From a virus (Duplodnaviria; Caudoviricetes): a DNA stretch of 64,000 nucleotides. Of this stretch, positions 1 to 64,000 are shown one piece after another; positions within the stretch are counted from its first letter, which is position 1; the number at the start of each line of letters is the position of its first letter. The DNA is taken from positions 2,733-66,732 of the IMG/VR virus record IMGVR_UViG_3300028630_000010; one strand, given 5' to 3'. Under the pieces are notes generated by a model, which made no database searches, was not told the origin of the DNA, and saw nothing but the letters and a program-made list of their open reading frames with translations. A program made the position numbers and the translations under genes.

Positions 1-2
1 TG

Positions 3-758
3 CGTGAAACACTCGTATGGGAAAGGTTAGAAGATGGAGGCGTTACTACCGTACACCTCAAAAATCTGAATGACGGCGGGACCTACTGCCTCAACGGGCG
101 CCCGGCGGAGACCGAGGACGGAAAAGCGGCTATCGACGGCAAGAGATGCAAGATCCGGGCGCCGAGGTGGAAGGCCGACGACACAGAGGGCATGTTGGCA
201 TGGCTGGGGACTGAAAAATGCGTCGTCATGGCCGGTATCGACGCCGAGGGGTGTGTTTTTGCCGTGGCGAGGGTGGCGAACGGAACCGAGGATCAGCAAG
301 CCGAGGCGATAGGACGATGGTCGGAAGACGCCGGGCGGAGATTCCCGCGCGGGGCGGGCTGCGCCTCGCTGGTGGCCGGCTGCCTCCGGCCGACGGCGGA
401 AATCCACATCCAGACCATCCGCCACACGAATTGGAGGGCTCTGCCCCTCGAAACCGCATGCTTCGAGCGCTACCAGACGCCGGGCGACTACTCCAAACCG
501 GTCAAAATCGAGCGTAGAGGCACCGCCACGCTCTTGGAGAGGGCCCGGGCTTATGTGGACAGGGTGCCGCTTGCGGACGAAGGCACGCGCAATTCTAACC
601 TCTCTACGGCGGTCTTCAAGCTGGTGGAGCACTTCGGGAAGGAGGCGGCGGCGGAGGTTTTGCCCGAGTTGCTGGCCAGGTCAACCCTCCCCGAGAAGGA
701 AAAGCGCAAGACGGCGCTGCGGATTTTGCACAAACCACAAGGAGAACGGGCGACATGA
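3..758 (+). CDS. 5'-truncated primase-associated protein with a PriCT-1-like C-terminus
   Basis: The frame is open from position 3 to the TGA at 756-758 (the track starts it at 192). The C-terminus LERARAYVDRVPLADEGTRNSNLSTAVFKL fits the PriCT-1 'EGxRN' pattern. Confidence 0.5.
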   Translation, partial: RETLVWERLEDGGVTTVHLKNLNDGGTYCLNGRPAETEDGKAAIDGKRCKIRAPRWKADDTEGMLAWLGTEKCVVMAGIDAEGCVFAVARVANGTEDQQAEAIGRWSEDAGRRFPRGAGCASLVAGCLRPTAEIHIQTIRHTNWRALPLETACFERYQTPGDYSKPVKIERRGTATLLERARAYVDRVPLADEGTRNSNLSTAVFKLVEHFGKEAAAEVLPELLARSTLPEKEKRKTALRILHKPQGERAT

Positions 759-979
759 ACGAGAAGTGTACGAAAATGAACAAGTGGCGGGATGAAAACG
801 GCAACGTCTACACGGTGGAGCGGTCGGCGCGGAACAAGCGCTTTGTGGTGATCCGCACCAACCCAGGGGGCAACCGGAAGGCGGCGAAAGTCGTTCCCTC
901 GGTCGGGAGCGCCGCCCATGTGCAGAAGGCATTGGACGAGTACGCCAAGATGTGCGGCTGGGCGGAGGTGACCTTATGA
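755..979 (+). CDS. hypothetical protein (74 aa)
   Basis: ATGA overlap with the upstream stop; fits the operon tiling. Confidence 0.6.
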   Translation: MNEKCTKMNKWRDENGNVYTVERSARNKRFVVIRTNPGGNRKAAKVVPSVGSAAHVQKALDEYAKMCGWAEVTL

Positions 980-1083
980 CCCCGAAAGAGCGCGAGTTCT
1001 GCGAGAAGGTTGTGGTTGTGATTGTCATGGTGTTGGGACTCCTCGCCATCGGCTCCGCCGTGTGCGGGACGCTGGCGCGGTAG
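976..1083 (+). CDS. small single-TM protein (35 aa, not in the ORF track)
   Basis: ATGA overlap with the 755-979 stop; MTPKEREFCEKVVVVIVMVLGLLAIGSAVCGTLAR has one hydrophobic helix. Confidence 0.55.
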   Translation: MTPKEREFCEKVVVVIVMVLGLLAIGSAVCGTLAR

Positions 1084-1119
1084 CCCGTCGCCTCTAAAGC
1101 TTGGTTATCCGGTGATTTT

Positions 1120-1428
1120 ATGGAAGCACCCACACAAGAGATCAGCCCCGAAGAGCGGGCGAGACGCCAGAAACGCAACCGAAGGCGCAAGCTGGATAGG
1201 CAGAAAGCGGCCGAAGGGCGGGCTCTACCTCCCGTGATCGGGCTGGGGCGGCGGGAATACCTCGCCATGTTCGGGGCGGATGCCGACTATGACGCCTATG
1301 CCGACGCCTTCATCGCCGGGGCGAAGAAGGCCCGGCGGCGTTGGGAGTTTCCGCTTGAGCCGTTGGCTGGCGCATGCTTCCCCAGCCTGAAAAGACACAG
1401 AAAAGGGATGCCGATTGAGCGGGGCTGA
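1120..1428 (+). CDS. hypothetical basic protein (102 aa)
   Basis: Fills the gap on the operon strand; its stop codon is the start of the 39-bp repeated motif. Confidence 0.55.
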   Translation: MEAPTQEISPEERARRQKRNRRRKLDRQKAAEGRALPPVIGLGRREYLAMFGADADYDAYADAFIAGAKKARRRWEFPLEPLAGACFPSLKRHRKGMPIERG

Positions 1429-1464
1429 GAAAGAAGTGCGGTTTTTTATGGCAGTATATAGGAG
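1426..1464 (+). promoter_or_regulatory. 39-bp repeated intergenic element, copy 1
   Basis: TGAGAAAGAAGTGCGGTTTTTTATGGCAGTATATAGGAG, also at 7596-7634 and 15029-15067 with 1 mismatch each. Confidence 0.75.
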
Positions 1465-1473
1465 CCTCGATAG

Positions 1474-2889
1474 ATGACCCTCGATAAACTACAGACCCGA
1501 TTCGTTGACGAAGTGTTGCATGGCGCGACTCATGTGGTTCTCACAGGCCGTGCCGGAACGGGCAAGAGCACAGCGCTGGTCGCGGCCGTCCGGGCCGCGC
1601 AGGCGGCGCAGATGGACGTGCTTGTCATGGCCCCGACGGCGATGGCCGCGTCCATCCACCGGGACGCCGGGCTGGAGTCGGGCACGATCCACCACGCTTT
1701 GAGATGGAACCCCGCCAAGGAACCGCTTCCGCGCAAGCTGCTTTCGGTGTGCGGAACGCATACGGACTGGGCGGCGACTCCCGATCAGGACCGGTTGCTG
1801 GTGGTCGACGAGGCTTCGATGGTCGGGCTCTGGTTGTTTGAGATCCTCGCCCGCGACCTCGGCGACCCTGAGCGGCCCTTCGACGGGCGGCGGTTGGTCG
1901 TGGTCGGGGACTGGGCGCAGCTTCCCCCCGTGGTCGGTCCCGACGAGCAGAACATGGCGACGCCCGAGCTGAAGCGTTTCGGCCCTCCGGACGGCTGCAT
2001 CTTTTTTCATCCCCTGTTCTGCCGCCGTCCCCCCGTCTCGATTATCTTGGAGGAGACCCACCGCGCCAACGGGGCGTGGTTCGAGAGCCTGAACCTGCTG
2101 CGGGAGTGCTCGCGCCCCAGCAACCTCTTGACGTTCGGCATCGCGCCCCCTCAGCACACCCAACACGACGAGGATGCGGTACACATGTGCTTCCGGCGGG
2201 TCACGGCGCACAATCGCAATGCGGAATGTCTCGCCCGGCTGCCGGGGCGCCCCCATTTCCTGCCGTTGCGCGACGGCAAGGCGGAGTTGAAAGAGGGGTG
2301 CGACGTGATCGTCACCAGCAACCGCGCCGGGGGCGGCTACATCAACGGTTCCCGGGCGACCTTTTCCGGAGTGAACGAGAAGGGCGAGGTGATTCTGGAC
2401 GACGGCAACGCCCTGAAGATGCTCGCCGATGGAAACTGGGGGGACTCGGCTATTTCATCGAAACACGATGTCGATCCTGATGCCGCCGAATACGGGCGAA
2501 ACAAAGCCATACGCCTGTTCAGGCAATATGGCGATAACCTCGAACCCGATGGAAAGAAGTGGCTTCAGGACATCATGCGGATCGATAACGCGGCGGGGGC
2601 GGCTCGGTTCGGCTCCGGGCGCATTCAGTTTATGCCCTACTGGCCGGTTCTGCCCGGCTACGCCCTCACCGTCCACAAGGCCCAAGGCATGACGCTGTCC
2701 GGCGTGATTGTCGAGGAGGACGTATTTTGGTCCATCGCGCCGGCCCGTCTTCCCTATGTCGCTTTATCTCGTGTGAGCAACGAGGGGGATGTGTCATTGA
2801 ACGGGTTTTCGGCAAGCAGCGCCCGAGTAAGACCAGACCCCGCATACCCCGCGATTTTCAATAGAATCTTGGCATGGAGTAAGTCATGA
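1474..2889 (+). CDS. SF1B helicase (Dda/Pif1/RecD-like)
   Basis: Motifs GRAGTGKS, VVDEASMV, GDWAQLPPV and YALTVHKAQG. Confidence 0.9.
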   Translation: MTLDKLQTRFVDEVLHGATHVVLTGRAGTGKSTALVAAVRAAQAAQMDVLVMAPTAMAASIHRDAGLESGTIHHALRWNPAKEPLPRKLLSVCGTHTDWAATPDQDRLLVVDEASMVGLWLFEILARDLGDPERPFDGRRLVVVGDWAQLPPVVGPDEQNMATPELKRFGPPDGCIFFHPLFCRRPPVSIILEETHRANGAWFESLNLLRECSRPSNLLTFGIAPPQHTQHDEDAVHMCFRRVTAHNRNAECLARLPGRPHFLPLRDGKAELKEGCDVIVTSNRAGGGYINGSRATFSGVNEKGEVILDDGNALKMLADGNWGDSAISSKHDVDPDAAEYGRNKAIRLFRQYGDNLEPDGKKWLQDIMRIDNAAGAARFGSGRIQFMPYWPVLPGYALTVHKAQGMTLSGVIVEEDVFWSIAPARLPYVALSRVSNEGDVSLNGFSASSARVRPDPAYPAIFNRILAWSKS

Positions 2890-3791
2890 CTATCGCCGAG
2901 GTGATGAACATCGGCCTTCAATTTAAGGTTCGCGGTAGCGCCCGTAACCTTCACCCCACATCAATGCCTCTTTGGTCGCTCATCAAAGGCATCCAAGAGA
3001 GCAAGGCGCTTGCCGATCTGACCGCGAAGGGGCGTGCCATCACCGACAAGAAGGAATTCAGAGCGTGGAAGCCCCGTAATCTGATGTCGGTCTACCTCGC
3101 CGTGAAGTTTCGGGAGGCGGAGGGGCGGGCCGACGAGGCGAACGTGTGCGGCTACACCGGCCTGGCCGGGTTCGACTTCGACGACGTGGACGCCGGGGCC
3201 GTGCTGGAGAAGCTGCGCGAGATCCCGCAGGTGGTGTGCGCCGGGGTGTCCGCATCGGGCAAAGGTGTCTGGTGCGCGGCGCGGGTGGCGTGCGGCACGG
3301 CGCGGGAGTATATGGCCTGCTTCGCCGACGGTGTGGCGGCGTTCGAGGCGGCGGGGCTGCCGGGGCTGGACAAGGGAGCGCATGATCCCACAAGGGCGCG
3401 TTTTGTGGCATCCAGCCCCGAATGCTGGTGGCGGTGGGATGCTATGGGGGATATTCCCGCCTTCCAGCCTGTCGGAAATATCTCGGTGTTGAGCGGCGCC
3501 AAGAAGAAAGAATCGAGAGGCAAGACCAAGCTGCCCGCCGGTTACAAGATCTCCCCCGAGCTGGCCTTCGATGAGGTGCGTCAGGAGCTTTCGAGGGCAG
3601 CGACCACGGCGGACGGGGACAGGAACACGGAGAAGGCCCGCCAATGTGGTCGGCTCAAGGCCATAGCCAAGAAGGCGGGAGTTAACCCCGCCGCGTATGT
3701 TCAGGCGTTTGTTGACACATGGGACGAAGTGGGAAGTACCCACAAGAAGACGGTTTCAATGGCCAATCGGCTGTTGATGGGTAAGGACTAA
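2886..3791 (+). CDS. BT4734/VirE-N-like primase-family protein with a PriCT-like tail
   Basis: YTGLAGFDFDDV...VSASGKGVW...DPTRARFVAS matches the VirE-N/BT4734 pattern; C-terminal DGDRNTE. Confidence 0.75.
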   Translation: MTIAEVMNIGLQFKVRGSARNLHPTSMPLWSLIKGIQESKALADLTAKGRAITDKKEFRAWKPRNLMSVYLAVKFREAEGRADEANVCGYTGLAGFDFDDVDAGAVLEKLREIPQVVCAGVSASGKGVWCAARVACGTAREYMACFADGVAAFEAAGLPGLDKGAHDPTRARFVASSPECWWRWDAMGDIPAFQPVGNISVLSGAKKKESRGKTKLPAGYKISPELAFDEVRQELSRAATTADGDRNTEKARQCGRLKAIAKKAGVNPAAYVQAFVDTWDEVGSTHKKTVSMANRLLMGKD

Positions 3792-3808
3792 AACAAAGGA
3801 ATCAAAGA

Positions 3809-4024
3809 ATGCGCATCATCATCAAGGTGAAAGAAATCGGCGGGAAGATCGGCATCGAGGCGAAGCTGGACACAGGCCGCCGGGACACGGCGCGGGAACG
3901 CGCGGCGGGCGAGGCCCTGTTTCATCACCTCGGGGATCATTTCGCCGCCATGGAGCAGACGGCGACAAAGCCCTCCCGCTGGGCACGGGTCAAGGCGTTC
4001 TTCGGGGGGAAGCGGGCGAAGTGA
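3809..4024 (+). CDS. hypothetical protein (71 aa)
   Basis: RBS-like AAGGA upstream; tiles the operon. Confidence 0.6.
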   Translation: MRIIIKVKEIGGKIGIEAKLDTGRRDTARERAAGEALFHHLGDHFAAMEQTATKPSRWARVKAFFGGKRAK

Positions 4025-4254
4025 AAGACAAACCCACCCCCCCCTTCACCATCTGGAACGAGGCGGTCGATATGACCGGCTACGGACGCAGGGCCTCGGC
4101 TTCGGACGGGGCGCGCGCCCTCAAGAAGCTGCGGGGGGAGTTGGGGGCGAAGTTCGACTCCGCTTTCCGGCTGCGGATGCTGACTGCGAGGGCGGAAACG
4201 TTGGAGCAGCTGCTTGAAGAGTGGGCGCAGGAGCGCGTGAGATTGGGGGTATAA
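4021..4254 (+). CDS. hypothetical protein (77 aa)
   Basis: GTGA overlap with the upstream stop. Confidence 0.55.
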   Translation: MKDKPTPPFTIWNEAVDMTGYGRRASASDGARALKKLRGELGAKFDSAFRLRMLTARAETLEQLLEEWAQERVRLGV

Positions 4255-4260
4255 GGGGCT

Positions 4261-5802
4261 ATGAGCGAGCGTGGATTAGAGTTCGAGCAGGCGCTGATCG
4301 GCTGGCTGGCCCACTCGCCCAAGGGGCGGGGTGAGTTTTCATCCTTCTTCATGCCGGGGGTGCTGGAGCACGCTGGCGTCGACCGCTACGTGGAGCTGCT
4401 GCTGAAGCACGGCCCCGGCAGCGCGGGCGCTCGGCTCAAGGACATGCTGCACACGGGCAGCATTGAGCCCCAGGATGTGGAGACGGCGATCCGCTGGGCG
4501 GCCGGCGCCCCGGCGGTCGACGACGCCTACATGCTGGAGACTGCGCGGGTGTATCTGCGCCACCGTTGCCACGCCGTCCATGCCGCGCAGGTGGCTCTGG
4601 CGGCGGACGTGTGGGACGACGGGCTGCTGAAAGCCGCCGACGCGGAGCTGCGGGGCAGGCTGGCGGCGCTGTCGCAGGAGAGGGGCGAGAGCAACGGCTT
4701 TACCCCGGCGGGGCTGGAGCGGGCCTTCTCTCCCGAAAAGCAGGAGGATCTTTTCAGGATACCGGGATATGCGGGAAGGATATTCCGAGGGCGGGCAGAG
4801 CGCGGGGGTCTAATCGCGTTTCAGGCGCAGCCCAAGGTCGGCAAGTCCGCCACCCTCGCCCGGATGGACACGGCAGCGATGCGCTACGGCCGCAATGTCC
4901 TGCATGTGTCGGTCGGCGACGAAGACCAATATGACACGGCGGCGCGGATCGTCTCCTGCGAGTTCCAGCGCAACGGCCAGCCCTATGAGGAGGGGCGCAA
5001 TTACAGGGGCGTGCCCTGTTGCGCCAAGGCCCTGTGCGGCTGCGACAACAAGGCGTATGAGGAGGGCGGTTACGGTCCACTCAACCCCCCTGTGGCAGCG
5101 CAATACCTCGAAGAGACGGAAGTGACGGCGATTCTACAGGCGTTCCCCTCTTTCCGTCCCTGCACGCTCTGCAAGGGAACGCCTGAATATGTGCCCGGCA
5201 TCTGGTGGGAGACGGCGAACGACGCGCCGATCACTCCCGAGGAGGCCCGCGAAATGCACGGGAAGATAGTCGCCTGCGGAGAGTACGGGCGCATCGAGAC
5301 CGAGTTTTTCAAAGCGCGGGGCATCACAGTCTCCGGCTTGGCGGCGATGATCGACCAGCGGGCCGATGGCGGCTATCCCGTGGACGTGCTAACAGTGGAC
5401 TATGCGGATATGCTCGGCATTGATTTGAAGGGCAAGGGCGCGAAATGGGAGGGGCTGCAAGCGATGTGGGAGGAGCTGCGCGGCTTGGCTGCGGAGAAGA
5501 ACATTCTTGTGCTGACCGCTACCCAGGGCAACCGCAGCGGCGGAGACATGACCACCCAGAACAGTACCAGTGTGGCCGGCACCCGCGCCAGCATCGACAA
5601 CTGCACGTTGGTTGTGGCGTTGAACCAGACCCCGGCGGAGCGGGCGCACCATCTCATGCGTTTATCTGTGGTAGCGGCAAGAAAAGGGGCGTTCGCACCG
5701 GAACATCAAGCCTGCTGCATTTCAAGGATGGACATTCAAGATCCGTTTTTCGACTCATGGCATAAGTGGGTGAAGGCGGACAAACGGAGGGAAGACAAGT
5801 GA
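4261..5802 (+). CDS. dnaB: DnaB-like (SF4) replicative helicase
   Basis: Walker A AQPKVGKS, Walker B region VDYADML and SF4 motif TATQGNR. Confidence 0.85.
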   Translation: MSERGLEFEQALIGWLAHSPKGRGEFSSFFMPGVLEHAGVDRYVELLLKHGPGSAGARLKDMLHTGSIEPQDVETAIRWAAGAPAVDDAYMLETARVYLRHRCHAVHAAQVALAADVWDDGLLKAADAELRGRLAALSQERGESNGFTPAGLERAFSPEKQEDLFRIPGYAGRIFRGRAERGGLIAFQAQPKVGKSATLARMDTAAMRYGRNVLHVSVGDEDQYDTAARIVSCEFQRNGQPYEEGRNYRGVPCCAKALCGCDNKAYEEGGYGPLNPPVAAQYLEETEVTAILQAFPSFRPCTLCKGTPEYVPGIWWETANDAPITPEEAREMHGKIVACGEYGRIETEFFKARGITVSGLAAMIDQRADGGYPVDVLTVDYADMLGIDLKGKGAKWEGLQAMWEELRGLAAEKNILVLTATQGNRSGGDMTTQNSTSVAGTRASIDNCTLVVALNQTPAERAHHLMRLSVVAARKGAFAPEHQACCISRMDIQDPFFDSWHKWVKADKRREDK

Positions 5803-7598
5803 AATATCCCATCCAGACCGACACCTCATCCCTCAAGCGCAACCCTAATTATCGCCCGGTCTTCTTCGATTTTGAGGTCTTGCGTCACGAGACGATGCTG
5901 ACCCTTTACGACGTGTGGATGGACAGGTGGATCACCGCGCGGACGCCCGAAAAATGCGGAGCCTTGCTGCGGGGCTATCTGATCGACCCGCGCACCGTGT
6001 TTGTGGGGTTCAACAACGTCAATTATGACAACCTGATCGCCACGGCCTGCATCGACAACTGGCCGCAGGAAGATGTTTACGCCCTTAACTACGCGATCAT
6101 GCACGGGGTTTATGAGCCGATACATGGAGAGTCGTATGCCGACTTTCAGGACTTGCGGTTCCGGCTGCCCGGCGTCTGGACGTTCGCCCGCCGCGCATGG
6201 GACGCGGGGCGCGACCTCCCCCCTGCTCCCAAGATGTCGGAGCAGGGGGTGAAGATACCGCCGATGTCGCTGAAGAAGTGGGAGAAGTTCAACGGGCTGA
6301 AGGTGGTCAAGTCCCCCATCCCATTCACTCATCCCCTTCCGCTCACCGCCGATGAAGCGGCACGGCTCGCCGAGTATAACAAGTATGATGTGGCGGCGAC
6401 AGTCCGCATGGCGTGCCAGTCGCTCATCGGCGAGTGGGAGACGCGCTGCGGCTTCGCGGAGATGCTGGGGGAGAAGAAATTCGGCTGGCACAAGACCTTC
6501 ACGAAGCTGGCGGCGGAGCTGTTCGTCACCAATCCCGACAAGAAGGTGGATGGCGCCGACACCTCTTGGGGGCAGACGGTGACGCAGATTCCCAAGTGCC
6601 TGCGCGTCGAGAAGAACCTGAGCGTCTTATCCTACATGTCGCGCCCGCTGTTCGAGCTGGAGCAGGTGGCCCTGTCCACGCAGATTAATGGCCTCCCCCA
6701 CACCTTCCAGATCGGCGGGGCCCATTCGGTGAACGAGCGGGCGGTGTTCAAGGGAGACATCTGGGATATTGACGTAGGGGGCATGTACCCCTCGATCATG
6801 GCTCTCTTTAACCTTTGCTCCCGTACGATGGATGCTAAGAAGTACAACGAGGTGCGCCTGGCGCGTATGGCCATGTCCAAGAGCGACTGGCGCCGGAACG
6901 TCTACAAAAAGGCACTCAACTCCACATACGGGGGGATGCTCGACCCGTTCAGCACCCTGTTCGACCCGGCAAAGGGCCGACAGGTGTGCGTGCTGGGGCA
7001 GCTTTTCATCGTGGACTTGCTGGAGAAGCTGGAGCCTTACACGCAACTCATCCAGACCAACACCGATGGCGTGTACGTCATGCCGACCTCACCCGAAAAC
7101 GCCGTGCATGCCAAGGCCGAGGTCGAGGCGTTCGAGCGGCGCACGGGACTGGTCATGGAGATCGACCACTATGTCGCCATGTACCAGCGTGATGTGAATA
7201 ACTACATCGCAGTGCGGGCGGACGGGGCGGAGAAAATCAAGGGCAGCGCTTTCCATTCCACCAACCACCTGAAGCCGAGCGTGGGGCAAATGATGAACCG
7301 CTGCGAGATCATGGGCATTCCCTTCGACCCCGATCAGTATACCCTGGAGGAGCTGTCCATAGTCTGCACCCGCGACAAGAACAGCCGGGGATTCGTGATC
7401 GACGGGGTGGAAACCGATGCCGAGACCATCGACGTGCTGCCGGTCTACCCCTTGCAGGCGCAAAGTATTTCCACAGTGAAGAAGAACGGGGGATTCTGCA
7501 AGGCGAGATTATGTCCCGATTATGCGGCCCTTGCCTCTTCTGTCAGCCGCGCCGACATTGATTTTGGATATTTCCAAAGAAAAATCGCTGCGGAGTGA
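5799..7598 (+). CDS. polB: family B DNA polymerase
   Basis: Exonuclease motifs FFDFEV and GFNNVNYD; polymerase motifs DIDVGGMYPS, KKALNSTYG and TNTDG. Probable GTG start at 5799 overlaps the dnaB stop. Confidence 0.9.
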   Translation: MKYPIQTDTSSLKRNPNYRPVFFDFEVLRHETMLTLYDVWMDRWITARTPEKCGALLRGYLIDPRTVFVGFNNVNYDNLIATACIDNWPQEDVYALNYAIMHGVYEPIHGESYADFQDLRFRLPGVWTFARRAWDAGRDLPPAPKMSEQGVKIPPMSLKKWEKFNGLKVVKSPIPFTHPLPLTADEAARLAEYNKYDVAATVRMACQSLIGEWETRCGFAEMLGEKKFGWHKTFTKLAAELFVTNPDKKVDGADTSWGQTVTQIPKCLRVEKNLSVLSYMSRPLFELEQVALSTQINGLPHTFQIGGAHSVNERAVFKGDIWDIDVGGMYPSIMALFNLCSRTMDAKKYNEVRLARMAMSKSDWRRNVYKKALNSTYGGMLDPFSTLFDPAKGRQVCVLGQLFIVDLLEKLEPYTQLIQTNTDGVYVMPTSPENAVHAKAEVEAFERRTGLVMEIDHYVAMYQRDVNNYIAVRADGAEKIKGSAFHSTNHLKPSVGQMMNRCEIMGIPFDPDQYTLEELSIVCTRDKNSRGFVIDGVETDAETIDVLPVYPLQAQSISTVKKNGGFCKARLCPDYAALASSVSRADIDFGYFQRKIAAE

Positions 7599-7634
7599 GA
7601 AAGAAGTGCGGTTTTTTGTGGCAGTATATAGGAG
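7596..7634 (+). promoter_or_regulatory. 39-bp repeated intergenic element, copy 2
   Basis: One mismatch to copy 1; begins at the polB TGA. Confidence 0.75.
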
Positions 7635-7691
7635 GGGTGTGTGTTTGCCCCCGTTGAGACAAAGGAGAAACGAGGAGAAACGAGGAGACCG

Positions 7692-8015
7692 ATGATGAAT
7701 GAGGAACTGAAAGCTGCCCTGACAAGCCAGGGCATGAAAGTGCGCGAGGCGGTGCTGCGTGCGGAGACAGCGAAGAGCGCCCTTGAGACGTTCGACGCCA
7801 ACAACCGCATCTCCATCAAGGCGGACGGGGTGAAGCGCACCGAGTCGGACACCGATGCCGCCGTGATGGTGGCGGCAGGGCGTTCCCCGCTCGTGGTTGC
7901 GGCGGGCACGGCCAAGGCCGATCTCGAAGGCGTCAAGACGGATACCCAATGCCTGCTGGCGCATGTGTCGCTGGTGTGCTCGGAAACGGCGGCGATGAGC
8001 CGCATCAGTCAGTAA
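7692..8015 (+). CDS. hypothetical helical protein, possible UvsY-like recombination mediator
   Basis: RBS GAGGAG before ATG 7692; about 107 aa and helical with KRTESDTDAAV. The UvsY call rests on context only. Confidence 0.4.
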   Translation: MMNEELKAALTSQGMKVREAVLRAETAKSALETFDANNRISIKADGVKRTESDTDAAVMVAAGRSPLVVAAGTAKADLEGVKTDTQCLLAHVSLVCSETAAMSRISQ

Positions 8016-8042
8016 CGAAAACAAGAACAAAGGAGAAAGATT

Positions 8043-8303
8043 ATGGCTATCTTGAAGAAACCCGAACCGAAGAAACGTGCATGTCAGTGCCCGCCCCCTG
8101 TCACGGGGGGGATATCGGGACTTATGGGTGCGGCCCGCACATTGGCGCCGACCTCTGAAGAGAGCGCGATGCGCCGCGAGATGAGCAAGATTCAACTCGC
8201 CACGATGAAGGCGGATCTGCGTAAGCATGTTGCCGATGCCGACATGGCGGAGACGCTGGCGAAGCGGGAGGCGTTTTTGCTTCATCGGATGGCGAAGCGG
8301 TAA
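8043..8303 (+). CDS. hypothetical protein (86 aa)
   Basis: RBS AAGGAG upstream. Confidence 0.6.
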   Translation: MAILKKPEPKKRACQCPPPVTGGISGLMGAARTLAPTSEESAMRREMSKIQLATMKADLRKHVADADMAETLAKREAFLLHRMAKR

Positions 8304-8387
8304 CAGAAATTTTTCCGCCCCGCGGCCGGGTCGCACGCAGCCTACCCGGCGTGAAAATCGCGTGTCGCACCCGGCCCCGGGCGGTCT

Positions 8388-8417
8388 AACCAAACGGTAA
8401 ACCAAACGGTAAACCAA
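8388..8417 (+). repeat. 12-bp tandem repeat (AACCAAACGGTA x2.5)
   Basis: Read directly; lies just upstream of the RBS of the SSB-like gene. Confidence 0.85.
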
Positions 8418-8433
8418 GAAACGAGGAACACAG

Positions 8434-9513
8434 ATGAATGACCAAGATCAGGATATCTTCGGCGAAGTCGTCGAAACAGAAGCCCCCAAGGAACAGAACG
8501 ATCCGACTAAGCAGCTTTATCTGCTGCCGGCGGGTGTAGCGGAGTGGTTCGTCCCCAAGCATGTGTTTGGCAAGCCCACGGATGTGAAGGACTGCGCCGC
8601 CTCGTTGGTTGTGCGCTTCCTCTCCTGGCAGATCGCCCCGGAGAATCAGGCGGTGTACATGGGTTCCGGTGTCTCTACGCCCGGCACCCTGCGTAATCAG
8701 CTCATTGTCCGGTATCACCCGGTCCCCGACGGTTATGCTGACGGCACGTTATTAGGCCGCGCTCCCTGCAAGTTGCAGTTTGGGGAGAGCTGCAAGGCGT
8801 GCGAAGAGCGGATCAAGGCGGACAAACGCTTCCCCCGCGACAGCCAGCCCGCCGATTACTTTAAGAAGGTAATCGCGGCGTTCAAGCCCAAGGACAAGAC
8901 CGTCATGCTGGGTCAGGTCTATGAGCAGGGCGACGGCGGGGAGTGGGTGACGGACGGGAAGATCAGGGCGTTTGAGTTCGGGAACTTCGTGCGTAACGGG
9001 CGCACCTTTACGCAGATCCTGAACGATCGCGCCAATGACGCTGACAAGCGCGTCCGCATTGACAAAAAATCGTATGCGGGCTACGTCTCGCCGGTCGCGA
9101 TTCGTATCACCTACGCATGGCCGACCAAGGGAGGCAAGCCGGAGCATGGCCAGTACTCCACATGGTCGCCTGTGGACGCCCTGCCCTTCCCCGTCGAGGC
9201 CGGGGGGCCGGATGTGTCGAAGTTCAGTAAGGAGTGGGCTATCGCCATGGCGAAGCATGACCCCGCTTCGTGGATCAACCGCAACGCCTTCCCCAAGCTG
9301 GTTTGGTCCGAGGTCGGCAAGTGGGTCTACGACGTGTTCACCGGCAAGGCTTCCGTGGCCCCCAAGGTCGATCTGGACACGGCGGACTTCGGGGAGCTGC
9401 TGGAGATCGTCGGCAATCACCCCGACAAGTTCGCCGATCTTGACGTGAGCCAGTTCAGCTATGACATGGTTGAGGCGCTGCGTGAGATCGTGAAGGGGGT
9501 GCTACATGGCTAA
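8434..9513 (+). CDS. putative gp32-like single-stranded DNA-binding protein
   Basis: Zn-ligand-like APCKLQFGESCKACEE, an aromatic-rich core and an acidic C-terminal region; sits between the polymerase and RecA. Confidence 0.6.
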   Translation: MNDQDQDIFGEVVETEAPKEQNDPTKQLYLLPAGVAEWFVPKHVFGKPTDVKDCAASLVVRFLSWQIAPENQAVYMGSGVSTPGTLRNQLIVRYHPVPDGYADGTLLGRAPCKLQFGESCKACEERIKADKRFPRDSQPADYFKKVIAAFKPKDKTVMLGQVYEQGDGGEWVTDGKIRAFEFGNFVRNGRTFTQILNDRANDADKRVRIDKKSYAGYVSPVAIRITYAWPTKGGKPEHGQYSTWSPVDALPFPVEAGGPDVSKFSKEWAIAMAKHDPASWINRNAFPKLVWSEVGKWVYDVFTGKASVAPKVDLDTADFGELLEIVGNHPDKFADLDVSQFSYDMVEALREIVKGVLHG

Positions 9514-10015
9514 GGGAACGCTTGTGTTCGAGTTTGAATCAGCGCTCGATCTGGAGAACCAGATGCGGGCGTATCTGCGGCTGCCTCTGCTGAGGGAGGT
9601 CATGTTAAAGGAAGCTGAAAAGGCACCCGACACGGCGCGTGGGGCACTTGGGGAGCCGGCAGAGGGGATGACTTTCACTGTGTCATCAGAGGCGCTTCCT
9701 CCCAGCTACAAGCCGGAGTACCATCGAATCACGGAACCCACGGTGGTTGGCGGAATGGTCGCCCCCGAAGAGCCCGTAGCAACACCGGCGGAGCCTGTCA
9801 AAGAGGGGCTGAAGGCTGGGGCAGAAACGACACCTGCCCCCGAGCAGAACGTCCCCACCCTGACGCTGGAGACGCTGGCGGACGCTCCCTACCCGGAGTT
9901 GCTGGCCTTCTGCGAGCATAACCCCGCTGTGGGTGTGGACGTGAGCAAGTGCCAAGCCGCGTTCTTCCGCAAGCTGGTCGAGATGAAGATCAAGACCTAC
10001 CTCGAAACGAAGTAG
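9506..10015 (+). CDS. hypothetical protein (169 aa)
   Basis: Overlaps the upstream stop; has a Pro/Glu-rich linker. Confidence 0.65.
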   Translation: MAKGTLVFEFESALDLENQMRAYLRLPLLREVMLKEAEKAPDTARGALGEPAEGMTFTVSSEALPPSYKPEYHRITEPTVVGGMVAPEEPVATPAEPVKEGLKAGAETTPAPEQNVPTLTLETLADAPYPELLAFCEHNPAVGVDVSKCQAAFFRKLVEMKIKTYLETK

Positions 10016-10024
10016 GCAACCTGC

Positions 10025-10065
10025 CGCCCGCGTGCAGCATCGGCGCGGGCGACTTTTCTATTTTT
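10025..10065 (+). terminator. putative intrinsic terminator
   Basis: 8-bp stem CGCCCGCG/CGCGGGCG followed by ACTTTTCTATTTTT. Confidence 0.6.
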
Positions 10066-10075
10066 GGAGGCGCGT

Positions 10076-10228
10076 ATGCTGTCAAAGATTATGTGCTCGT
10101 TCAGTCTCGCAGTAGCAGTCATGTGCGCACTTATGGCACTGCGTTTGGACGGCTCGGAAACGATGGTTTATTGGTGTGGAATGAATGTATTCACGGCAGG
10201 GCTGTGGTTTGCGACCTGCAAGAAATAG
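10076..10228 (+). CDS. small two-TM membrane protein (50 aa, not in the ORF track)
   Basis: GGAGG RBS at 10066; MLSKIMCSFSLAVAVMCALMALRLDGSETMVYWCGMNVFTAGLWFATCKK. Confidence 0.55.
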   Translation: MLSKIMCSFSLAVAVMCALMALRLDGSETMVYWCGMNVFTAGLWFATCKK

Positions 10229-10237
10229 GAGATCAGC

Positions 10238-11254
10238 ATGTTTGACTCAGGAATCACAACTCTCAATCTGGCCATCAGCGACAACCCGGATACCTTCGCG
10301 GGGCCGGGCAACACCGTCAGCTACATCGGGGCGAGCAACGTCGGCAAGACCGTGCTGGCGCTGACCACCATGGCGGCGAGTTTCTACCGCTACGGCCACA
10401 AGCCCCTCTACTACGCTCTGGAGCCGAATCTGATGATCGACATCGAACGGCTCTACGGCAAGAAGTTCGCCAAGGCGCTGGAGGTCGTGGCCGATCTGAA
10501 TATGACGCTGGAGCAGTGGCAGGCGGATGTCCGCGCCCGGTTCAAGGCGGCAAAGAAGTCGATGGTCGTCACGCTCGACTCCACCGACGCCCTCAAGTGC
10601 GCTGCCGACATCGCTGCCCTCGACGGGAAGTCGCTGTCCAAGAAGTCGAAGACCGATACCCCCGAGGGCGGGGTGATGAAGGAGGCCAAGGCCCAGCGGG
10701 CGGCGGCTGCGGCGGCGTGGTCGAAATGTCTCTCCGAAGTCACCAAGGCGGTCGGCGTGAACAAGGGGCTGCTTATCTTGACCTCGCAGGTGCGTACCAA
10801 CCCGGGCGTGATGTTCGGCTCGCCCTTCTATCGCTCTTGCGGCGCGGCTCTGGACTATTTCAGCGAGATCCGCGTGTGGATGTGGCCCTCCACCAAAGAG
10901 AGGGTTGACGACGTGGAGGTGGGGGGCTGGACGAAGATCGAGGTGAAGCGCAATAAGGTGACGGGCGCCCCCCGCACGATTTATGCGCCTATTTATCCCG
11001 CCTATGGCATCGATGATACCCGAGCCATGCTTCATTTCCTCGCCGATACCGGCAGCGGGGCGGAGTGGGCGGGGAAGGATATGAAAAGGATCACCGTCGG
11101 CGAAACCACCATGACTCTCGCCGAAATGGCCGCGCACTTCGAGGATGAGGACACCAAGGGCGTTTTGAAGAAGATGGTCACGGATGCCTGGGCGGCGCGT
11201 GAGGCGATGCTGAAACAGGAAGTGTTGGCGGGAAGAAAACCTCGATTCTCGTAA
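10238..11254 (+). CDS. recA: RecA/UvsX-like recombinase
   Basis: Walker A GASNVGKT, Walker B VTLDS, SQVRTNPGVMFGSP...GAALDYFSEIRV and KRNKV. Confidence 0.9.
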   Translation: MFDSGITTLNLAISDNPDTFAGPGNTVSYIGASNVGKTVLALTTMAASFYRYGHKPLYYALEPNLMIDIERLYGKKFAKALEVVADLNMTLEQWQADVRARFKAAKKSMVVTLDSTDALKCAADIAALDGKSLSKKSKTDTPEGGVMKEAKAQRAAAAAAWSKCLSEVTKAVGVNKGLLILTSQVRTNPGVMFGSPFYRSCGAALDYFSEIRVWMWPSTKERVDDVEVGGWTKIEVKRNKVTGAPRTIYAPIYPAYGIDDTRAMLHFLADTGSGAEWAGKDMKRITVGETTMTLAEMAAHFEDEDTKGVLKKMVTDAWAAREAMLKQEVLAGRKPRFS

Positions 11255-11275
11255 ATTATCAGAAAGTAGGGAAGT

Positions 11276-11620
11276 ATGACCAGAAAAGCGTTCAGAACAG
11301 AGGTCGAGAAGATCATGCCGGGATATGAGTGGGTGTATTGTTGCCCGCTTAGCTTAGATAAGTTTGAAGCGTCTACAACGGTGAAAGGGATTGGAAACCG
11401 CCGGTCAACGCTCCGTATCACATTGCGGGTTGACAACCAAGGCGCACAGCAGTGGGATGTGGCGTTCGCTGGATGCGGAATACACGTGGAGCACGCAACC
11501 CCAACCTACACCGCGCGAACGCTGGCACGCGCGCTTGTAACAATGTCAAAGGACTGCGACGAGAAGGACTATTTCTACACCAGCGCACGAATCACCTTGG
11601 CAAAAGGCAGGCGGAAATGA
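11276..11620 (+). CDS. hypothetical protein (114 aa)
   Basis: Tiles the operon; visibly lower GC than its neighbours. Confidence 0.6.
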   Translation: MTRKAFRTEVEKIMPGYEWVYCCPLSLDKFEASTTVKGIGNRRSTLRITLRVDNQGAQQWDVAFAGCGIHVEHATPTYTARTLARALVTMSKDCDEKDYFYTSARITLAKGRRK

Positions 11621-12480
11621 ATCTCGACCCTAAACTTCTCGCCCTCCCCGACTTCACGGTCGAGGAAATCCAGCGGTGCATAGACGTGACGGAACCTGGC
11701 ATGTTTGAAACAGGCCTCATTGTCGATGCAAATAATTTAGCATACCGTTTAGCCTTCGCCGGCTCCAAGGACTGCTACACCTCCCAGGATATGCTGGCGA
11801 TGTTCGTGGAGCGCATCAAGAGCGTTGTCAAGGACATCAACGCCGATGTGGTGGTATGCTGCATCGACAGCGGTGTGCCATTGCGCCGCTCGATGCTGGG
11901 GGCGACCAAGAAGCCCGACAAGACCCCCGAGCAGCAGGCGGTGGTGGACATGGCGCGGGATGCCCTGCATCTTCTGCGTATGCAGGAAGGCGGGCCGCAC
12001 GCATGGCTCAATCCCCGATGGCAGGACGGTTACGAGGCTGACGATCTTTGCGCGGCGTGGGCGGTGTCGGGGCATTTCGTCCATACCGTGATATACTCCA
12101 CCGACAGCGACCTCTACCAAGTCACCAACGGCTCCGGCATCGTGCAGCTCTCGCCGGCGAGTGGAATATTCGTCAAGTCGGACGTGCCCCCCGCGCTGGT
12201 GCCCGGCGTGAAGGCACTCATGGGCGACAGCTCCGACAGCGTGGTCGGGATCAAGGGCGTTGGCCCCGTGACGGCGCTCAAGATCATGACGGGGGAGAAA
12301 ACCATCGACCTCGATAAAGAGACCGAGCGCCGGGTGCGCAACAACGTCTGTCTCACGGCTCTTCCTTTTCCGGGTTCGTACCAGATTCTTCAGGGCGCCC
12401 CGCTGGTGAGCGTGGCGAACGGGATGAAGGAAGAGACGAGCGAGTCGGCGGAAGAAGATTCGGAACCTTTGCCTTTTTAG
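11617..12480 (+). CDS. 5'-3' exonuclease (T4 RNase H / PolI 5'-nuclease / FEN family)
   Basis: Motifs IVDANNLAYR, YEADDL and STDSDLYQ, plus helix-hairpin-helix GDSSDSVVGIKGVGPVTA; ATGA overlap at 11617. Confidence 0.9.
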   Translation: MNLDPKLLALPDFTVEEIQRCIDVTEPGMFETGLIVDANNLAYRLAFAGSKDCYTSQDMLAMFVERIKSVVKDINADVVVCCIDSGVPLRRSMLGATKKPDKTPEQQAVVDMARDALHLLRMQEGGPHAWLNPRWQDGYEADDLCAAWAVSGHFVHTVIYSTDSDLYQVTNGSGIVQLSPASGIFVKSDVPPALVPGVKALMGDSSDSVVGIKGVGPVTALKIMTGEKTIDLDKETERRVRNNVCLTALPFPGSYQILQGAPLVSVANGMKEETSESAEEDSEPLPF

Positions 12481-12488
12481 GAGAGTTA

Positions 12489-13505
12489 ATGAGTAATGTG
12501 AGACTATTGCAAGGGGACTGCCGCGACGTGCTCAAAACCCTGCCCGACGGAAGTATCAACTGCTGCGTCACCTCGCCACCCTACTATGGGTTGCGGGATT
12601 ACGGCGTTGATGGGCAGATCGGCCTCGAACAGACGCCGGATGCGTATGTGGCGGAGTTGGTCGCCGTCTTCCGCGAGGTGCGGCGCGTGCTGGCGGACGA
12701 TGGGACGCTGTGGCTGAATCTCGGGGATTCGTATTCTGGAAGTGGTAAAGGTCCAGCTGGCAATCTTGGCAAGATCCACAACGAAAGAGAAATAAAACAA
12801 ACGAGTGGAATTGTTCCTGATGGCCTCAAGCCTAAAGACCTTATCGGCATCCCTTGGCGCGTGGCCTTCGCGTTGCAGGCGGACGGCTGGTATCTGCGCC
12901 AAGATATCATTTGGCACAAGCCCAATCCCATGCCGGAGAGCGTGGCCGATCGGTGTACAAAGGCTCACGAGTACGTCTTCCTGCTGTCCAAGAGCGAGCG
13001 GTATTACTTCGATCAGAAGGCTATTGCTGAGCCCGTCACGCAGTCAACCATTGAACGTCTGAGTCAACCTAACTTGGAAAATCAGGTAAGCAGTGACCGC
13101 GTTCCCGGTAAGACCAACGGTAATATGAAGGCGGTGGGGCGCGGCGGAAAGAACGCCTTTCGAGGTCAAGGCCACATGCGCGACGGCGATAACGGCCCTG
13201 CCAACCGTGACGGCCGCGATATGCGAGATATTGGCGTAGGCGATACCCGCAACAAACGCAGCGTGTGGACGGTCAACACCAAGCCGTACAAGGGCGCACA
13301 TTTTGCCACATTCCCGCCGTCGCTTATTCGCCCGATGATTCTGGCGGGGTGCCCGATTGGGGGCACTGTGCTTGACCCGTTCGGGGGCAGCGGCACCACG
13401 GCGCAGGTTTCCGAAGAGGAAGGGCGCAACGCCATATCCATTGAATTGAACCCCGCATACATCGACCTGCAACGCAAGCGCACCTCACAGATCGGCCTGT
13501 TATGA
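12489..13505 (+). CDS. N4-cytosine/N6-adenine DNA methyltransferase (beta class)
   Basis: Motif IV VTSPPYY near the N-terminus and motif I VLDPFGGSGTT near the C-terminus. Confidence 0.92.
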   Translation: MSNVRLLQGDCRDVLKTLPDGSINCCVTSPPYYGLRDYGVDGQIGLEQTPDAYVAELVAVFREVRRVLADDGTLWLNLGDSYSGSGKGPAGNLGKIHNEREIKQTSGIVPDGLKPKDLIGIPWRVAFALQADGWYLRQDIIWHKPNPMPESVADRCTKAHEYVFLLSKSERYYFDQKAIAEPVTQSTIERLSQPNLENQVSSDRVPGKTNGNMKAVGRGGKNAFRGQGHMRDGDNGPANRDGRDMRDIGVGDTRNKRSVWTVNTKPYKGAHFATFPPSLIRPMILAGCPIGGTVLDPFGGSGTTAQVSEEEGRNAISIELNPAYIDLQRKRTSQIGLL

Positions 13506-15031
13506 TTTACGACACCAAGAAAAGACGTTTCATCTTTCAGAACAAGGCCGCTGTGCCCCCATCGGCGATCTTGTTCTACGACCTCCCTCATCTGCTCTCT
13601 CCGGGCGAGGACATCTGCCCCGAGGTGACGCTGCTGGCGGAGAAGCTGCCGCAGATGACGGCGACAACAGTTGGAGCGAATAACTGCTGCGCGGGGGCAC
13701 TGCGCCATCAGGTAGAGGCGATCCGCTGGGCGGCCGGCATGAGAGGTACGGGCATTGTTGCTTACAGCATGGGGTTGGGCAAGACGTTCATTGCAATCCG
13801 GTCGTGCGCGGCTATCTCCCGGCGCAAGGTGCTTGTGGTTTGCCCCTCGCATCTGAAACACAACTGGCGCAATGAGATCGGCCTGTGGCAGCCGTGCGAT
13901 TCCGCCCACATCTGCGAGGGGCGCGTTTCGGCGATGTCTAACGGAGATCGCTTCACGATCATCAACCGGGACATCCTCGCCGACAATCTTCCCGCCCTGC
14001 TCAAACAAGGATTCGATCAGATCGTGGTGGACGAGTGCCACAAGGTCGGGGGATGGGGCACGGCCGCGTACAAGGCGCTGGACGCGCTCTGCAAGGCCAC
14101 GCGCGAGGCTCACGGGGGCATCCTGCTTATGACCGGCACCCTGTTCAAGAACAGCCCCATGGACGCCCACACGGCCCTGCATCTGCTCGACCCGAAGATA
14201 CCCGGCCCGCGTGAGGCGTTCCAGATCCGCTTCGATCCAATCGGGAAGAAGCGCGAGGAAGTCAAGGGGCTCATGATGCGCAAGAGCGCCCCCCGGTGGC
14301 TTATCGGGAAGAAGTGGGCGGAGATCAAGAAGCTGGAGAAGGAGCGCGGCAAAAACGGGGACGTGGACGGACTGCGCTGGCTTCTCGCCCAGTACGCCAT
14401 CCGCAAGTCCTACCATGACGTGTTCCCGGATGACGGCAAGACGCGGGAGACGAAATTCGTTTCGGTCGATCTTGATCTTACTGACAGCCAGAAGCGCATC
14501 CTCGCCAACCGGGGGGTGGACGACGACGGCGTAATCAATGGCGAGCTGGCGACCGTGCTGCGCATCGTGGCTGAACGCAAGGCCCCCTTTGTCGCCGACC
14601 ATGCGGAGGCGTGGCTGGAGGAATACGACGACAAGAAGCTCATCATCGGCACCCACCACATCGAGGCCCGAAAGATCATCGTGAAGGCGCTGGAGCGGTT
14701 CGGCGTCGTGGAGATCGCCGGCACTCCCGCCCAAAAGACCAAGGCTGAGACCGCCTTCCGCGAAGACCCCACAAAGCGCGTCTGCATCGTGAACCTTGAG
14801 GCTGGCGGCACCGGCCTGAACCTCGTCAGCGCCTCCGACATGATTCTCTCCGAGGTGCCCTGGACTTCCGCCTCGCTGGATCAGTTCAAAGCGAGGATGG
14901 ATCGTATAGGGCAGGAAGCGGACAAGTTGACGTATACCATTTTCATCGCGGCCGACACGCCCGAGGGGGCGAAGTTCGGAACCCTGAAGAAAAAAGCACC
15001 CCTAAATACGAGGTATCTTGGGGAAAGGTGA
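13502..15031 (+). CDS. SNF2-family (HARP-like) SF2 helicase
   Basis: Motifs SMGLGKT, VVDECH, MTGT, AGGTGLNL and ARMDRIGQ. Confidence 0.88.
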   Translation: MIYDTKKRRFIFQNKAAVPPSAILFYDLPHLLSPGEDICPEVTLLAEKLPQMTATTVGANNCCAGALRHQVEAIRWAAGMRGTGIVAYSMGLGKTFIAIRSCAAISRRKVLVVCPSHLKHNWRNEIGLWQPCDSAHICEGRVSAMSNGDRFTIINRDILADNLPALLKQGFDQIVVDECHKVGGWGTAAYKALDALCKATREAHGGILLMTGTLFKNSPMDAHTALHLLDPKIPGPREAFQIRFDPIGKKREEVKGLMMRKSAPRWLIGKKWAEIKKLEKERGKNGDVDGLRWLLAQYAIRKSYHDVFPDDGKTRETKFVSVDLDLTDSQKRILANRGVDDDGVINGELATVLRIVAERKAPFVADHAEAWLEEYDDKKLIIGTHHIEARKIIVKALERFGVVEIAGTPAQKTKAETAFREDPTKRVCIVNLEAGGTGLNLVSASDMILSEVPWTSASLDQFKARMDRIGQEADKLTYTIFIAADTPEGAKFGTLKKKAPLNTRYLGER

Positions 15032-15067
15032 GAAAGAAGTGCGGTTTTTTATGGCAGTATGTAGGAG
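15029..15067 (+). promoter_or_regulatory. 39-bp repeated intergenic element, copy 3
   Basis: One mismatch to copy 1 (TATGTA); begins at the SNF2 TGA. Confidence 0.75.
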
Positions 15068-15075
15068 GGCGAAGC

Positions 15076-15285
15076 ATGAGAGGTGTTGTAACCAGACAGA
15101 TGGCGATGCGATTGGGGCCGGCGCTGCAGTTGGGCGATGTCGCGACCCGCTTCGAACAGCCTTTGCGCAAATGTGAATGTGCCGCATCTAACCATCGGTG
15201 GCGTACGCAAAAATACGAGCGGATATGTATGCGATGCGGAAAGCGTGAAGGCTGTGACCCGGTTACAAAAACATGGCACGCATAG
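15076..15285 (+). CDS. small Cys-rich (Zn-finger-like) protein
   Basis: GGAGG RBS; CEC...H...CMRC pattern. Confidence 0.5.
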   Translation: MRGVVTRQMAMRLGPALQLGDVATRFEQPLRKCECAASNHRWRTQKYERICMRCGKREGCDPVTKTWHA

Positions 15286-15309
15286 ACGCCCTTCCAAAGG
15301 ACCGTTAGA

Positions 15310-16431
15310 ATGAAACTTACCCTATCCAATTTTCAGATCCACCAAAAGCCGACAACGCTTGAGATCCCCGAGGGCGAGATCACCTACGTCGAGGGCGACA
15401 GCGACACGGGCAAGTCCTCCCGGCTGCGGGCGATGCGCTGGCTCTGCGAGAACAAGCCCGACGGGGGCAGCTTCGTCACGTTCAAACAGCCGCGGGGCAC
15501 GACCTCCGTGGTGACGCTGGAGGTGGACGGGCGCAGCGTGACGCGGGAGCGGGGCAAGAGCAAGAATCTCTACCGCATGGACGGAGAGACCTTCGAGGCG
15601 TTCGGGCGCAGCGTGCCCGAGCCCATCGCCAAGTTCCTTGCCCTCTCCCCCTACACCTTTCAGCTTCAGGGCGAGGCGCCCTTCCTGATCGGGGCGAGCC
15701 CCACAGACGCCGCGAAGATTCTTTCCGACGCCTGCGGCCTCGGGGTGATCGACACCGCCGTCCAGTTCGTGCGCTCCAAGAAAGCCGCGGCCGAGGCGGA
15801 TATCCGCAAGTCGGAGATACTGCTGGAATCGGCGCAGGCCCGGCTGGCGACCGCGACCGAGCAGTTGCCTCTGGCCGACGCGCTGGAAGCGGCGGCGAAG
15901 GCGGGGGATGATGTGGAGGAGCTTACGAGTAACGTGGGGCTGCTTTCTGACGCGCTCGACGATGAGCCCAAGGGAGAGGTGGTCGATGTCGAAGCCGTGC
16001 GTACCGTAGCGGACACGGCCCACGCCTGCGAGGCCGAGCGCGGCACCCTGACCACGATGACCATGCGCCTGTGCGGGGCAATCCGAAACGAGCCGACCGG
16101 GACGGTGTTCGATGTGGCAGGTTCGGTGAGGGCGGTTGACACCGCACGCGCCCGCCGGTCTGAGCTTGAGGGGCTGCATTCGCATGCCGTAGCCCTGAAC
16201 CGCGCGATTCAGACCGAGCCTACAGGCACGCTCTTGGATGTGTCGGCTGTCGTTCCCGTGACCCGCCGCGCTATCGCCGCCTCGGACGAAGCCGCCATGC
16301 TCGACAAGATGGCGCGGACGATGCGGGCGGCTCTGCAGAACGAGCCGCAAGGGGTTTTGATGGATACGAGTGAGTTACAGAAACAACGGGCGCAGATCAA
16401 AATCTGCCCCACATGCAAGAGGGAGCTATAA
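15310..16431 (+). CDS. sbcC: SbcC/Rad50/gp46-like ATPase, N-terminal half
   Basis: Walker A GDSDTGKS and FQLQGE; ends in the Zn-hook CPTC. No Walker B or signature motif. Confidence 0.85.
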   Translation: MKLTLSNFQIHQKPTTLEIPEGEITYVEGDSDTGKSSRLRAMRWLCENKPDGGSFVTFKQPRGTTSVVTLEVDGRSVTRERGKSKNLYRMDGETFEAFGRSVPEPIAKFLALSPYTFQLQGEAPFLIGASPTDAAKILSDACGLGVIDTAVQFVRSKKAAAEADIRKSEILLESAQARLATATEQLPLADALEAAAKAGDDVEELTSNVGLLSDALDDEPKGEVVDVEAVRTVADTAHACEAERGTLTTMTMRLCGAIRNEPTGTVFDVAGSVRAVDTARARRSELEGLHSHAVALNRAIQTEPTGTLLDVSAVVPVTRRAIAASDEAAMLDKMARTMRAALQNEPQGVLMDTSELQKQRAQIKICPTCKREL

Positions 16432-16432
16432 A

Positions 16433-16678
16433 ATGCCGATGACATTGGCACAGATCGATGCGAAACTGAAAGAGGTTGAGACCCACAACGCCACCCTCAC
16501 CACGCGCAAGCAGGTGTGGGCGGAGGGGGTCAAGAAGGAGTTCGGCGTGGAGACCTCCGCCGAGCTGAAGGCCATGCTGGCCGATGTGGAGGGGCAGCTT
16601 GCCGAGAAGAACAAGGAGTATGATGCCGCCGTGGCCGAGGCGGAGCGCCTTCTGAAAGCTGCGGGGGTCACATGCTAG
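16433..16678 (+). CDS. small coiled-coil protein (81 aa)
   Basis: Starts 1 nt after the sbcC-N stop; heptad-rich sequence. Confidence 0.7.
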   Translation: MPMTLAQIDAKLKEVETHNATLTTRKQVWAEGVKKEFGVETSAELKAMLADVEGQLAEKNKEYDAAVAEAERLLKAAGVTC

Positions 16679-17550
16679 TCATCTCCGATCTTCACTGGCG
16701 CTGCGACACCCCGGCCTGGCGCAAGGAGAGCGACTACGCCAAGCAGGTGCTGCGCCCCCAGTTGGCGAGCCTGCTGGACACGGGGGAGCCTGTCATCGTG
16801 GCGGGCGACGTGTTCCACCGTTCCGCAGACTTCGCAGCCACCTACGACCTCTTCACCTTCCTGAAGGAGCGGGGGGCGGTGCTGTACGCCGTGCGCGGGC
16901 AGCACGATATGACGCTGCACAGCAAGGAGGTCGAGGAGACGGGCTTCAACTTGCTGGTGAAGGCCGGGCTGATCGTGCCGCTCAACGTGGTTCAGGCGGA
17001 GTTTGACGGCTTCGGGGTGTGCGGAATGGGCTGGGGCGAGGAAGTTCCCGAAGCGCGTTTCGGCGACATCCTCATCGCTCACGTCTCGGTGAGCCATGGG
17101 GATGCGGTTATCCCCGGAGCGACTACGGCGACCGCGTTCCGGGAGAAGGCGAAGGCGTTCAAACTGGTGTTCACTGGGGATAACCACAAGCGTTTCAGCA
17201 TCCCAGAGACGCACTTCGGGGGGCTCTACAACGCGGGGTGCTTCCACCAGATGAGCGCCGATCTGATCAATCAGCCGCCGGCGGCGTGGCATGTTCTACC
17301 CGACGGGAGTGTCGAGTTGTTCCAAATCCCCTTCACGCCCCCCATGATCGACGAGTCCTACGCCCTGTCGAAGGACAAAGGCAAGACCGTGGCAGGCGCG
17401 GAGTTCGTGAATGCGCTGGCCGAGGCCCGCAACCAGGGCAGCGCGGACATCTTCATGAACACCCTGCGGGCGGCTGCGAGCGAGGCGACGGGGGAGACCA
17501 AGGCACTACTGAACGAGTGCGTCAAAATCTGCGAGGAGAGTCACACATGA
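16672..17550 (+). CDS. sbcD: SbcD/Mre11/gp47-like metallophosphoesterase
   Basis: Motifs SDLHW, AGDVFH, VRGQHD, IAH and TGDNH. Confidence 0.88.
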   Translation: MLVISDLHWRCDTPAWRKESDYAKQVLRPQLASLLDTGEPVIVAGDVFHRSADFAATYDLFTFLKERGAVLYAVRGQHDMTLHSKEVEETGFNLLVKAGLIVPLNVVQAEFDGFGVCGMGWGEEVPEARFGDILIAHVSVSHGDAVIPGATTATAFREKAKAFKLVFTGDNHKRFSIPETHFGGLYNAGCFHQMSADLINQPPAAWHVLPDGSVELFQIPFTPPMIDESYALSKDKGKTVAGAEFVNALAEARNQGSADIFMNTLRAAASEATGETKALLNECVKICEESHT

Positions 17551-18092
17551 TCTCAATCCAACAGATGCGCGAGCGGGCCGGTACGATCCGGCAGACCTTC
17601 ATCGACTCCCGACGGGAGGTGGAGAGCAATCAGGCGCTGCTTGAAGGCTATCACGCCCAGCGCAAGACCGCCGAGGAGGCGGCTGCCGCCGTCACTAACG
17701 CCGCCCAGGCCGCGCAGATGCGCTTCGCCGGGGTGGTGGCGGGGGTGGTCACGGAGAGCCTGAACAGCGTCTACCCCGACAACCCCTACGAGTTCAAGCT
17801 GGAGTTTCGGGAGTGCGCCGGGAAGACGGTCGTGGATACCCTGCTCTATCGGGACGGCGAGCCTCTCGACCCGCTGGCGAGCACGGGCGGCGGGGTGTGG
17901 GACGTGCTGGCCTTCGCCCTGCGCGTGGCCCTGCTCGTTCTGACGGCGAGCGACAAGACCCGGAAGCTGCTGGTGCTCGATGAGCCGTTCGCCTTCCTGC
18001 ACGGCGCGGAGAAGATCCGCCGCGCCTATGAGACCATGGAGAGCGTGGGCAAGCAGTTCGGGTTAACGATTCTGTGTGCGAGGCAACACTAA
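17547..18092 (+). CDS. sbcC: SbcC/Rad50-like ATPase, C-terminal half
   Basis: ABC signature-like STGGG and Walker B LVLDEPF; ATGA overlap at 17547. Confidence 0.85.
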   Translation: MISIQQMRERAGTIRQTFIDSRREVESNQALLEGYHAQRKTAEEAAAAVTNAAQAAQMRFAGVVAGVVTESLNSVYPDNPYEFKLEFRECAGKTVVDTLLYRDGEPLDPLASTGGGVWDVLAFALRVALLVLTASDKTRKLLVLDEPFAFLHGAEKIRRAYETMESVGKQFGLTILCARQH

Positions 18093-18109
18093 TTTTTATC
18101 CCCACCCCA

Positions 18110-18138
18110 TTGACAACCCCCGCGCTACTTGATACATT
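18110..18138 (+). promoter_or_regulatory. sigma70-type promoter
   Basis: TTGACA-N17-TACATT with an extended -10 TGn. Confidence 0.75.
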
Positions 18139-18190
18139 AACGGCAATCGAGGGGCAGAGCCCCTCACGGCAACTAAACGGAGTTAAACCA

Positions 18191-18517
18191 ATGTACTCAG
18201 AAAAGTATCGCAGACTACACGAACACACGGGAATGGACTTCACGATCAAGAACACGCCGGACACACGCCCCCAGCCCCCGGTGGCCTTGCAGATGGCCGA
18301 GGAGGGCACGCTGTTGGAGCGGTTGCTGCGCGAGGCGGTGACACCCGAGGAGCGGGAGTTGCTGTGTCTGATCGACGATCTGATAGATGAGGCGTGGCGG
18401 CTGCCCACCGGCAAGGCGCTGAGGGGCGAACTGAGAAAAGCCTTCACCTCCCAAGGCTATTCTAAGAGGCGTTTCTATATAGCCTTCCACAACATCGAAC
18501 AGAGGATTTTGGCATGA
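18191..18517 (+). CDS. hypothetical protein, possibly DNA-binding (108 aa)
   Basis: First ORF after the promoter; helical with a basic C-terminus. Confidence 0.55.
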   Translation: MYSEKYRRLHEHTGMDFTIKNTPDTRPQPPVALQMAEEGTLLERLLREAVTPEERELLCLIDDLIDEAWRLPTGKALRGELRKAFTSQGYSKRRFYIAFHNIEQRILA

Positions 18518-18624
18518 GTAATCTGTCTTACAAAATTGCATGCACAGTGGCCCTTTGGCTACTCAAGGGGCTGTGCATGGGCTTCGGCGCTCTGCTGGCC
18601 TGGAGGATGTGCCGTGGAATCTAA
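18514..18624 (+). CDS. small hydrophobic protein (36 aa, not in the ORF track)
   Basis: ATGA overlap; MSNLSYKIACTVALWLLKGLCMGFGALLAWRMCRGI. Confidence 0.5.
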   Translation: MSNLSYKIACTVALWLLKGLCMGFGALLAWRMCRGI

Positions 18625-19642
18625 CACACACAAAGCGTCCCAGCAACTGATGCCGGGCTTTGAGCCTAGCGAGAAGGACCTGATTGATCGGGCGCTGGCG
18701 CAGCCGTTGGAAGACAAGATACGGCGTTCGATTGAGATGTTTCGCCTTTATGAAGCAGGGGCGTTGCGCATGTCACCGGACGGCTATTATCTGGCGTTTA
18801 GCGGCGGGAAAGACTCATGCGTCATCAAGCAGTTAGCGATTGAGGCGGGCGTGAAGTTTCGGCCCGTCTACAACAACACGACCATCGATCCCCCGGAGCT
18901 GATTCGGTACATTCGGCAACATCATGCGGATGTGTCGTGGAACAATCACCGGACGCCCATGCTCAGGAGGCTGGTTGAAACACCAAACGGCCCGCCGACT
19001 CGACTGTCACGTTGGTGCTGCGAGGCCTACAAAGAGCAGGGTGGGAAAGGTTGTCTAAGGGTGATTGGGGTCAGGATCGCCGAATCCGAAAGACGCGCCA
19101 GGTTATGGAAAGAGTTTCAGCCGCACCGCACCTCTGGCGACGCGATCTTGGCGCCTATCGTATACTGGACAGATGAGGACGTTTGGGCGTTTATCAGGTC
19201 GCGCAACCTCCCATACTGCGAATTGTACGACCAGGGCTTTAAGCGACTCGGCTGCGTCGGCTGCCCGATGGCCGGCCCGGCAGCGCGGCGCAAAGAGTTT
19301 GCGCGGTGGCCGGGATACGAGAGGGCATGGAAAAAGGCCATCTTCTTGTTTTTCGCGGCATGGAAAGGCGTTCCGCTGGAGCAGCCTTATTGGGAGAAAC
19401 TTGCTCCCCGCAAACGATACTCCCCACTAGCGACACAGTTCGGTATCGGGACTGTCGATACCGCTAAAGAGGCACAACTGTTAAGATGCCCCATCGGCAC
19501 ACAGGTAAGAACGCAACTGCATTGGTGGCGCTGGTTCGAGCCGATGAAGTCGCCACAAGAATTGTGGGACTGGTGGCGTTCAGGCAAGGCATCTGAGGGT
19601 GAAGCGCAGTGCTTCCAAGAAGAGATGATGATGGATGTCTAA
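18614..19642 (+). CDS. PAPS-reductase-family (PP-loop, Fe-S) protein
   Basis: Motifs LAFSGGKDS, RWCC, GVRIAES, PIVYWTDEDVW and RLGCVGCP; GTG start after GGAGG. Confidence 0.88.
   Translation: MESNTHKASQQLMPGFEPSEKDLIDRALAQPLEDKIRRSIEMFRLYEAGALRMSPDGYYLAFSGGKDSCVIKQLAIEAGVKFRPVYNNTTIDPPELIRYIRQHHADVSWNNHRTPMLRRLVETPNGPPTRLSRWCCEAYKEQGGKGCLRVIGVRIAESERRARLWKEFQPHRTSGDAILAPIVYWTDEDVWAFIRSRNLPYCELYDQGFKRLGCVGCPMAGPAARRKEFARWPGYERAWKKAIFLFFAAWKGVPLEQPYWEKLAPRKRYSPLATQFGIGTVDTAKEAQLLRCPIGTQVRTQLHWWRWFEPMKSPQELWDWWRSGKASEGEAQCFQEEMMMDV
19429..19623. repeat. 195-bp perfect direct repeat, copy 1
   Basis: Identical on reading to 19955-20149. Confidence 0.9.
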
Positions 19643-19826
19643 CACTGATTATGAAAGAGAGGCAGACATGGGAATAAAGATCGATACGCTTCCTCCTGCG
19701 CTGCGAGCCCAGGTCGAGCGCAAAGCCTTCGTTGAGTGGGCGAGGTCGCATATCCAGAACGACCAAGCTCAGGCCGCGCCGCTTGCGGCGTCGAGCTTGG
19801 AGCGCCTTGTTGGGCAGGAGGATTGA
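19635..19826 (+). CDS. hypothetical protein (<=63 aa)
   Basis: Overlaps the PAPS-reductase stop; lies between the 195-bp repeats. Confidence 0.5.
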   Translation: MSNTDYEREADMGIKIDTLPPALRAQVERKAFVEWARSHIQNDQAQAAPLAASSLERLVGQED

Positions 19827-19831
19827 ACAAC

Positions 19832-19993
19832 ATGCAATGCTCTATATGCGGCGGCCTCGTGATCTGGAAAGGGCCGCTATCGAATCCGACACACACTGAA
19901 TGCCAACGCTGTGGCGCGATGAATAGCCAGATTGCAGATGATCTCGATGAAGGCAGCGACACAGTTCGGTATCGGGACTGTCGATACCGCTAA
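19832..19993 (+). CDS. small Zn-ribbon protein (53 aa)
   Basis: AGGAGG RBS; CSIC...CQRC. Confidence 0.6.
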   Translation: MQCSICGGLVIWKGPLSNPTHTECQRCGAMNSQIADDLDEGSDTVRYRDCRYR

Positions 19994-20149
19994 AGAGGCA
20001 CAACTGTTAAGATGCCCCATCGGCACACAGGTAAGAACGCAACTGCATTGGTGGCGCTGGTTCGAGCCGATGAAGTCGCCACAAGAATTGTGGGACTGGT
20101 GGCGTTCAGGCAAGGCATCTGAGGGTGAAGCGCAGTGCTTCCAAGAAGA
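19955..20149. repeat. 195-bp perfect direct repeat, copy 2
   Basis: Identical on reading to 19429-19623. Confidence 0.9.
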
Positions 20150-20164
20150 AATGGATATGAACGT

Positions 20165-20356
20165 ATGAGAACCGAGCAATGTGAAAAGTGCCCCCACCTC
20201 CGCGCCTCCGATGCCGTGTGCGGGCGCAAGGGGATTCCAATCTCCAAGATCAGGGGGTGCTCCCTCTCTTCGGCCGGAAAGCGGTTCTTTCGGCCCGTGA
20301 GCGGGAAAGAGTGGTACCGATTGAAGTTCATCAACAGAAAGGCAGTGGAGACATGA
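20165..20356 (+). CDS. small Cys-containing hypothetical protein
   Basis: ATGA overlap; CEKC...C...C. Confidence 0.5.
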   Translation: MRTEQCEKCPHLRASDAVCGRKGIPISKIRGCSLSSAGKRFFRPVSGKEWYRLKFINRKAVET

Positions 20357-20441
20357 GCAAGCGTACCGTCACGATGAAGAGTCTGATAGACGAGAACGCT
20401 ATTTTGAATGAGTGCCACATGTCGCAGAAGAGGAGAATGTC

Positions 20442-21152
20442 ATGACAAAGAAATTCCTGAAGGAGTGGGGTTTGACCAGCGCCGCAGATAGGGACTTTGA
20501 TGCGTTAATGTATTCCCCCAGAAAATTGAAGCTGTATCAAAGCTGGCTGGATGGGGGGGTTCGTATCGCACGGACAGGGGGTAGAGTTGAGATGAAAGAG
20601 GGGGTCAATGAAGTATGGTGGGTATTTAACACCCCCGCCCGCGCCGTCAAGTTCGCCGCCGCGCTCAACAAGCTCCGGAGGCCGCTGCACCTGATCAAGC
20701 AGGATCTCGATCAGGACTGGGCCGAGCGGGTGAAGAAACGCGACAACTACATCTGCGCCGGGTGCAACGTGATGGGCGACAAGATCGGGGGGACTGTCAT
20801 CGCGCACACCGAGATCGACAAAGACACGGGCGAAACGAGGCTCGTCAAGGAGCGAATCAAGAAGGACGTACTCACGGCGCACCATTGGCTGAAGACCAAG
20901 AGCCGCGCCGGTATGGCTCGCTGGGCACGTGCCTGCGGCGTAACCTATCACTACGCCGAACACATCCACACCCTGCATGAAAACCCCTGCTGGGTTGATC
21001 TGGAGAAGATTTACCGCGCTGTCGCCATCGCCGAGGGCGAGGAGGCCATCAAAGCCGCCCTGGCGCTGGTGAACGTCAAGCCCACCGAGGCCCGCGTCAG
21101 GGCGCTCTGGCTGGAGAGGTGCGGGAATAAGAAGACGGAGGTGAAAGCGTGA
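20442..21152 (+). CDS. HNH/NinG-like nuclease, possible junction resolvase
   Basis: AGGAG RBS; VKKRDNYICAGC...LTAHH...EHIHTLH. Confidence 0.6.
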   Translation: MTKKFLKEWGLTSAADRDFDALMYSPRKLKLYQSWLDGGVRIARTGGRVEMKEGVNEVWWVFNTPARAVKFAAALNKLRRPLHLIKQDLDQDWAERVKKRDNYICAGCNVMGDKIGGTVIAHTEIDKDTGETRLVKERIKKDVLTAHHWLKTKSRAGMARWARACGVTYHYAEHIHTLHENPCWVDLEKIYRAVAIAEGEEAIKAALALVNVKPTEARVRALWLERCGNKKTEVKA

Positions 21153-21156
21153 AAAT

Positions 21157-24100
21157 CTACATGCCTCTCAGCCTGTCGAGCTTGTCCTGAATCCGCCCAG
21201 CCTCGAGCTCCTTCATCTCGGGACTCATCTTCCTGTCGTTCATGATGTCGCGTTGTTTTCTCTTCAGGCTTTCTAACTCCTCGGCATTTTTCGTGTAGCC
21301 TTCGGCCACCTGTTGCGCCAGCTCGGCGTTGATGGGCAGACTTCGCGCCAGCATCCCCAACAATTCCATTGACATCCAATTCACGAACAGGAAGGGGTTG
21401 CGAACGGGCTCGATCCCTTGGTCAGGATCACCCATATAGAGTTCCCCAGCCGTCTGTAGCGAAAGGGGCACCGGGGCAATCGAACGCAGCAGGTTCAAGT
21501 AGCGCCGGTCGTAGCCGGGTTGATGGGGCTGGGCGCGCGGCCCCGCAGCCTGCCCCTCGTAATTCTTTCCCCGCGCCAGGTCGATGAACATCCCCGTCAG
21601 CGGTTTGAGCTTAGATCGCGCAAACCGGCCGAGGGCGGCATAGTCGCCTTTTTCGCGTTTGTATTGCTCGGTTATCACGAGTCCGGTTTCGGTCGCGAGT
21701 TTGTCCCCATTGTCGATCACGCTTATGACATCCCGCGCCCATTCCGGCAATAGGTCTATCAGTCCGCCCCCCAGGAAATTCATCGCCGCGCGATCCCAAG
21801 TCGCCTGTCCTCCTGTGATGTCGACGCGTTGTTGCCCGAACATGAGTTGGGTGTAAGCGGGATGCCCCGATCTGAACTGGAACCGCTGTTGGTCTTTGTC
21901 GTCATACAGTAACCAAGAGAGAACCCGCGCGATGAAACTCAGCGTGGCGTACCCGATGCCCGACCGCACATACTCCATCAGGATCATCTTACGGGCCTGC
22001 CGGCTATAGCGGGGATTAGCCAGCATCCCGAACATGCGCCGATAGTATTGCGCGTTCGCCAGCGCCAGCCGGGGCGAGTAAAGAAGGTGTCGCCCGAAGT
22101 CGATTACCGCGCGGGCGGTTTGGGTGCTCATATCCCCGCGGCCGCCAAAGATATCCACCGTGCTCACGATGGCGTAGATGTCGTCTTCGTTCGGGGTCTC
22201 CCCTTTGGCGACACTCATCTGGTTGTAAAGCTGTTTGGCGACGGTGAACCGAAGCAGGTTGCTCATCCCGGCATAATGGTTGTTCGACACCCCCAAGACC
22301 GATGTGACGAATCGCGTGGCTTTACTTGGGAGCATGTTGTTCAACAGCGGGCCGACGGGGATTTGCTGCTCGTCGAAGGAGGTGGGGTCGGCGGTGATGT
22401 CCATCCAATCCAACCCGCCTTTGCGGACAAGGATATCGAAGAGAGGGTCTTCCCGTTGTGCTTGATCGAGTTCGTAGTAATACCTGTCGGAACGCTCCTG
22501 CCATGTGAGAGTGCGCCCTGTGTCATCGGTCATCCCCGACCTATGGAAGACAATGTGCTGTGACTGAGCGAACGCCCGCGCCCACATGATCGGGTGCGCC
22601 CGGCCGATCTTTATGAGCTGGCGCCCGGCCACGCTCTCGTCGACCATGGATTGCAGACCTTGGATGATGTTCTCCACTCCCTCGAACGCCATGAGCGCTT
22701 TCTTGGGAAGGGGGGCCGAACGCCAGCGGGCTTTCAGTCGCTCCACTTGCGCCCGCTCCATCTCTGCTTTGAATTCCTTGTAGAGGTTCGCGGCGTTCTC
22801 AATAACCGCCCGGCGTCGGGCGATCTTGGCCTTGGTGCCCTTCCCCAGCTTCTCGATGAGCTTCCTCACGCGTTTCAGGCGCTCGTTGGCCGTCTTCAGC
22901 TCTTCGTCGGTCTTCTGATACGCGGCCAGCTTTTCGGCGTGGAGCTTGGTTAGGTCGGCAAGCTGCTTTTCGAGGGAGGCCAGAAGCTCGGGGGAAGCCC
23001 CCGCGTACTCCGCATCCAGCGCGTCAAGCTTCGCCTGCAGGGCGTCGACCTTCCCCTGAAGCTCCTCCACCTGCTGATTCAGGGCCTCGCGCAGGGCGAT
23101 CTCGTTCTCGATCCCGGCGATCTGCGCTTCAAGTTGCGCCTTCTTCTCGGAAAAGGCGGTCGCCTCTCTGGATTGCTTGGCGTATTCCGCCTCCAGCGCC
23201 GCCTTCTTCGCCTCCAGCCTGTCCACTTCCGTCTTGACGGCGGCGCGGGCGGCTGTGACATCGGCCAGCTTCTTTTCGAGTTCGACCACGCGGGTGTCAA
23301 GCTCCCCCTCGCCGTCGGGGAGGGTGGCAGCGTCCACATAGTCGTTCCACTTCTTTTCGAGAATGTCGATACGAGCCTTCAGCTTCTCAAACTCGGCGCG
23401 GGTCAGTTCTCTCCCTATGTCTTCCCTTGCCTGGCGGTAAATCTTCACGATGTCGAAGGCGTGATCCACGCGCAGCTTCAACGCTTGCAGCGCCTGACCG
23501 GCCAGCGAGCCGTACTGGCGCGCGGCGTTAAGATAGTCGATGGTTTCGCGGTTAAGACTGTCCCGCATCATATCGACGGCATTGAGGTTATTTAAGTCAT
23601 GAGCCTCCACAGCCGCTTGCGCTTGCCGGTCGCTGTCCTTGGCACGCTCGTCGAGGTCGGTCTGATACCAGAGCATGATCGCGGTTTGCAGTTTGTCCAA
23701 GGGGCGGGTGGTTGCGCCTGTGAGACGCTCCGCCGTCAGCTTTTGGGCGATGTCTCGCAGGAAGAGCTTGCCGCCTACATCCAATGCTTCACGCACATGG
23801 GCGGCGGCTGCTTCGTCGGTGATGGTGGGCACGCCCTGCAGCGCCTGAGCGTACAGCCGCGCCCGCTTTACGTCCAGCGACTCCTTTGTCTGATCAAACA
23901 CGGGGCGGGTGTCGCCCTTCTCGTTGACGGGCGTGTCTATGGCGAGGGTGCCCCTGTCCTGAATGATCGGCGGGGCCTCATCCCGTGCGCCCGACTCCAC
24001 CTCCATTTGGAAGGCGTGCCGCTCGATCATGTCGAGGGCGACCAGATCGATATGCTGACGCAGGATGTAGTCGCGCACCGCGTCCGTACCCTCCCGCTCG

Positions 24101-27100
24101 CCGATCATCTCTAAGGTGGCTTTCTCCTCGCCCTGAAGGGAGTCGAAGACGAAGCCCACGGCCTTGCCGAGATTTTCCTCGATGTTCTTCATGCCGGCGA
24201 GGTGGGGACTCTCGGAGAAGGTCTCCAGCGCGTTACGCCGGACGGCCTGCCGCTCCTTCTGCTCGCGGTACAGGGCGCGGGAGCGCTCCACCTCCGCCAT
24301 AAAGGCGTTGGCGAAGGTCTCCACATCGTCGAAGTTCAGCTCCTTCGCCAACTGGTCGATGTTGCCGCGGCTCTTCTTCTCGCCCAGCGCCGCCTTGGGG
24401 TACCGGAAAAATGCCTTCCGCTCGGCGAGATTGAACGCCTTGAGCCCGCCGGCCTCGGTGAACCAATCGTACTCGCCCTTCCTCCCGATGGCGCCCCGGG
24501 GGATGATGATCGGGCTGCCGCCCCGGATGTGGTCGAGGATGGGGAAGCCCACGGGGTCGTCGTTCTCAAGCTGCGCCTGCGTGCGCAGCTCTCCCACCCG
24601 CACGGGAGCGGAGATGTCGTCGTCCAGAGTGACGCCGGGAAGTTTGAAGCGGATGTCGGCCCGGGCGTCGTCGAAGCGGCGCGAAAGGGGGATCAGGTCG
24701 CCGTTGTCATCGTATGTGGCGGCGTCGGCGGACTTGATCTGCGAGGGCTTAAAGACGGCGTAAGTATCTGATCGCGCTCCATTCTCGAAGTTTTGAATGT
24801 TGCGAACGTGAACTCCATCTTTTCCTGCCTCGCGAGCGTCACGAATCCATCGTTCCATCACATCTGGTTCGTAAAGCTCGCCGTGTGCGTCCACTTCCGC
24901 AAAATTTCCCTTGAGCCATGCACGAACAGACGAGGTTGATCCTCTCGGATACGGAAACTGAACAGCTTCGTCTTTGGAATCGCTAAAGAAAATCGCTTCC
25001 TCTTTACCCTCACGACTTGTCCGAAACTCCGTGATTGGAGAAATGCTGCGAGTACCATGCCAGCCTTCCACATCATACCCCGCCGCCTTCGCCGCCTCGT
25101 CCACCATCCTCTGCGCGGTATCCATGTCGCCCCGCGACACGGCGTCGGCATGTTCGGCATCGAGCTTGACGCCGGGAAGTTTGAAGCGGGGTTGCCCCTG
25201 CATCACGGAGTCGCGCATGGCGGGGGTGATCGGGAGAGAGTGCGCAACCACCACATTCTTGTCATGATACGAAGTGGCATACCCTTCGCCCATAAGCCCG
25301 CGCTGGCGCATTACAGTATGCGCCTGCTCGGCGGTAGCGTACCTGTCCTGATTGACAGGAACGCCGTCGCGCAAAATCGCCCAACCGTCAACCTCGGCCC
25401 CCATTTTCACATCCTCCACCCGTGCCCCGAACTTCTTGCCGATGTCGTTTGCGATGGAGGGGAGTATCTGGTCGTAGAACGTCCTCATGCCCTCGCCGCC
25501 GACCTTGAGGTCGAGGCCGCGCAGGGTGAAGAAAGCCGGGTTGGAGGGGGCGGACTTGGGCCACGGCTTACCCTTGTTGCGGTCCGCGCCCTCGATGAGC
25601 TTGGCCGCTAAGTCTTTCCCGATGGTGTCTTCCATCTCGGCGGGGGTGAGCTTCTTGCCGGAGCGCGAGTACGGCGCGATCTCATCGCCCCGCATGTCCT
25701 CGATGATCAGGTTGTACGTCCCGTCTCCGTTGGATATGGCAGAGGCCATGCTGATATGCTTACTCAGGTCATACCGTTCCGCCTGCTGCTCGCCAGTGGT
25801 CCACGCTATTCTATCGAAGTTGTTCTCGGCCGCCCAGCGCAGCATCCGCTTGAACGCCAGCCGCGCCCAGCCCTTGCTGGTGTCCTTGAAGGGGGCGTCG
25901 GGAACGCCTTCGGCGGCTTTACTTATCGCCGCCTCCTTGGTGCCGCCGACGATCTTCGTAACCTCGTTGCCCTTGGCATCGTTTATTTGCCAATGGTTGA
26001 ATCCCGCATCCGGCGCAGAAAGCAGTCGAGCCGTCCACCCAGTAGTGTCTTTTGCGTACCCCTTCTTCTTGCCCTCCTGATGCCGGTCCGATTGAACCTC
26101 CTCCAAGAACAGGGTCTTGTCCCCGTTGGCGGCTTGCCTTTCATTGAAGCGGATATGTGCAAGGACGTTGGGTTCTTCCCAGTGGGAGGAACGGTATTGT
26201 TCCCCGACAGGCACATCTTGATAATATTCGGCCAAGTGCTGTTTGGCCTCGCTTTCATAATCGTACCCCTTGCCAACAGTGCGCCCCTTGTTATTGTCGA
26301 AAACCCACCAATACCCATTTTCTTCTACAAGGTAGTACCTTTCTCTGTTCGGCAGCGTCAGCAGAAGCTCCCGGTAGTTCTCGCCGCCGGGAAGCTGGTA
26401 CTGCTCAAATTTCGTGGCGTTGTCGAGGTCTTTCCCGATGCGCAAACGCCGCGCAAGCTGTTCATATCGGGCGTCTTGTTCAGGCGTCCTATCGCGCCCG
26501 AGTCGTGCAAGTGGCGTCAGCTCTTCCTGCATGTCAAGCTCCGCCTGCGTCTGCCCCTTCACCACCTCCCGGATCTCCACGTCCTTGGTCGCCTCCAGCA
26601 CCTCCGCCTTGGTCACATAGTCGCCGGGGTTCTTGCCGTCCAGAAAGTCCTTGAGGCCCGTCCACTCGATCTCGTCCGCCTTGACGCCGGAGCGGGACGG
26701 GTCGATCATGCCGCGCAGGGCCATGACGGTCATGCGGTTCGGCATCTTGGCCTCCAGCGTGCGCCGGAGCTGGCTGAAGAAGACAGGCTCGGCCGCTGCG
26801 TCGAGCTTCACCCCCGCCAGTTTGAACCTCGGGGCGTTTCTCGCCACAGCATCCTGCCCCCCGACCTTGGCCTCGTCCGAGACGATCTGCGTCGCCTGGA
26901 GGGCGGGATGAAGGGCGGCAAGATTCTTCAGCGCCGTGTTAGCTTCATCGACCCCCAGATAAGGGCCGGTCACATACCCCCGCGAATCCGGAGTGTCCCG
27001 CAGACGGCTTTCCGCCCCGGCCGCGCGCATGATCTCTGCCACGGTGATTTTTTTCGACTTGGATTTAGCGGGAGTGGCGATGCGGAACGCGAACACCGCC

Positions 27101-30100
27101 CCGGCCCCGATCTGATCGCCCGTGGTGCTGCTGTAGGTGGGGGTCACTTTCACACGGCCGGCATCGATTTCCAGCGCCCCGTCCCGCGCCACGGGGCGGA
27201 TATCCATCACATCCGTCACCTTCTCCAGCCGGGAGGAGACAATCTTCTTGGCGTTCGCAACCGTGACGCCGCGCGGCATCATCAGAACGAAGGAGGAGAA
27301 ATTCCCGTCGGCCGGGAGCGCCCGCACGATTTGAGAGGCGCCACTCGCGCCCGTCGCCACGATGTTGCCGATAAGCGCCTGCGCCACGTCCCCTGCGATG
27401 ATCGTCCGGTCTTCCTTGCGGGTGAGGGTCTCGTTGTAATTGCGCTCCGAACTTTTAGCCGCGTTGGAGAGGATCTTGTCGGCGAAGATCGACAGGGGGA
27501 TCGTGGTCACGCCGCGAATGGTGTTGAACGACACCTTGACGCGCCAGTCCGAAGCCGTCTGCGCCGTGCCGCTCGGGGGAAGGCGCGCCTCTATCGGGAC
27601 GAACCAGCGCCGCCCCCCGCCAACGTCGTCGCGGACATAGTACACCTGCCCGATACTGTCCAGAGCGCGCTCCAGCACCTGCGCCGTGTTGCCGTAAATC
27701 CGTTTCAGCCAGGGGTTGGAGGTGCCCGCAATCGCCTTGTCGATCTTGGCCTTTGCGTCATCCAACATCGTCGGATGCTTCGCCTGCCACGCTTGAGCCG
27801 CCGCTACCGCTTCGGAGGCGGTCAGAATCTTGCCCCGCCCGAGCACCGGCACCTCATAAGCACGCATCGCGGAGTCGGACAGAAGCTGCTCGACCGTCAG
27901 CGGCACGCGCCCGATGTCACCGGCCTCCAGATCGTGCAGCCCCGCCTCGCGGGCGTTATCCTGCAGCGCCGCCACCTTGGCCTGAATCTGACCGATAAAC
28001 TGCTCCTGCTCCCGCACAGGCAGAAACTGACTGATGGAGGTCGCCGCCCGGATCCCCGTCGATGGCCGCAGGGCGTTGATCGCGGCCACGACAGGATTGC
28101 GCTCCGCCGCCAGCTCCGCCAGCGCTTTGTCGCCGAATACGTTCATGAAATCGAGCGCGTCTTCGACCTCTTCGCCATACCCCGCCTTACTCACGCCGGA
28201 GGTGTTGGCAGAGAGGCTGCGTAACTTGCTCATGAGAATGGCCGCGTTGCGCTGCTCACCCGCCGCCGATGTGAAAACGAGATAGTAGATCGGCTTTGAG
28301 AGCTGGTTCTTGCGGTTCACACGGCCGAACATCTGCATCATCTCGTTGATGTCCCACGCGGGCTGCAGAACGAACAAGACGCGCTGCGCCTGATTGCGAA
28401 AATCACTACTGGCATGGGCGGAGAGCCCCGTAGACCCGGAGCTGCTCAAAACTAGCACCATGTTCGGGCTGCCGTCCGGCGCCCCCTGATTGAATTGGCG
28501 GATAACGGTGTCTGGGTTGGGCTTGATTCTGCGTACGACAACGCCGTTCTGAACCATGAGGGTGCGACCCGTCACCTCACCGAACTGGTACCCGGCGTTC
28601 TCCACGATCTCCCGCACCCGGTCAATGGGCGAGGCGGGGAGATTCTGCTCCCGAAGATAGTCGGCCGCGGACCGGGCCTCCCGCACAAGGGCGTCGGCCG
28701 CATCGCGCAGCATGGTGGCCTCCTGTGTCTTGACAAGCCGCACCAGCTCACCGAAGCCGGCGGGGGTCAGAATGGAGGCGCTGGAGCCGTCGGGCATCTG
28801 GATCGATACCGCCCGTTCGGAAATGCGCGTGAGATAGCGCCCCACGTCGGCCTTTTGCCCTAGACCGATCTCTGTCAAAAGCGCCTGATTGGTGTTGTAG
28901 AGCGTCACCACAGGGGCACGGCCCGCGCGAAGCTCCGCCACGGCCGCGTTTGCCACGGTCTCGGCCTTGAGCGCCGTGTAGATGAAGGATGCCGTATTGT
29001 GGAGGCTTGACATAAATGCCGCGCCGTCCATGTTCACGACGGGCGCTCCCTTCTGCAAGCGGGAGTTTACCGTCTTCACCATTCCGCCAAACCGTATGAC
29101 CGACCGCACCGCCTGGTTGAACACGTCCGCGATCTGCTCTTCACGTTGGGATAACGCCGTCCGCTCTTGCGGGGAGCCGAGGGTGTCAATGGTCGTCAGC
29201 TTCTCAAATATCACATTCTCGTAATCCAGCTCGTGCCGGACATAGAAACCCCGCTCAGTCAGCCGTGCTGCCAGATACTGCTGGAAGGGCACGCCGCCCA
29301 CCATCAGAGCCTTCTCCATGTCTTCGTCGTTCTTGAAGAATTGGGAGTAGCCCGCCCGTTTGTAGAGAGTCATGTTCTCGCCGCGCTTGGCGAAGGTGGC
29401 CGAAGAGAAGACCACGCCGGGCTTGGCCAGATCGGCGAACTCGCGCAGTACCGCGCCGCGGTTGGAATCCGCCCCCGCCGCAAGATGTGCCTCATCCATC
29501 ACCAGTGCCCCCTTGCCGGAAACAAGAAGTTTCTTGATGAGGTCGATTTTAAGCCGGGTGTTGGCGGTCGGGTTCTGCACCTGCGAGTAGGTCAAGAAAA
29601 TGGCGTTTGCCCCTTGCGGCAACTTGCCTTCCGACAGCGCCGAGTTCCGCCGAACGGGGGTGAAAAACACGGGCATGGAGAAGGCGTCTGCGTCTTCCGA
29701 ATCCGGGTCTTCGTTCTTTGGCGCCTTGTAATCGTTCATCACAAGGGGCTTGAAACGATCCTGTGCGCCGATGGCTGTGATATCGCGCCAGATGTCCGTA
29801 AACAGCTTGGCCTGCGCCGTGAGGAAGATCGGCACGCGCCCGTTCAGGATATGGTAATCCATGACTGATGCCATGACTCTTCCCTTGCCGGCACCTGTCT
29901 GGCTTCCAACGATAAAGCCCGTGCCCTCGTCGATCTTCTCCAGGGCGAGACCAAGGGTGTCGATCTGCGAGCCGTCCAGCTCCTTCTCGGTCATCGGGCG
30001 GCGCATTTTTTCGGCGACAAAGGTATCGATCCCCTCCGGATGGCGTTCATCGAATGAGATAAGGGCTGCAGCCATGCCGCCCGCCAGCTCGCGGGGCACC

Positions 30101-33100
30101 TTCATGGGGCTTGCGACCTTCACGGCGGAGAGGGGATCGTAATCGAGCTGCGCCTTGTCCTCCTCGGCGTCCATGTCAGTGGTACGGGCAGCGTTCCAAC
30201 GCGCCTCGAACGCCTCACGCAATGCCGGCCCCATAGAGTTGAAGCCGGTTCCCGTAACAAACCCGTTGGCCGGATTGGCGGCAAGGTGCTTGGCGATGGC
30301 GTCCGCCACCTTTATTCGGGCCTCGGCAATCTCCGCCGGCAGAGAAAGAATGTGGCGGGCGAGCTGATCGGGATTGTGTACCTTCCCGGCAAATTCCTTA
30401 TCCCAAATTTTCCCGTTGATCTTCATCATGAAGGGGTTAAGGGTGAGACCCGTTTCGGGTGTGACAAGCCCGAGCTCGATGTCTTGAGAGAGACGATAGC
30501 GGAGGGTCCCTGCGGCGCCCTCCTTCACGCGGGCAGCATTCACCTCGGCGCTCGACGCCTCGGCATTACCCTGTGCCTCTGCACGCGCCTGTTCCGCCTT
30601 GCCGGACAGGTCAAGGTTGTTCGCCACACGTTCGCCTAAAGTCTCCGCCCCCGGATCGTACATCTCCGCCACGGCGGCGCGGATATGCTCCCAGGTCGAA
30701 TAGCGGGCGGGAAGGTCGCGCATCGGCATGTGGGGGTTCATCTCGCTGCCGTCGGTCTTCTCCATGAGCAGGACTTCGACAGGGAAAGACGCCCCCATCT
30801 TGCGGTACAGTGCCCCGTCCGCGATGAAATGCAGCGTGGCCTTCCAGCCCCGCCGGTTCAGCTCCTGATGAAACTTGGCGAACGCCCCGGCGGTGTAGAC
30901 CCCCGCCAGCGCCCCGGTCGGCATTTTCATGGCGTTGCGCCCCGGAGCCGCCCCGATGAAGAACAGGGTGTCGCCCGGCACGGCGGATTCGATAGTCTTC
31001 AGCGCGATCTTGTGCTCCAGCTTGTAGCCGGACTCGTCCGCGGGGCCGAATGGGGGATTCATCAGGAAGGCGCGTTTGCCCTTGCTGGCCGCGTCTCTGA
31101 TCGCATTCTGGAACTCTTCGGCCCCATAGTCCCCTGTAAAAATATGCGCCGCCGTCCTCATCTCCTTTGTAAGGAAATCGGTCAGCCGTGAGGAGCGCCC
31201 CGCATCAAGTTCGTTCGCAAGGATCATGTCAGGGCTGCGCACAGTTGCAAGTAACCCCCCGTTGCCCGCCGTGGGTTCGACAATCGTCGCCCATTTTCCA
31301 TCTCGCGCGGTGCCCATCGCCGCCTCCGCTCCGATGGCGGCAAGCGGGGGCGGAGTGCTGTACGCCTGCCGCTCCTTTGAGTCGGCGGTGCGAGTAGCCG
31401 CTGCCTTGCGCGCCTCATAGGCGGGCAGCTCGACATCCATCACGGCCAGCGCCGGGGCGGCGGCATACTCGGCATCGGGGATCGCCCGAACCCGCGCCTG
31501 CGTCTCCGCATTGGCCTGCAACTCGGCGATCTCCTCGGCGTCCTTGGCGTCGGTGGGGTTGGCGCGTTTCTGATCTTCGGCGGATAGATTGGCAACAGGA
31601 GATTTGACCTCGACTTTCGGCTTTTGTCGTGATTTGTCCCGCTCTTGCCGTAATTTGTCCAACCTTGAAAGCTCTTCTTCACTCCACGCATCAACCTCAT
31701 ACCCGGCTGGTGTGGGAGGTTGCGGGGCCTCCTCGCGGCCTGCGGCACGCCGCAACACATCAACCTCGGCAAATCCGCCGTTTGTGAACGTAAAAGACCC
31801 GCCAACGGGGTCAATCTTGATCGCCTTGTTTTTCCGGTATGACGCCAGCGCGGTTTCGGCTTCCGGCTTGGTCAGCCCTGCGGTACGCATGGCGAAGTCG
31901 ATGAAGGCGTTTTCGGCGTTAACGATGCGCTGCGCGACGGCGCGCATTCCGGGGATAGTTTCTTGCGAAGCGGCGGGTGCCTTCGCCGCCTGCTCCTTGT
32001 CCCACTCCGCCTTTGCCGCGGCAACGCGCCTGCGGTAGGCGCCGGTGTTCTCGCCGTACTTGATCTTCGGGGGCTCGAATTGCGCCACGGCGGGGGCTGC
32101 TTCCTGCTCGGCCTGGGGGGCTGCCGGAGCGGCCTCGCCCTTCTCATCCGGCACGATCTCAAACTCCTCGCCCGTCCAGTTCGCGGTCTCGTCGGGGTGG
32201 GCTGCGACATAGCGCATCATCTCCTCTTCGGAGGCGAACTTCATCTTGGGGGCGGGGGCGGGCGGCTCGGCTTTGGGGGCCTCGGTTTTCGGAGCCTCAA
32301 CGGGCTTCGCTTCGGCTGTCGGAGCACTGTCGGATGCTGTCGGAACGGCCGGTTTCGCCCCCTCCTTGTGCCGGTTGGAGAGCTTCTGGTTGTGGGTCGC
32401 CCACTCCGTGACACCCCACTTCTCGCTGCCTTCGGGGGCCTTCCCGCCGCCGATGATCCGCACGGCGCTGACGGTCTCGGACGCGCCCTTGACGCGCATG
32501 AGCGCCGCCATCCCGTTCAGCACCTTCCCGTGATGGTCGCTGGACACGTAGAACACCTTGGCGTTCCCGCGCTTGCTCTGACGCAGATACGTGCGCTTCC
32601 CGCCGACCGAGACGCCGGGGATCTCTACGTACTCGCCACCCCGCTTGAAGCGGCCCGAACCTTGCCTCGGTACACGGTGAAACTCCACCTCGGCATTCTT
32701 CTCGGCTATCTCCACAGCACGCTTTTGAAGTCCTTCGCCTTCGGGCTTCCCACCCGTTCCGGCAGCTTCTGATCCTTGGGCGTCTCCGCCTCCATCTTTT
32801 TCAGCACCTCCGGCTTGTTCTCCGCCAGCCACTTTCTCTGCGCCTCGCTCTTGATCGGCATTCTGTACCTCCTTGGGTTTCTGATTCAGCAGCTCCAGAT
32901 CATCCGGAGCCACGCCCTCCATGCCCGGCAAGGGCGGGGTGCTGTCGCCCAGATCGCCCTTCAGCGGCGCGGCGGCCTTCTTAGCGATCTCGTCCCGCTC
33001 CTCCTGCTTCTTGCGCTGCGCCTCGACCTTCGCCTTCTCCGCCTCGATCTCGGCGGGGGTGCCGCCTTCGAGGACGAGGGGCACGGCAGGGGCCTCCCCC

Positions 33101-36100
33101 TGCCCCGCTTCAGAGGTGGGCACAATCGGAGCCCCGTCGCTCTTTGCGGGTGCAGGGGGAGGCACGATCTCGAAATTCTCTTCGGTCCAGTTAGCCGTCT
33201 CCTCCGGATGCGCCTCCACATACTCCAGCATCGCCTCTTCACTGGGGAAGGTCATCTTCGCCGCGGGGGTTGCCGGGGCGGGGGGCTCGGATTTGGGAGC
33301 TTCGGCTTTGGGCGCTTCAGGGGGTGTCTCGACCGGCGCCGCCTCCTCCACGGGAGCTTTGGCCTTTTGCTTCGCTTCAAAGGCCGCTTTGATGTCCTTT
33401 GCCGCCGCTACCGCCTCGGGAGACGGAGCTGCGGGGGGTTTCGCTTCGGAAGCCGCGACTGGTGGCACCGTCTCTGCGCCGGGGGCTTCCTCCCCTTGTG
33501 CGGGCATAGCTTCGGGCGCGGCCTCTCCTGCGGGCTCTACGGCCTCTTTCTCGCCGGTCTCGGTCCCGGCTGCCGCAATCGGGTCTCCGGTAAATGCCGG
33601 GGCGGGCACTTTCCACGCATCCGGCCCGCCGTACAGATCGACTTTTGCCTCACGCCCGCTGTACATGATCAAAGCCACCGCCCGGCGCACATCCCGCATG
33701 TTCTTGGCGCTCTTGTCCTTGCCGCGCAGCAATGTGACCAAGCCGTCGCCAAACCGCTTGCGGAACAGGGGTGTCATCCTCTCCTGCTGCATCGACAGGA
33801 CTTCCCCCACGGCACCGGCATCCGTCAGCTTGACACCCCGAGCGGCATAGTCCGCCCTCACCGATTCCACCGCCTTGACAAACTTCTCCAGCCCGCCCGC
33901 GCCGGGGGCGATGATCTTCGCCTTCTGGAACTCCGCCGCGATCCAGTTGACCGTCTTTCCGGCCATGAGCTTCGTCAGGCCCGCCTCATCCGCCACGCTA
34001 TGCCCGGTCTCATGCTTCACATTGTACACCAGATCGTCGAAGGAGGTGATCGCCGCGACGTTCAGGACAATCGTGCCGTTGGGGGCGGTCAGGGCGGGAT
34101 TGCCGGATTTGTACTCTGCCTCGTCCGCGCCTTCTGCCACCGCCGCCGCCTTCATGTCCTTGTCGCTCTGCACCAGCACCACGTTGCGGCCGGGGGCGAA
34201 CACCTGGGCGACCCGCGTGGCGATCTCGGCCCGCTTCTCCATGTGAAGCTGCCGCCCCTGCTTCGTCTGGCTCATCTTCTCCGCGCCCTTTTGAGCCTCC
34301 TCCGCCGTGTTGAACGTCATGGGGGAGAGCACGCCGTCCCGATCGCGCACAGTGATCGCCGTACCTTCCAGCGTGGAGGTATAGTCCACCGAGAAACCAG
34401 ACTTTTCATCATCGACCGTAGCCGCGCCGTTCGCCGCCTCTTTCGCCACATCGACAGAGAAGTTGGGCTTGATCCCCTCGCCCGTGCGCATGAACAACTC
34501 AGAATCAATCGCCCGCTGCGCGGATAGGGAGAGCCACTCGCCTGCGTCTTTGAACACCTCGGCGTACTTGTCCCGGTTGGCCTCCGCCTCATAGAAGGCG
34601 ACGAACGCCTTGTATTTCCGCTCGTCCGACATATAGGCGAGCTCGGCGTTGGTGTGGCCCGCCGCCATCAAGTACGTGTCGATAATGTGGCGCCCCCTTT
34701 TTGTCTGCACCGCGTGCATCGCACCGCCGCCCAAGGTGAGGAGATACTGAAGGGCGAACCCCTCGGCAAGCGCCGTCAGGTTCTCCCACGATACGAACCC
34801 CTTATTGACGCCATCACCCCATGCAAACTCCCTGGTCTTCTCCCCGATCGTCATCTGCCGGGTGCCGGCCACGGCGTAGCCGCTCTTCTCCCCGTAGCGG
34901 GCGAGCATGCGCTTGGCCGTCCGCTCTTCATCCGAGCCGGGCTCCACCCGCATCTGCTCTATCTCGCCCGTCGCCTCGTTAAACACGTTCTTGACGTAGA
35001 CAGGCACCTCGGTGTCGGAAGGGCGCTGCGCGAACACGGCATCCCCCCACTGCTGAATGCCCTCCTCCCCCAAGAGTTCGGTAAAGGGATTATTCGTTGC
35101 CGACAGCCCGGCTATCCGCAGAACCCCTTTTGCGAACTCGGCGATACCCCTCCCGATGCGGGTCTTTAACACCTGTCTGGCCAGGGCATCGTACCCCTTA
35201 GAGGCCCCTTTGCTAATACGCCCGCCAGTCAGTAGCTTATCGGCTCCTTTGAAGACCGCTCCGAGAATCTTATCCAGCAGAACCTCCGTCGCCGCTTCAA
35301 ACGCCCCATAAGCGTAGCCGCGCAGCCGGGCGTCGTCGTAGTCCGTGCCCGCCTTCTCCACTTTGCCCGTGTCCGGGTTGATGTCGGCCGACAGAAGCTT
35401 GGTGGTCTTGTCCACACCGGACACAGCCCCCCCAAGCACCCCCGAACCTATCATCGCGGCGGTCTTAACCCCCGCCGCCGTCAGTCCTGCCGCTCCCGCA
35501 ATGCCGCCGGTCAAAGCGCTACCGACCAAGAACGTGTTGCCGGAGCCCACCGCGGGCATGCCCTTAGCCACCAGCACCCCCGCCTTCTCAAGAAACCCAA
35601 GAAACCCGCCGGTGTTCCCCGCCAGCTCCTCGCGCAAGGCAAGCTCCTCCTTCGCCATTTCCATGATCTGCGCCCTCGCCATGGCGCTCGACTTCGCCGC
35701 CGCGTAGATCGCCTCTGCGCGGGTGCGGGCGTCCAGCGGGGCCTCGGGGGTGTCGTACTGGTTCACCAGATCGATAATCTCCTTGGGAACGGAGGCGTCC
35801 TGCTCCGCGCGGGTCATGTCCTCGATCTTTTTGAAGGTGCGCAAGTTGGGGCGGGGCACGCCCGCCATACCTGTAGCGATCTGCGCTCCGATATCTCTCG
35901 TGTCCCCGACCTCCAGCTCCTGTCTGGCCGCAATGCGGCTGACAAGGGCGTCATTGCGTCTGCGAATCGCCCCACCCGCATGGGCGTATTGATAAAACGC
36001 CGCTTTCAGCCCGAACCCCTCCACATTGCCTTCCGGCGTCATGCGGTTGGCTTCTTCGGGGTCGCCGCTTTCCGCCAACTTCATCAGCGTGGAGTAGCTG

Positions 36101-36351
36101 GGGAAGTTCAGGGGGTTGGTCAGGCGCCGCGCCACGATGGGGTCTTCGGGGGTCATGCCGTGATAGGCCGCCCATTTCTTGATGCGCTCGTACTCCTTCG
36201 GGTCGGCCAGCTTCGCCCGAAAGGCGGAGAGGGGACCTCCGGCAGCCGGCGCGGCTTGATCAACAAGTGTCACCCCCTCAAAGTCGGCAAATGGATCGCT
36301 CGCGGCTTCGACCAGTTTCACGCCCTCGAACCCCTCGAAAAGATCGTTCAT
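21157..36351 (-). CDS. 5064-aa polyvalent virion/ejection protein (HExxH motif, N6-adenine MTase, Strawberry-notch helicase, LPD-like and ART-like domains)
   Basis: HETGH (34000-34014); EPTAGNG and NPPF; GSQTGAGKGR, DEAH and QMFGRVNR; LFLEEVQSD domain; WHGT...FFS...VFKPSQIKS. Confidence 0.9.
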   Translation of the reverse strand: MNDLFEGFEGVKLVEAASDPFADFEGVTLVDQAAPAAGGPLSAFRAKLADPKEYERIKKWAAYHGMTPEDPIVARRLTNPLNFPSYSTLMKLAESGDPEEANRMTPEGNVEGFGLKAAFYQYAHAGGAIRRRNDALVSRIAARQELEVGDTRDIGAQIATGMAGVPRPNLRTFKKIEDMTRAEQDASVPKEIIDLVNQYDTPEAPLDARTRAEAIYAAAKSSAMARAQIMEMAKEELALREELAGNTGGFLGFLEKAGVLVAKGMPAVGSGNTFLVGSALTGGIAGAAGLTAAGVKTAAMIGSGVLGGAVSGVDKTTKLLSADINPDTGKVEKAGTDYDDARLRGYAYGAFEAATEVLLDKILGAVFKGADKLLTGGRISKGASKGYDALARQVLKTRIGRGIAEFAKGVLRIAGLSATNNPFTELLGEEGIQQWGDAVFAQRPSDTEVPVYVKNVFNEATGEIEQMRVEPGSDEERTAKRMLARYGEKSGYAVAGTRQMTIGEKTREFAWGDGVNKGFVSWENLTALAEGFALQYLLTLGGGAMHAVQTKRGRHIIDTYLMAAGHTNAELAYMSDERKYKAFVAFYEAEANRDKYAEVFKDAGEWLSLSAQRAIDSELFMRTGEGIKPNFSVDVAKEAANGAATVDDEKSGFSVDYTSTLEGTAITVRDRDGVLSPMTFNTAEEAQKGAEKMSQTKQGRQLHMEKRAEIATRVAQVFAPGRNVVLVQSDKDMKAAAVAEGADEAEYKSGNPALTAPNGTIVLNVAAITSFDDLVYNVKHETGHSVADEAGLTKLMAGKTVNWIAAEFQKAKIIAPGAGGLEKFVKAVESVRADYAARGVKLTDAGAVGEVLSMQQERMTPLFRKRFGDGLVTLLRGKDKSAKNMRDVRRAVALIMYSGREAKVDLYGGPDAWKVPAPAFTGDPIAAAGTETGEKEAVEPAGEAAPEAMPAQGEEAPGAETVPPVAASEAKPPAAPSPEAVAAAKDIKAAFEAKQKAKAPVEEAAPVETPPEAPKAEAPKSEPPAPATPAAKMTFPSEEAMLEYVEAHPEETANWTEENFEIVPPPAPAKSDGAPIVPTSEAGQGEAPAVPLVLEGGTPAEIEAEKAKVEAQRKKQEERDEIAKKAAAPLKGDLGDSTPPLPGMEGVAPDDLELLNQKPKEVQNADQERGAEKVAGGEQAGGAEKDGGGDAQGSEAAGTGGKPEGEGLQKRAVEIAEKNAEVEFHRVPRQGSGRFKRGGEYVEIPGVSVGGKRTYLRQSKRGNAKVFYVSSDHHGKVLNGMAALMRVKGASETVSAVRIIGGGKAPEGSEKWGVTEWATHNQKLSNRHKEGAKPAVPTASDSAPTAEAKPVEAPKTEAPKAEPPAPAPKMKFASEEEMMRYVAAHPDETANWTGEEFEIVPDEKGEAAPAAPQAEQEAAPAVAQFEPPKIKYGENTGAYRRRVAAAKAEWDKEQAAKAPAASQETIPGMRAVAQRIVNAENAFIDFAMRTAGLTKPEAETALASYRKNKAIKIDPVGGSFTFTNGGFAEVDVLRRAAGREEAPQPPTPAGYEVDAWSEEELSRLDKLRQERDKSRQKPKVEVKSPVANLSAEDQKRANPTDAKDAEEIAELQANAETQARVRAIPDAEYAAAPALAVMDVELPAYEARKAAATRTADSKERQAYSTPPPLAAIGAEAAMGTARDGKWATIVEPTAGNGGLLATVRSPDMILANELDAGRSSRLTDFLTKEMRTAAHIFTGDYGAEEFQNAIRDAASKGKRAFLMNPPFGPADESGYKLEHKIALKTIESAVPGDTLFFIGAAPGRNAMKMPTGALAGVYTAGAFAKFHQELNRRGWKATLHFIADGALYRKMGASFPVEVLLMEKTDGSEMNPHMPMRDLPARYSTWEHIRAAVAEMYDPGAETLGERVANNLDLSGKAEQARAEAQGNAEASSAEVNAARVKEGAAGTLRYRLSQDIELGLVTPETGLTLNPFMMKINGKIWDKEFAGKVHNPDQLARHILSLPAEIAEARIKVADAIAKHLAANPANGFVTGTGFNSMGPALREAFEARWNAARTTDMDAEEDKAQLDYDPLSAVKVASPMKVPRELAGGMAAALISFDERHPEGIDTFVAEKMRRPMTEKELDGSQIDTLGLALEKIDEGTGFIVGSQTGAGKGRVMASVMDYHILNGRVPIFLTAQAKLFTDIWRDITAIGAQDRFKPLVMNDYKAPKNEDPDSEDADAFSMPVFFTPVRRNSALSEGKLPQGANAIFLTYSQVQNPTANTRLKIDLIKKLLVSGKGALVMDEAHLAAGADSNRGAVLREFADLAKPGVVFSSATFAKRGENMTLYKRAGYSQFFKNDEDMEKALMVGGVPFQQYLAARLTERGFYVRHELDYENVIFEKLTTIDTLGSPQERTALSQREEQIADVFNQAVRSVIRFGGMVKTVNSRLQKGAPVVNMDGAAFMSSLHNTASFIYTALKAETVANAAVAELRAGRAPVVTLYNTNQALLTEIGLGQKADVGRYLTRISERAVSIQMPDGSSASILTPAGFGELVRLVKTQEATMLRDAADALVREARSAADYLREQNLPASPIDRVREIVENAGYQFGEVTGRTLMVQNGVVVRRIKPNPDTVIRQFNQGAPDGSPNMVLVLSSSGSTGLSAHASSDFRNQAQRVLFVLQPAWDINEMMQMFGRVNRKNQLSKPIYYLVFTSAAGEQRNAAILMSKLRSLSANTSGVSKAGYGEEVEDALDFMNVFGDKALAELAAERNPVVAAINALRPSTGIRAATSISQFLPVREQEQFIGQIQAKVAALQDNAREAGLHDLEAGDIGRVPLTVEQLLSDSAMRAYEVPVLGRGKILTASEAVAAAQAWQAKHPTMLDDAKAKIDKAIAGTSNPWLKRIYGNTAQVLERALDSIGQVYYVRDDVGGGRRWFVPIEARLPPSGTAQTASDWRVKVSFNTIRGVTTIPLSIFADKILSNAAKSSERNYNETLTRKEDRTIIAGDVAQALIGNIVATGASGASQIVRALPADGNFSSFVLMMPRGVTVANAKKIVSSRLEKVTDVMDIRPVARDGALEIDAGRVKVTPTYSSTTGDQIGAGAVFAFRIATPAKSKSKKITVAEIMRAAGAESRLRDTPDSRGYVTGPYLGVDEANTALKNLAALHPALQATQIVSDEAKVGGQDAVARNAPRFKLAGVKLDAAAEPVFFSQLRRTLEAKMPNRMTVMALRGMIDPSRSGVKADEIEWTGLKDFLDGKNPGDYVTKAEVLEATKDVEIREVVKGQTQAELDMQEELTPLARLGRDRTPEQDARYEQLARRLRIGKDLDNATKFEQYQLPGGENYRELLLTLPNRERYYLVEENGYWWVFDNNKGRTVGKGYDYESEAKQHLAEYYQDVPVGEQYRSSHWEEPNVLAHIRFNERQAANGDKTLFLEEVQSDRHQEGKKKGYAKDTTGWTARLLSAPDAGFNHWQINDAKGNEVTKIVGGTKEAAISKAAEGVPDAPFKDTSKGWARLAFKRMLRWAAENNFDRIAWTTGEQQAERYDLSKHISMASAISNGDGTYNLIIEDMRGDEIAPYSRSGKKLTPAEMEDTIGKDLAAKLIEGADRNKGKPWPKSAPSNPAFFTLRGLDLKVGGEGMRTFYDQILPSIANDIGKKFGARVEDVKMGAEVDGWAILRDGVPVNQDRYATAEQAHTVMRQRGLMGEGYATSYHDKNVVVAHSLPITPAMRDSVMQGQPRFKLPGVKLDAEHADAVSRGDMDTAQRMVDEAAKAAGYDVEGWHGTRSISPITEFRTSREGKEEAIFFSDSKDEAVQFPYPRGSTSSVRAWLKGNFAEVDAHGELYEPDVMERWIRDAREAGKDGVHVRNIQNFENGARSDTYAVFKPSQIKSADAATYDDNGDLIPLSRRFDDARADIRFKLPGVTLDDDISAPVRVGELRTQAQLENDDPVGFPILDHIRGGSPIIIPRGAIGRKGEYDWFTEAGGLKAFNLAERKAFFRYPKAALGEKKSRGNIDQLAKELNFDDVETFANAFMAEVERSRALYREQKERQAVRRNALETFSESPHLAGMKNIEENLGKAVGFVFDSLQGEEKATLEMIGEREGTDAVRDYILRQHIDLVALDMIERHAFQMEVESGARDEAPPIIQDRGTLAIDTPVNEKGDTRPVFDQTKESLDVKRARLYAQALQGVPTITDEAAAAHVREALDVGGKLFLRDIAQKLTAERLTGATTRPLDKLQTAIMLWYQTDLDERAKDSDRQAQAAVEAHDLNNLNAVDMMRDSLNRETIDYLNAARQYGSLAGQALQALKLRVDHAFDIVKIYRQAREDIGRELTRAEFEKLKARIDILEKKWNDYVDAATLPDGEGELDTRVVELEKKLADVTAARAAVKTEVDRLEAKKAALEAEYAKQSREATAFSEKKAQLEAQIAGIENEIALREALNQQVEELQGKVDALQAKLDALDAEYAGASPELLASLEKQLADLTKLHAEKLAAYQKTDEELKTANERLKRVRKLIEKLGKGTKAKIARRRAVIENAANLYKEFKAEMERAQVERLKARWRSAPLPKKALMAFEGVENIIQGLQSMVDESVAGRQLIKIGRAHPIMWARAFAQSQHIVFHRSGMTDDTGRTLTWQERSDRYYYELDQAQREDPLFDILVRKGGLDWMDITADPTSFDEQQIPVGPLLNNMLPSKATRFVTSVLGVSNNHYAGMSNLLRFTVAKQLYNQMSVAKGETPNEDDIYAIVSTVDIFGGRGDMSTQTARAVIDFGRHLLYSPRLALANAQYYRRMFGMLANPRYSRQARKMILMEYVRSGIGYATLSFIARVLSWLLYDDKDQQRFQFRSGHPAYTQLMFGQQRVDITGGQATWDRAAMNFLGGGLIDLLPEWARDVISVIDNGDKLATETGLVITEQYKREKGDYAALGRFARSKLKPLTGMFIDLARGKNYEGQAAGPRAQPHQPGYDRRYLNLLRSIAPVPLSLQTAGELYMGDPDQGIEPVRNPFLFVNWMSMELLGMLARSLPINAELAQQVAEGYTKNAEELESLKRKQRDIMNDRKMSPEMKELEAGRIQDKLDRLRGM
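24630..24652. repeat. 23-bp direct repeat flanking the ART-like domain, copy A
   Basis: TGACGCCGGGAAGTTTGAAGCGG, identical at 25167-25189. Confidence 0.9.
25167..25189. repeat. 23-bp direct repeat flanking the ART-like domain, copy B
   Basis: Identical to 24630-24652; offset 537 bp (179 codons). Confidence 0.9.
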
Positions 36352-36360
36352 GTGACTCTC

Positions 36361-37578
36361 CTAGAAAATGGTGATGCCGTACTTCTGCTGCAACGTCGCC
36401 CGGTTTTTCGGGTTGTCCGGCATTCTTGCCGTCTGCCCGTTAATCGTAACAACAAGCTCTCCTTTGTCAAGCTTCGCTTCGACCTTTGGAGATTGCCCCG
36501 CGGGCGCGGCCCCTGCGGTGGCGCCGGGCTCCTCCCCGATCGCCAGAACCTTGTCCAAGAGCGCCTTGGTCTTTGCGCGGAGTGCCACCTTCTCAGGGTC
36601 CGGGGGCAGTCCCTTCTTCTTGGCGTATCTCATATCCTCGTCGTAGGTGTTCAGAATAGCGCCCAGCTTCGTGACGGATGTGGCGAGATCCACCTTCGCC
36701 GGCAAGATCCCAAGCACTTCCCCGACCTGATTCTTCAACTCCTGAAGCTTCATCGCCCGCTCTGTGCGCTTGTCCTCGACCGCCAGCGTGGTATCGCTCT
36801 TAATGCCCGCAACCTCCTTCGCGATCTGATTTTTGAGCTGTTGAATCTCATACGCCTGCATGTACTTGTCCATGGCGATGTTCATTCGGGTGTTGTTGGT
36901 GTCCCTTGTCTTATACATCTGGATGAACTCGCCGACACCTTTTTCGCCATAGAGGGAATGCGCCACCGCGAGAAGCGTCATGGGGTCTACCTCTTGCCGC
37001 TGTTTGCCCACCTTCCCTTGCTCATCGGACGCGATCACATCGTACCAGAGACCTTCCGGCCCGCCGCCCATCCCGACAATGCTGCCCGGATCACCATCCG
37101 CCACGCCGTTTGCCTGATTTATCCGGCTCAACGTGGCGGTCGGAGTGACACCGTTCAGAGCCGCCGTGATGAGACCCGCCCCGAACGCACTCTGGCGAAA
37201 CTTGGTCAATGTCGCACGCCTCGCCTGATCCTCATCAAACTCCGCTTGTGCCTGTTGAAGCATAAGCTTGGCGTTCTCCTGCTGCATTTCGCGCAGAGAT
37301 TTCCCGGCGTCAAACTCCTGTTGCTTCAGCCCGATTTCCTGCTGCTTCAGTGCCCTGTCGGCATTCGCCTGTTGCATGCTCGCCTGAAGCTGCGCCCGCT
37401 GCGCTTGGGCCTGCGCCTGAAGCTGCTGCGTCTGCATCGCCATCTGCGCTCGGAGTTGTTGCGTCTGCATCGCTATCTGCGCAGCAATTCGCTGCCGCTG
37501 CAAAGCGGCCTCATGCGCCCTCGCCTCTCGGGCCTGCCCGATCTCGACCGAGCCGTCAAATATCCCTTTGAACGCCAT
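36361..37578 (-). CDS. putative internal virion/ejection protein
   Basis: Gln/Ala-rich helical N-terminus; immediately upstream of the giant gene, as podovirus ejection proteins usually are. Confidence 0.6.
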   Translation of the reverse strand: MAFKGIFDGSVEIGQAREARAHEAALQRQRIAAQIAMQTQQLRAQMAMQTQQLQAQAQAQRAQLQASMQQANADRALKQQEIGLKQQEFDAGKSLREMQQENAKLMLQQAQAEFDEDQARRATLTKFRQSAFGAGLITAALNGVTPTATLSRINQANGVADGDPGSIVGMGGGPEGLWYDVIASDEQGKVGKQRQEVDPMTLLAVAHSLYGEKGVGEFIQMYKTRDTNNTRMNIAMDKYMQAYEIQQLKNQIAKEVAGIKSDTTLAVEDKRTERAMKLQELKNQVGEVLGILPAKVDLATSVTKLGAILNTYDEDMRYAKKKGLPPDPEKVALRAKTKALLDKVLAIGEEPGATAGAAPAGQSPKVEAKLDKGELVVTINGQTARMPDNPKNRATLQQKYGITIF

Positions 37579-37593
37579 AACGATCTCCCTTCT

Positions 37594-38745
37594 TTACGCC
37601 TTGCCGAACAGTGCGGTAAGCACATTATACTTCTGTTGGGTGAGCATTGACAAGAGACTGCCCCCCTGTGTGGAATAATAATCCGCCGCCACCGCCTGCG
37701 CGTTGACCTGCGTATTTGCCGCCGCTGTACGGGCGCCCGCTCTGCCTATGGCCGCGTCGTTCACGTTCGCCGCGATGCCCATCGCCAGATTGCCGGAAGC
37801 GGCGTACATGTTGCCCTGGGTGGCAATGATGTTCGCCGCCTGCGCCTCCAAAGACCCTTTCGATGTGAGAGCCGCCGTCGCCTTGCCCTGCGCGTCAGAC
37901 GCCGCCATGGTCGCAGTGATGGCCTCATCGGAGAACGCCTTGCCCATGCCGCTTGCCTCAAGCGCCATGGCGAATCCGCTCCTAAGAGCGTCGGCCTGAA
38001 GCGACAACCCGGTTTTGCGGGCAGCCGTCATCATCGCGGCCACGCTCGCCTCTTCACGCTCTTTGATCTTCCCGAGCGCCGCCGCCACCGCTCCCGACCC
38101 CGCCGAAATACCTCTTCGAGCCAGCGACATCAGCAGATCCTTCTGCGCCACGTCCGCAGCCTTCCGTGTGGAGGTCGCCGCGCCAGCGGCCATAGCGTCA
38201 GGGGACATCTGATTGTAGAGACGGGCAAATTCGCCGGCCATTCCCCCCGCGTTGGGGTCCATGCTCAACAAATCCTTGCCCGCGTCGAGCCAAGGAAGGG
38301 CGTTTGCCCTGGCGAATGCCGCATCCCGCTCCATCGAGGCGGCAAACTGCTTAAAGATATCGGCGGTCTCTCCGACCTCCCTTGCGGTCTGCATCACGTT
38401 ATCGGCGAATCCTCCTAACTGCCCCGCAGTCTCGGTCAATGCCGCCCCCGCCGAACGCGCGGCGTTCAGATCAGCATTGCTCTGCGCCGCCGCAAGGTTC
38501 AGATCCCCGGAAACGGTCTGAAGATTCTGCGCGGCAGCTGTGCTCGCCGCCCCGACGGCGGTTTCTCCCGCCCGCACCAGCCGGGTCGCCTCCGCGCCGG
38601 CTGCCGCCGCGGCCAATTCGCCCGGGGACTTGTTCTTAACCCCACTATCCCCGCCCTTGAAATACCATAAATCGTTCTTGAAGGGTGATGGCATATTCAT
38701 CGCCCCGAACTTGAACGCCTCTTCTGTGTATCCGCTGATCGGCAT
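37594..38745 (-). CDS. putative DNA-pilot/ejection protein (Ala-rich)
   Basis: RBS before ATG 38745; YFKGG near the N-terminus; Ala/Gly-rich helical body. Confidence 0.6.
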   Translation of the reverse strand: MPISGYTEEAFKFGAMNMPSPFKNDLWYFKGGDSGVKNKSPGELAAAAAGAEATRLVRAGETAVGAASTAAAQNLQTVSGDLNLAAAQSNADLNAARSAGAALTETAGQLGGFADNVMQTAREVGETADIFKQFAASMERDAAFARANALPWLDAGKDLLSMDPNAGGMAGEFARLYNQMSPDAMAAGAATSTRKAADVAQKDLLMSLARRGISAGSGAVAAALGKIKEREEASVAAMMTAARKTGLSLQADALRSGFAMALEASGMGKAFSDEAITATMAASDAQGKATAALTSKGSLEAQAANIIATQGNMYAASGNLAMGIAANVNDAAIGRAGARTAAANTQVNAQAVAADYYSTQGGSLLSMLTQQKYNVLTALFGKA

Positions 38746-38749
38746 AATC

Positions 38750-38890
38750 TCACCCCTTTCCTTCCGCAAGCATCGCCAGTTCAAGCGCCGCAATCCGCGC
38801 GGCCAGATCTTCCAATACCTTGCGCGCCACCGGGTCTTTCACCCCCAGCGTGCTCACTTTTTTACCAGAGCCCACTTTCCTGTCAGCCAT
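38750..38890 (-). CDS. small hypothetical protein (46 aa)
   Basis: ATG 38890 overlaps the upstream stop; MADRKVGSGKK...LAARIAALE. Confidence 0.55.
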   Translation of the reverse strand: MADRKVGSGKKVSTLGVKDPVARKVLEDLAARIAALELAMLAEGKG

Positions 38891-41800
38891 TTTGCAGTTC
38901 CCCCATGCTCGAACCGATTTTGACACACTCGATATCATCCATCGCCGTCACCTCGATCTCGAAATACCGCTCTCTGCGGATTTTAGGCAGCCGGCGAGGT
39001 ACTTCATCGGTGATCGGGAGATTGATGTCGCTGTTCGCGGATGTCATCTCGGGAGAAGAATAGGCGTTGATGCGCAACGCTACCGCCGCCGGGAAAAACG
39101 ACCCGTTGCGGCAAACCTTCACGCTGTTGAACTCCGTCGGAATCGCGGTCTCGAACCTGCGAGAGCGCCAAACGAATGCCTTGTTCTCCGTCCCGCCCTC
39201 GAACAACCAAAGACCCGCGCCCGTCACGGGTGTACCGGGAACGACTGTCGGCGGGGGATCTATCGGCGGGGCATCCATCCCGAGCACGGCCAGCACGCCC
39301 TGATTCGTGACCGAGACATTGAGCACCGTCTTCGGGACAGATGTCACCGCGTAGGCCAGATCGACAAACCCCGAAAGCACATAACCCGCCGCCGTAGTGA
39401 CCTCCATGCTCACCGAGTCGCCCTCGGTGAGCATCATGTCCGCATACTGGCGCCCGATCAACGTGGCAACCAACGTCCCATTGACCGACACGAGCCCCAC
39501 CGCATGCGGCACATCCGCCGGGTTTAAAAAGCCGGCGCGGAATGGGACATTGCCCGTAACGGGAGGAACAATCGAGGCGGCAAAAAACACGTCGCGATGA
39601 AGCGCCACCCCCGATGGGCTAGAGTCCGCAAGAGGATAATACCACGCAACGGTGCCGCGCGGCAGACCATAGGAGTCGACCCATCCCGCGAACTCCCAAC
39701 CTGTCCCGGCGATAGCCACAACATAGGCATTGTCTCCAGGGTTGAGCTGATAGTCCGCACCGCCAGCCTCAGTGACGGTATAGTCTTCTACCGTCGTGTC
39801 GGCTCTCCATATCCTGACGGCAATCGAGCCGCGCCCCGCATTGCCCGCCACAAAACCCACATGAAACAGGGTTGTGTTGACGGGGGGAACAATAATCTCG
39901 GGCGTGAACGTCGCCAAAAAAACATACCCGTCGGTGTCAGGGTCTACCGTGTAGGTGGCGTCTGTTGACACCACCTCTTCGGCTGCGTTCAGCCATGACA
40001 CAAACGTAAAACCCGCGCGGGGGACGGCATGTAAAATGACTTCATCGCCGGGCTGTACCTCCGGGCTCAAAATCCGAGAATTGATCTCCCCCGTGGACAC
40101 CCCGGCGATCTCCGCCGAGACCGTTCCCTGCTCCATGTCCTCTTGCTCGTGATAGCCAACCGTAATTTGATAGGGAACCTCGGGGGTGGTAGGCGCAACA
40201 TAGGGCACCCAGCGCACGCGATACTCAATGTCCACAAAAAACTTCTGCCCCAACGCCGTGAGGTACGTCGCCCTGTAGGTGTCATCGTCCCATAAAAGTG
40301 TCGAACCTTTTCCGACAAACTCCCAGTCTCCGACCTCATGCGTACCTGCGGCGTTTGTAAGATGCACCCGCCGGTAGACCCCAAGGTATTCCCGGTAGGT
40401 GTCGAAACGTTCACTCTCGTATGGCCCCCACGACAAACCCACCGAGAACGCGATGCGCTCCGCCGTTGTGACGAGATTGTTTCTATTGACCTCCCACAAG
40501 ACGGTGTCTGCCGCTGTAATACCCAGCGCCGTCATCTCTTCCTCGGTAGCGCCCCACGCGGTCAACATTGCGGCAAACGACCCGCCAGAAGCATCTCCGT
40601 TCCACTTGGCAGACTTCTTCGGAGAAAGGGGTGTAAAACACATCTTATCCAGTGCCGTGGCGTGTTGCTCATCCGACCACATAACGTAAGGTACTTTGGG
40701 CTCGGGCACCGTCCCGCCGGGGGGCATTGCCAGCACCGGGTGAGGGTCCTGCGTGAAAATCACCCACCTCGGCGCGACCGTCGCCTTCAGCTTGAGCATG
40801 ATTTTCTTGATGCCCTCGTTGACCGTAATCACGGCGGTCTGCTCGCTGGAGATGTAATTTCCAGCGGGCCATACGAGTCTGTTTTCGGATGTGATCGCCT
40901 CGCCACTGTCCTCCCATGTGTGACCAAAATAGCCATCGATCCACGCCGCGAAATAAAATCCCGGGTCCGGTGTGCAGGTCGCCGTAACGGTGTCCCCAAG
41001 TTCAACGTTGATATAGGGATACTCGTCGAAATAATCCGGATATGGAGACTCCTCCTGCTCCGTGAGAGTCGCAAGGGGGATCGTCGCCGTAGGGTTGGCC
41101 AGCGTATTGAGGCGATATTGCATTGTGGCAGCGCCACTCGCATGACTGATAGTAGCCGCTCCGAATCCGCATCCCCAGTTATTTTGACCTGTGCCTATCA
41201 TGGAGCCGGCGGCTTGCCACGCGGGGCCTCCCCAGCGCACGGGAGGCATTCCGATGCTCACGCTGACAGTCGCGCGTAGGCGAATCCGCACATGCAAGGT
41301 ATCGTCAAGCGGAACGCCTGTGACGGTGTGCTTGCCAATGCGGGCGGCGGCTCGGGGAGAGGTCTGGGCGTTGTAGGTGCTGGGGTAATCCGCATTGCCC
41401 CCGCCGTCCAGCCATGTGGCCCCGCCGTCATAAGACACGTCCACACCGGCGATAGGCATGTCGATATAGGGGTTGTACGCCGCATCGCCCGCTGTCTGGA
41501 TCTTGTTTGCTCCGACTTTGAATATCCCGATCTGCGAGCCGACAAACAGGCTGTGTGTCATTTCCGCAGGCACCGTGTCGTCGGCGTCCGCCGCCTCGTA
41601 CGTCCAATCAAAATGGGAGGTGAGGGTGTCGGAGCCCTTGACGGTCAGCACAACATCGAGCGAGGGCTTCCGAAACCCGGCGGTCACAACGGTGTCGGCA
41701 TCGAGGGCGAAGGCATATTCAACGCCCCCAGGCTCTTCATCGTGAAACCCTGCCGCATCGTCGCGCTGCCATAAAACGTGCTCATACCCGGCGACCGCCA

Positions 41801-43631
41801 CCGGCGTCAGAGTGATCACCGTTCCTTCCGCCCATCTGTCGGGGGCGAGTGTGGGAGCGGGAAGTATCGTCACGGAGTTGTCCGGATCGGGCGAAGGTGG
41901 AACCGATACCGCATTCACGAGCAACCGCTTCAACGGGGGGAATCCAACTGTGACAACGACGCTGGTGGAGCCCGAGCCCGCCACAACCGGCCACTTGCCC
42001 CCGGACTCCGGCACAACCGCGCCGTTCACAGTAACCGACTTTACGATTGCTGTAGTGGGAGCGATACCGCTCGTCGTGAGAATGTACACGGTGCCCTGAG
42101 TTGTGCTCTTCACTGCCACGGGATCGTCTGGAAACGACACTTCCAGCAACGCCGAGCCGCCGATGGATAGCGCAGCCTCGGCTGCTGTGACCCCTACATC
42201 GTCAACCACAAGTTGAAGGGAAATTCCGGTACCGATAGGGGTACCAGCCCCACCGCCACCGCCACCGCCACCCGGAATATCCGGTTCTTCCGGGTCTTCG
42301 GGCACCGTAGTATCTTCTTCCGGCCCGACCGGCTCGCCATCCGCATCCACGGCAAACAGGATATATGCCGCCGACCAGAGTCTGCCCGTGTTGCTGTCGG
42401 TGAAGGTGCCCGCATCCGCCCCCAAGAACGTCCCCGCCGCAAGATCGCCGGCCCGCCTGCACATCACGGTATAATTCACATCCACCGGCTGATTGTAAGA
42501 GAGCCCATAGGCCCCGGCATATCCATCTTTGCCAAATACGCTCGCTCCCGCCGGGCTCTTAACATAACCGGCGCCTTTAAGCAGATAGGTGTTTGCGACG
42601 CTCGTCGCTACCTTGTCGTGAAGGTACCTGCTATATGCGCGGTACACAACACGATGCGCAAGCTCCCCCGTTTCCCGTGTCGTCTGCACTGCTTCGTACT
42701 CTGGATGAGATGGATCGGTGGTACCTGCGACAACCACCGCACTTCCTGGTACACTCTCACCAGTCGTTTCGTCGATAGAATAGACCGTACGTGTCCAGTG
42801 TTTAAAAGCGCGATCTGTTTCCTGACCGTCTACAACCCGCCCGTAAAATAGCGGCATCGCAGACTCGCCCGTGGCGTCCTTAGAGTAATACAATCCTGAC
42901 GTGCTGTAATGTGCGACCTCTACACCGTTGTCGCCGGCCAGAACTTCAAACAACACAGACTTTGGGCGCCAGAACGCCGTATAGGTTACGGTGGTGCCTG
43001 TTTGGGGGGGCGACACCCTGATCTGCTCCGTCGTAATTTCCTCTTCAGTCTCGGTACATACCCATTTCCAGAACACGAGGGCAGGAGTGGAAGATGCATC
43101 ATGTCCCTCGCCGTCGGCCAGAGGGGCCGCCGTGATGATGACACTATCATCATTCACATCCCATATGGGGGCTCCGGACTCATATGCTTCGCCGCTGTTC
43201 TCCAATGTAGCCGTAACAGCGGCATCCTGGGCTTTAAAAGCGGGGATATCCGTCACCTGAAAATTCACACGACCGATATTTATCCATGTCAATGGGATCG
43301 GCGGACCTTCTCCGAGAGTGGCGACCGATGATTGAATCTGCTCCGTGTGACCTGATAATCCCCATTCATCTACCACATCGTAGAAATAGCCGGTGCGGTA
43401 AATGTAAAACGGGGTCAATACCGTGAGTTCCGACAAAGGGGCCGGGCTCCCACGGGCTCCTCTGTGCGTACCTTGCGTGTCGATGGCACCGCTATATCTG
43501 GGCCATGACGACAGAACAGTCGGATTTCTCGTAAAAATCGCGTCAGGCTTGAAACTGAGCGACGTAGGCGGCTCACCAGCTCCCGCCCACTCCGCCACCT
43601 TCACATCGCCCAGCATGAGAATCGCCTCCAT
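38883..43631 (-). CDS. large tail protein with Ig-like/InlB-B-type repeats and a nozzle-like C-terminus
   Basis: Five 'xxGY/FxFxxW' repeats; C-terminal FVWRSRRF...RRLP...FEIEV...SSMGEL; RBS GAGGAGG before ATG 43631. Confidence 0.7.
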   Translation of the reverse strand: MEAILMLGDVKVAEWAGAGEPPTSLSFKPDAIFTRNPTVLSSWPRYSGAIDTQGTHRGARGSPAPLSELTVLTPFYIYRTGYFYDVVDEWGLSGHTEQIQSSVATLGEGPPIPLTWINIGRVNFQVTDIPAFKAQDAAVTATLENSGEAYESGAPIWDVNDDSVIITAAPLADGEGHDASSTPALVFWKWVCTETEEEITTEQIRVSPPQTGTTVTYTAFWRPKSVLFEVLAGDNGVEVAHYSTSGLYYSKDATGESAMPLFYGRVVDGQETDRAFKHWTRTVYSIDETTGESVPGSAVVVAGTTDPSHPEYEAVQTTRETGELAHRVVYRAYSRYLHDKVATSVANTYLLKGAGYVKSPAGASVFGKDGYAGAYGLSYNQPVDVNYTVMCRRAGDLAAGTFLGADAGTFTDSNTGRLWSAAYILFAVDADGEPVGPEEDTTVPEDPEEPDIPGGGGGGGGAGTPIGTGISLQLVVDDVGVTAAEAALSIGGSALLEVSFPDDPVAVKSTTQGTVYILTTSGIAPTTAIVKSVTVNGAVVPESGGKWPVVAGSGSTSVVVTVGFPPLKRLLVNAVSVPPSPDPDNSVTILPAPTLAPDRWAEGTVITLTPVAVAGYEHVLWQRDDAAGFHDEEPGGVEYAFALDADTVVTAGFRKPSLDVVLTVKGSDTLTSHFDWTYEAADADDTVPAEMTHSLFVGSQIGIFKVGANKIQTAGDAAYNPYIDMPIAGVDVSYDGGATWLDGGGNADYPSTYNAQTSPRAAARIGKHTVTGVPLDDTLHVRIRLRATVSVSIGMPPVRWGGPAWQAAGSMIGTGQNNWGCGFGAATISHASGAATMQYRLNTLANPTATIPLATLTEQEESPYPDYFDEYPYINVELGDTVTATCTPDPGFYFAAWIDGYFGHTWEDSGEAITSENRLVWPAGNYISSEQTAVITVNEGIKKIMLKLKATVAPRWVIFTQDPHPVLAMPPGGTVPEPKVPYVMWSDEQHATALDKMCFTPLSPKKSAKWNGDASGGSFAAMLTAWGATEEEMTALGITAADTVLWEVNRNNLVTTAERIAFSVGLSWGPYESERFDTYREYLGVYRRVHLTNAAGTHEVGDWEFVGKGSTLLWDDDTYRATYLTALGQKFFVDIEYRVRWVPYVAPTTPEVPYQITVGYHEQEDMEQGTVSAEIAGVSTGEINSRILSPEVQPGDEVILHAVPRAGFTFVSWLNAAEEVVSTDATYTVDPDTDGYVFLATFTPEIIVPPVNTTLFHVGFVAGNAGRGSIAVRIWRADTTVEDYTVTEAGGADYQLNPGDNAYVVAIAGTGWEFAGWVDSYGLPRGTVAWYYPLADSSPSGVALHRDVFFAASIVPPVTGNVPFRAGFLNPADVPHAVGLVSVNGTLVATLIGRQYADMMLTEGDSVSMEVTTAAGYVLSGFVDLAYAVTSVPKTVLNVSVTNQGVLAVLGMDAPPIDPPPTVVPGTPVTGAGLWLFEGGTENKAFVWRSRRFETAIPTEFNSVKVCRNGSFFPAAVALRINAYSSPEMTSANSDINLPITDEVPRRLPKIRRERYFEIEVTAMDDIECVKIGSSMGELQNG

Positions 43632-43633
43632 GA

Positions 43634-45019
43634 TCAAGCCCTCCTCAGCATTACGACACCGCGATCCGCAATCGTTATTGCCGCCTCGCACAGCTCATCG
43701 TGGCATGTCATGGCGGAAAGGCCGTCGGCAAACACATAGCGCTGACAGCAGAAAACCGGATCGACCGCATTCGGGAACCACAAGAAAATCTGGTTGTTGT
43801 GAACCACGCCGAAGCTGGTCTCGGGGTGAAGGTCGCGCCAGGCTTTGCGGTCGAAGTGGTTCTGCGTCAGGTTCGTGACTTGGGTTTCGCCCGAGATGGG
43901 GATCATGTAAAGGCCGTCATCGGATGCGTACACTACAGATGCCCCGATCTGCACAACCGATCTGCGAGACACGCACGGCGCATGTGTAGCCGTAGAGGAT
44001 ACCGTCATCATGTCGGGGGAAGTGCCGGTGAACACAAGTGGAATATCATCCGTCAGAACAAGCACACTATTCCCGTAACTCACCAGCCGCACAACGGTCT
44101 GATCCACCGTGGAAATTCTGTTTGCCAACGGCCACACGTAAGGGAGGTCAACGTCGCTGAACAGCACCTCCCTGCGCGTTTGTAGATCGAACCCCGCATA
44201 AAACCCGCCGAACACCGACACAATACCACCCAATGTCTCCGGGGGGTTGTCCGCGTCGGGGGCCACCCCTCCTGCGTCCTTGTCGAGCACGTTCAGCGTG
44301 AGGGCGACAAATAGACCCGCATGTGTCGGTTGCTCGTAAACAAATTGGTACACCGCCGTTCCGTCTTCGTCCGCGAGGGACTTGTAAATCCGCCGCGCGG
44401 TCGCCCCGACCGGCGCGGCGACCTGCGCAATTTGCACCCAATCGCACACCGTCCCGTCATCAAAATAAGCCAGAATCGCGCTCGGAGGAGAAAGGGGCGA
44501 TTCAAACCCGTTACGGTCAACCCATGTCTGCTTGTAGGTGGTATAGGCGTTTTTCAAGTCGCCCTGGGAGTACAATATCGACACAACCGGCTCTGCAAGG
44601 CGCGTCTTTATCAGCGCCGTCACCGCAGGCTTGGAGTTGACGGCGCTCCCGACCTGATAGCTGGCTATGTAGGCAGGATCGTCGGCATTGACATCGTACC
44701 CCGACACCACGCACCTGAACTCATTAGAGGCATCGATGTTTACCTCGGCAACTTCCTTCTCACTCGCCCACCATAAAATGACATCGCCAGACACGCGGTG
44801 CACAAACCGCAAATGCTTTACCGCCGCACCATCGTCCGCATCGCTGTAATCGGCATTCACCAGCGGATAATCAGACGAAACCAAAAGTGCCTGCTTCAAC
44901 GGGCGGAGTCTGCCGTCGCGAAGGTCACAGTTCCATGCGACCTTCGCGCAGTTGTCCGGTTTGATTCCGACATTAGGTCGGGGCAACATGCCATTAAAAG
45001 TGTTGAACACGATTTTCAT
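43634..45019 (-). CDS. tail tubular/nozzle (stabilisation) protein, N-terminal portion
   Basis: MKIVFNTFNGMLPR...AKVAWNCDLRDGRLRP and FSDVDLPYVWP resemble podovirus nozzle proteins. Confidence 0.7.
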   Translation of the reverse strand: MKIVFNTFNGMLPRPNVGIKPDNCAKVAWNCDLRDGRLRPLKQALLVSSDYPLVNADYSDADDGAAVKHLRFVHRVSGDVILWWASEKEVAEVNIDASNEFRCVVSGYDVNADDPAYIASYQVGSAVNSKPAVTALIKTRLAEPVVSILYSQGDLKNAYTTYKQTWVDRNGFESPLSPPSAILAYFDDGTVCDWVQIAQVAAPVGATARRIYKSLADEDGTAVYQFVYEQPTHAGLFVALTLNVLDKDAGGVAPDADNPPETLGGIVSVFGGFYAGFDLQTRREVLFSDVDLPYVWPLANRISTVDQTVVRLVSYGNSVLVLTDDIPLVFTGTSPDMMTVSSTATHAPCVSRRSVVQIGASVVYASDDGLYMIPISGETQVTNLTQNHFDRKAWRDLHPETSFGVVHNNQIFLWFPNAVDPVFCCQRYVFADGLSAMTCHDELCEAAITIADRGVVMLRRA

Positions 45020-45366
45020 ATCGCAAGAATCTCGGTTCCACGCGCCTGCCATTTGTCAGACAGCGCCAAATTCAGGGTATCGGCATTATCATCCGCCAGC
45101 ACTCGGGCCGCCGCAAGAAACACCAACCCCTCGGAGTAGGCATCCAGTTCGCTTCTGACTGTCGTAGACACAGCGGCGGCAAAATTCACATCAGACTCCT
45201 CTGGAAGCAAGACTCCGCCCGAATAACACAATGAGGGCCGCATCTGCCGCGCCCTCCGTAGTGCCTCCTGCAGAGAGTCGGTGATCTTTTGGTCCGGTAT
45301 ACGGTACGGGGCCACCGCGTCGGACAGTTTGATCCTCGTATTCGCGATGTACTTTCCAATCGTCAT
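45016..45366 (-). CDS. head-tail adaptor/tail tubular A-like protein
   Basis: NTRIKLSDAVAPYRIPDQKITDSLQEAL...RP pattern; ATGA-coupled to the nozzle gene. Confidence 0.55.
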   Translation of the reverse strand: MTIGKYIANTRIKLSDAVAPYRIPDQKITDSLQEALRRARQMRPSLCYSGGVLLPEESDVNFAAAVSTTVRSELDAYSEGLVFLAAARVLADDNADTLNLALSDKWQARGTEILAI

Positions 45367-45433
45367 GATCCCCTCATTTCTCAAGACCGGCAGGCATCCC
45401 TCCAAGGATGCCTGCCGTCAAGAGCGATTGGCC

Positions 45434-45880
45434 TCACTGCACAATCGCCGAAACCGGCCAGACACAGGCCGCATTTGTGTACTCATCCTGCGTGATTCGG
45501 ACACGCAAACGCCCGCAAAACACGTCGTTCGTGGTGTCGTATCGCGCCGAGCCCGGCACCAGAATGCCCGTGACCGTATACAGCGGGCTTTCGATGCCGC
45601 TGTCATAGGCGTAGAACGCGATTGTGGCATTCGTGACGCCCGCGGGAACGGTGTACATCAGCGAACGCACCAGACCCACGCCTGTGCGCCCGGTTCCGCT
45701 GGCCATGATGACCGTCGAATCCGAGCCCGTGTTGAGCCAGATGTCCTTGACCACATTCGTAGCCCCCGCAACGACGGTGATCGACTCGTCGGTGATGCGG
45801 GCGACAGGCTCCTTGGCCTGCAACTGAACCGTCATCATGCCCAGAATGAGCAGAATGAACAGCGTACCTTTCTTCATCAT
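45434..45880 (-). CDS. secreted-type hypothetical protein
   Basis: Signal peptide MMKKGTLFILLILGMMTVQLQA followed by a beta-rich body. Confidence 0.6.
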   Translation of the reverse strand: MMKKGTLFILLILGMMTVQLQAKEPVARITDESITVVAGATNVVKDIWLNTGSDSTVIMASGTGRTGVGLVRSLMYTVPAGVTNATIAFYAYDSGIESPLYTVTGILVPGSARYDTTNDVFCGRLRVRITQDEYTNAACVWPVSAIVQ

Positions 45881-45977
45881 CTTGCACCTCTTTTGTTTGT
45901 GTTATTCTGGTCCTGCACCCGCAGAAACCGGAATCATTGAGCTCCGATAATACGACATGCACCCCGTAGGGGGCAAG

Positions 45978-46649
45978 TCACTTCGCCGCCTGCGTGAACC
46001 CGTCCGCGGTCACCGCAACCGGCAGCGCAACGCTCGTGCCTGTGTATCCTCGCGTTCGCAAGGCGGCCCACATGGCGGCGCGGTTCCGCGCGTCTGCGAT
46101 GTCTATGATAGCAATATCGGGATGCGCCGCAGCGTAGGCCGCGCAACGCCCGCACCCTGACCTGCCGTAAACGCCGATGCCGTTTTCGCCAGGTACGCCG
46201 TTGTACTCTGTCGGCACCGTGTCGAATGTAGTCGCCGCCGCGAACGTGTAGCCGCCGTCAACAGCCGCCGTGACAGTCGGAACCGCAGGATCGGTATTAG
46301 CGGACGGAACCGCCGGAACCGCGCCCGCCGCCGGATACGCCCGCATCACCGCCGCTATGCCGCCCAGCAGGTCGCCAACGCCCTTGAGCGTCCCGTCAAT
46401 CCCCGTGGACTTCTGGTTCGCGCTTGCAGTCTTCACGCCAGCGCCGAGGTCGTTCTGCGTACCGTCAGCGAACAGTCCCTCCGCCGCGACTTGGCTGGCC
46501 TTGTCGCCCGTGCCGATCACCGACACCCTGCTCACGGTTTTAGTCCCGTCGGGGTTGGTTTTTTCCGTGTACGCCGTCGCCGACGTGAAGCACCCCGCCA
46601 CCATCCCAACAGCGGCCAACATAGCCGCAAACATAATCAGCTTTTTCAT
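45978..46649 (-). CDS. lipoprotein with a C-terminal glutaredoxin-like CxxC domain
   Basis: Lipobox VAGC; VYGRSGCGRC...VALPVAV. Confidence 0.6.
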   Translation of the reverse strand: MKKLIMFAAMLAAVGMVAGCFTSATAYTEKTNPDGTKTVSRVSVIGTGDKASQVAAEGLFADGTQNDLGAGVKTASANQKSTGIDGTLKGVGDLLGGIAAVMRAYPAAGAVPAVPSANTDPAVPTVTAAVDGGYTFAAATTFDTVPTEYNGVPGENGIGVYGRSGCGRCAAYAAAHPDIAIIDIADARNRAAMWAALRTRGYTGTSVALPVAVTADGFTQAAK

Positions 46650-46664
46650 TTAGTCATCCTTTTG

Positions 46665-46868
46665 TTATTCCCAGTCCAGCATCGCCATGCGCAGTGCCTT
46701 CGTCCGGCTGCGCGGCATTACGTGGGTCGGGCTCTCACTGTGCGGCACGGGTTTCAGCCACCCCGCTTTGCACGTAGCCGTCTTGCCGTCCGCCAGCCTC
46801 CGGGCCATCACGTGTCCGCGCTTGTCCGGCTCGCTCAGTATCTCGTACCTGTCTATGATGCCAGTCAT
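46665..46868 (-). CDS. hypothetical protein (67 aa)
   Basis: Tiles the operon. Confidence 0.5.
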   Translation of the reverse strand: MTGIIDRYEILSEPDKRGHVMARRLADGKTATCKAGWLKPVPHSESPTHVMPRSRTKALRMAMLDWE

Positions 46869-46869
46869 A

Positions 46870-47226
46870 TCACTTCCCCCCGTTCAGCACGGCCTCGATG
46901 ACTTGCGCAAGCTCCGTCTCTACCGCCGCGATCTGCGTGGCCGTCGGCTCCTTGCGCTCGTTGAGCCGGAAACTGTCGGCCCATTGCGCCAGACCTTTCG
47001 TCAAGATCGCCTTCAGCGCGGGCGTGTCGGCCTGACTCGCCTCCAACGCCTTGACCGCCTCGGCCCGCACCGCCTCGGCCACCGGCTGGACGTAGCACCA
47101 GTAGTCATCGACGATCTTGGTGTAGCTCACCTTGCTCCGCACCCATTGGGCCAGAGCGTTCAGCGCGACCACGATCAACGCGATCAACGCCGCCTGAACC
47201 TGCTCGTTCTGTAGTATGTCCGTCAT
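46870..47226 (-). CDS. putative holin (N-terminal TM, LL-H-like)
   Basis: AALIALIVVALNALAQW TM helix followed by an amphipathic tail. Confidence 0.5.
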   Translation of the reverse strand: MTDILQNEQVQAALIALIVVALNALAQWVRSKVSYTKIVDDYWCYVQPVAEAVRAEAVKALEASQADTPALKAILTKGLAQWADSFRLNERKEPTATQIAAVETELAQVIEAVLNGGK

Positions 47227-47384
47227 TTCATTTACCTCGTTTCTTTCTTATCTGTCTCAAAAACCGACGCGGCGGCGGGTCATATCATGTGTTTGCGTTT
47301 GTAGTCAGTTTTTGTCTTTGATTGTTTTCCGTCATCTCCGCCGCCGCGCCGTCCCTGCCCCGCACTCGCGGGAGGGAAATCAAA

Positions 47385-47645
47385 TCAAGTCAGATGCTTG
47401 CCTATCCATTCGAACAGCAGCCCCGCCGCAGCCGTGAGTATTGCGACGATCACAACCAGCTTTCCGCGCCCCTCCGCCTGCACGCGCTCGACCTCGCGTA
47501 TCCGGCGGAACAACTCAACCACGTCTTCGCGCGTGCGCTCGTGCTTCTCGGCCTTGCTGCATCCGTGCGCCTGTATGCCGTCGATCTTCCGCTCGATGTT
47601 TTCCAGCCGCTGCAAAATCAGGTCGGTGATTCGTTCGTCGCTCAT
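47385..47645 (-). CDS. coiled-coil protein with a C-terminal TM (XhlA/holin-like)
   Basis: LENIERKIDG coiled coil, then LVVIVAILTAAAGLLF. Confidence 0.55.
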   Translation of the reverse strand: MSDERITDLILQRLENIERKIDGIQAHGCSKAEKHERTREDVVELFRRIREVERVQAEGRGKLVVIVAILTAAAGLLFEWIGKHLT

Positions 47646-47905
47646 TTATCCTTACCCTTCTTTTTATCGGCTTTGGCTTTCCGCGCTTTATCCGCTATAT
47701 CGAACATCAATGGAAACTCGCGTGTTTCCTTCTTGCCGTCCTTATCCTTCTTCTCGGCCTTGATCTTGAACCGCTCCGCTGTCACGGCCTTGCCTGCCTC
47801 GGCTTGTTCCGACGGCTTGCCTGCCCGCGTCAACACGCTCGGCCAGTTTGTCTGCGCCGCCTGCGCCGTTGCCGAAAGGATGATTATGATCGCCAGCCAT
47901 TTCAT
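47642..47905 (-). CDS. small exported basic protein
   Basis: Signal peptide MKWLAIIIILSATAQA; Lys-rich tail. Confidence 0.55.
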   Translation of the reverse strand: MKWLAIIIILSATAQAAQTNWPSVLTRAGKPSEQAEAGKAVTAERFKIKAEKKDKDGKKETREFPLMFDIADKARKAKADKKKGKDK

Positions 47906-48783
47906 TGCGCCGCCTCCGTGACGTTGATGCCGTTCTTAAACTCGTTAGCGACCGCGCCGAAAACATGGTTCGTCGTCGCGCCCACCCAGATGTCGTCTCC
48001 GTCGTCGATCACCAGCGTACCCAGCAAATCAAACCCGTGCCCGCTGCCTTCCGGCGACCCGAACAGCGCCTCCCCGTTCCAGTCGCGAACGGAATTCGTG
48101 AACGCCACCGGCACTGCCACCCTGAACCAATAGCAGGTGTGACTTCCGGATTGCAGTTCGATCACTGTGGTATCGGGATAGCTGTTGGTCACCACCTCGG
48201 CGCTGTAGCGCACAACCCCTTGCGGTGTGGTCTGCGCATATTCGATCAGAATCACCGCCGGGCTTGTGGATGCGTTACTGTTGAACGCCACATAGTGATC
48301 CTCGTACAGCGTCCCCGCGATATTCGTGGGGATCACCGCCGCAGTCCAGCCCAGCACGTTCTGCCGCTCGTGGTGGGGCAGCCTGTCCGGCGCGTGCCAG
48401 TCGAACGATAGTGTCCACACCTCGTTGGAGTCGATGACGGTCTTTACCTGCGCTGCCAAGTCCGCCGTCGTCGCGATCGCCTGCTCTGCGTCGGACACGT
48501 CTCCCGACGCTACGGCCAGCGGCCAGGTCTGCGCGATCGGGTCGAAAAACAGCAGCCGGAACACCTGCGACACGCTGACGCCCTTGTCCGCGCCGGTGAT
48601 GGTGATGACCGCCAGCGCGAACAGTATCAGCAGTTTCCGCCCCAGCGTCTGCGAGACGAACTTGGCGAACGCCGCGCCGATCACACTGCGCCCGAACCAG
48701 AGCAGCACGGGAAGGAGCCACAGACCGATTACCAGCGCGACCTGCCAGTCGGGTATGGCTGTATGTTGCGGCACGTCCCACAT
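47902..48783 (-). CDS. membrane-anchored hypothetical protein (293 aa)
   Basis: Two N-terminal hydrophobic helices and a beta-rich C-terminal domain. Confidence 0.6.
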   Translation of the reverse strand: MWDVPQHTAIPDWQVALVIGLWLLPVLLWFGRSVIGAAFAKFVSQTLGRKLLILFALAVITITGADKGVSVSQVFRLLFFDPIAQTWPLAVASGDVSDAEQAIATTADLAAQVKTVIDSNEVWTLSFDWHAPDRLPHHERQNVLGWTAAVIPTNIAGTLYEDHYVAFNSNASTSPAVILIEYAQTTPQGVVRYSAEVVTNSYPDTTVIELQSGSHTCYWFRVAVPVAFTNSVRDWNGEALFGSPEGSGHGFDLLGTLVIDDGDDIWVGATTNHVFGAVANEFKNGINVTEAAQ

Positions 48784-48784
48784 A

Positions 48785-49492
48785 CTAAAAACCTCCCAGC
48801 GGTTCGGGCTCGACGAGGATGCCGCCCTTGAACAGTAGCTCGTCCGTCCCGTTGGTCACGGTGCCGGAATACCCCGTCTTGCCGTCCACGGTGATGCCGC
48901 CGAAAACCACCCACCAAAGCCCGCTGCCGCTCGCGCCGGAACTGTTGTCCACCACGCGGAAAAACGCGCTGCCGCTGTCAGGCCTGTCGAGCGTGAACTC
49001 ATAGGCTTTGACGGCGTTGGTCACGCCGGACGGGATGTCGGTCTCCTGCACACTAGCCGTGATGTTGCTCCACACGCCAGCCCCCAGTGCGGCTCGCCAG
49101 TCCAGCGCGGGCGGCACCAGCGGGGTCCGCCGCACCGTCGCCACGATCCGCACCTCCGTCGGCGTCAGGCTCACGCTCTGCACATTGATGGTCTGGTTGC
49201 TCGGGTCATACGGCACACCGCCGATGCTCTGCACGTACACCGTTGACGTGACCACGTAGTTTGTCGAGTAGAGCGTCACCGCGTCCGCACAGGACTGCGC
49301 AGTCTCAAGCGCGTTTGTCGCTGCGGCGTATACGGCCTCCGCCCTTTCCCCCACCGCGTCCACCTGCGCGGGCGTGGCGATGGTATTGGGCGGTATGGTC
49401 TGCGTTCCTGCCTCGTTGATCTGCACCACGTAGTTTGTCGTCGCCGCGAACGCCGCGCCCGACAGCATGATGATTGCGGATGTCAGTTTCAT
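48785..49492 (-). CDS. secreted-type hypothetical protein
   Basis: Signal peptide MKLTSAIIMLSGAAFA; ATGA overlap at 49492. Confidence 0.6.
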   Translation of the reverse strand: MKLTSAIIMLSGAAFAATTNYVVQINEAGTQTIPPNTIATPAQVDAVGERAEAVYAAATNALETAQSCADAVTLYSTNYVVTSTVYVQSIGGVPYDPSNQTINVQSVSLTPTEVRIVATVRRTPLVPPALDWRAALGAGVWSNITASVQETDIPSGVTNAVKAYEFTLDRPDSGSAFFRVVDNSSGASGSGLWWVVFGGITVDGKTGYSGTVTNGTDELLFKGGILVEPEPLGGF

Positions 49493-51579
49493 TCCCATAC
49501 TCCTATCGCCAGAATCACGTCGTTAGATGTCACCAGCCGGTAAGTCAAGTTTGTCGCCTGCGTCTGCGGCAATGCCAGCCAGCCGTGCGTTGACAGGTTC
49601 GTCGCCACGCCGTCCTGCACGTCCGCCTTGCCGCTCAAGTCCGGCTCCGGTATCGCGGCAATCGCCTGCGCCACATGCCCGGTCGTAGCCACAAGCTCGC
49701 CCGCCTGATAGATCGCGTCGGCGTACAGCGGCGGGCGCACGACCAGCGCACCGTTCCATGTGTCGCCCCAGCCTGTCGCCTGCGGGTTGGTCACGTAGAC
49801 GGTCGGCGGCGAAGTGATGCCATAAAAAACCTCTGTCGCTTCTGCCGGGGCGTTCCGGCCCATGCGGACGGCGGTAAGCGAGCCGCAATTGTAAAACGCC
49901 TTTGCTCCTATCGCTGTGACCTGTGGAATGGTAACAGAGGCCAGCTCGATGCAATAATCAAACGCGTAGTCTCCTATCGATGTAGCCTGCGGCAATGAAA
50001 CAGAGGCCAGCGAGGTGCAACCAGAAAACGCGTAGTTGCCTATCGCTGTAGCCTGCGGCAATGAAACAGAGGCCAGCGAGGTGCAACCAGAAAACGCGTA
50101 GTTGCCTATCGCTGTAGCCTGCGGCAATGAAACAGAGGCCAGCGAGGTGCAATAATTAAACGCGGTGCTGCCTATCATTGTTACCGTCTGCGGAGCAATC
50201 AGCGACACGATGCCGCTCTCCCGAAACGCGCTCGCCCCGATCGCCGTGACCGGAACGCCGCCGATGGCCCAAGGTATGACAACGTTCGTGCGGCCCGCCT
50301 CCCAGTTGAACTCCGTGATCGTCCCGGCCCCGTCGAAAACAAACCACTCCGCCGGACTCTCGACAATGTCAGGCGAACCGTAGTGGTACGTCCGCAGCGC
50401 GGCCAAATCTTGCTCATTTGTGAGTATTTGGTTGTTATTGAACAGCCAGTTGCCTCGAAGGACGTTGTTATTGCTGTCAATCCGTCCAAGTGTGAGATCA
50501 TTGACGTTACCGTAGATCATGGCCCGAGCCGGGTAATCGCTATCATCATTTCCGGAACTGTCAATGACCAAGAGGTTTTGCCCGCTCGCGCGGCGTCCCG
50601 CGTTCGCCCCTATGACCACTGAGTTGGTAAGGCCTGCCTGCTCGCCTGCCTGATACCCGATGGCTATCATATGTTCCGCGGCTGCTGTGCGACCCGCCTC
50701 GCGTCCGATGGCGATAGAGGTGAACGCGCCGAGAGATTTATCAAGTGCATCTTGTCCGATGGCGATAGAGCTCTGTCCTTTTCCCTCTTTAAATGCCGAG
50801 TTACCGATGGCGATATTATGCGTAAATGCCCAGATGCCTCCGGCCTGTTCGGCTGCGTTTTCGCCGATTGCTATGGTAGAGAGCTCTGTTCCCGGCATGA
50901 TGCCAGCGAGCGGCACGATCTCGCGTGCTGCGTCGCGGCCTATCGCAATAATGGTAGCTCCCGTGACGACGTTACCAGCGCGGTCGCCGATCAGAATGGA
51001 TTGGGTGGTGTTGGCGTTTGCGCCAGCGTCTGTCGATATAACGTTCTTCCCTGCGTCTATGGGAAGAAAGCGATCTGCTGCCAACGCCACTAAGTCTTGC
51101 TCAGCTGTTAACGCACCGATCTGCGCTGCCGTTACGCCGTGCGGGTTGTCAGTGCGGTTCGTGTGTACGGCAAGCGCCGCAGCGGCGACCTCGACCTGCT
51201 GCGTGGTGGCGTAGGGCGCGAGGTCTGCGGGCAGGAGATACCCGGCCAGCGCGTGGTCGCCCCAGCCATAAGCCGCATTCCATTTGTTCGTCTCTGGTTC
51301 GATTAGGTCCAGACGCGGCCCGGCCACCGGATCGGCCTCGGCAGTGAGCGCACCGACCTGCGCGGCAGTCACACCGTGCGGATTGTCGGTGCGGTTCGTG
51401 TGTACGGCGACCGCGCCTGAAATAGATGCCAGCCCTCCGGTAACAGACACGAGCTGCGGGCCGTAGTCGGTGACGCACACGAGATTCGTGTTGGTGAGAT
51501 CCTCAAGCTTCCGCATCGCCACCTGCCCCATCCCCGTCAGCGCCAGCATCGCCGCCGCAACCGTCAGAAAACGTTTCAT
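49489..51579 (-). CDS. tail fibre/adhesin with YadA-like head repeats and BspA-type LRRs
   Basis: Two HTNRTDNPHGVTAAQ(V/I)G repeats; repeated (S/I)IAIG-x-x-A; AIGNYAFSGCTSLASVSLP LRRs; N-terminal signal-like peptide. Confidence 0.75.
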   Translation of the reverse strand: MKRFLTVAAAMLALTGMGQVAMRKLEDLTNTNLVCVTDYGPQLVSVTGGLASISGAVAVHTNRTDNPHGVTAAQVGALTAEADPVAGPRLDLIEPETNKWNAAYGWGDHALAGYLLPADLAPYATTQQVEVAAAALAVHTNRTDNPHGVTAAQIGALTAEQDLVALAADRFLPIDAGKNVISTDAGANANTTQSILIGDRAGNVVTGATIIAIGRDAAREIVPLAGIMPGTELSTIAIGENAAEQAGGIWAFTHNIAIGNSAFKEGKGQSSIAIGQDALDKSLGAFTSIAIGREAGRTAAAEHMIAIGYQAGEQAGLTNSVVIGANAGRRASGQNLLVIDSSGNDDSDYPARAMIYGNVNDLTLGRIDSNNNVLRGNWLFNNNQILTNEQDLAALRTYHYGSPDIVESPAEWFVFDGAGTITEFNWEAGRTNVVIPWAIGGVPVTAIGASAFRESGIVSLIAPQTVTMIGSTAFNYCTSLASVSLPQATAIGNYAFSGCTSLASVSLPQATAIGNYAFSGCTSLASVSLPQATSIGDYAFDYCIELASVTIPQVTAIGAKAFYNCGSLTAVRMGRNAPAEATEVFYGITSPPTVYVTNPQATGWGDTWNGALVVRPPLYADAIYQAGELVATTGHVAQAIAAIPEPDLSGKADVQDGVATNLSTHGWLALPQTQATNLTYRLVTSNDVILAIGVWE
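49915..50178. repeat. 66-bp (22-aa) LRR tandem repeat, about 4 units
   Basis: Units 49981-50046 and 50047-50112 are identical; the flanking units are diverged. Confidence 0.85.
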
Positions 51580-52385
51580 GTCGCACTCCTTATCGTGTTC
51601 AGATACGTGACAATCGAGTTGAGCAGCGCCTTGATGTCCGGCAGCATGTAAACGGCCCCGATCTGCGTCAACTCCACTTTGTCCTGAATGATCGATTTCA
51701 ACGCCAGCGCCTCCTGCGCCGTCTCAAGCGCCGTTGTGGCGTTGGCCCCCGCCACATTCGCCGTGCCCTGCGCAAGGGCAGCCGCAGCAATCGCCCCCGC
51801 CACACCGCTTTCGATGGCGGGATGACAGCCGACATCATCGCGCCCCGTCAGATTATTGTGGGGAAATGACGATTCCCCCTCAACGGCGTCATTGTGCTGA
51901 TGCCCCTCGATACGTTCGGTCAGGTTGTCGATCTGCGTCTGAATCTGCGTTGAACCGGCAACGGGATCGAGAGGATTCTGAATCCAGTTCGACACCACAA
52001 TCGCCGCGCGGCCATAGAGGTTGTCGCTCGTGCCGCTCTCCAATCGAAGTTCACCCTCTCGGGTGTCTTGTGCGCAGGCATTCGCAAAGGCCGCTCGCAG
52101 ATTGGCGGTGGCGAGATTGAGGGTGCAGGTCGCGTTTGCCCCGGACGCCGCCCACGCATCCCCCGTATCAGCCGGAAAGCGTGCATACTCTCTGCGCCCG
52201 CAAGGGGAAGTGAGAATCAGCACAAGCCCCGATGGAATTACAGGGTTATCGGGGTCTGTGACATCGTTCACACCAACGACTGTCACGGCGACCCGCTCAT
52301 TCACAGCCACCGAGCCTACGGCTGTCATCCGCTTGCTGCCGTCGGATATGGGGGTGATCGTCAGTGATGTTGCCACAAGTGCCAT
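51576..52385 (-). CDS. putative fibre-attachment/adaptor protein
   Basis: Beta-rich N-terminal domain followed by the HNNLTGRDDVGCHPAI motif seen in fibre proteins. Confidence 0.5.
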   Translation of the reverse strand: MALVATSLTITPISDGSKRMTAVGSVAVNERVAVTVVGVNDVTDPDNPVIPSGLVLILTSPCGRREYARFPADTGDAWAASGANATCTLNLATANLRAAFANACAQDTREGELRLESGTSDNLYGRAAIVVSNWIQNPLDPVAGSTQIQTQIDNLTERIEGHQHNDAVEGESSFPHNNLTGRDDVGCHPAIESGVAGAIAAAALAQGTANVAGANATTALETAQEALALKSIIQDKVELTQIGAVYMLPDIKALLNSIVTYLNTIRSAT

Positions 52386-52386
52386 T

Positions 52387-53136
52387 TTACACCTCCGCCA
52401 GTCCGTCAAAAATCGTTCCGGTCATCGCCGCCGTGGGCCCGCCGTTCGACATCCTCATCGCCAAGGTGTCGCAGGCGTTCGTGAACCTGTCCCCATAGGC
52501 TGTACGCGCCACGGTCGGCCCCGTGAGAAGCAGATGCGCCGCCCCGTCCGCAATGACAGCCCCGTACTGCTGCACGATGGCGGAGGGGATCGACTCGCCC
52601 GTGAAGGCCAGCCCCAACGTAAAAACCACCGTGCCCTCGCTCCCTTGGCACGAACCCGCCATGACCGGCGCGATCGTGCAATCCTCCTGCTGATAGGGGT
52701 CGGGGATGACCGGGGGCAGCCCGCAGCCGGGCGCCGCTACAAGCACATAGCCCCCCTGCTCGATGAAATTGGCGATGCTGGGGGCGTAGACGTTGCCGAT
52801 GCGGGGCATGGGTATGCCGCAGGGGATAGGCGCCACACCGTCGCCCGGCGTGCCCTCCATCCGCTGCAGGCATATCCCTTCCATAAACGAATCGACACGG
52901 AGCACCATCGCGTGAAGGTATCCGTGCCGAAACCCGAACCAGCTATCTTGAACGTGTGCGCAGCGACGTGTCTCTTTCCAGACGCCTGTGCGGCGAAGAA
53001 ACTCCCTCGCCGCCTCACAGACCGCCTTGCGTATCTCCAGCTCATTCTTGCCGGGGGCGCGGTACACGACATCCTCGGTGACGGCTTTCAAGTCCGTCAC
53101 TTGCACCGGCTCCAGCGTGTAACCGCCCGTTGTCAT
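52387..53136 (-). CDS. head-tail adaptor-like protein
   Basis: EIRKAVCEAAREFLRRTGVW pattern typical of podovirus adaptors. Confidence 0.55.
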   Translation of the reverse strand: MTTGGYTLEPVQVTDLKAVTEDVVYRAPGKNELEIRKAVCEAAREFLRRTGVWKETRRCAHVQDSWFGFRHGYLHAMVLRVDSFMEGICLQRMEGTPGDGVAPIPCGIPMPRIGNVYAPSIANFIEQGGYVLVAAPGCGLPPVIPDPYQQEDCTIAPVMAGSCQGSEGTVVFTLGLAFTGESIPSAIVQQYGAVIADGAAHLLLTGPTVARTAYGDRFTNACDTLAMRMSNGGPTAAMTGTIFDGLAEV

Positions 53137-53165
53137 GTTTCCGCGCTCCTTTCATCGTGTACCGC

Positions 53166-53687
53166 TTACTTCGCCGCCTTGGGTGCGCCAGGGGTCTTCT
53201 CGGCACCCTCCGCCGCCTTGGCCTTAGCCATGATCGCCTTGATCAGATTGCCGCGCGTGGGGGCAAACGCCGGGTCTTTCATTTCCGGGCAGCCAATAGT
53301 GGCCGCAAGGATCGAAAGCTCCTCGGTCGTCTTGGCGCACAACTCGCGCCCGTCAAACGCCGCATCCGCAGTGGCCTTGCCGTCGTTCTCATCCGCCGTG
53401 CTGCCGGGGGCCGGGGGCGGTGGGGTCGTATCTTCCGGCAACGTCGCGGTGTTCGCGGGGGCGGTGGCGACCGGGCTCTCTTTGACCGCCTTATGGTTCT
53501 TCACAAGGATTTCGGGGGACTTGTTCACCGCAAAGAGGGCGGCTACATCCTCCACGCTGATTTTACCTTTGCAGACCAGCGCGTAAAGCTCGGAAGAAAC
53601 GACCTTGTCCCGCAGGGTGGCATCGACGAATGTCTGCTCCGTGACGGGGTTGATCTGGCGGTTTCGGGGATTGAAGACGTATTTCAT
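53166..53687 (-). CDS. hypothetical protein (173 aa)
   Basis: Pro-rich linker with a short helical C-terminal domain. Confidence 0.6.
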   Translation of the reverse strand: MKYVFNPRNRQINPVTEQTFVDATLRDKVVSSELYALVCKGKISVEDVAALFAVNKSPEILVKNHKAVKESPVATAPANTATLPEDTTPPPPAPGSTADENDGKATADAAFDGRELCAKTTEELSILAATIGCPEMKDPAFAPTRGNLIKAIMAKAKAAEGAEKTPGAPKAAK

Positions 53688-53709
53688 AGATAGCCTTTCG
53701 GTGGAATAC

Positions 53710-53733
53710 CCCCGGAGGTGTCACCCTCCGGGG
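53710..53733 (-). terminator. hairpin after the capsid-decoration gene (weak U-tract)
   Basis: 9-bp stem CCCCGGAGG/CCTCCGGGG. Confidence 0.4.
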
Positions 53734-53757
53734 ATGATTGAATCAATGCTTCTTCGG

Positions 53758-54360
53758 TTAGTAGCCCAGGCCGAAGTCGGTTATCTCCGTGGCGGTATTG
53801 CCGCCGTCGGAAATTTCATTCACCGTGTTGAACAGCGCCTTCAGCTCATCCACTTCGGGGATGTAATCCACGAAGAAGACCAGCATCAGCACGCCGCCCG
53901 TGATTGCCGTGGCAGCCGCCGCGTCCGCATTGTTGTCCAGCACCGCGCCGATAGTCAGGCTGAGGTTTTTCTTAGCCCCGGCAACGCCGGTCGAGCCATC
54001 GGAGAGCGACACATCCGTCCACTCCGCGCCAAGCGCCGGGCCGTTCACATCCGCCAGCGTCATGGACGCAAGCGTGGTGGAACCCGCCTTGAGCGTGATC
54101 GGCAGTGCGGAAATGCCATCTTCAGACAGAACCGTAATCGGTTTGACGATCTGCGCCGCCACCGTGCGGACAACACAGTTTGCCGGCAACGCGCCGATGC
54201 CGTCAACGATGTCCGTGTTCACCAGACCGGTAGCGGCCGGTGCGCCCACTTTGGCGAAATCGACAAAGAGGGTAAACGCCGAACGGCCGAAACGGCCCGT
54301 GGCGTTAACGCTGTCGGCAAAGCCGACCAGCTTATTGGGAGCAGTGTAGGTTGTAGCCAT
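53758..54360 (-). CDS. putative capsid decoration/cement protein
   Basis: Immediately after the major capsid gene; Ala/Gly/Thr-rich beta protein. Confidence 0.55.
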   Translation of the reverse strand: MATTYTAPNKLVGFADSVNATGRFGRSAFTLFVDFAKVGAPAATGLVNTDIVDGIGALPANCVVRTVAAQIVKPITVLSEDGISALPITLKAGSTTLASMTLADVNGPALGAEWTDVSLSDGSTGVAGAKKNLSLTIGAVLDNNADAAAATAITGGVLMLVFFVDYIPEVDELKALFNTVNEISDGGNTATEITDFGLGY

Positions 54361-54393
54361 GAAAGGGGCCTCCTTTAGACCCTGTTTGATCGG

Positions 54394-55539
54394 TTAGGCC
54401 GTCTGCGCGACATACTCGTCGAACGTGACATACGCCACGCCCAAGAAGTTCGGAAAGGCCGCGAAGAAATCGTAGTACCGCACATCGCGGTCCACGTCCA
54501 GCAGATTCTTCTGATCTTTGATCTGCCGGTCGCTGTCGGTGTAGGGCGGCGTCGCCATGACCGAGCGGTTCTGACCGAAGATGATCGGAATAACCTTCAC
54601 ACCCGCCGGGGCAAATCTCGCGCCGCCCGTGCCGTCCGTGACAAACGTCGGGAGCAGGTTGGTCTTGATCGCCCGGGTCCAGCCGCCGAGGTGCGTGGAG
54701 TTGAGCCACATCACATCGCCGAACAGCGAATTGCGCCTCTCGTCCTGGGCGGTCGCACTGATCGCCTTGTCGGAGAGCTTGCAATAGGTGTTCAGGAGGG
54801 CAGGGTAGTACACGAACGAGTCCGTGCTGCGCTGCTGGTCGAACAGGGTAGCGCCGGCCATAACCGTGTCGCCGCCGTCCCCGCCGATCTGTTCGGACAG
54901 GGCAACGTCCAGAGACGCCACAAAGTCCACAGCCAGCATCTTCGGGCCGGTCGCGCTGGACGCCGCCAACGCCGCCTGATCCTTGAACAGAATCACAGGC
55001 AGGGTCGGGGTGCCGAGCAGAACCTTACCGAGCAGACGCCCGCCGTACCCAAGATCAGGCCCGCCGCTGACGGCAACTGTCGCGCCCTTGTTGTAGGTAC
55101 CAGCGTTCTGGATGCAGAAGTCTAAATACTCCTTGAACCGGTTCTTGGCGAAGTCCTGCATGCCCGAGGCCAGAAACTCCCCGGTCAGATCCCAACGGGA
55201 CTCACGCCGCTGCTTGCGGGTCGTACCGATCTGGGTGTACTGCGCACGCTGGGGAATCCACTCCACGTCCTTCGACTCGGGGAACTGCGTGATCAGGTCA
55301 CGGCCCTGAATCATCGGGAGCGAGCGAACATACGCCTCCCACGTGAAGATGTAGCCAAGGCTGCCCGTCTTCGTGGGGGTCAGTTCGCCGGGGGGGTTAA
55401 CGGTGGTCACGTCCGTAAACGTGGCCTCGCGGAAAAGACGCATCAGCCGATCGGCAAAGACCGGAGGCGCCCAACCGCGCGAAGGAAGTCCGGCCGCTGC
55501 GTTAGCGCCGGCGCCTGTGCGTGTCGGAAAGAAAGCCAT
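54394..55539 (-). CDS. major capsid protein
   Basis: 381 aa, after portal and scaffold; N-terminal PPVFADRLMRLF pattern typical of HK97-fold coats. Confidence 0.75.
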   Translation of the reverse strand: MAFFPTRTGAGANAAAGLPSRGWAPPVFADRLMRLFREATFTDVTTVNPPGELTPTKTGSLGYIFTWEAYVRSLPMIQGRDLITQFPESKDVEWIPQRAQYTQIGTTRKQRRESRWDLTGEFLASGMQDFAKNRFKEYLDFCIQNAGTYNKGATVAVSGGPDLGYGGRLLGKVLLGTPTLPVILFKDQAALAASSATGPKMLAVDFVASLDVALSEQIGGDGGDTVMAGATLFDQQRSTDSFVYYPALLNTYCKLSDKAISATAQDERRNSLFGDVMWLNSTHLGGWTRAIKTNLLPTFVTDGTGGARFAPAGVKVIPIIFGQNRSVMATPPYTDSDRQIKDQKNLLDVDRDVRYYDFFAAFPNFLGVAYVTFDEYVAQTA

Positions 55540-55547
55540 AACTCACC

Positions 55548-56336
55548 TCATACGAGCCCGTATGCAGTGGCAGCCTGCTCCGCCTTCTCCTGTGCCGCTA
55601 TCCAGCGGCCATAGAGAGCGTCGGTCTGTTTGTTGAACTCCGCCTCCGTGATGGCGAGATTATCCAGTTGCCGCTTCAGGACAGCCTTGTCCCGCATGTA
55701 GTCGGCATCCGTATAATCGCACCTTACCGTCGGAGTGAAGCCGGGGACCGCGCTTGGCGAATACCCGCCACCCGCAACCAGCTCTTTGTTCTGTTGGATG
55801 AAACTGTAAACTGCGTCGGACACGGTTTCAACATCAGCCTCTGCCTGCCCCCGTTTTACCGAGGGGCGAGCCTCCAAGAACTTCGACCACGCTGCGGCGA
55901 GATCCCCGTCACGCAGACGGGACGCAAACCCCTGAAGGTTGTTGCCCGACAATTTCTCGTCAAGCTGCCCCCAGTACGCCCGCTCCAACTTTGCCTGCGC
56001 ATCGGCATTCGCCTGCTCATCGAACCGCTTGCCTATGGTGTCGAGTTTTCCCAACACCGGGGCGAGCATGCTCTTGAGTACGTTCACGCCGTCAGCTCCG
56101 AAAATCTGCTCGGCCTGTGGGTCGAACTGCGTAGAGGTCTGCTGCAACGCTGCAAGCTGCTTCTCCGCCTCGGCGCGTTGTGCGCGCTCTGCATCAAGCT
56201 CCTGCTGCGCCTCGGCGCGTTGTGCGCGCTCTGCATCAAGCTCCTGCTGCGCCTTCTGCAGCCGTCCCTGCTCGGAATCAAAAGCATGTGCCTTTTTCTT
56301 GAGCTCTGCCAGTTCTGTGTCTGATATTTCTGCCAT
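55548..56336 (-). CDS. capsid scaffolding protein
   Basis: Coiled-coil N-terminus; lies between portal and capsid. Confidence 0.65.
   Translation of the reverse strand: MAEISDTELAELKKKAHAFDSEQGRLQKAQQELDAERAQRAEAQQELDAERAQRAEAEKQLAALQQTSTQFDPQAEQIFGADGVNVLKSMLAPVLGKLDTIGKRFDEQANADAQAKLERAYWGQLDEKLSGNNLQGFASRLRDGDLAAAWSKFLEARPSVKRGQAEADVETVSDAVYSFIQQNKELVAGGGYSPSAVPGFTPTVRCDYTDADYMRDKAVLKRQLDNLAITEAEFNKQTDALYGRWIAAQEKAEQAATAYGLV
56166..56254. repeat. 42-bp perfect tandem duplication (14 aa)
   Basis: QQELDAERAQRAEA x2 in the scaffold protein. Confidence 0.85.
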
Positions 56337-56412
56337 AATCCTTCTCCGCGATAGCCTTACGGGTCACGTCCAGACACCACAGCGCGGCACCCGCCGGGCT
56401 GCTGCCTGAGTC

Positions 56413-56751
56413 TTACACCGCATCCTCCTGATCTTCCTTCGGCTGCTCTGCGGCCTCGCGGGCGGACACTTCTTGTTGCACCAAGAGGTCGGCCTGCGAC
56501 TTCGCGGAGGAGACAAACTCCACCAGGTTTGCTGCGACGTAAATTCTTCCGATCCCCTGATGCAGCAAAAGCTGCTTATCGGGATCTATGTTGGTGTAGA
56601 TCGCCGGGAGCACGGGCGCCGTGATAGCCGCCAGATACTTCTTCACGACCGCCCATCCCGGGGTGTCCACCAAATCGGCGACAGCGTCAAGCTCGGCTCG
56701 CGTCAAGCCCACCACATCCGCCTTCTCAAAATAGGGAAAATCATTAATCAT
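56413..56751 (-). CDS. small head-assembly protein (Bbp19-like position)
   Basis: 112 aa directly after the portal; LVDTPGWAVVKKYL...QGIG. Confidence 0.5.
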   Translation of the reverse strand: MINDFPYFEKADVVGLTRAELDAVADLVDTPGWAVVKKYLAAITAPVLPAIYTNIDPDKQLLLHQGIGRIYVAANLVEFVSSAKSQADLLVQQEVSAREAAEQPKEDQEDAV

Positions 56752-58871
56752 GCAGCACCTCGCCTTGCGGCCACGCCGCTTTCACGTCCCATGCCCGCCT
56801 GTTTCATCGCCTGCTGGGGCTGTGCCTGATACCCTTGCGGCTGCCCTTGCGGCTGCCCTTGCGGCTGCCCTTGCGGCTGCCCTTGCGGCTGCCCGCCGCC
56901 GCCCTGCGCCCCGCCCTGCTCACCTTGGCTCACCTGCGTCAAGAGAGCCGCCGAGCGTTCGGCATCCGCCATGGTGGCGAGGAATGCCTGACGGTCCTCA
57001 TCCGGGATGAGCTTGTCGGCGTTCGGGAAATCGGTGCTCTTCAGATACTCCCGAAGGGCGATAAGAAGTTTCTCCGGACCGAGCAACTGCGCCATGAGAG
57101 GCGTCATCATCGCTTGGAAGCCTGCGGAGACGACCTGCTGCTGGGCCGAGCGCATGACCTTCGACAACTGGCCGCGGGCGATGATCTGCGCGTCTCCCTT
57201 GCAGCGTTTGTCGGGGTGGTTACGGTTGATGTAGGCAATCACCTTGTTCAACATCGGGACAATAGCGGTCGCGTCGATGTTGCCGATCACGAAGGTGGCG
57301 ATGATCGAAGCCGCCTCCTGAATCTGCATGAGCCCGGTCGCGGTCCGAGCAGCGCCGGCGAAGTTGCCCGAGCCCAGCATATTCCGGTTGAAGCCGGAGG
57401 CGTCATCGACCAGCTTGCCGATGGCATCAAACAGGGCGATGATCTCGCGGATGAGATTGGGAAGCGCCACCGGCTGAATGGCGGCACCCTGCTGGGCGGT
57501 CTGGCTGAACGCATTGGCATTGCGGAGAAACACCTTGCCGGGAGAAAGGGCGAACGCGCCGGGGCGGTCGGCATCGACAAAGCTCGAATAATCGTTGACC
57601 ACCAGCGGCACGAGCCCGGCGAGTTGAAGCTGCTTCTTGAGAGCGGCCATCGCGATATTCATAAGCGTCTGGCAGTTGTCGATCTGCGAAGCGGGGGGCC
57701 AGCCGAAGAACTGGGCCGAGTCGCCGTAGAAGCATGTCTTAACCACGGGGCGCCCGACGGCGGGGTCGCACACCTTGGAGTAAATGACCCGCCCCGCCAA
57801 CACGACCGCCTCTGTCTCGTAGTAGGATTCCGGATTGATCTCCCCCATGCCGTCCGAGTTGATTCCTTGCTCCTGCAGCTCTTTCCCCGACGCTAACCCG
57901 AACCACCGCACAGCCTCATATTTTTTCGTCGTGCCCGTCGTCTCTCCAAGCTGCGCCGAGCGCTCCGCCGCATCAGTCATCGTCTGTGAGCTGATGTCGG
58001 CGCCTCGGGGATGCTGAAGAAGAATATCGCGAATCACATCGGAGCGCCAAGCGCCTTTCGCCTTCGATTCGGCGGCGCGGGCAAGCTCGGCCTTGGTATA
58101 GCGCACCCGGATGCAAAGATCGGCATCATCCGGGCCTATCGCGCCGGGAGAGGGATAGACATCCATGGTGGAGGGGACACTGAAGCGCACGACCTTCTTG
58201 ATCTGCGGCTTGTAGGAAACGCTGTCCTTATCGCCCTGCAAGACAAGCTGCACTGTCGGCTCGTCGCACGGGCCGATTATGACCGCTGTGCCGGATTTGA
58301 CGAGATTCGCCACAAATTTGCGGACGACCGTGACCGTGAATCCGGCCTCAAGAAAAATGTCATCGACAACGCGCTCCAGCCGCTCCGCCCGCTCCGCCGC
58401 AAACGCTATCCGATCGTGATCGATCTGCTTCTCGTTCGCCTTGAGCGCCGCGTTGGCGTATTCGGCAATCTCTTCCGGGGCGGTCGCGCCGTTCGCCTGC
58501 GCCAGCTTCAGGCCCTCGGCGGCGTACTTCATGACGATGCCCGCCTGCACATCGGTCGGCAGCACGGGGTCGGGGCTGTGCGTCAGCCCCCAGGACTTGT
58601 CACCGATCTGCCCGAACACCCGGTTGAGGACGGCCATGATCTGCACGAGCTTGACGCGGGTAAGAGAGTCGTAGGTCTTGGGAAGCACACCCATCGACTG
58701 AAACAGGCGGATGTCTTCGGGCGGTGGCTTTCTCGCCCATGCCTCTAAAGCCATTGTGAGAACGGCATCCGCCCCGCTTGTTCTGCGGTGCGTGACATTC
58801 TCCTGAAACACCCGAAGCACCCGAGATACAAGGGCGTTTTCTGCGGCAGAGGATGGAATATCCGTTTTCAC
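56748..58871 (-). CDS. portal protein
   Basis: 707 aa after terL; typical podovirus portal size with a low-complexity GQPQ tail. Confidence 0.8.
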   Translation of the reverse strand: MKTDIPSSAAENALVSRVLRVFQENVTHRRTSGADAVLTMALEAWARKPPPEDIRLFQSMGVLPKTYDSLTRVKLVQIMAVLNRVFGQIGDKSWGLTHSPDPVLPTDVQAGIVMKYAAEGLKLAQANGATAPEEIAEYANAALKANEKQIDHDRIAFAAERAERLERVVDDIFLEAGFTVTVVRKFVANLVKSGTAVIIGPCDEPTVQLVLQGDKDSVSYKPQIKKVVRFSVPSTMDVYPSPGAIGPDDADLCIRVRYTKAELARAAESKAKGAWRSDVIRDILLQHPRGADISSQTMTDAAERSAQLGETTGTTKKYEAVRWFGLASGKELQEQGINSDGMGEINPESYYETEAVVLAGRVIYSKVCDPAVGRPVVKTCFYGDSAQFFGWPPASQIDNCQTLMNIAMAALKKQLQLAGLVPLVVNDYSSFVDADRPGAFALSPGKVFLRNANAFSQTAQQGAAIQPVALPNLIREIIALFDAIGKLVDDASGFNRNMLGSGNFAGAARTATGLMQIQEAASIIATFVIGNIDATAIVPMLNKVIAYINRNHPDKRCKGDAQIIARGQLSKVMRSAQQQVVSAGFQAMMTPLMAQLLGPEKLLIALREYLKSTDFPNADKLIPDEDRQAFLATMADAERSAALLTQVSQGEQGGAQGGGGQPQGQPQGQPQGQPQGQPQGYQAQPQQAMKQAGMGRESGVAARRGAA
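56834..56894. repeat. 12-bp tandem repeat encoding (GQPQ)n
   Basis: About 5 units of GCGGCTGCCCTT. Confidence 0.8.
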
Positions 58872-58877
58872 GCGGCT

Positions 58878-58907
58878 GTCTTACCACAAGATATGGGGCA
58901 ATGTCAA
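58878..58907 (-). promoter_or_regulatory. possible sigma70 promoter for the portal gene
   Basis: TTGACA-N18-TAAGAC with TGn on the minus strand. Confidence 0.4.
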
Positions 58908-58943
58908 CCCTAGATGTTGTGGAAGTTGACAATTCGACGCAAT

Positions 58944-58977
58944 TAAAACGGGCGGCATGCTAGTAGCACGCCGCCCG
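58944..58977 (-). terminator. intrinsic terminator downstream of tad2
   Basis: Stem CGGGCGGC/GCCGCCCG extended by TGCTA/TAGCA, followed by TTTTAATT on the minus strand. Confidence 0.7.
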
Positions 58978-59057
58978 CAAGGATAATCGGTTCGCCGAAA
59001 CGCTTAAGGAGACACATTGAAACGAAGGCGCGACAATAACACAGTCGGGTGCGGGTG

Positions 59058-59333
59058 TCAACCCTCGACCACAACCCAGTCATCGGCAAGGATGTCGGTC
59101 TGGCTGGCAAGCCAGGGGACAAAGCCGTTGTCGGCGGTGTGCATGCCAATGTAGGGCATAAGGGTGCCGCTGTCCACGCCATCGACGGGGCCGTTCTCGC
59201 GGACAGAAAACTCAGCGTCGGTGTAGGGGTTGACGTGGCGGAGCCACATGCCCTTGCCGTTCCAGCCCTGCCGTGCAACGCGCTTGCCCTGTTTGAGCAA
59301 CTGAAGCGCCCATCCGAAGTTCCGTTCTTCCAT
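59058..59333 (-). CDS. tad2: DUF2829 / Thoeris anti-defence Tad2-family protein
   Basis: NFGWALQLLKQGKRVARQGWNGKGMWL...PWLASQTDILADDW is the family signature. Confidence 0.85.
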   Translation of the reverse strand: MEERNFGWALQLLKQGKRVARQGWNGKGMWLRHVNPYTDAEFSVRENGPVDGVDSGTLMPYIGMHTADNGFVPWLASQTDILADDWVVVEG

Positions 59334-59398
59334 TTTGTCACCTCACACCCCTTTTGTTGCACCAAGCCGCTCGGGGCGGCACGGCTTGGCGTATGCTT

Positions 59399-61120
59399 TC
59401 AGCACAACGCCTCTTCCCCGCCGTCCCCCGCCCTCTGCCATGCCGGAACGTACAAGGAGCCATCGCGGACATAGCCGCGCCCGGTCGCCTCGGCCAACTT
59501 CATCTGATCCCCGCCCCAGCGGGCGCCGCAGCACATGTACTCGAAGGCGTCGGCGATATGAGAGTGGGCGTTCTTCGCCGGTTCGTCCGTGTTCATGTAC
59601 TCCGCGCCGATCTTGCGCCGCCCCCAGACATAGCCGCCGCCTATCGACCGGATAAGCGTGGTGCAGCCGGGGTCGATCTGCACCGCCCCCTTGTTGTTGA
59701 TGATGCGGTTCAAGAAGTGCCGCACCGCCTCAAGGCGCGTGCCGATGTCGTTGTTCGGCAGCCGGGCCGGGGGAACTGCGTCAAATCCGCAGCCCCGCAT
59801 AAGCAGAATGCCGCCCAGCGGAGAGTGCTCCGAGCGGTTCAACGCCGCCGGGTCGCAGTAGAGGGTAAGATCAGTGATCGAAAAGCCATGCGCCGCCAGC
59901 ATGGGGCGCAGGACGTTGTTGGCGAAGGTCTCCACGCTCCCCGTCGGGTCTACAGCCTCGGCGAACACATTCAGCCGACCGTCGGAGCCCATATAGCCCA
60001 GCACCGCGCGGCGGGTCTGTCCGAAGTCCATGCCGCCTATCAAACGGGTGCCGGGGGCCGGCCAGGGCACGCCGTTCTTCGCCACATGCCACCTCTCGGC
60101 GAAGTCGCTGAAAACCGGATCTCCCACCTCCGTCTTGCTGTAGAGGCAGCACACGTAGCGGTCAACATGCTCAGAGCCGGAGGTGTCGATGATGTTCTGG
60201 TAGTAGTCCCAGTGCTCGTTGAGATGCTCGATATTCTCCGCCGGGGGGATGCCCGGCCGCTGCCCCTCGTTCAACTCGTACCTCCACTTCTCGAGCTCGT
60301 CATCCCACACCTTGAACGCCGCCGGGGGCTGCTCGAAGTACACCTCCTTCTCCGGATTGGCCCCGCCGTCGCGCGATTTCTTGTACCACCATGAGTCTTC
60401 AGAGGCGGCATTCGTGTCCATGTCGACCCCGTGGTTCTTGAAGTAGTGCCAATATCCCTTGTTGTCCTGCCACGCCACCGGAAGCTCCTTGAAGTTGGGC
60501 GGGGCCATCGACAGATCAGGATAGCGCCCGCAGCGGCCGACCACCGCGTCCTTCGCCTTCTCCGAGATCGTCGTGGCCTCGTTGATCATCCCCCCGCTGA
60601 AGTTGTTGGAAAGCAGATTGCCCAGCGCCCCCGCCTTGTCCAGACCGAACCCCCGCAGCTCGAGAATATGCCTCACCCCGCCCTTCGTCTGCTCCAACGT
60701 ACCGAACACACCGTACTTCGAGCCCGTCATCCGCGTCCGGGGAAACATCGCCATCCAGGTGTCAACCAGCGTCGCCTTCAACAACGTCAGGGTGCCGCGC
60801 ACCATCGAGAACCTGTCCCGCACCACGCCGTCACGGCACGGATACTGCCGCAGGTGGCGCATGTTCATGTCCGCGGCCATGCCAACTGTCTTGCCGCTGC
60901 CAACCGGCCCCATCACACCGCGCACCAGCCGCTCCTCCCTGTGCAGCAGCTCCATCGTCCGGCTCGGGTAGTAGGTCAGATCCCGCCCCTTCCGGTACTC
61001 CTCCCACCGCTTCAACAGCGTCTCGTCACTCAGGCCCTCGTCATCGCCCGAAGCAACCCGGCGCCCAATGTCCGCCTCAAGATCGTCCAGCGCCTCGGCA
61101 TAAGATGTGTCCCGCCCCAT
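59399..61120 (-). CDS. terL: terminase large subunit
   Basis: Walker A GPVGSGKT, Walker B region MINEA, nuclease motifs GMDFG and HSHIADAFEY. Confidence 0.92.
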   Translation of the reverse strand: MGRDTSYAEALDDLEADIGRRVASGDDEGLSDETLLKRWEEYRKGRDLTYYPSRTMELLHREERLVRGVMGPVGSGKTVGMAADMNMRHLRQYPCRDGVVRDRFSMVRGTLTLLKATLVDTWMAMFPRTRMTGSKYGVFGTLEQTKGGVRHILELRGFGLDKAGALGNLLSNNFSGGMINEATTISEKAKDAVVGRCGRYPDLSMAPPNFKELPVAWQDNKGYWHYFKNHGVDMDTNAASEDSWWYKKSRDGGANPEKEVYFEQPPAAFKVWDDELEKWRYELNEGQRPGIPPAENIEHLNEHWDYYQNIIDTSGSEHVDRYVCCLYSKTEVGDPVFSDFAERWHVAKNGVPWPAPGTRLIGGMDFGQTRRAVLGYMGSDGRLNVFAEAVDPTGSVETFANNVLRPMLAAHGFSITDLTLYCDPAALNRSEHSPLGGILLMRGCGFDAVPPARLPNNDIGTRLEAVRHFLNRIINNKGAVQIDPGCTTLIRSIGGGYVWGRRKIGAEYMNTDEPAKNAHSHIADAFEYMCCGARWGGDQMKLAEATGRGYVRDGSLYVPAWQRAGDGGEEALC

Positions 61121-61124
61121 AACC

Positions 61125-61508
61125 TCACCCCTTCCTGTTGATCTTGCGCCATGCCGCGCTCAGATCGGGCAGGCACTTCGACAGAAACACTCCCGCCCAG
61201 TCGCAGCATTGGTCGAACGTGTAGTGATCCACGAGAAACATATACCCGTCCGTCGTTTCCCGGGGGGCGTGCGCTTGGGAGTACGCCGCGCCCCTCCGAT
61301 GAAGCAGCGCCTCCATCGACTCATGCAGCAAACACGCCACACCGTCCGCCCAACTCTTCCCCTTGCAACGAATGACGATCTTCTGGCACCCCCCATCCGC
61401 CGGGTTGTACCAAACCGCCGCGGCGCACCCATCGGTGTCTCCGTCCAGCTCGACCCGCACATTGTCGAAGCCGAGAATGTATGTCCCAACCAATATCGGT
61501 TTGCTCAT
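61125..61508 (-). CDS. small protein with an HExxE metallopeptidase-like motif
   Basis: CLLHESMEALL; ATGA overlap with the terS stop. Confidence 0.55.
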   Translation of the reverse strand: MSKPILVGTYILGFDNVRVELDGDTDGCAAAVWYNPADGGCQKIVIRCKGKSWADGVACLLHESMEALLHRRGAAYSQAHAPRETTDGYMFLVDHYTFDQCCDWAGVFLSKCLPDLSAAWRKINRKG

Positions 61509-62266
61509 GGCGTGTCTCCTTTCGCCCCCGCCGGCACACACTCCATCGCCTTGAACGCCGTCGCCCTGTCCGCAAACAATACCGTGTCCACGTTCTCCCC
61601 AACAGGAGCCGCCTCCACCGGAGCCCCGTCCACACCAGGCGCAGGCTTCGGGGGCGGCCCGCCCTTCGCCCCCTTCGGAACCTTCACCCCAACGTCCTTC
61701 CCCACAAACCCCAACCCCTTCAATAAATTCACCCCAAGGTTGTTGTCGAACTTCCTCAGCGTCACCCTCTCCCCGCCACGCACATCCTCAACGTCGTACC
61801 CGTTCAGACTCCTCCCCCATAAATCATCCTCCAGCCGACTCGCCGCCACCTCCCGCCGCACCTTCACCGCCGCCGCCCATAAGGCCGCATACTCCGCATC
61901 CTCCCGCCACTCCACCACCTCCAACCATGTGGACTTCGACGCTTTAAGCGCGTCCTCAGTCGATCCCTTTCCTATGTTCCCCGCCATCTGCCCCAACAGC
62001 ATCAGCGCCCTCCGCCTCGGACGCTTCCCGAGTATGCCAAGGCACAGCCCGCCCCCTCCCCTCTTGTGCCGCTCCACATATTCCAGCCCCGCTATCCGCG
62101 CCAGCTTCCTCACTATCGCCTCAGGTATGTCCGCAGGAGCCGTGTCCATGAACCGCCCACGCTCCTTCCCCTCTGGCATGTTCTCTGCCACAGCCTCTGC
62201 CACAGCCTCTGCCACAGCCTCTGCCTCTGCCTCATTGCTCACTCTCTCCGCATTTTCGCTCTCCAT
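61505..62266 (-). CDS. terS: terminase small subunit
   Basis: RLEDDLWGRSLNG...RKFDNNLGVNLLKG; upstream of terL; AAGGAGG RBS. Confidence 0.75.
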   Translation of the reverse strand: MESENAERVSNEAEAEAVAEAVAEAVAENMPEGKERGRFMDTAPADIPEAIVRKLARIAGLEYVERHKRGGGGLCLGILGKRPRRRALMLLGQMAGNIGKGSTEDALKASKSTWLEVVEWREDAEYAALWAAAVKVRREVAASRLEDDLWGRSLNGYDVEDVRGGERVTLRKFDNNLGVNLLKGLGFVGKDVGVKVPKGAKGGPPPKPAPGVDGAPVEAAPVGENVDTVLFADRATAFKAMECVPAGAKGDTP

Positions 62267-62659
62267 ACTGCCCTCCTTGCCCTTTCGCCGCGATATATTA
62301 CCTCTCCCACGCCCCCTTTACAACCCTTTTTTTTCACCCCGCCCCTCTTCATGTCCTCTGCGCCGCCTCTGAATTATCAGAACGTTTGCCCCTCACATCA
62401 CAGGGGAGGGAGCGAAAGGGGTCCCCCCGTTCCCAACCGCCGCCCCCCTCCGCGGCGGAGTCCCAGTCCCCCCATAGGGCGGGGTCGGCGGGTCGGCGGG
62501 GTGTGGGGGGGTGAGGGGCTAGCTGCGAGCGTGCAGCGTGCGCGGCGCGCGATCCGCGAGCAAACGTGTGCAGGTGATAGGCGCACATTATGACGGCGAA
62601 ATCGCGTCGCATAATATACATTATGTAAAATAGGTGTTGTGGTCAGGGTGGGTCGCGAC

Positions 62660-63003
62660 GGCGAACGGTTCGCCGAGGGGTCGTGGCGAACGGGTCGCCG
62701 AGGGGTCGAGGCGAACGGGTCGCCGAGGGGTCGAGGCGAACGGGTCGCCGACAGGGGCTCGACGGCGAACGGGTCGCCGACAGGGGCTCGACGGCGAACG
62801 GGTCGCCGACAGGGGCTCGACGGCGAACGGGTCGCCGACAGGGGCTCGACGGCGAACGGGTCGCCGAGGGGTCGTGGCGAACGGTTCGCCGAGGGGTCGT
62901 GGCGAACGGTTCGCCGAGGGGTCGAGGCGAACGGGTCGCCGAGGGGTCGTGGCGAACGGGTCGCCGAGGGGTCGTGGCGAACGGGTCGCCGAGGGGTCGT
63001 GGC
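62660..63003. repeat. 13-unit tandem hairpin repeat array (9 x 25 bp, 4 x 29 bp)
   Basis: Core GGCGAACGG(G/T)TCGCCGA plus linker GGGGTCG(T/A) or CAGGGGCTCGAC. Confidence 0.95.
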
Positions 63004-63005
63004 TG

Positions 63006-63167
63006 GTTTCAATTCACGCGCCCCGCGTGGGGCGCGTCCGACTATGCGGATATAGTATATTAGAGGTCGGTTTCAATTCACGCGTCCCGCGTGGGGCGCG
63101 ACAGGTTCTTCGAATCCGACAATATCGCGAACCTGTTTCAATTCACGCGTCCCGCGTGGGGCGCGTC
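63006..63167 (-). CRISPR. orphan type I-C CRISPR mini-array (3 x 33-bp repeats; spacers of 31 and 32 bp)
   Basis: Repeats at 63006-63038, 63070-63102 and 63135-63167. The minus-strand repeat GTCGCGCCCCACGCGGGACGCGTGAATTGAAAC has the I-C hairpin and ATTGAAAC end. No cas genes in the window. Confidence 0.9.
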
Positions 63168-63406
63168 GAGGGGAGAGGCGGCTACACTTCGCGCGGGCGG
63201 GCGCGGGCGCGCGGTTCAGGGCGGCGGGGAGGGAGCGAAACAACTCCCCTTTCTCTGCGTTTTTTTGATCCCCGCGTTGCGCGACTCACGCGCGAAAATT
63301 ATGCGAAAAAAAAATTTTTTTGCGGATGGTGCACCATGGGGAAAATTCGCAAAAACCCCAATAAAATAGGGGTTTTTGGGGGATAAAAAAAATTTGCGTG
63401 AGGGGG

Positions 63407-63435
63407 TTGACAGATGAACGGGGATATATTATATT
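63407..63435 (+). promoter_or_regulatory. strong sigma70-type (early) promoter
   Basis: TTGACA-N17-TATATT preceded by A/T tracts (UP-like). Confidence 0.85.
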
Positions 63436-63530
63436 AGATGCAAATGGGGCGCATACCGCGCCCCACCCAGACAACAACAACACCGCGCCCGCCCGTGGGC
63501 ATCGTACGCGGGCAGAAAGGAGAGCGAAAG

Positions 63531-64000
<470 letters not shown>

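Follow-up and report, generated by a model that had tools for sequence, protein, structure and literature searches.

Genomic context of the giant gene

The window analysed here is a 64,000-nucleotide stretch from an uncultured, short-tailed phage of activated sludge, whose complete 66.7-kb genome (66,732 bp) has an overlap of 167 bp between its termini. A single ORF encoding a protein of 5,064 amino acids (P0001) runs without a stop over 23.7% of the window and 22.8% of the genome, in agreement with the initial annotation, which had described one ORF filling about a quarter of the window. Its ATG is preceded at a distance of a few bases by a Shine-Dalgarno-like site, GGAGAG, which is overlapped by the TAG of the upstream gene. 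A terminator was looked for 3' of the gene and none was found. Seven metagenomic relatives of 4,183-5,238 aa align with the giant protein over its full length and are colinear with it. This end-to-end alignment shows that the ORF is no artefact of high GC content. Megablast against GenBank phages found no close DNA relative of the gene, and neither half of the protein matches PDB sequences. RNA-library contigs from three studies cover the gene, but contigs of this kind cannot prove transcription.

The giant gene is the last of the virion operon, in the order TerL, portal, fibres, GP4-type nozzle, two ORFs of about 400 aa and the giant, with the TerL, portal, fibre and nozzle genes upstream on the same strand (Table 1). 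The nozzle-type tail protein, which sets the virion type, has relatives in 358 phages by tblastn, among the Stx/933W, Ralstonia GP4, Bcep22 and Vibrio groups. No family was matched by the two ORFs of about 400 aa. The initial annotation had placed the giant in the position of an ejection protein, and this is supported by synteny, as BcepIL02 shows the same arrangement of genes, with gp70 at its end. In its replication module, the sludge phage encodes a further N6/N4 methylase, separate from the giant, and an SNF2 helicase.

Table 1. Features of the giant gene and its upstream neighbours, in window coordinates
Feature	Residues (aa)	Position	Strand	Basis or remark
Whole gene, polyvalent protein P0001	1-5064	21157..36351	minus	Stop-free ORF, Shine-Dalgarno-like start, 7 colinear relatives
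Conserved N module, lineage-specific	1-935	33547..36351	minus	Kept in 7 of 7 relatives
HExxH motif, HETGH	780-784	34000..34014	minus	Invariant in 7 relatives
Variable zone 1, Pro/Ala linkers and small modules	936-1636	31444..33546	minus	BLAST blocks of relatives break here
Predicted gamma-type N6-adenine methyltransferase, ending in junction LRYRL	1637-1951	30499..31443	minus	Motifs and transitive profile homology
Strawberry-notch SF2 helicase/translocase with C-terminal extension	1952-3174	26830..30498	minus	Pfam, motifs
Junction peptide 1, PRFKLAGVKLD	3174-3184	26800..26832	minus	Coincides with BLAST block end at query residue 3185
Cargo domain first listed as LPD-like; predicted GNAT fold with large insertions	3186-3720	25192..26796	minus	AlphaFold2 model, fold search
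Junction peptide 2, PRFKLPGVKLD		25159..25191	minus	23 nt identical to junction 3
ART-PolyVal ADP-ribosyltransferase-like domain	3733-3900	24652..25155	minus	PF18760
Junction peptide 3, IRFKLPGVTLD		24622..24654	minus	Repeat partner of junction 2
C module, first part: lineage-specific region, then coiled coil of about 260 aa	3917-4560	22672..24603	minus	Kept in all relatives
C module, last part: LPD38-like, all-helical; conserved core at about aa 4691-4930	4561-5064	21160..22671	minus	Profile and AlphaFold2 model
Two ORFs of about 400 aa directly upstream, conserved partners		36361..38793	minus	Same order in relatives L001-L004
Nozzle-type tail protein		43634..45052	minus	PDB 8jov_A (phage GP4), 1.9e-25

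Domain architecture

The protein has conserved N and C modules at its ends and, between them, two variable cargo zones. Every feature of the domain list in the initial annotation (HExxH motif, Pro/Ala linkers, N6-adenine methyltransferase, Strawberry-notch helicase, LPD-like domain, ART-like domain and long coiled coil) was recovered. Its statement that large parts are unassigned no longer applies to two of them, which are assigned here to a GNAT fold (from a model) and to an LPD38-like module.

The N module has no match in Pfam, NCBIfam or PDB. It contains a Gly/Ala-rich hydrophobic stretch at about aa 245-315, with a hydrophobic peak at 274-292. Its look-alikes in the ESM Atlas come from phage proteins that carry LPDs, of which they are the N-terminal parts; this is no more than a lead. 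Comparison with the N-termini of LPD38 proteins by hhalign gave a score of 43, against 32 for the reversed control, and is treated as a composition effect. No peptidase family in Pfam, NCBIfam or PDB is matched by the HExxH region. The Pro/Ala linkers correspond to Pro-rich low-complexity stretches at aa 914-1047 and 1325-1379, and a unit of about 33 aa is found twice in variable zone 1, at aa 1032 and aa 1369. In the relatives, InPase or other inserts take the place of this zone.

The predicted methylase carries motif I (EPTAGNGG) and motif IV (NPPF, aa 1765), both invariant in six sequences. Direct Pfam and PDB searches with this region gave no match, and its homology is transitive only, through the protein P0030: the methylase profile matches P0030 at 1210-1471, and the Pfam N6_Mtase domain of P0030 lies at 1229-1375. 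The adjoining helicase belongs to the Strawberry-notch (Sno) SF2 ATPases, with an AAA_34 N-lobe at aa 2143-2386 (6.9e-22) and Helicase_C_4 at aa 2630-2749 (1.4e-24), both above cut-offs, and with motifs I and II (GAGKGR and DEAH). Methylase and helicase motifs are intact, and identity among relatives is 63-90%. In one relative (P0009), the methylase-Strawberry-notch cassette is swapped for another helicase. An overprinted gene was considered for the linker between methylase and helicase and rejected, as the longest alternative frames on the same strand are rich in Arg and are located outside this linker.

The domain at aa 3186-3720, listed as LPD-like in the initial annotation, is common to 66 of 84 distant polyvalent proteins. 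It has no sequence match in Pfam (including the GNAT families), NCBIfam or PDB. Its AlphaFold2 model (alignment A3, pLDDT 71) found no match in PDB by Foldseek. With VIA-align, however, the best 50 of 48,161 chains are all GNAT acyltransferases (Z 7.6-9.9, rmsd 2.9-5.4 A, 111-146 residues aligned). On the strength of this model, the domain is predicted to have the GNAT acyltransferase fold. H3390, N3395, R3401, E3418, Q3420, S3421 and D3422 are invariant. A nearly invariant QEGxKxG follows a predicted strand, although its spacing is non-canonical relative to the motif Q/RxxGxG/A that binds the pyrophosphate of acetyl-CoA. The family-less domain most widely common to distant polyvalent proteins in this search is thus one with a predicted GNAT fold, which suggests acyl-CoA-dependent modification of a host target.

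The ART-like domain matches PF18760 with 40.1 bits when the region is searched alone (cut-off 31.2), and with 28.8 bits inside the long query. Positions conserved in the family are kept, including H3765-G-T. As for the H-Y-D residues, H3765 is present, the strand-2 residue is Phe both here and in 68% of the relatives aligned, and the Asp is not confidently placed. The tail of the domain, TYDDxGxxIPLSxRF...DIRF, is conserved, and its core (IPLSxRF plus a Gly) is found in 100% of 33 sequences.

The C module (aa 3917-5064) consists of a coiled coil and an LPD38-like helical domain. Only coiled-coil-type matches were found for its first part in Pfam and NCBIfam, the long coiled coil itself lying at about aa 4300-4560, and no strong transmembrane segment was found in the module. 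A profile of the last part recovers at least 864 clusters, whose proteins are 250-5,500 aa long and have the core close to their C-terminus. The AlphaFold2 model of this part (pLDDT 74) was compared with BFVD by Foldseek, giving matches to phage proteins (E 4e-11), to a protein named 'LPD38' (E 2e-4) and, with probability 1.00, to proteins named LPD38 or LPD-containing (E 2e-5 to 6e-4). There is also a weak match to an 'internal virion protein' of a T7-like cyanophage (E 0.013). Fold matches of the same model in PDB were generic helical hairpins only and were set aside. In an hhalign comparison with LPD38 C-terminal modules, 353 columns aligned colinearly with P 4e-4, whereas P for the controls was 0.24-0.7. 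LPD38 sits 133-333 aa from the C-terminal end in 28 distant polyvalent proteins, and BcepIL02 gp70 has an LPD38 match near its C-terminus (1.5e-20). The last 500 or so residues thus resemble LPD38 (PF18857) in fold, profile and near-C-terminal placement; LPD38 is a C-terminal domain peculiar to polyvalent proteins of phages. The Pfam LPD38 model itself has no hit on the giant at E up to 1, and a locally built LPD38 HMM has no match in P0001 or in 149 relatives of the C module. These residues define a sister family of LPD38 with at least 864 clusters, outside Pfam coverage.

The same C-terminal core is shared by cargo-less proteins of about 1,100-1,300 aa. One of these is the product of the final gene of a virion-type block with an SU10-type adaptor (weak Pfam hit) in a podovirus-like element; a lysogeny module comes after it. 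PHROG and Pfam searches with the cargo-less relatives were uninformative. This large LPD38-like carrier family outside Pfam, cargo-less members included, points to how an ejection protein gained cargo. Neither the N nor the C module has a tblastn match in GenBank phages, and local iterative HMM searches did not link either module to distant polyvalent proteins. Pattern scans of 185,579 species genomes and of IMG/VR revealed no relative of the C module and gave no indication of a prophage or host.

Junction peptides and cassette variation

Every cargo module terminates in the motif xR(F/Y)(K/R)L. The protein contains four matches to it, all on module borders, where 0.83 would be expected. The DNA of junctions 2 and 3 forms a repeat (D1) of 23 identical nucleotides at a spacing of 537 nt, and a wild contig lacks 24620-25159, an in-frame difference of 540 nt. 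In other wild variants, 31557-31977 is replaced by 55 nt. This cassette polymorphism is seen in independent sludge, wastewater and digester libraries. At the junctions, modules have been gained, lost or replaced in frame between strains and relatives; each module border bears a short peptide, and it is precisely at these borders that strains differ.

The junction, which can be written as an acidic stretch and then (I/V/P)R(F/Y)(K/R/S)(L/V/I), might be a general punctuation of polyvalent proteins, serving both as a cut site after ejection, perhaps for the HExxH domain, and as a DNA crossover point for in-frame swaps of cassettes. This is a speculative idea that we regard as doubtful. If it were true, such giants would be polyproteins that are injected and carry a shuffling system of their own.

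Relationship to known systems

The giant is another member of the known class of phage polyvalent proteins and no new kind of system. Several unrelated effector or enzyme domains stand on one chain (methylase, helicase, the predicted GNAT-fold domain, ART-PolyVal and the HExxH region), signature domains of the class are found in the ART-PolyVal and LPD38-like modules, and the gene adjoins the portal and terminase late genes of a phage, as do those of phage-type polyvalent proteins (PMC5512222). The designation as a polyvalent protein in the initial annotation is borne out by the ART-PolyVal domain, the methylase-helicase pair and the LPD38-like C-terminal module. ART-PolyVal, the methylase-helicase dyad (with mention of a Strawberry-notch version), GNAT beside ART and the phage-only LPD38 have all been described (Iyer et al. 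2017, PMC5512222). The possibly new domain combination that had been suggested stands only in a narrow sense: the exact combination is confined to a small clade whose members differ by cassette, but the class and its grammar were already known. The differences from that description are that the predicted GNAT-fold domain lies outside the Pfam GNAT families, that the C module belongs to a sister family missed by the LPD38 HMM, and that the text of the paper contains neither a shared junction peptide nor a carrier-and-cargo layout.

The closest parallels in gene position are the giant 'DarB-like antirestriction' proteins of Bcep22-like Burkholderia podophages (Lessievirus), namely Bcep22 gp75, BcepIL02 gp70 (4,667 aa) and JC1 gp69 (4,515 aa). 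In these phages too, the giant gene closes the virion module and lies downstream of a homologous nozzle of the GP4/933W type, taking up about 22% of a genome of about 60 kb. JC1 gp69, a homologue of BcepIL02 gp70, was detected with 51 unique peptides in CsCl-purified virions (PMC9144972). The present giant differs from them in its cargo (methylase with Strawberry-notch helicase, GNAT-like and ART domains) and in its N module and most of its C module, which are lineage-specific, and no similarity to BcepIL02 gp70 was found by BLAST, HMM or hhalign. Another parallel is gp47 of phi24B, a 2,811-aa protein of Stx podophages with LPD5, LPD1, LPD38 and MuF-C domains, which proteomics identifies as a virion protein, which is absent from the cryo-EM map and which its authors propose to be an ejection protein (bioRxiv 10.64898/2026.04.10.717836). 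The two share the nozzle and tail type and an LPD38-type module. However, gp47 is about half the size and carries other cargo, with no methylase-helicase pair, ART or GNAT-like domain reported.

In phage P1, DarB is a single large virion-delivered protein with a methylase and a helicase, and it protects incoming DNA from type I restriction. The giant likewise joins a DNA methylase to a helicase on one large protein, but its helicase is of the Strawberry-notch type (AAA_34/Helicase_C_4). It matches no DarB-like PHROG, and membership of the P1 DarB family is not indicated; tblastn against 50,697 phage records gave three weak matches only, none of them named DarB. No DarA, Hdf or Ddr partners were identified. 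The methylase-helicase region (aa 1601-3185) matches at least 500 plasmid records of 'strawberry notch family protein' with 25-31% identity (tblastn), 226 of them conjugative. In contrast to these proteins of conjugative plasmids and ICEs, the pair is here one cassette within a gene of a phage virion module.

Proposed function

The giant is probably a late-made phage polyvalent protein that is packaged and injected, with conserved carrier ends and an enzyme cargo. This reading is supported by gene position and virion type, which match those of phages with virion-proven giants. Sequence similarity is detectable neither to gp70 of BcepIL02 nor to PHROGs of the P1 DarB type, and the link to the virion-proven giants is therefore made by synteny and a remote C-terminal resemblance. 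Packaging in the capsid and delivery with the DNA are inferred by analogy with JC1 gp69 and phi24B gp47 only, and the co-injection and anti-defence role suggested in the initial annotation are likewise presumptive. The class of giant virion-delivered polyvalent proteins would in this way be extended to an uncultured wastewater phage.

In such a scheme, the protein would be made late, from the final gene of the virion operon, and a few copies would be enclosed in the capsid, to pass through the GP4-type nozzle into the cell before or with the DNA. The carrier would consist of the N and C modules, acting in head incorporation and in passage or conduit formation, and the cargo of the variable middle. 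The adenine methylase, tethered to the Strawberry-notch translocase, would most likely load on the entering genome and shield it from restriction. The predicted GNAT-fold acyltransferase-like domain and the ART-PolyVal domain would most likely serve takeover or counter-defence by modifying host targets. The junctions may be processing sites, possibly for the N-terminal HExxH domain, or merely structural module ends.

Alternatively, the giant may be chiefly a structural part of an ejectosome, forming a trans-envelope conduit as proposed for phi24B gp47, with enzyme domains that are accessory or inactive. The cargo-less relatives, which retain carrier parts only, the conservation of the coiled coil and helical C-terminal domain beside variable cargo, and the weak match to the cyanophage internal virion protein are in keeping with such a role. 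However, the intact motifs of the methylase and helicase, the invariant polar residues of the GNAT-like domain and the lack of strong transmembrane segments make it improbable that structure is the chief function. A conduit role is in any case compatible with a packaged, cargo-carrying protein and does not exclude it.

It is equally unlikely that the giant is made late and left unpackaged, working in the producing cell by, for example, methylating progeny DNA before packaging or modifying host proteins late in infection. The methylase and SNF2 helicase of the replication module indicate that intracellular DNA-modifying functions exist in this phage, and neither a packaging signal nor a capsid-targeting sequence was identified; the N module resembles nothing known. 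Against this, the gene lies in the virion operon, in the slot of virion-proven giants in phages with the same nozzle, and the LPD38-like C-terminal module is found in phage-type proteins that end virion modules. A single chain of 550 kDa would also be an odd design for cytoplasmic enzymes.

That assembly or annotation has joined several genes into one is suggested by extreme size alone, as high-GC DNA does yield long spurious frames, and has a negligible probability, since the colinear relatives come from seven independent assemblies of different samples, most of the gene is covered, apart from short gaps, by contigs of an independent DNA run that are 99-100% identical to it, and domains are found over the entire length of the protein.

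Genome context of the giant gene

The gene for the 5,064-aa protein (hereafter the giant) makes up 22.8% of its 66,732-bp genome, nearly all of which lies within the window. The contig is a complete phage genome, as its initial 167 bp are repeated at its end. GGAGAG is found a few bases 5' of the giant's ATG and is overlapped by the TAG stop of the upstream gene. In a search of 5.8 billion proteins, the giant itself was recovered along with seven full-length relatives (4,183-5,238 aa, best-segment identity 63-90%) and 84 distant giant proteins with LPD, ART-PolyVal, InPase, RadC and similar domains; that the ORF is an artefact is scarcely conceivable. At its 3' end, the stops of the giant and a convergent gene are 4 nt apart (21152-21157), and no terminator-like hairpin was found between them.

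Coordinates of features in the window and in related loci
Feature	Sequence	Coordinates	Strand	Content or basis
Replication and recombination module	window	1474 to 21152	+	Dda-like helicase, RecA-like protein, 5'-3' exonuclease, N6/N4 methylase, SNF2 helicase, PAPS-reductase-like gene
PAPS-reductase-like gene	window	18536-19642	+	
PAPS-reductase-like gene	L002 (relative)	26148-27173		
PAPS-reductase-like gene (gp67)	L009 (BcepIL02)	23621-24340		
Convergent gene	window	20412-21152		246 aa
Virion module	window	61120 down to 21157	-	terminase, portal, BspA-LRR fibre, 472-aa protein, 1,602-aa protein, two ~400-aa ORFs, giant
Giant gene	window	21157..36351	-	uninterrupted ORF, 5,064 aa
~33-aa unit, copy	window	33156-33254 (aa 1032-1067)		motif repeat
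~33-aa unit, copy	window	32145-32243 (aa 1369-1404)		motif repeat
ART tail	window	24655-24735 (aa 3873-3899)		TYDDxGxxIPLSxRF....DI-RF
P0009 (close relative)	L006	3001-17730		
P0104 (cargo-less)	L007	1194-5075		1,293 aa
P0110 (cargo-less)	L008	10001-13429		1,142 aa

The initial annotation had placed the giant in the ejection-protein position of the virion module, and this is borne out by synteny with giants proven in virions (BcepIL02/JC1 and phi24B). The 472-aa protein of the module has a match in PDB 8jov_A (1.9e-25), the hexameric 'virion-associated protein' from Ralstonia phage GP4, and tblastn matches in 358 phages (Stx/933W-phi24B, Ralstonia GP4, Burkholderia Bcep22 and Vibrio groups). 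At the relatives' loci L001-L006, the order of two ~300-430-aa ORFs, giant, and convergent early or replication module is kept. BcepIL02 has the same gene order as here, closing with gp70, a 4,667-aa 'DarB-like antirestriction protein'. Its homologue JC1 gp69 (4,515 aa, 22.1% of the JC1 genome) was represented by 51 unique peptides in CsCl-purified virions (PMC9144972), and phi24B gp47 (LPD5/LPD1/LPD38/MuF-C), abundant in virions and missing from the cryo-EM map, was put forward by its authors as an ejection protein (bioRxiv 10.64898/2026.04.10.717836). Earlier work already describes virion-proven giants from phages that share this nozzle type (Bcep22, BcepIL02, JC1, phi24B), and also the phage polyvalent-protein class (Iyer et al. 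2017, PMC5512222). In BcepIL02 the PAPS-reductase-like gene sits within the virion module; phages carrying such a gene here share one nozzle type.

The giant is probably a carrier protein that is packaged in the capsid and ejected with exchangeable cargo, possibly with processing. It is unlikely to be a late enzyme that stays outside the capsid. A role chiefly as a structural conduit protein, which would be compatible with a packaged carrier, is likewise improbable. As a packaged carrier, it would protect the DNA on entry through its methylase-translocase pair and modify host targets through its GNAT-like and ART domains.

Carrier and cargo modules

Comparison of the giant with its seven relatives by BLAST separates conserved from variable blocks. 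All seven keep the N module (aa 1-935) and the C module (3917-5064), and two zones, 936-1600 and 3186-3900, differ by whole cassettes. Zone 1 holds an InPase cassette in P0004 and other inserts in other relatives, and zone 2 ranges from 68 aa in P0008 up to 871 aa in P0003. Thus, the protein is laid out as carrier (N) - cargo - carrier (C). Six relatives keep the methylase-helicase block (about 1600-3185); in P0009, a DEAD/ResIII-type helicase replaces the entire block. P0009 also has three consecutive ART-like cassettes, each closed by a junction peptide. In zone 1 of the giant, a ~33-aa unit (KMxFxSEE..YVxAHP..NWT..FEIVP) occurs twice, both times after a Pro/Ala linker, and the relatives carry one or two similar units apiece.

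Domains of the N module and cargo

The previously noted HExxH motif is present at aa 780, with no exception in the family. The N module has no match in Pfam, NCBIfam or PDB; its ESM Atlas look-alikes, a lead only, comprise proteins from phages and the N-terminal regions of proteins that carry LPDs. The predicted N6-adenine MTase (aa 1637-1951) has motif I preceding motif IV (NPPF), the gamma-class order. Its region has no direct match in Pfam or PDB, and its profile matches the distant polyvalent protein P0030 at 1210-1471, where Pfam puts N6_Mtase at 1229-1375. The putative Strawberry-notch helicase is confirmed by AAA_34 (6.9e-22) and Helicase_C_4 (1.4e-24). Methylase-Strawberry-notch modules are already described, and the pair in the giant resembles proteins on 500 plasmids (226 conjugative). 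The ART-like domain, scanned alone, scores 40.1 bits against a Pfam cut-off of 31.2 and retains the positions conserved across the family, the strand-1 His among them.

The domain at 3186-3720, initially called LPD-like, is indeed common to distant polyvalent proteins, being the region of the giant most widely shared with them in this search (66/84); its assignment is revised to a GNAT fold by structural model. No Pfam family was found for it. A model built on a 15-sequence alignment (pLDDT 71) had no match with Foldseek; in exhaustive structural alignment, GNAT acyltransferases fill all top 50 rows (Z 7.6-9.9), among them the tRNA-acetylating toxins TacT and AtaT, NatD and Gcn5. The domain is read as a GNAT fold carrying large insertions, which would be a new assignment for a widespread domain without a family. 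Invariant residues are H3390, N3395, R3401, E3418, Q3420, S3421 and D3422. GNAT domains adjoining ART domains have already been noted in phage polyvalent proteins (Iyer et al. 2017, PMC5512222).

A C-terminal module related to LPD38

A profile of aa 3917-5064 gave 864 matches at E up to 0.001 among 1.84 billion representatives. The widespread part is only a ~240-aa core (aa ~4691-4930), found close to the C-terminal end in proteins of 250-5,500 aa. The model of aa 4561-5064 is all-helical (pLDDT 74), with no match in PDB. Among predicted viral structures, phage proteins match it with E-values of 4e-11 and 7.5e-11, followed by several named 'Large polyvalent protein associated domain (38)' (E 2e-5 to 6e-4, probability 1.00). 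Among the distant polyvalent proteins, 28 have LPD38 as defined by Pfam (PF18857) at a distance of 133-333 aa from the C-end, and BcepIL02 gp70 has it as well. With hhalign, the giant-family C-terminal alignment scored 39.9 against LPD38 modules (P 4e-4, 353 colinear columns; six controls 14.6-19.6). The LPD38 sequence HMM does not match the giant's C-terminal family. Thus, the module stands beside LPD38 as a sister family, not within it by sequence, and represents a new LPD38-like carrier family outside Pfam coverage.

P0110, which lacks cargo, closes the virion-type gene block of a podovirus-like element; the block includes an SU10-type adaptor (weak Pfam match). Small ORFs and an integrase follow downstream, so the element looks temperate. 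P0104 is also cargo-less with the same C-terminal core, and both have a ~400-aa ORF just upstream, like the giant. These proteins may represent a bare ejection-protein ancestor.

Junction peptides and cassette exchange

Four sites in the giant (aa 1951, 3175, 3722 and 3901) fit the loose motif R(F/Y)(K/R/S)(hydrophobic), all four at module borders set independently by BLAST (0.83 occurrences in shuffles, P about 0.01). Every relative carries the motif at its borders, and P0004, which is without the GNAT-like cassette, has its gap exactly at a junction. Inside one gene, the DNA at the junctions is the same over 22-27 nt, the 23-nt copies in the giant being spaced 537 nt. Some chains of the distant polyvalent proteins are enriched in a related motif, in which an acidic run precedes (I/V)R(F/Y)(S/R/K)(V/L/I) (10 in P0062 vs 0.8 expected; 108 overall vs 70). 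The text of Iyer et al. 2017 (PMC5512222) makes no mention of junction peptides of this kind.

Independent libraries from wastewater, activated sludge and a digester contain contigs with variants 90-99% identical to the giant gene, with breaks in the variable zones. One variant contig is without 24620-25159, 540 nt in frame that correspond to the ART cassette; loose ends fall at 24673 and 25076-25135 (three runs), and two runs have 55 nt in place of 31557-31977. The giant adds evidence that the junction peptide marks units of cassette exchange. The phage lineage is widespread in wastewater-type plants. In runs X15-X19, such variants occur in RNA-seq libraries of wastewater, activated sludge and an anaerobic digester from three studies; contigs are silent on transcription.

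The ART-module tail ending in the junction motif is better conserved than the ART catalytic core, suggesting a function of its own. Across 33 polyvalent proteins that otherwise diverge, six positions of this ~25-aa tail show 100% conservation.

Follow-up and report, generated by a model that had tools for sequence, protein, structure and literature searches.

What are 13 tandem GC hairpins doing at the trailer end of a CRISPR array in a phage genome, and do they belong to that array? The locus lies in the 64,000-nt stretch of DNA analysed here (the window), which comprises bases 2733–66732 of a 66,732-bp IMG/VR virus record. The record ends with a repeat of its first ~130 bases, which indicates a circular or terminally redundant assembly of ~66,565 bp; the overlap falls within the DUF7666 gene. 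The hairpins are located in a 1.26-kb non-coding region separating divergent late and early modules. Plus-strand genes running from 63531 through the record start encode a DUF7666 protein, an AAA/PIF1-like helicase and a BT4734-like primase domain, and further early genes on this strand encode a DnaB-like ATPase, a RecA-like protein, a 5'-3' exonuclease, a methylase and an SNF2 helicase. The minus-strand genes, from 62266 downward, comprise gp1, a 138-aa ORF, the large terminase (TerL), and Tad2-like and portal-like genes, with the hairpin array positioned 394 nt upstream of gp1. The adjoining CRISPR repeat is identical to those of arrays in Kiritimatiellia metagenome-assembled genomes (MAGs), and one such array holds two spacers that match the phage at 34/34 positions. 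The exact repeat identity, together with these two host spacers, identifies the host as Kiritimatiellia.

Tandem Repeats Finder (TRF) reports positions 62660–63003 as a period of 25 nt with 13.1 copies, 95% matches and a score of 474. Cutting at GGCGAAC resolves the array, extended to 63005, into 13 head-to-tail units, nine of 25 nt and four of 29 nt, in the order 25, 25, 25, 29, 29, 29, 29, 25, 25, 25, 25, 25 nt, followed by the last unit, GGC and TG. The core, GGCGAACGG(G/T)TCGCC, is constant in all units apart from its central G/T, and each unit thus contains the near-palindrome GGCGAAC-G-G(G/T)TCGCC. A central T, present in three of the 13 units, yields a perfect 15-bp palindrome (7-1-7), while the central G of the other ten gives a 5-bp stem with a 5-nt loop. 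Two types of linker, GAGGGGTCG(T/A) and GACAGGGGCTCGAC, separate the hairpins. The central 29-nt block is a recent sub-expansion, and the number of its identical units depends on short-read assembly and may be inexact. Both TRF and the list of all 13 units bear out the first-pass annotation in describing 13 tandem GC hairpins devoid of variable spacers. The coordinates of these and the surrounding elements are compiled in the table.

Features of the early/late control region and its flanks (window coordinates)
Feature	Position	Strand	Basis or remark
Large terminase	59399-61120	-	Follows gp1 and the 138-aa ORF
gp1, 253 aa, no family	61505..62266	-	First gene of the packaging/structural operon
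Inverted repeat ATTATG..N..CGCATAAT, then ATACATTATG	62582..62635		Left border of the control region
Left junction GTGGTCAG, then GGTGGGTCGCGAC	62640..62659		Alignments and interval listing
13-unit array, core GGCGAACGG(G/T)TCGCC	62660..63005		TRF, unit list, identity with L108, sharing of GGGTCGCCGAGGGG
Four identical 29-nt units, linker GACAGGGGCTCGAC	62735..62850		L108 contig breaks inside the block
Mini-CRISPR array, three 33-nt type I-C repeats (63006, 63070, 63135)	63006..63167	-	Repeat identity to Kiritimatiellia arrays
GAGGGGAGAGGCGG, remnant of the ancestral tract's right end	63168..63181		Homology to L132
Conserved GC-rich element, hairpin GGGAGCGAAACAACTCCC and T-run at its end	63182..63268	+	Right slot border in all relatives
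TCGCATAAT, conserved in relatives	63298..63306	-	Faces the copy at 62607
Early promoter TTGACA-17-TATATT	63407..63435	+	11/12 matches; before the DUF7666 gene (ATG 63531)

Within the 66.7-kb genome, the core has 13 matches, all on the plus strand and all within the array. With up to three mismatches allowed, 33 matches were found across the whole genome against 5.3 expected, and no shuffle reached 33. Since neither period, 25 or 29 nt, is divisible by three and GC3 is flat in the overlapping ORFs, the array is non-coding. Folding of the RNA from either strand produced many competing pairings (z = -2.45 and -4.58), and the transcribed strand was not revealed. A search of Rfam with the array returned only a sub-threshold microRNA match, and INPHARED phages contained no match to it. 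An IMG/VR search with a 17-mer gave only 75 single chance matches, while the 24-mer unit used as a query against JGI metagenomes found none.

The array also occurs in an independent contig, L108 (ENA ERZ27257501 k141_194229), which was located via its identical DUF7666 protein. This contig is 100% identical to the present phage over 780 nt, a match that takes in the right nine units, both CRISPR-repeat junctions and the early promoter, and that stops inside the identical 29-nt block. Because L108 is identical across the hairpin–CRISPR junction, the junction is not an assembly chimera. The two genomes diverge completely 3' of the first early gene; identity followed by such divergence indicates that the array and the CRISPR cassette are real and present in two mosaic genomes.

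The neighbouring mini-CRISPR array, also present in L108, contains two spacers of 31 and 32 nt, and the 19-nt core of one guide corresponds to the early-promoter -10/start region of sister phages. Repeat 1 (GTTTCAATTC...) begins at 63006, 2 nt past the terminal GGC of the hairpin array, exactly as first described, and the same junction is seen in L108. Read in the I-C sense, on the minus strand, repeat 1 lies at the trailer end of the CRISPR array with no terminator between it and the hairpins, and the earlier description of a geometry running straight from one into the other is correct. Viral mini-CRISPR arrays, solitary repeat units (Racr) and crRNA-like RNAs have been described (PMC11656645, PMC10651486, bioRxiv 10.1101/2024.10.29.618823). 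The three repeats here resemble such elements in being identical to the host I-C repeat, intergenic in a phage and unaccompanied by cas genes. The hairpin units differ from them: they are not repeat mimics and occur without CRISPR repeats in relatives. The hairpin tract has no unique spacers, and its unit is unlike the I-C repeat. Nothing like the unit was found in host CRISPR arrays or at their trailer ends. A host-derived element was considered and rejected, as the core is absent from three host MAGs and the flanks of the host trailers are unrelated. Among 401 Kiritimatiellia genomes, double-hairpin matches stayed at the control level with no CRISPR-like or tandem arrangement, and single-mismatch hairpin matches, found in 121 Kiritimatiellia genomes, were scattered single copies only.

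Metagenomes contain numerous close homologues of TerL, gp1 and the DUF7666 protein, with >1,200 found for the DUF7666 protein, the first early protein. A probe from the conserved late leader recovered 14 more metagenome contigs; a conserved-leader probe found none in IMG/VR, nor did TerL peptide patterns. Prophage TerL matches in Kiritimatiellia (~32% identity) were too distant to use. TerL occurs in 707- and 573-aa forms; a frameshift or fusion was rejected as the cause, and the gene order in L105 and L106 together with a weak Pfam intein match suggests an intein-type insertion.

We defined the slot as the interval from the conserved CGCATAAT to the conserved GCGAAACAACTCCCC and T-run. It is spanned by 14 relatives, in which it measures 166–280 nt, compared with 633 nt in the present phage. 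The hairpin-array unit was found in none of the 14, and CRISPR repeats are likewise absent from all of them. Most carry tandem repeats of their own at this position, with periods of 7–52 nt. The units are GA-rich in L132, L105 (whose contig ends within its own repeat tract) and L121, while L127 carries TGGAGGGGGCT, L124 and L126 carry four copies of CGAGGCGCCGAGGGG, and L128 carries six copies of GGGGCGGCGAGGGTCGCCGA. The two shortest tracts, those of L109 and L097, are G-rich with no tandem repeat in the scan; since they span only ~30–60 nt, a long tract is not essential. All slot tracts are G-rich on the early-sense strand, with a GC skew of +0.26 to +0.80; they consist of 58–81% purines and contain 2–19 GAGG and zero CCTC on the plus strand. 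In L110, a more distant relative, other repeats occur elsewhere within the same region.

L109 (66,352 bp) shows 92% DNA identity up to position 62622 of the window, ~40 nt short of the array, and 97% identity across the 667-aa early gene. It has ~104 nt where this phage has ~570 nt, and it contains neither the units nor CRISPR repeats; the same applies to L097. In L105 and L106, the gp1 proteins are 94–96% identical to that of this phage and the unit is absent. The contigs of the closest relatives (L102, L103, L105, L106 and L107) end 100–540 nt upstream of gp1, which is the position of the array. L132 shares the right flank (GAGGGGAGAGAGGCGGTCACAC...) but has a GA-rich tract and no CRISPR repeats there, while in the present phage the third CRISPR repeat (R3) is followed by GAGGGGAGAGGCGGCTACAC. 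The hairpin unit has counterparts among these alleles. A 14-mer, GGGTCGCCGAGGGG, is common to the unit and the hairpin-type alleles of four relatives, among them L124, L126 and L128, whose alleles also share the hairpin GGCGA-GGG-TCGCC with it. L102 carries a single unit-like copy.

The locus thus displays head-to-tail copies of one unit, differing alleles at one position between conserved flanks, and a unit that was derived locally rather than imported, as indicated by the sharing of GGGTCGCCGAGGGG and GGCGA..TCGCC. From these sequence comparisons, the 13 hairpin units very probably represent the local allele of a hypervariable tandem-repeat slot in the early/late control region. Its source was a GGGTCGCCGAGGGG-type motif amplified in situ, which other hairpin-type alleles contain as well. 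As G-rich tracts without CRISPR repeats occupy the position in 14 of 14 relatives, the mini-array sits in a pre-existing repeat slot; its three I-C repeats were inserted inside the slot, 6–14 nt from its right end, and the adjacency of hairpins and CRISPR repeats is therefore historical. The initial view of the hairpins as functionally part of the CRISPR array is not supported by the same 14 relatives, some of which carry homologous hairpins in their G-rich tracts. The feature is a hypervariable non-coding control-region repeat in a phage, a kind of element that is already known.

The borders of the slot are better conserved than its content and hold several candidate signals. At the left junction, GTGGTCAG is homologous to ..GTGGTCA.. 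just 5' of the tract in L132, L105 and L109, and the following GGTGGGTCGCGAC resembles a degenerate linker of the 29-nt type. On the right, GAGGGGAGAGGCGG is homologous to GAGGGGAGAGAGGCGG, which ends the GA-rich tract of L132. The hairpin GGGAGCGAAACAACTCCC with its T-run looks like a weak plus-sense terminator, comprising a 5-bp stem and an interrupted T-run; consensus folding of the right-border element in both orientations favoured no strand. The CATAAT hexamer of the left-border inverted repeat is kept in 16 of 18 sequences. TCGCATAAT at 63298 and the copy at 62607 point towards each other, so that -10-like motifs converge on the slot from both sides. A good -35 box is absent from both, and a promoter scan found the early promoter only, which is retained in relatives as TTGAC(A/G)-17-TATATT.

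Because unrelated allele sequences keep their strand composition between conserved borders, a composition-dependent role is favoured for the tract. As a tentative proposal, it may insulate the late operon that follows it, by loading Rho or as a roadblock, and act through its composition and structure on the transcripts that cross it and not through a sequence-specific protein. Reading in the late direction would generate an untranslated RNA that is C-rich and G-poor and, in this phage, also studded with GC hairpins. Such an RNA could load Rho and/or stall the polymerase, and would thereby keep leftward transcription from entering the late operon before the phage allows this. This leftward transcription might originate from the conserved TCGCATAAT, from an extra ORF in some relatives or, in the present phage, from the mini-CRISPR array, whose transcript would then also have the tract as its protected 3' end.

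Several observations are consistent with this proposal. The late-sense RNA contains 39–57% C and 0–28% G across all alleles, and that of L132 is G-free and unstructured over 145 nt. The mini-array is oriented in the late sense, with the conserved late-sense TCGCATAAT upstream of it. In some relatives, a late-sense ORF lies there and is not followed by an intrinsic terminator, and the host MAG carrying the phage-matching spacers encodes Rho. Composition-defined sites of this kind are familiar from phage leaders, whose rut sites and Rho-dependent attenuators (lambda tR1, for instance) consist of untranslated RNA that is C-rich and G-poor. By sequence, the slot resembles them in its late-sense composition and in its position ahead of an operon that needs delay, while the present allele differs in being strongly structured, which typical rut sites are not. 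At -0.41 kcal/nt and 26% G in the late sense, this allele suits Rho loading less well than the GA-rich alleles do. Furthermore, the strand asymmetry fits the opposite reading equally well, namely a purine-rich early-sense transcript that would end at the hairpin and T-run. As judged from the sequences, late-sense and early-sense transcription across the slot are both possible. Considered as a whole, the explanation that combines the identity of the slot with a composition-dependent mechanism appears a little better than even.

The early-sense reading leads to a transcription-primed origin of the type known from lactococcal c2 phages (Ceduovirus). In c2, a non-coding transcript (PE1) between two early promoters primes replication, and otherwise similar phages diverge chiefly in the ori region, where a single position has several unrelated types (PMC7150918). 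The slot is similarly non-coding, lies between divergent early and late blocks and upstream of the main early promoter, and forms the main point of divergence. It differs, as far as its sequence reveals, in consisting of strand-asymmetric tandem repeats, and the host phylum and phage group are unrelated. To our knowledge, such repeats have not been reported for c2. In an origin of this type, an early-sense RNA would extend from the CATAAT at ~62610 to the hairpin and T-run, and its G-rich portion would form a persistent RNA–DNA hybrid (R-loop) serving as the primer for replication; the sequence would then be free to vary, as composition alone would count. The G-richness of every allele on the early-sense strand fits this idea, as do the conservation of CATAAT and of the right-border hairpin and T-run, the hypervariable non-coding setting between divergent blocks, an AT-rich stretch at 63290–63400 and the replication genes that directly follow. 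However, CATAAT lacks a usable -35 element and forms half of a palindrome, which could itself explain its conservation, and the terminator is weak. Gene orientation confounds the cumulative GC-skew minimum near 62 kb, which might otherwise mark an origin. An early-sense transcript would read the mini-CRISPR array in antisense, and by strict criteria for R-loop initiation motifs (G-clusters ≤10 nt apart) this allele is only a borderline case. We regard such an origin as unlikely. A neutral minisatellite, generated by slippage or unequal recombination in a G-rich non-coding stretch and having no function of its own, seems to us similarly improbable. The near-identity of the units implies recent expansion, alleles differ wildly among close relatives, and two of these get by with the short tracts noted above. 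The genome also contains other, in-frame VNTRs, and L110 has its repeats elsewhere in the region. Nevertheless, GA-rich and GC-hairpin alleles alike keep their strand asymmetry and position in 14 of 14 relatives, which looks like a constraint on composition, and phage genomes seldom retain 350 nt of useless DNA.

Readings in which the particular sequence matters fare less well. The array could represent 13 phased palindromic operators forming an allele-specific platform for a dimeric DNA-binding protein, such as an iteron-binding initiator, a small terminase (TerS) acting at pac, a centromere-binding protein or a regulator. A 7-1-7 palindrome, perfect in three units, is what dimeric helix-turn-helix proteins would be expected to bind; the array stands before the packaging operon's first gene and adjoins the replication module, and the hairpin-type alleles of L124 and L128 keep GGCGA..TCGCC. 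Iterons such as those of P1 oriR/incA and lambda ori, and TerS-binding repeats such as the lambda cosB R sites and SPP1 pacL/pacR, likewise consist of multiple direct repeats in non-coding DNA adjoining replication genes and the terminase operon. The present units differ in being palindromic rather than asymmetric, in their 25- and 29-bp periods, which are not helically phased, and in their absence from relatives with the same flanking proteins. Iterons are conserved with their initiator, and L109 shares the early replication region (97%) without having the unit; TerS sites in pac or cos are conserved with the small terminase, and although the position of the array would fit, L105, L106 and L109 have no unit. 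On comparison of the relatives' sequences, a gp1-specific site is contradicted. For the iteron reading, no cognate initiator was identified, and the first early genes revealed no family of the Rep type. When gp1, gp2, the first proteins of the early module and the additional ORFs of relatives were searched against Pfam and PHROG, none was assigned to a DNA-binding family or to a small terminase; the neighbouring and early small proteins thus offer no DNA-binding family for a platform. Nor does an isolated copy of the palindrome occur elsewhere in the genome, and the searched host genomes hold scattered single matches without clustered or tandem hairpins. We accordingly consider a protein platform quite improbable. 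Of the earlier suggestion that the hairpins are an origin or pac site, the sequence-specific form, with iterons or TerS sites, fails on L109, whose flanks are 92–97% identical, and on L105 and L106; in a looser form, the control region may still contain a sequence-tolerant origin linked to transcription, as in c2 phages. As for the cruciform substrate that the first-pass annotation also suggested, the palindrome arms of the array, only 5–7 bp, are short for extrusion, and the GA-rich slot alleles have no palindromes.

Rows of short GC hairpins in intergenic DNA are also seen in REP elements, which protect upstream mRNA 3' ends, and in the Gut-1 RNA motif (Rfam RF01706). Gut-1 has variable hairpins on a constant linker, whereas the hairpin is constant here; moreover, no Rfam family matched the array, and its units are not scattered through either the host or the phage genome. 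The first-pass annotation had further proposed that the hairpins, transcribed together with the mini-array, act as a multivalent RNA decoy that occupies Cas5d/Cas7 or some other defence protein that binds RNA. Geometry alone speaks for it, in that an I-C-sense transcript would continue from the three repeats into the 13 hairpins, and viral repeat-mimic RNAs that poison Cas complexes are known (PMC10651486; bioRxiv 10.1101/2024.10.29.618823). Yet the I-C stem-loop and the ATTGAAAC handle are both missing from the unit, homologous hairpin tracts occupy the same slot in phages without CRISPR repeats, and the Kiritimatiellia genomes and host trailers searched contain no comparable clustered hairpins. 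As the unit resembles no host CRISPR repeat, the decoy idea is unsupported, and we consider it highly improbable. There is also a slim chance that the hairpin tract and the mini-array form one transcription unit, in which a constitutive leftward promoter would make a short RNA with two crRNA-like guides that the hairpins both end and protect, or else that the slot is a new kind of composition-defined R-loop origin common to a large, uncultured group of Kiritimatiellia phages. If the single-unit reading were true, the host type I-C Cascade would be loaded early, against competitors or for self-control, with the late genes off; in a variant of it, the hairpin tail might soak up Cas7.

VNTRs are not confined to the slot in this genome: in-frame 12-nt repeats occur in gp1 and 9-nt repeats in the DUF7666 gene.

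Read as an allele of the slot, the apparent fusion of hairpins to a CRISPR array becomes a mini-array inserted into a repeat hot spot, and the anti-CRISPR story is unsupported. In a very abundant, uncultured group of phages of anaerobic-digester Kiritimatiellia, a repeat-prone tract is kept at a fixed position in the early/late control region, where the sequence is free to change and the strand composition is not. Composition-defined elements such as Rho loading sites and R-loop origins are hard to recognise via homology, and the many natural alleles of the slot allow testing of which property of the tract matters. The slot is also a site at which phages of this group take up non-coding cargo, mini-CRISPR arrays being one example.

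The non-coding control region between the late and early modules combines strongly conserved elements with elements that vary among the related phages. The late leader includes a strongly conserved stretch with a CTCCG...CGGAG hairpin, the loop of which differs between relatives, and a 24-nt copy of the end of the conserved stretch is found again closer to the early genes. Most relatives carry a 10-bp inverted repeat that contains two TTGACA boxes and has the CGCATAAT motif on one side and the repeat tract on the other. This inverted repeat is absent from the window; the window phage has lost it. In L110, a more distant relative of 65.6 kb, the equivalent region is occupied by different tandem repeats; one set adjoins the first late gene, gp1, and a G-rich set lies beyond the CGCATAAT motif as seen from gp1.

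Coordinates of the features (window positions unless a contig is named)
Feature	Location	Sequence or content
Terminase-portal slot, window phage	59058-59333	Tad2-like protein
Terminase-portal slot, L097	same position	Acb2/Tad1-hairpin protein
Terminase-portal slot, L102	same position	dGTP-diphosphohydrolase-like N-domain protein
Large terminase	59399-61120	573 aa
gp1 12-nt repeat	62183-62233	CTCTGCCACAGC x4.2
Conserved stretch in the late leader	62400-62480	CCCTATGGGGGGAYYGGGACTCCG ... GGACCCCTTTCGCTCCCTCCCC
Spacer 1	63039-63069	19-nt core GGATATAGTATATTAGAGG
Spacer 1 ends	63038-63070	CCGAC...GTCGG
Repeat 2	63070-63102	C-to-T at position 16
Spacer 2 ends	63102-63135	CAGGTTC...GAACCTG
Repeat 3	63135-63167	C-to-T at position 16
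24-nt leader copy	63226-63249
Early-promoter region compared with spacer 1	63413-63443
DUF7666 9-nt VNTR	63946-63995 and record start	CGGCGAGGG
Inverted repeat of relatives	L109:1060-1130; equivalents in L121-L133	ATTGTCAACC-N14-GGTTGACAAT
L110 repeats, gp1 side	L110:2557-3206 (whole region)	GGCGCATATTG x8
L110 repeats, G-rich	L110:2557-3206 (whole region)	GTGCTGCG x13
Host mini-array	L011 (JAPXSY010000003.1), ~3920-4050	two repeats, one spacer

Tandem repeats also occur in frame within the genes on both sides of this region. The N-terminal part of gp1 bears a 12-nt repeat, and this part is not covered by alignments to more distant gp1 homologues. The DUF7666 early protein, whose 1,237 homologues are 156-269 aa long, carries a 9-nt VNTR at its C-terminal end; the overlap of the record's two ends falls within this VNTR, where the ends differ. 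The large terminase is 95-98% identical to the longer forms of 706-715 aa found in many close relatives (P0003-P0015, L106). The extra ~134 aa of the long form weakly match the Pfam intein family PF14890, which suggests that a mini-intein may be present or absent as a polymorphism among these terminases. Next to the terminase gene, the slot that separates it from the portal gene is a hot spot for anti-defence genes. In L107, a 1018-aa gene with a weak LAGLIDADG match is located at the portal position.

Spacer 1 of the mini-CRISPR array has a 19-nt core that exactly matches the -10/start region of the early promoters of several sister phages (L097, L127, and L132). The window phage's own early promoter differs from this core at two positions. 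The spacer flanks (9 nt and 3 nt) match no sampled relative, and no TTC PAM lies beside the core matches. The substitution shared by repeats 2 and 3 produces a C-A mismatch within the repeat stem in the I-C sense and a tolerated G-U pair in the opposite sense. An isolated I-C mini-array is also present in a host MAG (Kiritimatiellia), away from any long array within the stretch seen. Both phage spacers have self-complementary ends and are 31-32 nt long, compared with 33-35 nt in the host arrays, features that are unusual for acquired spacers. These features hint at a designed crRNA-like or structured RNA.

Follow-up and report, generated by a model that had tools for sequence, protein, structure and literature searches.

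A degenerate type I-C mini-array with a hairpin-expanded spacer on a phage of Kiritimatiellia

The presence of a CRISPR array on a phage that encodes no Cas protein raises the question of what, if anything, the array does: whether it blunts the immunity of the host, borrows it against other phages, or persists as junk. Such an array was examined here in the window, the whole 64,000-nucleotide stretch analyzed, which forms the final 64,000 bases of a 66,732-bp viral contig. The original prediction described an orphan type I-C mini-array at 63006-63167 and proposed that the host has a type I-C system which the phage exploits or jams. An orphan type I-C mini-array on a phage and a type I-C system in its host were both strongly supported by the comparisons described below; the claim that the phage exploits or jams the system was not borne out in the same way. 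No spacer was found to have a usable target.

Repeats and inserts of the array

The array contains three 33-nt direct repeats within window 63006-63167, separated by spacers of 31 and 32 nt, with the minus strand as the crRNA sense. The repeats differ from one another at 1-2 positions and each is 1-2 bases off their own consensus. The coordinates given for them in the original prediction proved exact and its limit of two differences held. The left limit did not, since the feature runs on to 62647 and takes in an expanded spacer and a truncated fourth repeat. The features of the region are listed below in order of position (L171, L178, L179 and L180 being further contigs that bear the array).

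62612-62624, minus strand: third copy of an AT box, facing the terminase operon and without a -35 element
62647-62659, minus strand: R0 stump, the fourth repeat at the trailer end, recognized by alignment with L179 and L180, which have a full repeat at the same position
62660-63005, minus strand: S0, a tandemly expanded spacer of 346 nt with 13 units of 25/29 nt, found with TRF and a repeat finder
63006-63038, minus strand: R1, with T2A, the sole repeat with its stem intact
63039-63069, minus strand: S1, 31 nt, with 4-nt inverted-repeat ends, missing from L179 and L180
63070-63102, minus strand: R2, with G18A, which breaks the C7-G18 stem pair
63103-63134, minus strand: S2, 32 nt, its ends forming an inverted repeat of 6 nt, lacking in L180 but shared by the window, L171, L178 and L179
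63135-63167, minus strand: R3, with T2A and G18A, leader-proximal, identical across all five array-bearing contigs
63168-63239, no strand assigned: GC-rich block of 72 nt adjoining R3, part of the phage-family backbone (95.5% in the array-less relative L138)
63350-63376, no strand assigned: terminator-like hairpin, possibly bidirectional, between the array side and the early promoter, with a minus-strand site at 63371-63356 flagged by program
63407-63435, plus strand: early promoter, TTGACA-N17-TATATT, T-type allele, matching the S1 core at only 16 of 17 positions

Read on the minus strand, each phage repeat is identical to bacterial type I-C repeats at 31-32 of 33 positions and ends in ATTGAAAC, a trait of the type I-C consensus with its palindromic core, and the array aligns with the archetypal Dvulg arrays on Nitratidesulfovibrio vulgaris plasmids. 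The repeat consensus is identical to that of an array in a Kiritimatiellia MAG (L030), which was found among 120 bacterial loci fetched by a degenerate pattern, and 10 repeats in G397, a genome from the class Kiritimatiellia, share the same sequence. The phage element is a genuine, host-derived type I-C mini-array in degenerate form. Like canonical type I-C (Dvulg) arrays, such as those of N. vulgaris pDV1, the host contig L139 and G397, it has the repeat (31-32/33), the orientation and the 11-nt handle; unlike them, it has no adjacent cas genes or homologous leader, its repeats are not uniform, its spacers belong to the short tail of the length distribution, and these number only two to three.

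The uniformity expected of repeats in a type I-C array is lacking, each phage repeat carrying a rare variant. Both variants pointed out in the original prediction were confirmed, namely the GAC start in R1 and R3, seen in none of 2,084 bacterial repeats of the type I-C repeat family, and the stem-breaking A at position 18 in R2 and R3, seen in 4 copies (0.2%) of the same set; all three phage repeats thus bear variants that are rare or unseen there. Copies of R0 in relatives disrupt other stem pairs (C7A in L179; C5A together with G18A in L180), and in the window R0 is reduced to 1 + 12 nt, having lost 20 nt that are retained in the full R0 of L179 and L180. The last 12 nt, made up of the 11-nt handle and one further base, are unaltered in every full repeat copy.

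The inserts are also atypical. Each S0 unit contains a 5-bp hairpin, and in the crRNA sense the initial 10 nt of the repeat are duplicated at the start of the 29-nt units. As like units sit between two full repeats in L179 and L180, the 13 hairpin units are a third spacer, expanded by tandem duplication. Neither S1 nor S2 has the usual type I-C spacer length of 33-36 nt, and lengths of 31 and 32 nt account for 0.16% and 2.5%, respectively, of 1,910 natural spacers. With the neighboring repeat bases included, their inverted-repeat ends extend to 5 bp in S1 and 8 bp in S2. Such ends reach at least 4 nt in 7 of 2,110 natural spacers and at least 6 nt in none, and the chance of finding them on both S1 and S2 is about 10^-6. 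Rfam returned nothing relevant, and neither the hairpin unit nor the phage repeat variant was found on other viral contigs in IMG/VR. The idea that the hairpin unit is a repeat element of the host, or belongs to another CRISPR type, was rejected as four host genomes gave only scattered noise with two mismatches.

The phage genome and the immunity of its host

The first 126 nt of the contig are an exact copy of nt 66566-66691, an overlap of the contig ends that breaks off only within a 9-nt tandem repeat, and the independent contig L171 crosses the junction of the ends. The phage genome is therefore complete, at ~66.6 kb. The tandem repeat lies in the first early gene (DUF7666), at window 63946-63995 and at the contig start (L004:1-170), and differs between the contig ends and in L171, which explains why the contig was not taken for circular. 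Homologues of this early gene number over 1,200 in the ENA and Logan assemblies with phages of the family. No Cas family was detected among the 59 ORFs of the phage (Pfam), and six-frame searches of the phage for Cas8c, Cas5d and Cas7 gave nothing, confirming that the 64 kb hold no cas genes. A 5,064-aa ORF (window 21157-36351, minus strand), which spans a quarter of the window, was excluded from the family scans as too long, leaving the six-frame Cas searches as its sole coverage. As the genome is complete and Cas-free, the concern that cas genes might lie just outside the window could be excluded.

The phage encodes a large terminase and a portal-like protein; its structural genes occupy the minus strand and those for replication the plus strand. 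No integrase family was seen in it. A search of IMG/VR with TerL found no relatives. In the window the terminase gene (59399-61120, minus strand) encodes 573 aa and is intein-free; in most close relatives the terminase reaches 707 aa through 134 aa inserted at window 60899/60900, an insertion that is in some cases flagged as an intein (PF14890). The stretch separating the terminase gene from the portal gene, window 58943-59365 (minus strand), is a variable accessory slot, occupied in relatives by an Acb2/Tad1-hairpin protein (PF24729) or a dGTP_diPhyd_N protein and in the window by a 140-aa ORF of no known family, a candidate anti-defense gene.

The host of this phage is a Kiritimatiellia bacterium. 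Scanning of JGI metagenomes with a 19-nt core of S1 led to the host contig L139, which has 133 repeats one loop base off the phage consensus, an array adjoined by Cas2, Cas1, Cas4 and Cas3, and dozens of spacers matching the window phage or its relatives. G397 contains 70 copies of the L139-type repeat in addition to the 10 copies equal to the phage consensus, a leader nearly the same as that of L139, and the operon cas3-cas5d-cas8c-cas7-X-cas4-cas1-cas2. The type I-C system predicted for the host was thereby found, with the same repeat, a cas operon and about 30 phage-matching spacers. From these spacers the arrays of L139 and G397 yield 32 matching sites on the phage (≤5 mismatches), seven of which are perfect, four of these seven with an intact GTC PAM, and 10-45% of host-array spacers target the phage family. 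On the 5' side, the protospacer flank reads GTC in 24 of 38 cases, GTN in 31 and GGG in none, which confirms the orientation of the crRNA and gives GTC/GTN as the empirical PAM of this Kiritimatiellia type I-C system. The textbook type I-C PAM is TTC and differs from the GTC seen here.

Two further elements were seen in Kiritimatiellia. A crRNA-like, stand-alone, CreR-like gene (L168:11000-11115, minus strand) occupies the cas3-cas5d intergenic region of G397 and consists of a TTGTCA-N17-TATATT promoter, a degenerate repeat hairpin, an exact 12-nt handle, a spacer-like part of ~25 nt, of which 10 nt match the host array leader, and a terminator. In G328, another Kiritimatiellia genome, an orphan mini-array of two repeats with the phage-consensus repeat and a 31-nt spacer lies at L170:5922-6018, with no evident cas2 alongside.

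Seven sibling phages with a G-type allele (L128, L137, L138, L140, L141, L143 and L144) have an early-promoter -10 region that coincides exactly with the 19-nt core of S1. The match to relatives covers only 19 of 31 nt, and in the fragments of sibling genomes searched no sampled sibling matched the flanks, with mismatches at positions 1-3 (the seed) and 23-31 and no adjacent GTN PAM. No exact or near-exact protospacer for S1, S2 or S0 was found in IMG/VR, in GenBank phages or in any fetched locus. Beyond the S1 core, the JGI metagenomes contained no protospacer, 151 Kiritimatiellia genomes contained none for S2, and S2 and S0 matched nothing anywhere searched, including the sibling fragments. 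Comparison of the spacers with viral databases yielded a full-length target for none of them.

Several partial matches were considered and set aside. A TTC PAM next to an 11-nt S2 seed in L141 was judged to be chance, because it falls in the end of a gene that is not conserved there and the host uses GTC as its PAM. Self-targeting by S1 was rejected because the promoter of the phage itself matches at only 19 of 31 positions and has no PAM, and S1 was rejected as an active promoter because its box has no -35 element and is missing from L179 and L180. Host spacer sp76 of L139 covers the same early promoter in the opposite orientation to S1, so S1 was not copied from it.

Natural variants, the slot and its flanks

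Five contigs carry the array (the window contig, L171, L178, L179 and L180), the last three having been found with a spurious ORF across the array region as protein query. The variants, with S0 only, S0 and S2, or S0, S1 and S2, come from contigs of at least three other samples, and several phage lineages carry the element. L178, at 99% identity to the window, contains 12 hairpin units. In the crRNA sense, L179 runs through the GC block, R3, S2, R2, two hairpin units (29 + 33 nt = 62 nt) and an intact R0, and L180 through R3, 205 nt of hairpin units and R0. The number of hairpin units ranges from 2 to 13 across the variants, and what all five contigs have in common is a repeat, hairpin units and a repeat, with S1 and S2 being optional. 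An assembly artifact was ruled out, since two independent ENA contigs, L171 and L178, have the identical array and L179 and L180 have variants of it.

In the distant relatives L128, L130, L132 and L138, unrelated sequence fills the array slot. L138, which has no array, carries there (L138:880-1030) a purine-rich tandem repeat with GAGGAGAATGA-like units, and the slot is on this account regarded as a tandem-repeat hot spot. Window 63070-63239 is identical in L179, yet the flanks diverge by only 2-3%, and R3 with the GC block is identical in L180, yet the GC block is conserved backbone. Once the flanks had been taken into account, purifying selection on R2-S2-R3 was rated less strong than at first, and sequence conservation of the array, then only weakly significant, is weak evidence. 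The GC block was also considered as imported host DNA or as a conserved element specific to the array, both of which were ruled out by its presence in the array-less L138.

An AT-rich stretch lies on the leader side of the array at about 63280-63400, as predicted, and comparison showed no homology between the leader side of the phage and the host leader. The plus-strand terminator (a hairpin followed by a T run) is a reading of the sequence by eye and belongs to the backbone also found in array-less relatives. The early promoter of the seven G-type siblings follows the form TTGACR-N17-TATATT, and within the family the -10 region of this promoter occurs as two alleles, G-type and T-type (window 63407-63443; L128:2823-2853; L137, L138, L140, L141, L143, L144, L172, L179 and L180). 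At the first variable site the five contigs with the array are all T-type, and the T-type alleles of the window, L179 and L180 mismatch the S1 core. The AT box ATAWWKTATATTA occurs in three copies in 64 kb (62612-62624, 63050-63062 and 63424-63436), all in one intergenic region, with 0 expected by chance. No sigma-70-type promoter was called in the crRNA sense of the array, no acr gene was recognized near it, and its neighbor genes belong to no known family except DUF7666.

Possible roles of the array

Because the host targets the phage so heavily, the array is more likely to blunt or borrow host immunity than to be junk, and with 32 sites of the host type I-C system on the phage, seven of them perfect and four of those with the GTC PAM, a counter-measure would pay. 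The reading tentatively favored here is that of a decoy or competitor, a crRNA mimic directed against host type I-C. Under this model, a fragment of a host type I-C array would have settled in a hypervariable intergenic slot of a Kiritimatiellia phage lineage and would be transcribed leftward, in the crRNA sense; we infer this transcription and its strand, as well as Cas binding and any inhibition that follows. The transcript would present several exact copies of the 11-nt 5' handle, on which host Cas5d, Cas7 and Cas8c could assemble; with weak repeat stems, spacers able to close on themselves and a long pseudo-spacer full of hairpins, the resulting complexes would be poorly processed or guide nothing. 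Cas subunits would in this way be drawn off the many phage-matching host crRNAs. This reading is preferred in view of the heavy targeting by the host, the intact handles beside weakened stems, the rare repeat variants, the short spacers with their inverted-repeat ends, the repeat-hairpin-repeat core common to the five contigs and the absence of full spacer targets; Racrs and crRNA-like arrays of viruses, two-spacer type I-C arrays among them, are on record (PMC10651486; bioRxiv 10.1101/2024.10.29.618823). However, no clear promoter is present in the crRNA sense and no acr gene is recognized nearby, and the phage has no integrase, while a decoy made after infection cannot disarm Cascade that is already loaded. 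Furthermore, plain decay would account just as well for the truncation, deletions and point changes, and conservation is only weakly significant once the flanks are properly measured.

RNA anti-CRISPRs (Racrs), which include RacrIC1 for type I-C (Camara-Wilpert et al. 2023, PMC10651486), each consist of a solitary repeat unit, in many cases beside acr genes (within about 1 kb), with a promoter directly upstream (PMC10651486). The phage element resembles them as a repeat mimic close to the host repeat, on a phage targeted by the host system, and in having altered repeats with the potential for aberrant Cas complexes. Unlike a Racr, it is not solitary, with three full repeats in 162 bp and three to four repeats with spacer-sized inserts, and it has no recognized acr gene or clear promoter. 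SRUFinder discards full matches within 100 bp as arrays (PMC10651486), and by this rule of the Racr authors three repeats within 100 bp are an array and not a solitary unit, which also counts against the decoy.

The rival that survives best, although it is unlikely, is that host Cas5d processes the transcript and that Cascade-Cas3 carrying S1 or S2 destroys co-infecting siblings, as a form of superinfection exclusion. Virus-borne mini-CRISPR arrays take part in interviral conflicts (Medvedeva et al. 2019, PMC6858448; review PMC11656645), which provides a precedent, and the phage array shares with them one to three spacers, host-matching repeats, a virus without cas genes, and one spacer from the genome of a close relative at a site where the carrier differs. 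The S1 core corresponds to the -10 region of G-type siblings and is mismatched by all array-bearing phages, which are T-type; the handles are intact, the spacer lengths are near normal, and the series S0, S0+S2, S0+S1+S2 could mean gain at the leader end. However, unlike interviral mini-arrays, the phage array has no full-length protospacer in sampled relatives. S1 mismatches the sampled siblings in its seed and at positions 23-31, with no adjoining GTN PAM, S2 and S0 are without any match, and S1 is dispensable, as seen in L179 and L180. The rare stem-breaking repeats, the short spacers with inverted-repeat ends and the one spacer expanded to 13 hairpin units further set the array apart; broken stems and inverted-repeat spacer ends are unexpected in guides, and the phage leader side shows no relationship to that of the host. 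What is atypical in the repeats and spacers leans toward jamming or decay rather than ordinary guiding.

Next in rank, and likewise doubtful, is a functionless piece of host array that recombination brought in and that now drifts in a slot open to any insert. The slot is indeed hypervariable, with the purine-rich tandem repeat in L138 and other sequence in L128 and L132, and the changes seen within the element are those of decay: R0 is truncated, R1-S1 or S1 and S2 are missing in relatives, the units vary from 2 to 13, and the stems carry point changes. Neither promoter nor targets were found, and a captured spacer derived from the phage family would be unsurprising given that 10-45% of host-array spacers target this family. 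This reading does not account for the inverted-repeat ends on both spacers, at about 10^-6 by chance, nor for the zero substitutions in any handle, and the element persists where the adjoining right flank differs by ~12%, in a slot that otherwise turns over.

A role independent of Cas proteins seems decidedly improbable. It could take the form of a plus-strand RNA antisense to host repeats, or of a string of hairpins acting at the DNA or RNA level, either to terminate transcription or insulate the early operon from the divergent late one, or as a signal for packaging or replication. Consistent with such a role, the plus strand folds far more stably (z -6.7 vs -2.4), a terminator-like hairpin follows the array on that strand, S1 bears a promoter -10 box in the plus orientation, and the element adjoins the terminase operon. 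The box in S1 has no -35 element, which is found in every early promoter of the family, and is missing from L179 and L180, the plus-strand terminator is backbone of array-less relatives, and relatives manage without the element; the strict retention of the handle would also be left unexplained.

The least probable reading, and a very improbable one, is regulatory. Cracr arrays are viral and crRNA-like, with nine two-spacer arrays reported against type I-C and competition with host crRNAs proposed (Liu et al., bioRxiv 10.1101/2024.10.29.618823), and by partial pairing the phage array would take host Cascade to a host promoter (of the cas operon, the CRISPR leader or a safeguarding toxin) for silencing without cleavage. 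It has the degenerate repeats with two spacer-like inserts on a phage that make up the two-spacer type I-C layout, with three such repeats (bioRxiv 10.1101/2024.10.29.618823), the host has the CreR-like gene between cas3 and cas5d, and in both L139 and G397 the 9 nt that open S2 recur in the host CRISPR leader, in the interval from its putative -35 to its putative -10 element. This site, the sole 9-nt seed hit, has GGG at the PAM position, a triplet found at 0 of 38 protospacers, and PAM-flanked seed matches in host loci are at chance level (20 seen vs about 17 expected). Unlike in Cracr arrays, the defining match to a host CreR/CreA spacer or cas promoter (≥9 PAM-proximal bp) was looked for at the host locus and not found, S0, S1 and S2 sharing at most two PAM-proximal bases with the host CreR-like spacer where 9 are required.

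The phage array lacks the defining feature of each functional subclass tested, and a crRNA-mimic decoy remains the reading preferred here. A cas-less CRISPR array on a phage is of a known kind; the hairpin-expanded pseudo-spacer is unusual, and it could represent an RNA anti-CRISPR architecture of its own, composed of the parts that all five contigs share, an exact type I-C handle, a hairpin run of 62-346 nt and a second repeat, although we consider this improbable. Cascade assembly would nucleate on the handle and Cas7, at one subunit per 6 nt, would polymerize along an over-long, non-guiding pseudo-spacer, so that its capacity would grow with the tandem units, from 2 up to 13, and S1 and S2 would be later additions. 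Phage-borne cas-less arrays are known, and their function is settled in only a few cases. To our knowledge, none has been described from Kiritimatiellia or from a virulent-looking phage. With a complete phage genome, the host type I-C locus and its arrays, the GTC PAM and five natural variants in hand, the exploiting, jamming and relic readings are directly testable. If the hairpin-expanded pseudo-spacer does act as a sponge for Cas proteins, it would constitute a third architecture among RNA anti-CRISPRs.

Follow-up and report, generated by a model that had tools for sequence, protein, structure and literature searches.

A phage-borne type I-C mini-array with a spacer resembling the early promoter of its phage family: a possible trace of rivalry between related phages

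Introduction

The stretch of DNA analysed here (64,000 nucleotides, in the following called the window) forms the final 64 kb of an IMG/VR virus record of 66.7 kb. It contains a short CRISPR-like array beside an early phage promoter, and one of the two spacers of the array resembles this promoter. A preliminary description had offered two explanations for the resemblance, either a switch on the phage's own early transcription which depends on the host Cascade, or a guide against the promoter of a competing relative from which the carrier itself has escaped. This raises the question where the spacer comes from, what a guide made from it could pair with and which function fits the locus best.

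Results

Genomic context

The window represents a Kiritimatiellia phage that looks virulent. The ORFs scanned did not include any integrase. The replication and recombination module is located on the plus strand from position 1 to about 21000, and the late genes, including the large terminase, the portal and a BspA-repeat tail protein, occupy the minus strand from about 62266 down to 21157. Array and promoter share the divergent intergenic region between this late operon and the first early gene (DUF7666; 63531-63998, plus strand), which runs off the contig end. The phage contig does not contain any Cas homologue.

The large terminase gene (59399-61541, minus strand) was called with 573 aa, and a short, separate ORF lies ahead of it in a different frame. 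In many relatives, the terminase is one protein of 707-715 aa. Insertions of the intein, HNH or LAGLIDADG type are present in the terminase or portal of some relatives. Between terminase and portal, the window phage has a Tad2-like gene (approximately 59058-59333, minus strand), L114 an Acb2/Tad1-like gene (8195-8512) and L118 dGTP_diPhyd_N (3331-3678). This position looks like an exchangeable anti-defence slot. At the contig ends, bases 1-144 are 97% identical to contig positions 66566-66709 (window 63834-63977). Contig L221 extends past the end of the window contig and has, about 2 kb downstream, a second stretch which is 88% identical to window 63487-63782. The duplicated end stretches are DUF7666 paralogues or a terminal repeat, and are probably the reason for the contig end at this point.

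Array anatomy

The array consists of three 33-nt repeats, which are separated by inserts of 31 and 32 nt. Its parts and surroundings are as follows.

62650-63004, no strand assigned: fourteen tandem hairpin units of 25/29 nt, abutting R1
63006-63038, minus strand: repeat R1, last in the minus-strand reading, with a perfect 8-bp stem
63039-63069, minus strand: spacer 1, 31 nt, with a terminal 4-nt inverted repeat
63070-63102, minus strand: repeat R2, with a G-to-A change within the stem
63103-63134, minus strand: spacer 2, 32 nt, almost a hairpin, with a 6-nt terminal inverted repeat
63135-63167, minus strand: repeat R3, first in the minus-strand reading, with two differences to the host consensus repeat
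63168-63348, minus strand: stretch at the leader position, not homologous to host I-C leaders and without consensus promoter
63349-63380, no strand assigned: bidirectional terminator-like hairpin with T runs, between array and early promoter

Read on the minus strand, the repeats end with ATTGAAAC and contain a GC stem-loop. Since they end with ATTGAAAC on this strand, the minus strand is the canonical I-C reading direction, and spacer 1 becomes the leader-distal spacer. R1 differs from the host consensus repeat at position 2 only. The stem substitutions of R2 and R3 fall outside the common host repeat variants; the G-to-A change of R2 is found in none of the 12 commonest variants among approximately 3,650 host repeats. 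Each of the three repeats has kept an intact hairpin and an intact 3' handle-coding end. Upstream of the array, neither a host-type leader, by comparison with host I-C leaders, nor a consensus promoter, within 62250-63600, was found.

Each of the tandem units next to R1 forms a GGCGA/TCGCC hairpin, and these units are absent from all relatives examined. Among 14 contigs encoding the neighbouring 253-aa protein, four further copies of the array were retrieved and compared. The array region is 100% identical in all four, with no sign of spacer turnover among them.

Two related sequences were observed elsewhere. In L197, a host-array contig, a spacer position on the reverse strand (1333-1366) holds the end of a tandem unit together with the start of an inverted repeat, 30/34 identical to 62989-63022. 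Either the assembly is a chimera with a variant of the window phage, or the inverted junction is real. A 102-kb contig of a Kiritimatiellia MAG (L130:3921-4017) carries an isolated array of two repeats and one spacer of 31 nt, with no long array nearby.

Host type I-C systems and their PAM

Over 31 nt, the array repeat is identical to array repeats found in three MAGs of Kiritimatiellia and in over 80 metagenome contigs. Those host arrays which have flanking sequence follow cas3-cas5c-cas8c-cas7c-cas4-cas1c, which confirms type I-C and the minus-strand orientation. By its repeat end, its GC stem-loop and the repeat shared with cas-adjoining arrays, the phage array thus belongs to the type I-C repeat family.

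From the host arrays 3,572 spacers (2,009 unique) were extracted, with lengths of 32-36 nt. Only 13 of the 3,572 have a length of 31 nt, so the phage spacers lie at the short extreme. Neither of the two phage spacers is present among the 3,572. Dozens of host spacers match the window phage and its relatives, many of them perfectly. These matches tie an uncultured phage to hosts of Kiritimatiellia, a phylum with few known phages.

The preliminary description had taken TTC as the I-C PAM. This does not apply here: the 5' flanks of 54 protospacers on the phage family (at most three mismatches) read GTC, GTT or GCC, and 47 of the 54 have G at position -3. TTC should therefore not be assumed for every I-C system. 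The preference is split among the host arrays (host loci L131-L212), some of which use only GCC and others GTC/GTT. This suggests two variants of the host I-C system with one common repeat.

Spacer 1 and the early promoter

The following features are needed for the comparison of spacer 1 with the promoter.

63048-63066, plus strand: core of spacer 1, 19/19 identical to the early promoter of the relative L114; over its first 17 nt, 16 positions agree with the phage's own promoter
63407-63435, plus strand: predicted early promoter of the phage, TTGACA (63407-63412), 17 nt, TATATT (63430-63435); conserved with A/T tract and G run in relatives
63422-63438, plus strand: promoter copy of the 17-mer, overlapping the -10 box; T at 63429, as opposed to G in spacer 1 and in the four orthologous relatives
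63439, plus strand: T; G in all four orthologous relatives
63446-63464, plus strand: conserved GC stem-loop, just downstream of the -10 box and near the predicted start of the early transcript

The predicted promoter is of the sigma-70 type. It matches the hexamers at 11 of 12 positions, with the 17-nt spacing conserved in the relatives, and it is the sole sigma-70-like site in 62250-63600. The 17-mer at 63048-63064 recurs within the window only here, with one mismatch, so the reported match over the -10 box is real. In dinucleotide-preserving shuffles of the window, a second match to the 17-mer at up to three mismatches occurred in 0 of 100, and a chance origin was rejected. No other match to spacer 1 was detected elsewhere in the contig at up to 12 mismatches.

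The full alignment in the minus-strand I-C orientation was reproduced as well, with 19/31 identical positions. Mismatches are located at crRNA positions 1, 2, 3 and 5, so that one of the first five positions pairs, and what pairing there is begins at position 6. The PAM position reads CAT, compared to the empirical GTC/GTT/GCC. The carrier locus thus differs from the spacer in the seed and lacks the PAM, as expected if self-targeting is avoided. Judged by sequence, the phage's own promoter cannot be engaged by a spacer 1 guide, because four of its five PAM-proximal positions do not pair and there is no PAM. On these two points, the proposed Cascade-dependent switch is not supported.

On the plus strand, spacer 1 reads as the 17-nt promoter spacer, TATATT, AGAGG and TCG. 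A second, rightward promoter inside spacer 1 was considered and rejected: a -35 box is lacking, and R1 fills the space in which the conserved A/T tract and G run would have to lie.

The early promoter in related phages

The relatives found, with TerL identities of 68-98%, come mainly from assemblies of ENA and Logan. In four (L114, L116, L120 and L123; TerL 72-89% identical), the homologous intergenic region is included in readable form, and these were used for the promoter alignment. The TerL-relative contigs L236-L239, L118 and L119 end about 1 kb upstream of TerL, before the promoter, and were left out. None of the four relatives (0/4) carries the array. The family promoter follows a common template of A/T tract, G run, TTGAC(A/G), 15 variable bases, AG-TATATT-AGAGGCAAAT and a GC hairpin. 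Over 19 nt, spacer 1 equals the consensus of this family. The promoters compare with spacer 1 as follows.

L114 promoter: 20/31 identical, 19 contiguous, PAM position GAT
Own promoter: 19/31 identical, PAM position CAT
L116, L120 and L123 promoters: 18/31 identical, PAM position GAT

Within the spacer-matching stretch, the phage's own promoter has T instead of the family's G at two positions, 63429 and 63439, and it differs from spacer 1 at both. As it departs at these positions and L114 is closer, the resemblance is best described as homology within a promoter family. In all four relatives, crRNA positions 1-3 of spacer 1 are mismatched.

L114 has two ORFs at the site of the array, which marks the slot beside the early promoter as a variable accessory position. 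At the array-homologous site of L114 (4140-4166, minus strand), a 27-nt stretch, noticed post hoc, looks like the repeat with its loop deleted (approximately 22 of 26 aligned bases); it may represent a recombination site or a solitary repeat that has decayed. L118 has the first 10 bases of this stretch in common with L114 (L118:45-60).

Host spacers against the same promoter site

One host spacer, present in the arrays L134 and L152, represents a promoter of this family, from the -35 box to three bases past the -10 box. Its protospacer starts directly after a GCC PAM, the reverse complement of the conserved GGC in AGAGGC. Since host arrays target this GCC-flanked promoter site, the -10 region is a natural I-C target. 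The same short element of the family early promoter is therefore represented in both host and phage arrays. GCC is present at this position in all four orthologous relatives; the phage's own promoter has GCA on the minus strand because of the T at 63439. The first 15 nt of the host spacer site are identical in the own promoter. The T at 63439 thus looks like a PAM-escape change from this host spacer, as far as one lineage can indicate.

Further host spacers match 63349-63408 (minus strand) with 28-29 of 32-34 identities, covering the terminator at 63349-63380 and the sequence directly upstream of the -35 box. Those just upstream of the -35 box use a GTC PAM, the complement of GAC in TTGAC.

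Spacer 2 and the paired spacer ends

Both phage spacers have ends which pair with each other. The terminal inverted repeats of 4 nt (spacer 1) and 6 nt (spacer 2) extend to 5 and 8 bp when adjoining repeat bases are included. Among the 2,009 unique host spacers, 5 have a terminal inverted repeat of at least 4 nt and none has one of at least 5 nt. Spacers captured in the ordinary way would not be expected to show such paired ends. For spacer 2, the predicted fold is a near-complete hairpin.

The first 9-11 nt of spacer 2 on the minus strand equal the right arm of a conserved inverted repeat in host leaders, CGCGAACC...GGTTCGCG. In two host leader families, the L132 and L136 types, this element follows closely on cas2, approximately 145 nt ahead of the first repeat; it was observed in the leaders of L132, L136, L151, L156, L176 and L207. 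In L206 and L208, which represent two other leader families, the arm is present in degenerate form only. An 11-mer match to the element from the first position onwards occurs in 3 of 2,009 host spacers. The triplets flanking the leader element are ACA, GGG, AGG and GAG, none of which is a PAM.

Searches for targets and homologues

No exact match was found for an 18-mer of spacer 1 in IMG/VR, for a 20-mer of spacer 1 in JGI metagenomes or for a 21-mer of spacer 2 in IMG/VR. At up to three mismatches, neither spacer matched in 401 Kiritimatiellia genomes and three host MAGs. A perfect PAM-flanked target of spacer 1 was not found in IMG/VR, the JGI metagenomes or the 401 Kiritimatiellia genomes. 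The perfect protospacer in related phages, which the preliminary description had suggested to look for, was likewise not detected; all four relatives read GAT at the PAM.

The repeat scan of IMG/VR and the comparison with GenBank phages gave no match, and Rfam contained nothing relevant. Close TerL relatives in IMG/VR were found neither by single-sequence nor by profile search. When one position was left free, 109 matches to the 17-mer were obtained in IMG/VR. All of them are in AT-rich unrelated genomes (GC 0.15-0.39) and were attributed to chance. Similarly, the family-promoter pattern matched only low-GC unrelated phages in IMG/VR.

In 161 kb of host cas and array flanks, PAM-flanked seed matches of either spacer were not above the background of random host spacers. 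Full-length matches in host cas flanks were at the level of shuffled sequences; one of 22/31 between spacer 1 and L168 was scattered and judged to be chance. An element like CreR/CreA was not seen in the host.

Discussion

Spacer 1 as a possible mark of phage rivalry

We tentatively favour the explanation that spacer 1 marks rivalry between related phages and is not a switch on the phage's own genes. On this explanation, spacer 1 was probably derived from the family early promoter, either from the promoter of a relative or from an ancestral copy. If spacer 1 comes from the family promoter, its likeness to the phage's own promoter 374 bp away reflects family homology and not a working pair of guide and target. 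The array would be transcribed from the minus strand and its transcript cut by the host Cas5c. The spacer 1 crRNA would then be loaded into host Cascade and act together with Cas3. Cascade and Cas3 could attack co-infecting relatives which carry a cognate promoter variant beside a GTC, GTT or GCC PAM. The outcome would be heterotypic exclusion, by analogy to what is described for virus-borne mini-arrays. The second proposal of the preliminary description, a guide against a relative's promoter with self-escape, survives in part. It agrees with the better match of L114 and with the identity to the family consensus over 19 nt, but the relatives mismatch at positions 1-3 and have GAT at the PAM, and a perfect protospacer was not found.

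Decoy or anti-CRISPR RNA

A rather unlikely but serious alternative is an RNA anti-CRISPR or regulatory decoy, similar to Racr or to viral crlRNAs ('Cracr arrays'), in which the repeat transcript soaks up or misdirects Cas proteins of the host I-C system. The promoter likeness of spacer 1 would then be a by-product of array capture, for example through recombination of the phage promoter with a host spacer directed against it. The heavy targeting of this phage by host I-C spacers implies a need for counter-defence, and several features of the array are in line with such a role: slightly altered repeats, the lack of a host leader, short spacers which fold back on themselves, the position in a variable accessory slot beside the early promoter, where L114 has two ORFs, and the start of spacer 2 (9-11 nt), which equals a conserved host leader element. 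Moreover, RacrIC1 acts against type I-C (PMC10651486), and reports exist of nine I-C Cracr arrays with two spacers. Spacers closed by hairpins would be a novel design feature, should the array turn out to be a decoy or regulator. However, the 161 kb of host cas and array flanks gave no PAM-flanked seed match above background, the flanks of the leader element (ACA/GGG/AGG/GAG) are not PAMs and no CreR/CreA-like element was seen in the host. In addition, the spacers are nearly full length, compared to 21-24 nt for I-E Cracr guides, and three repeats with spacers do not form a solitary repeat unit.

Decaying relic

We consider it improbable that the array is a decaying relic, a fragment of a host array picked up by recombination which is no longer used and drifts. 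Substitutions in all three repeats, the missing leader and visible promoter, the lack of a target in the searches and the absence of the array from the relatives, one of which, L114, may have retained a single degenerate repeat at the corresponding site, would all be compatible with decay. On the other hand, the 3' handle-coding ends and hairpins have remained intact in every repeat, the four further copies that were compared are 100% identical in this region, and the paired spacer ends are far from chance, which argues for selection on RNA or DNA structure.

Regulatory readings

Very unlikely, in our view, is a broader regulatory function, in which the mini-array would be a viral module of hairpin-closed guides mimicking regulatory DNA, the family early promoter in the case of spacer 1 and the host CRISPR leader element in the case of spacer 2. 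Host I-C Cascade would serve as a non-cutting roadblock under relaxed PAM and seed rules, which would time early transcription in this phage or in related phages and lower the expression of the host array.

Target binding by type I Cascade starts at the PAM and the seed. It is hardly credible that early transcription is tuned by host Cascade which, guided by spacer 1, binds but does not cleave the -10 region of the phage itself: the match over the -10 box is real and has the same orientation as the array, and promoter repression by partially matching guides is possible, but known regulatory guides pair PAM-proximally beside a PAM, whereas here positions 1, 2, 3 and 5 mismatch next to CAT, an array-less relative matches better, and the own promoter differs from spacer 1 at both of its departures from the family consensus.

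Comparison with known systems

Racr elements are single repeats without spacers, and RacrIC1 blocks type I-C by repeat mimicry (Camara-Wilpert et al., 2023; PMC10651486). The window array is similar in being a phage-borne mimic of a host repeat without cas genes, and type I-C is a validated target class of Racr. It is no solitary unit, as it has three repeats with inserts of 31 and 32 nt.

Viral Cracr guides pair over at least 9 PAM-proximal bp with promoters of host cas or toxin genes (Liu et al., bioRxiv 10.1101/2024.10.29.618823). Promoter pairing over at least 9 PAM-proximal bases beside a PAM is described for host CreA/CreR together with viral Cracr RNAs (bioRxiv 10.1101/2024.10.29.618823). 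The window array is comparable to them in that it is encoded by a phage, has two guides and slightly degenerate repeats, and is related in sequence to a promoter; two-spacer I-C examples exist. In contrast to these guides, it is mismatched at the PAM-proximal end, the promoter concerned is the phage's own, where one of the first five positions pairs and the PAM position is CAT, and no host target of its spacers was found above background.

The closest parallel is given by virus-borne mini-arrays, whose spacers match array-near regions of closely related viruses (Medvedeva et al., 2019; PMC6858448). In their carriers, the orthologous loci have point mutations or deletions which prevent self-targeting, and the phage versions are without leaders and may gain spacers by recombination with host arrays (PMC6858448). 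The window array does not have the host-like leader and promoter known from the archaeal examples only, and among the four readable relatives it has no near-perfect PAM-flanked match, the best being L114 with 20/31 and GAT. It differs further in that the spacer comes from a non-coding promoter -10 region and not from a gene, and in its paired spacer ends, private repeat substitutions and abutting tandem hairpins. Like the mini-arrays, it has one to two spacers and host-like repeats without cas genes, its spacer resembles an array-near locus of relatives, the carrier copy of this locus is mutated, and it shares the leaderless form with the phage versions. The rivalry reading, which we tentatively take as the best one, corresponds to this published phenomenon. 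The rivalry model of archaeal mini-arrays would then have a bacterial counterpart of type I-C, with a promoter instead of a gene as the target.
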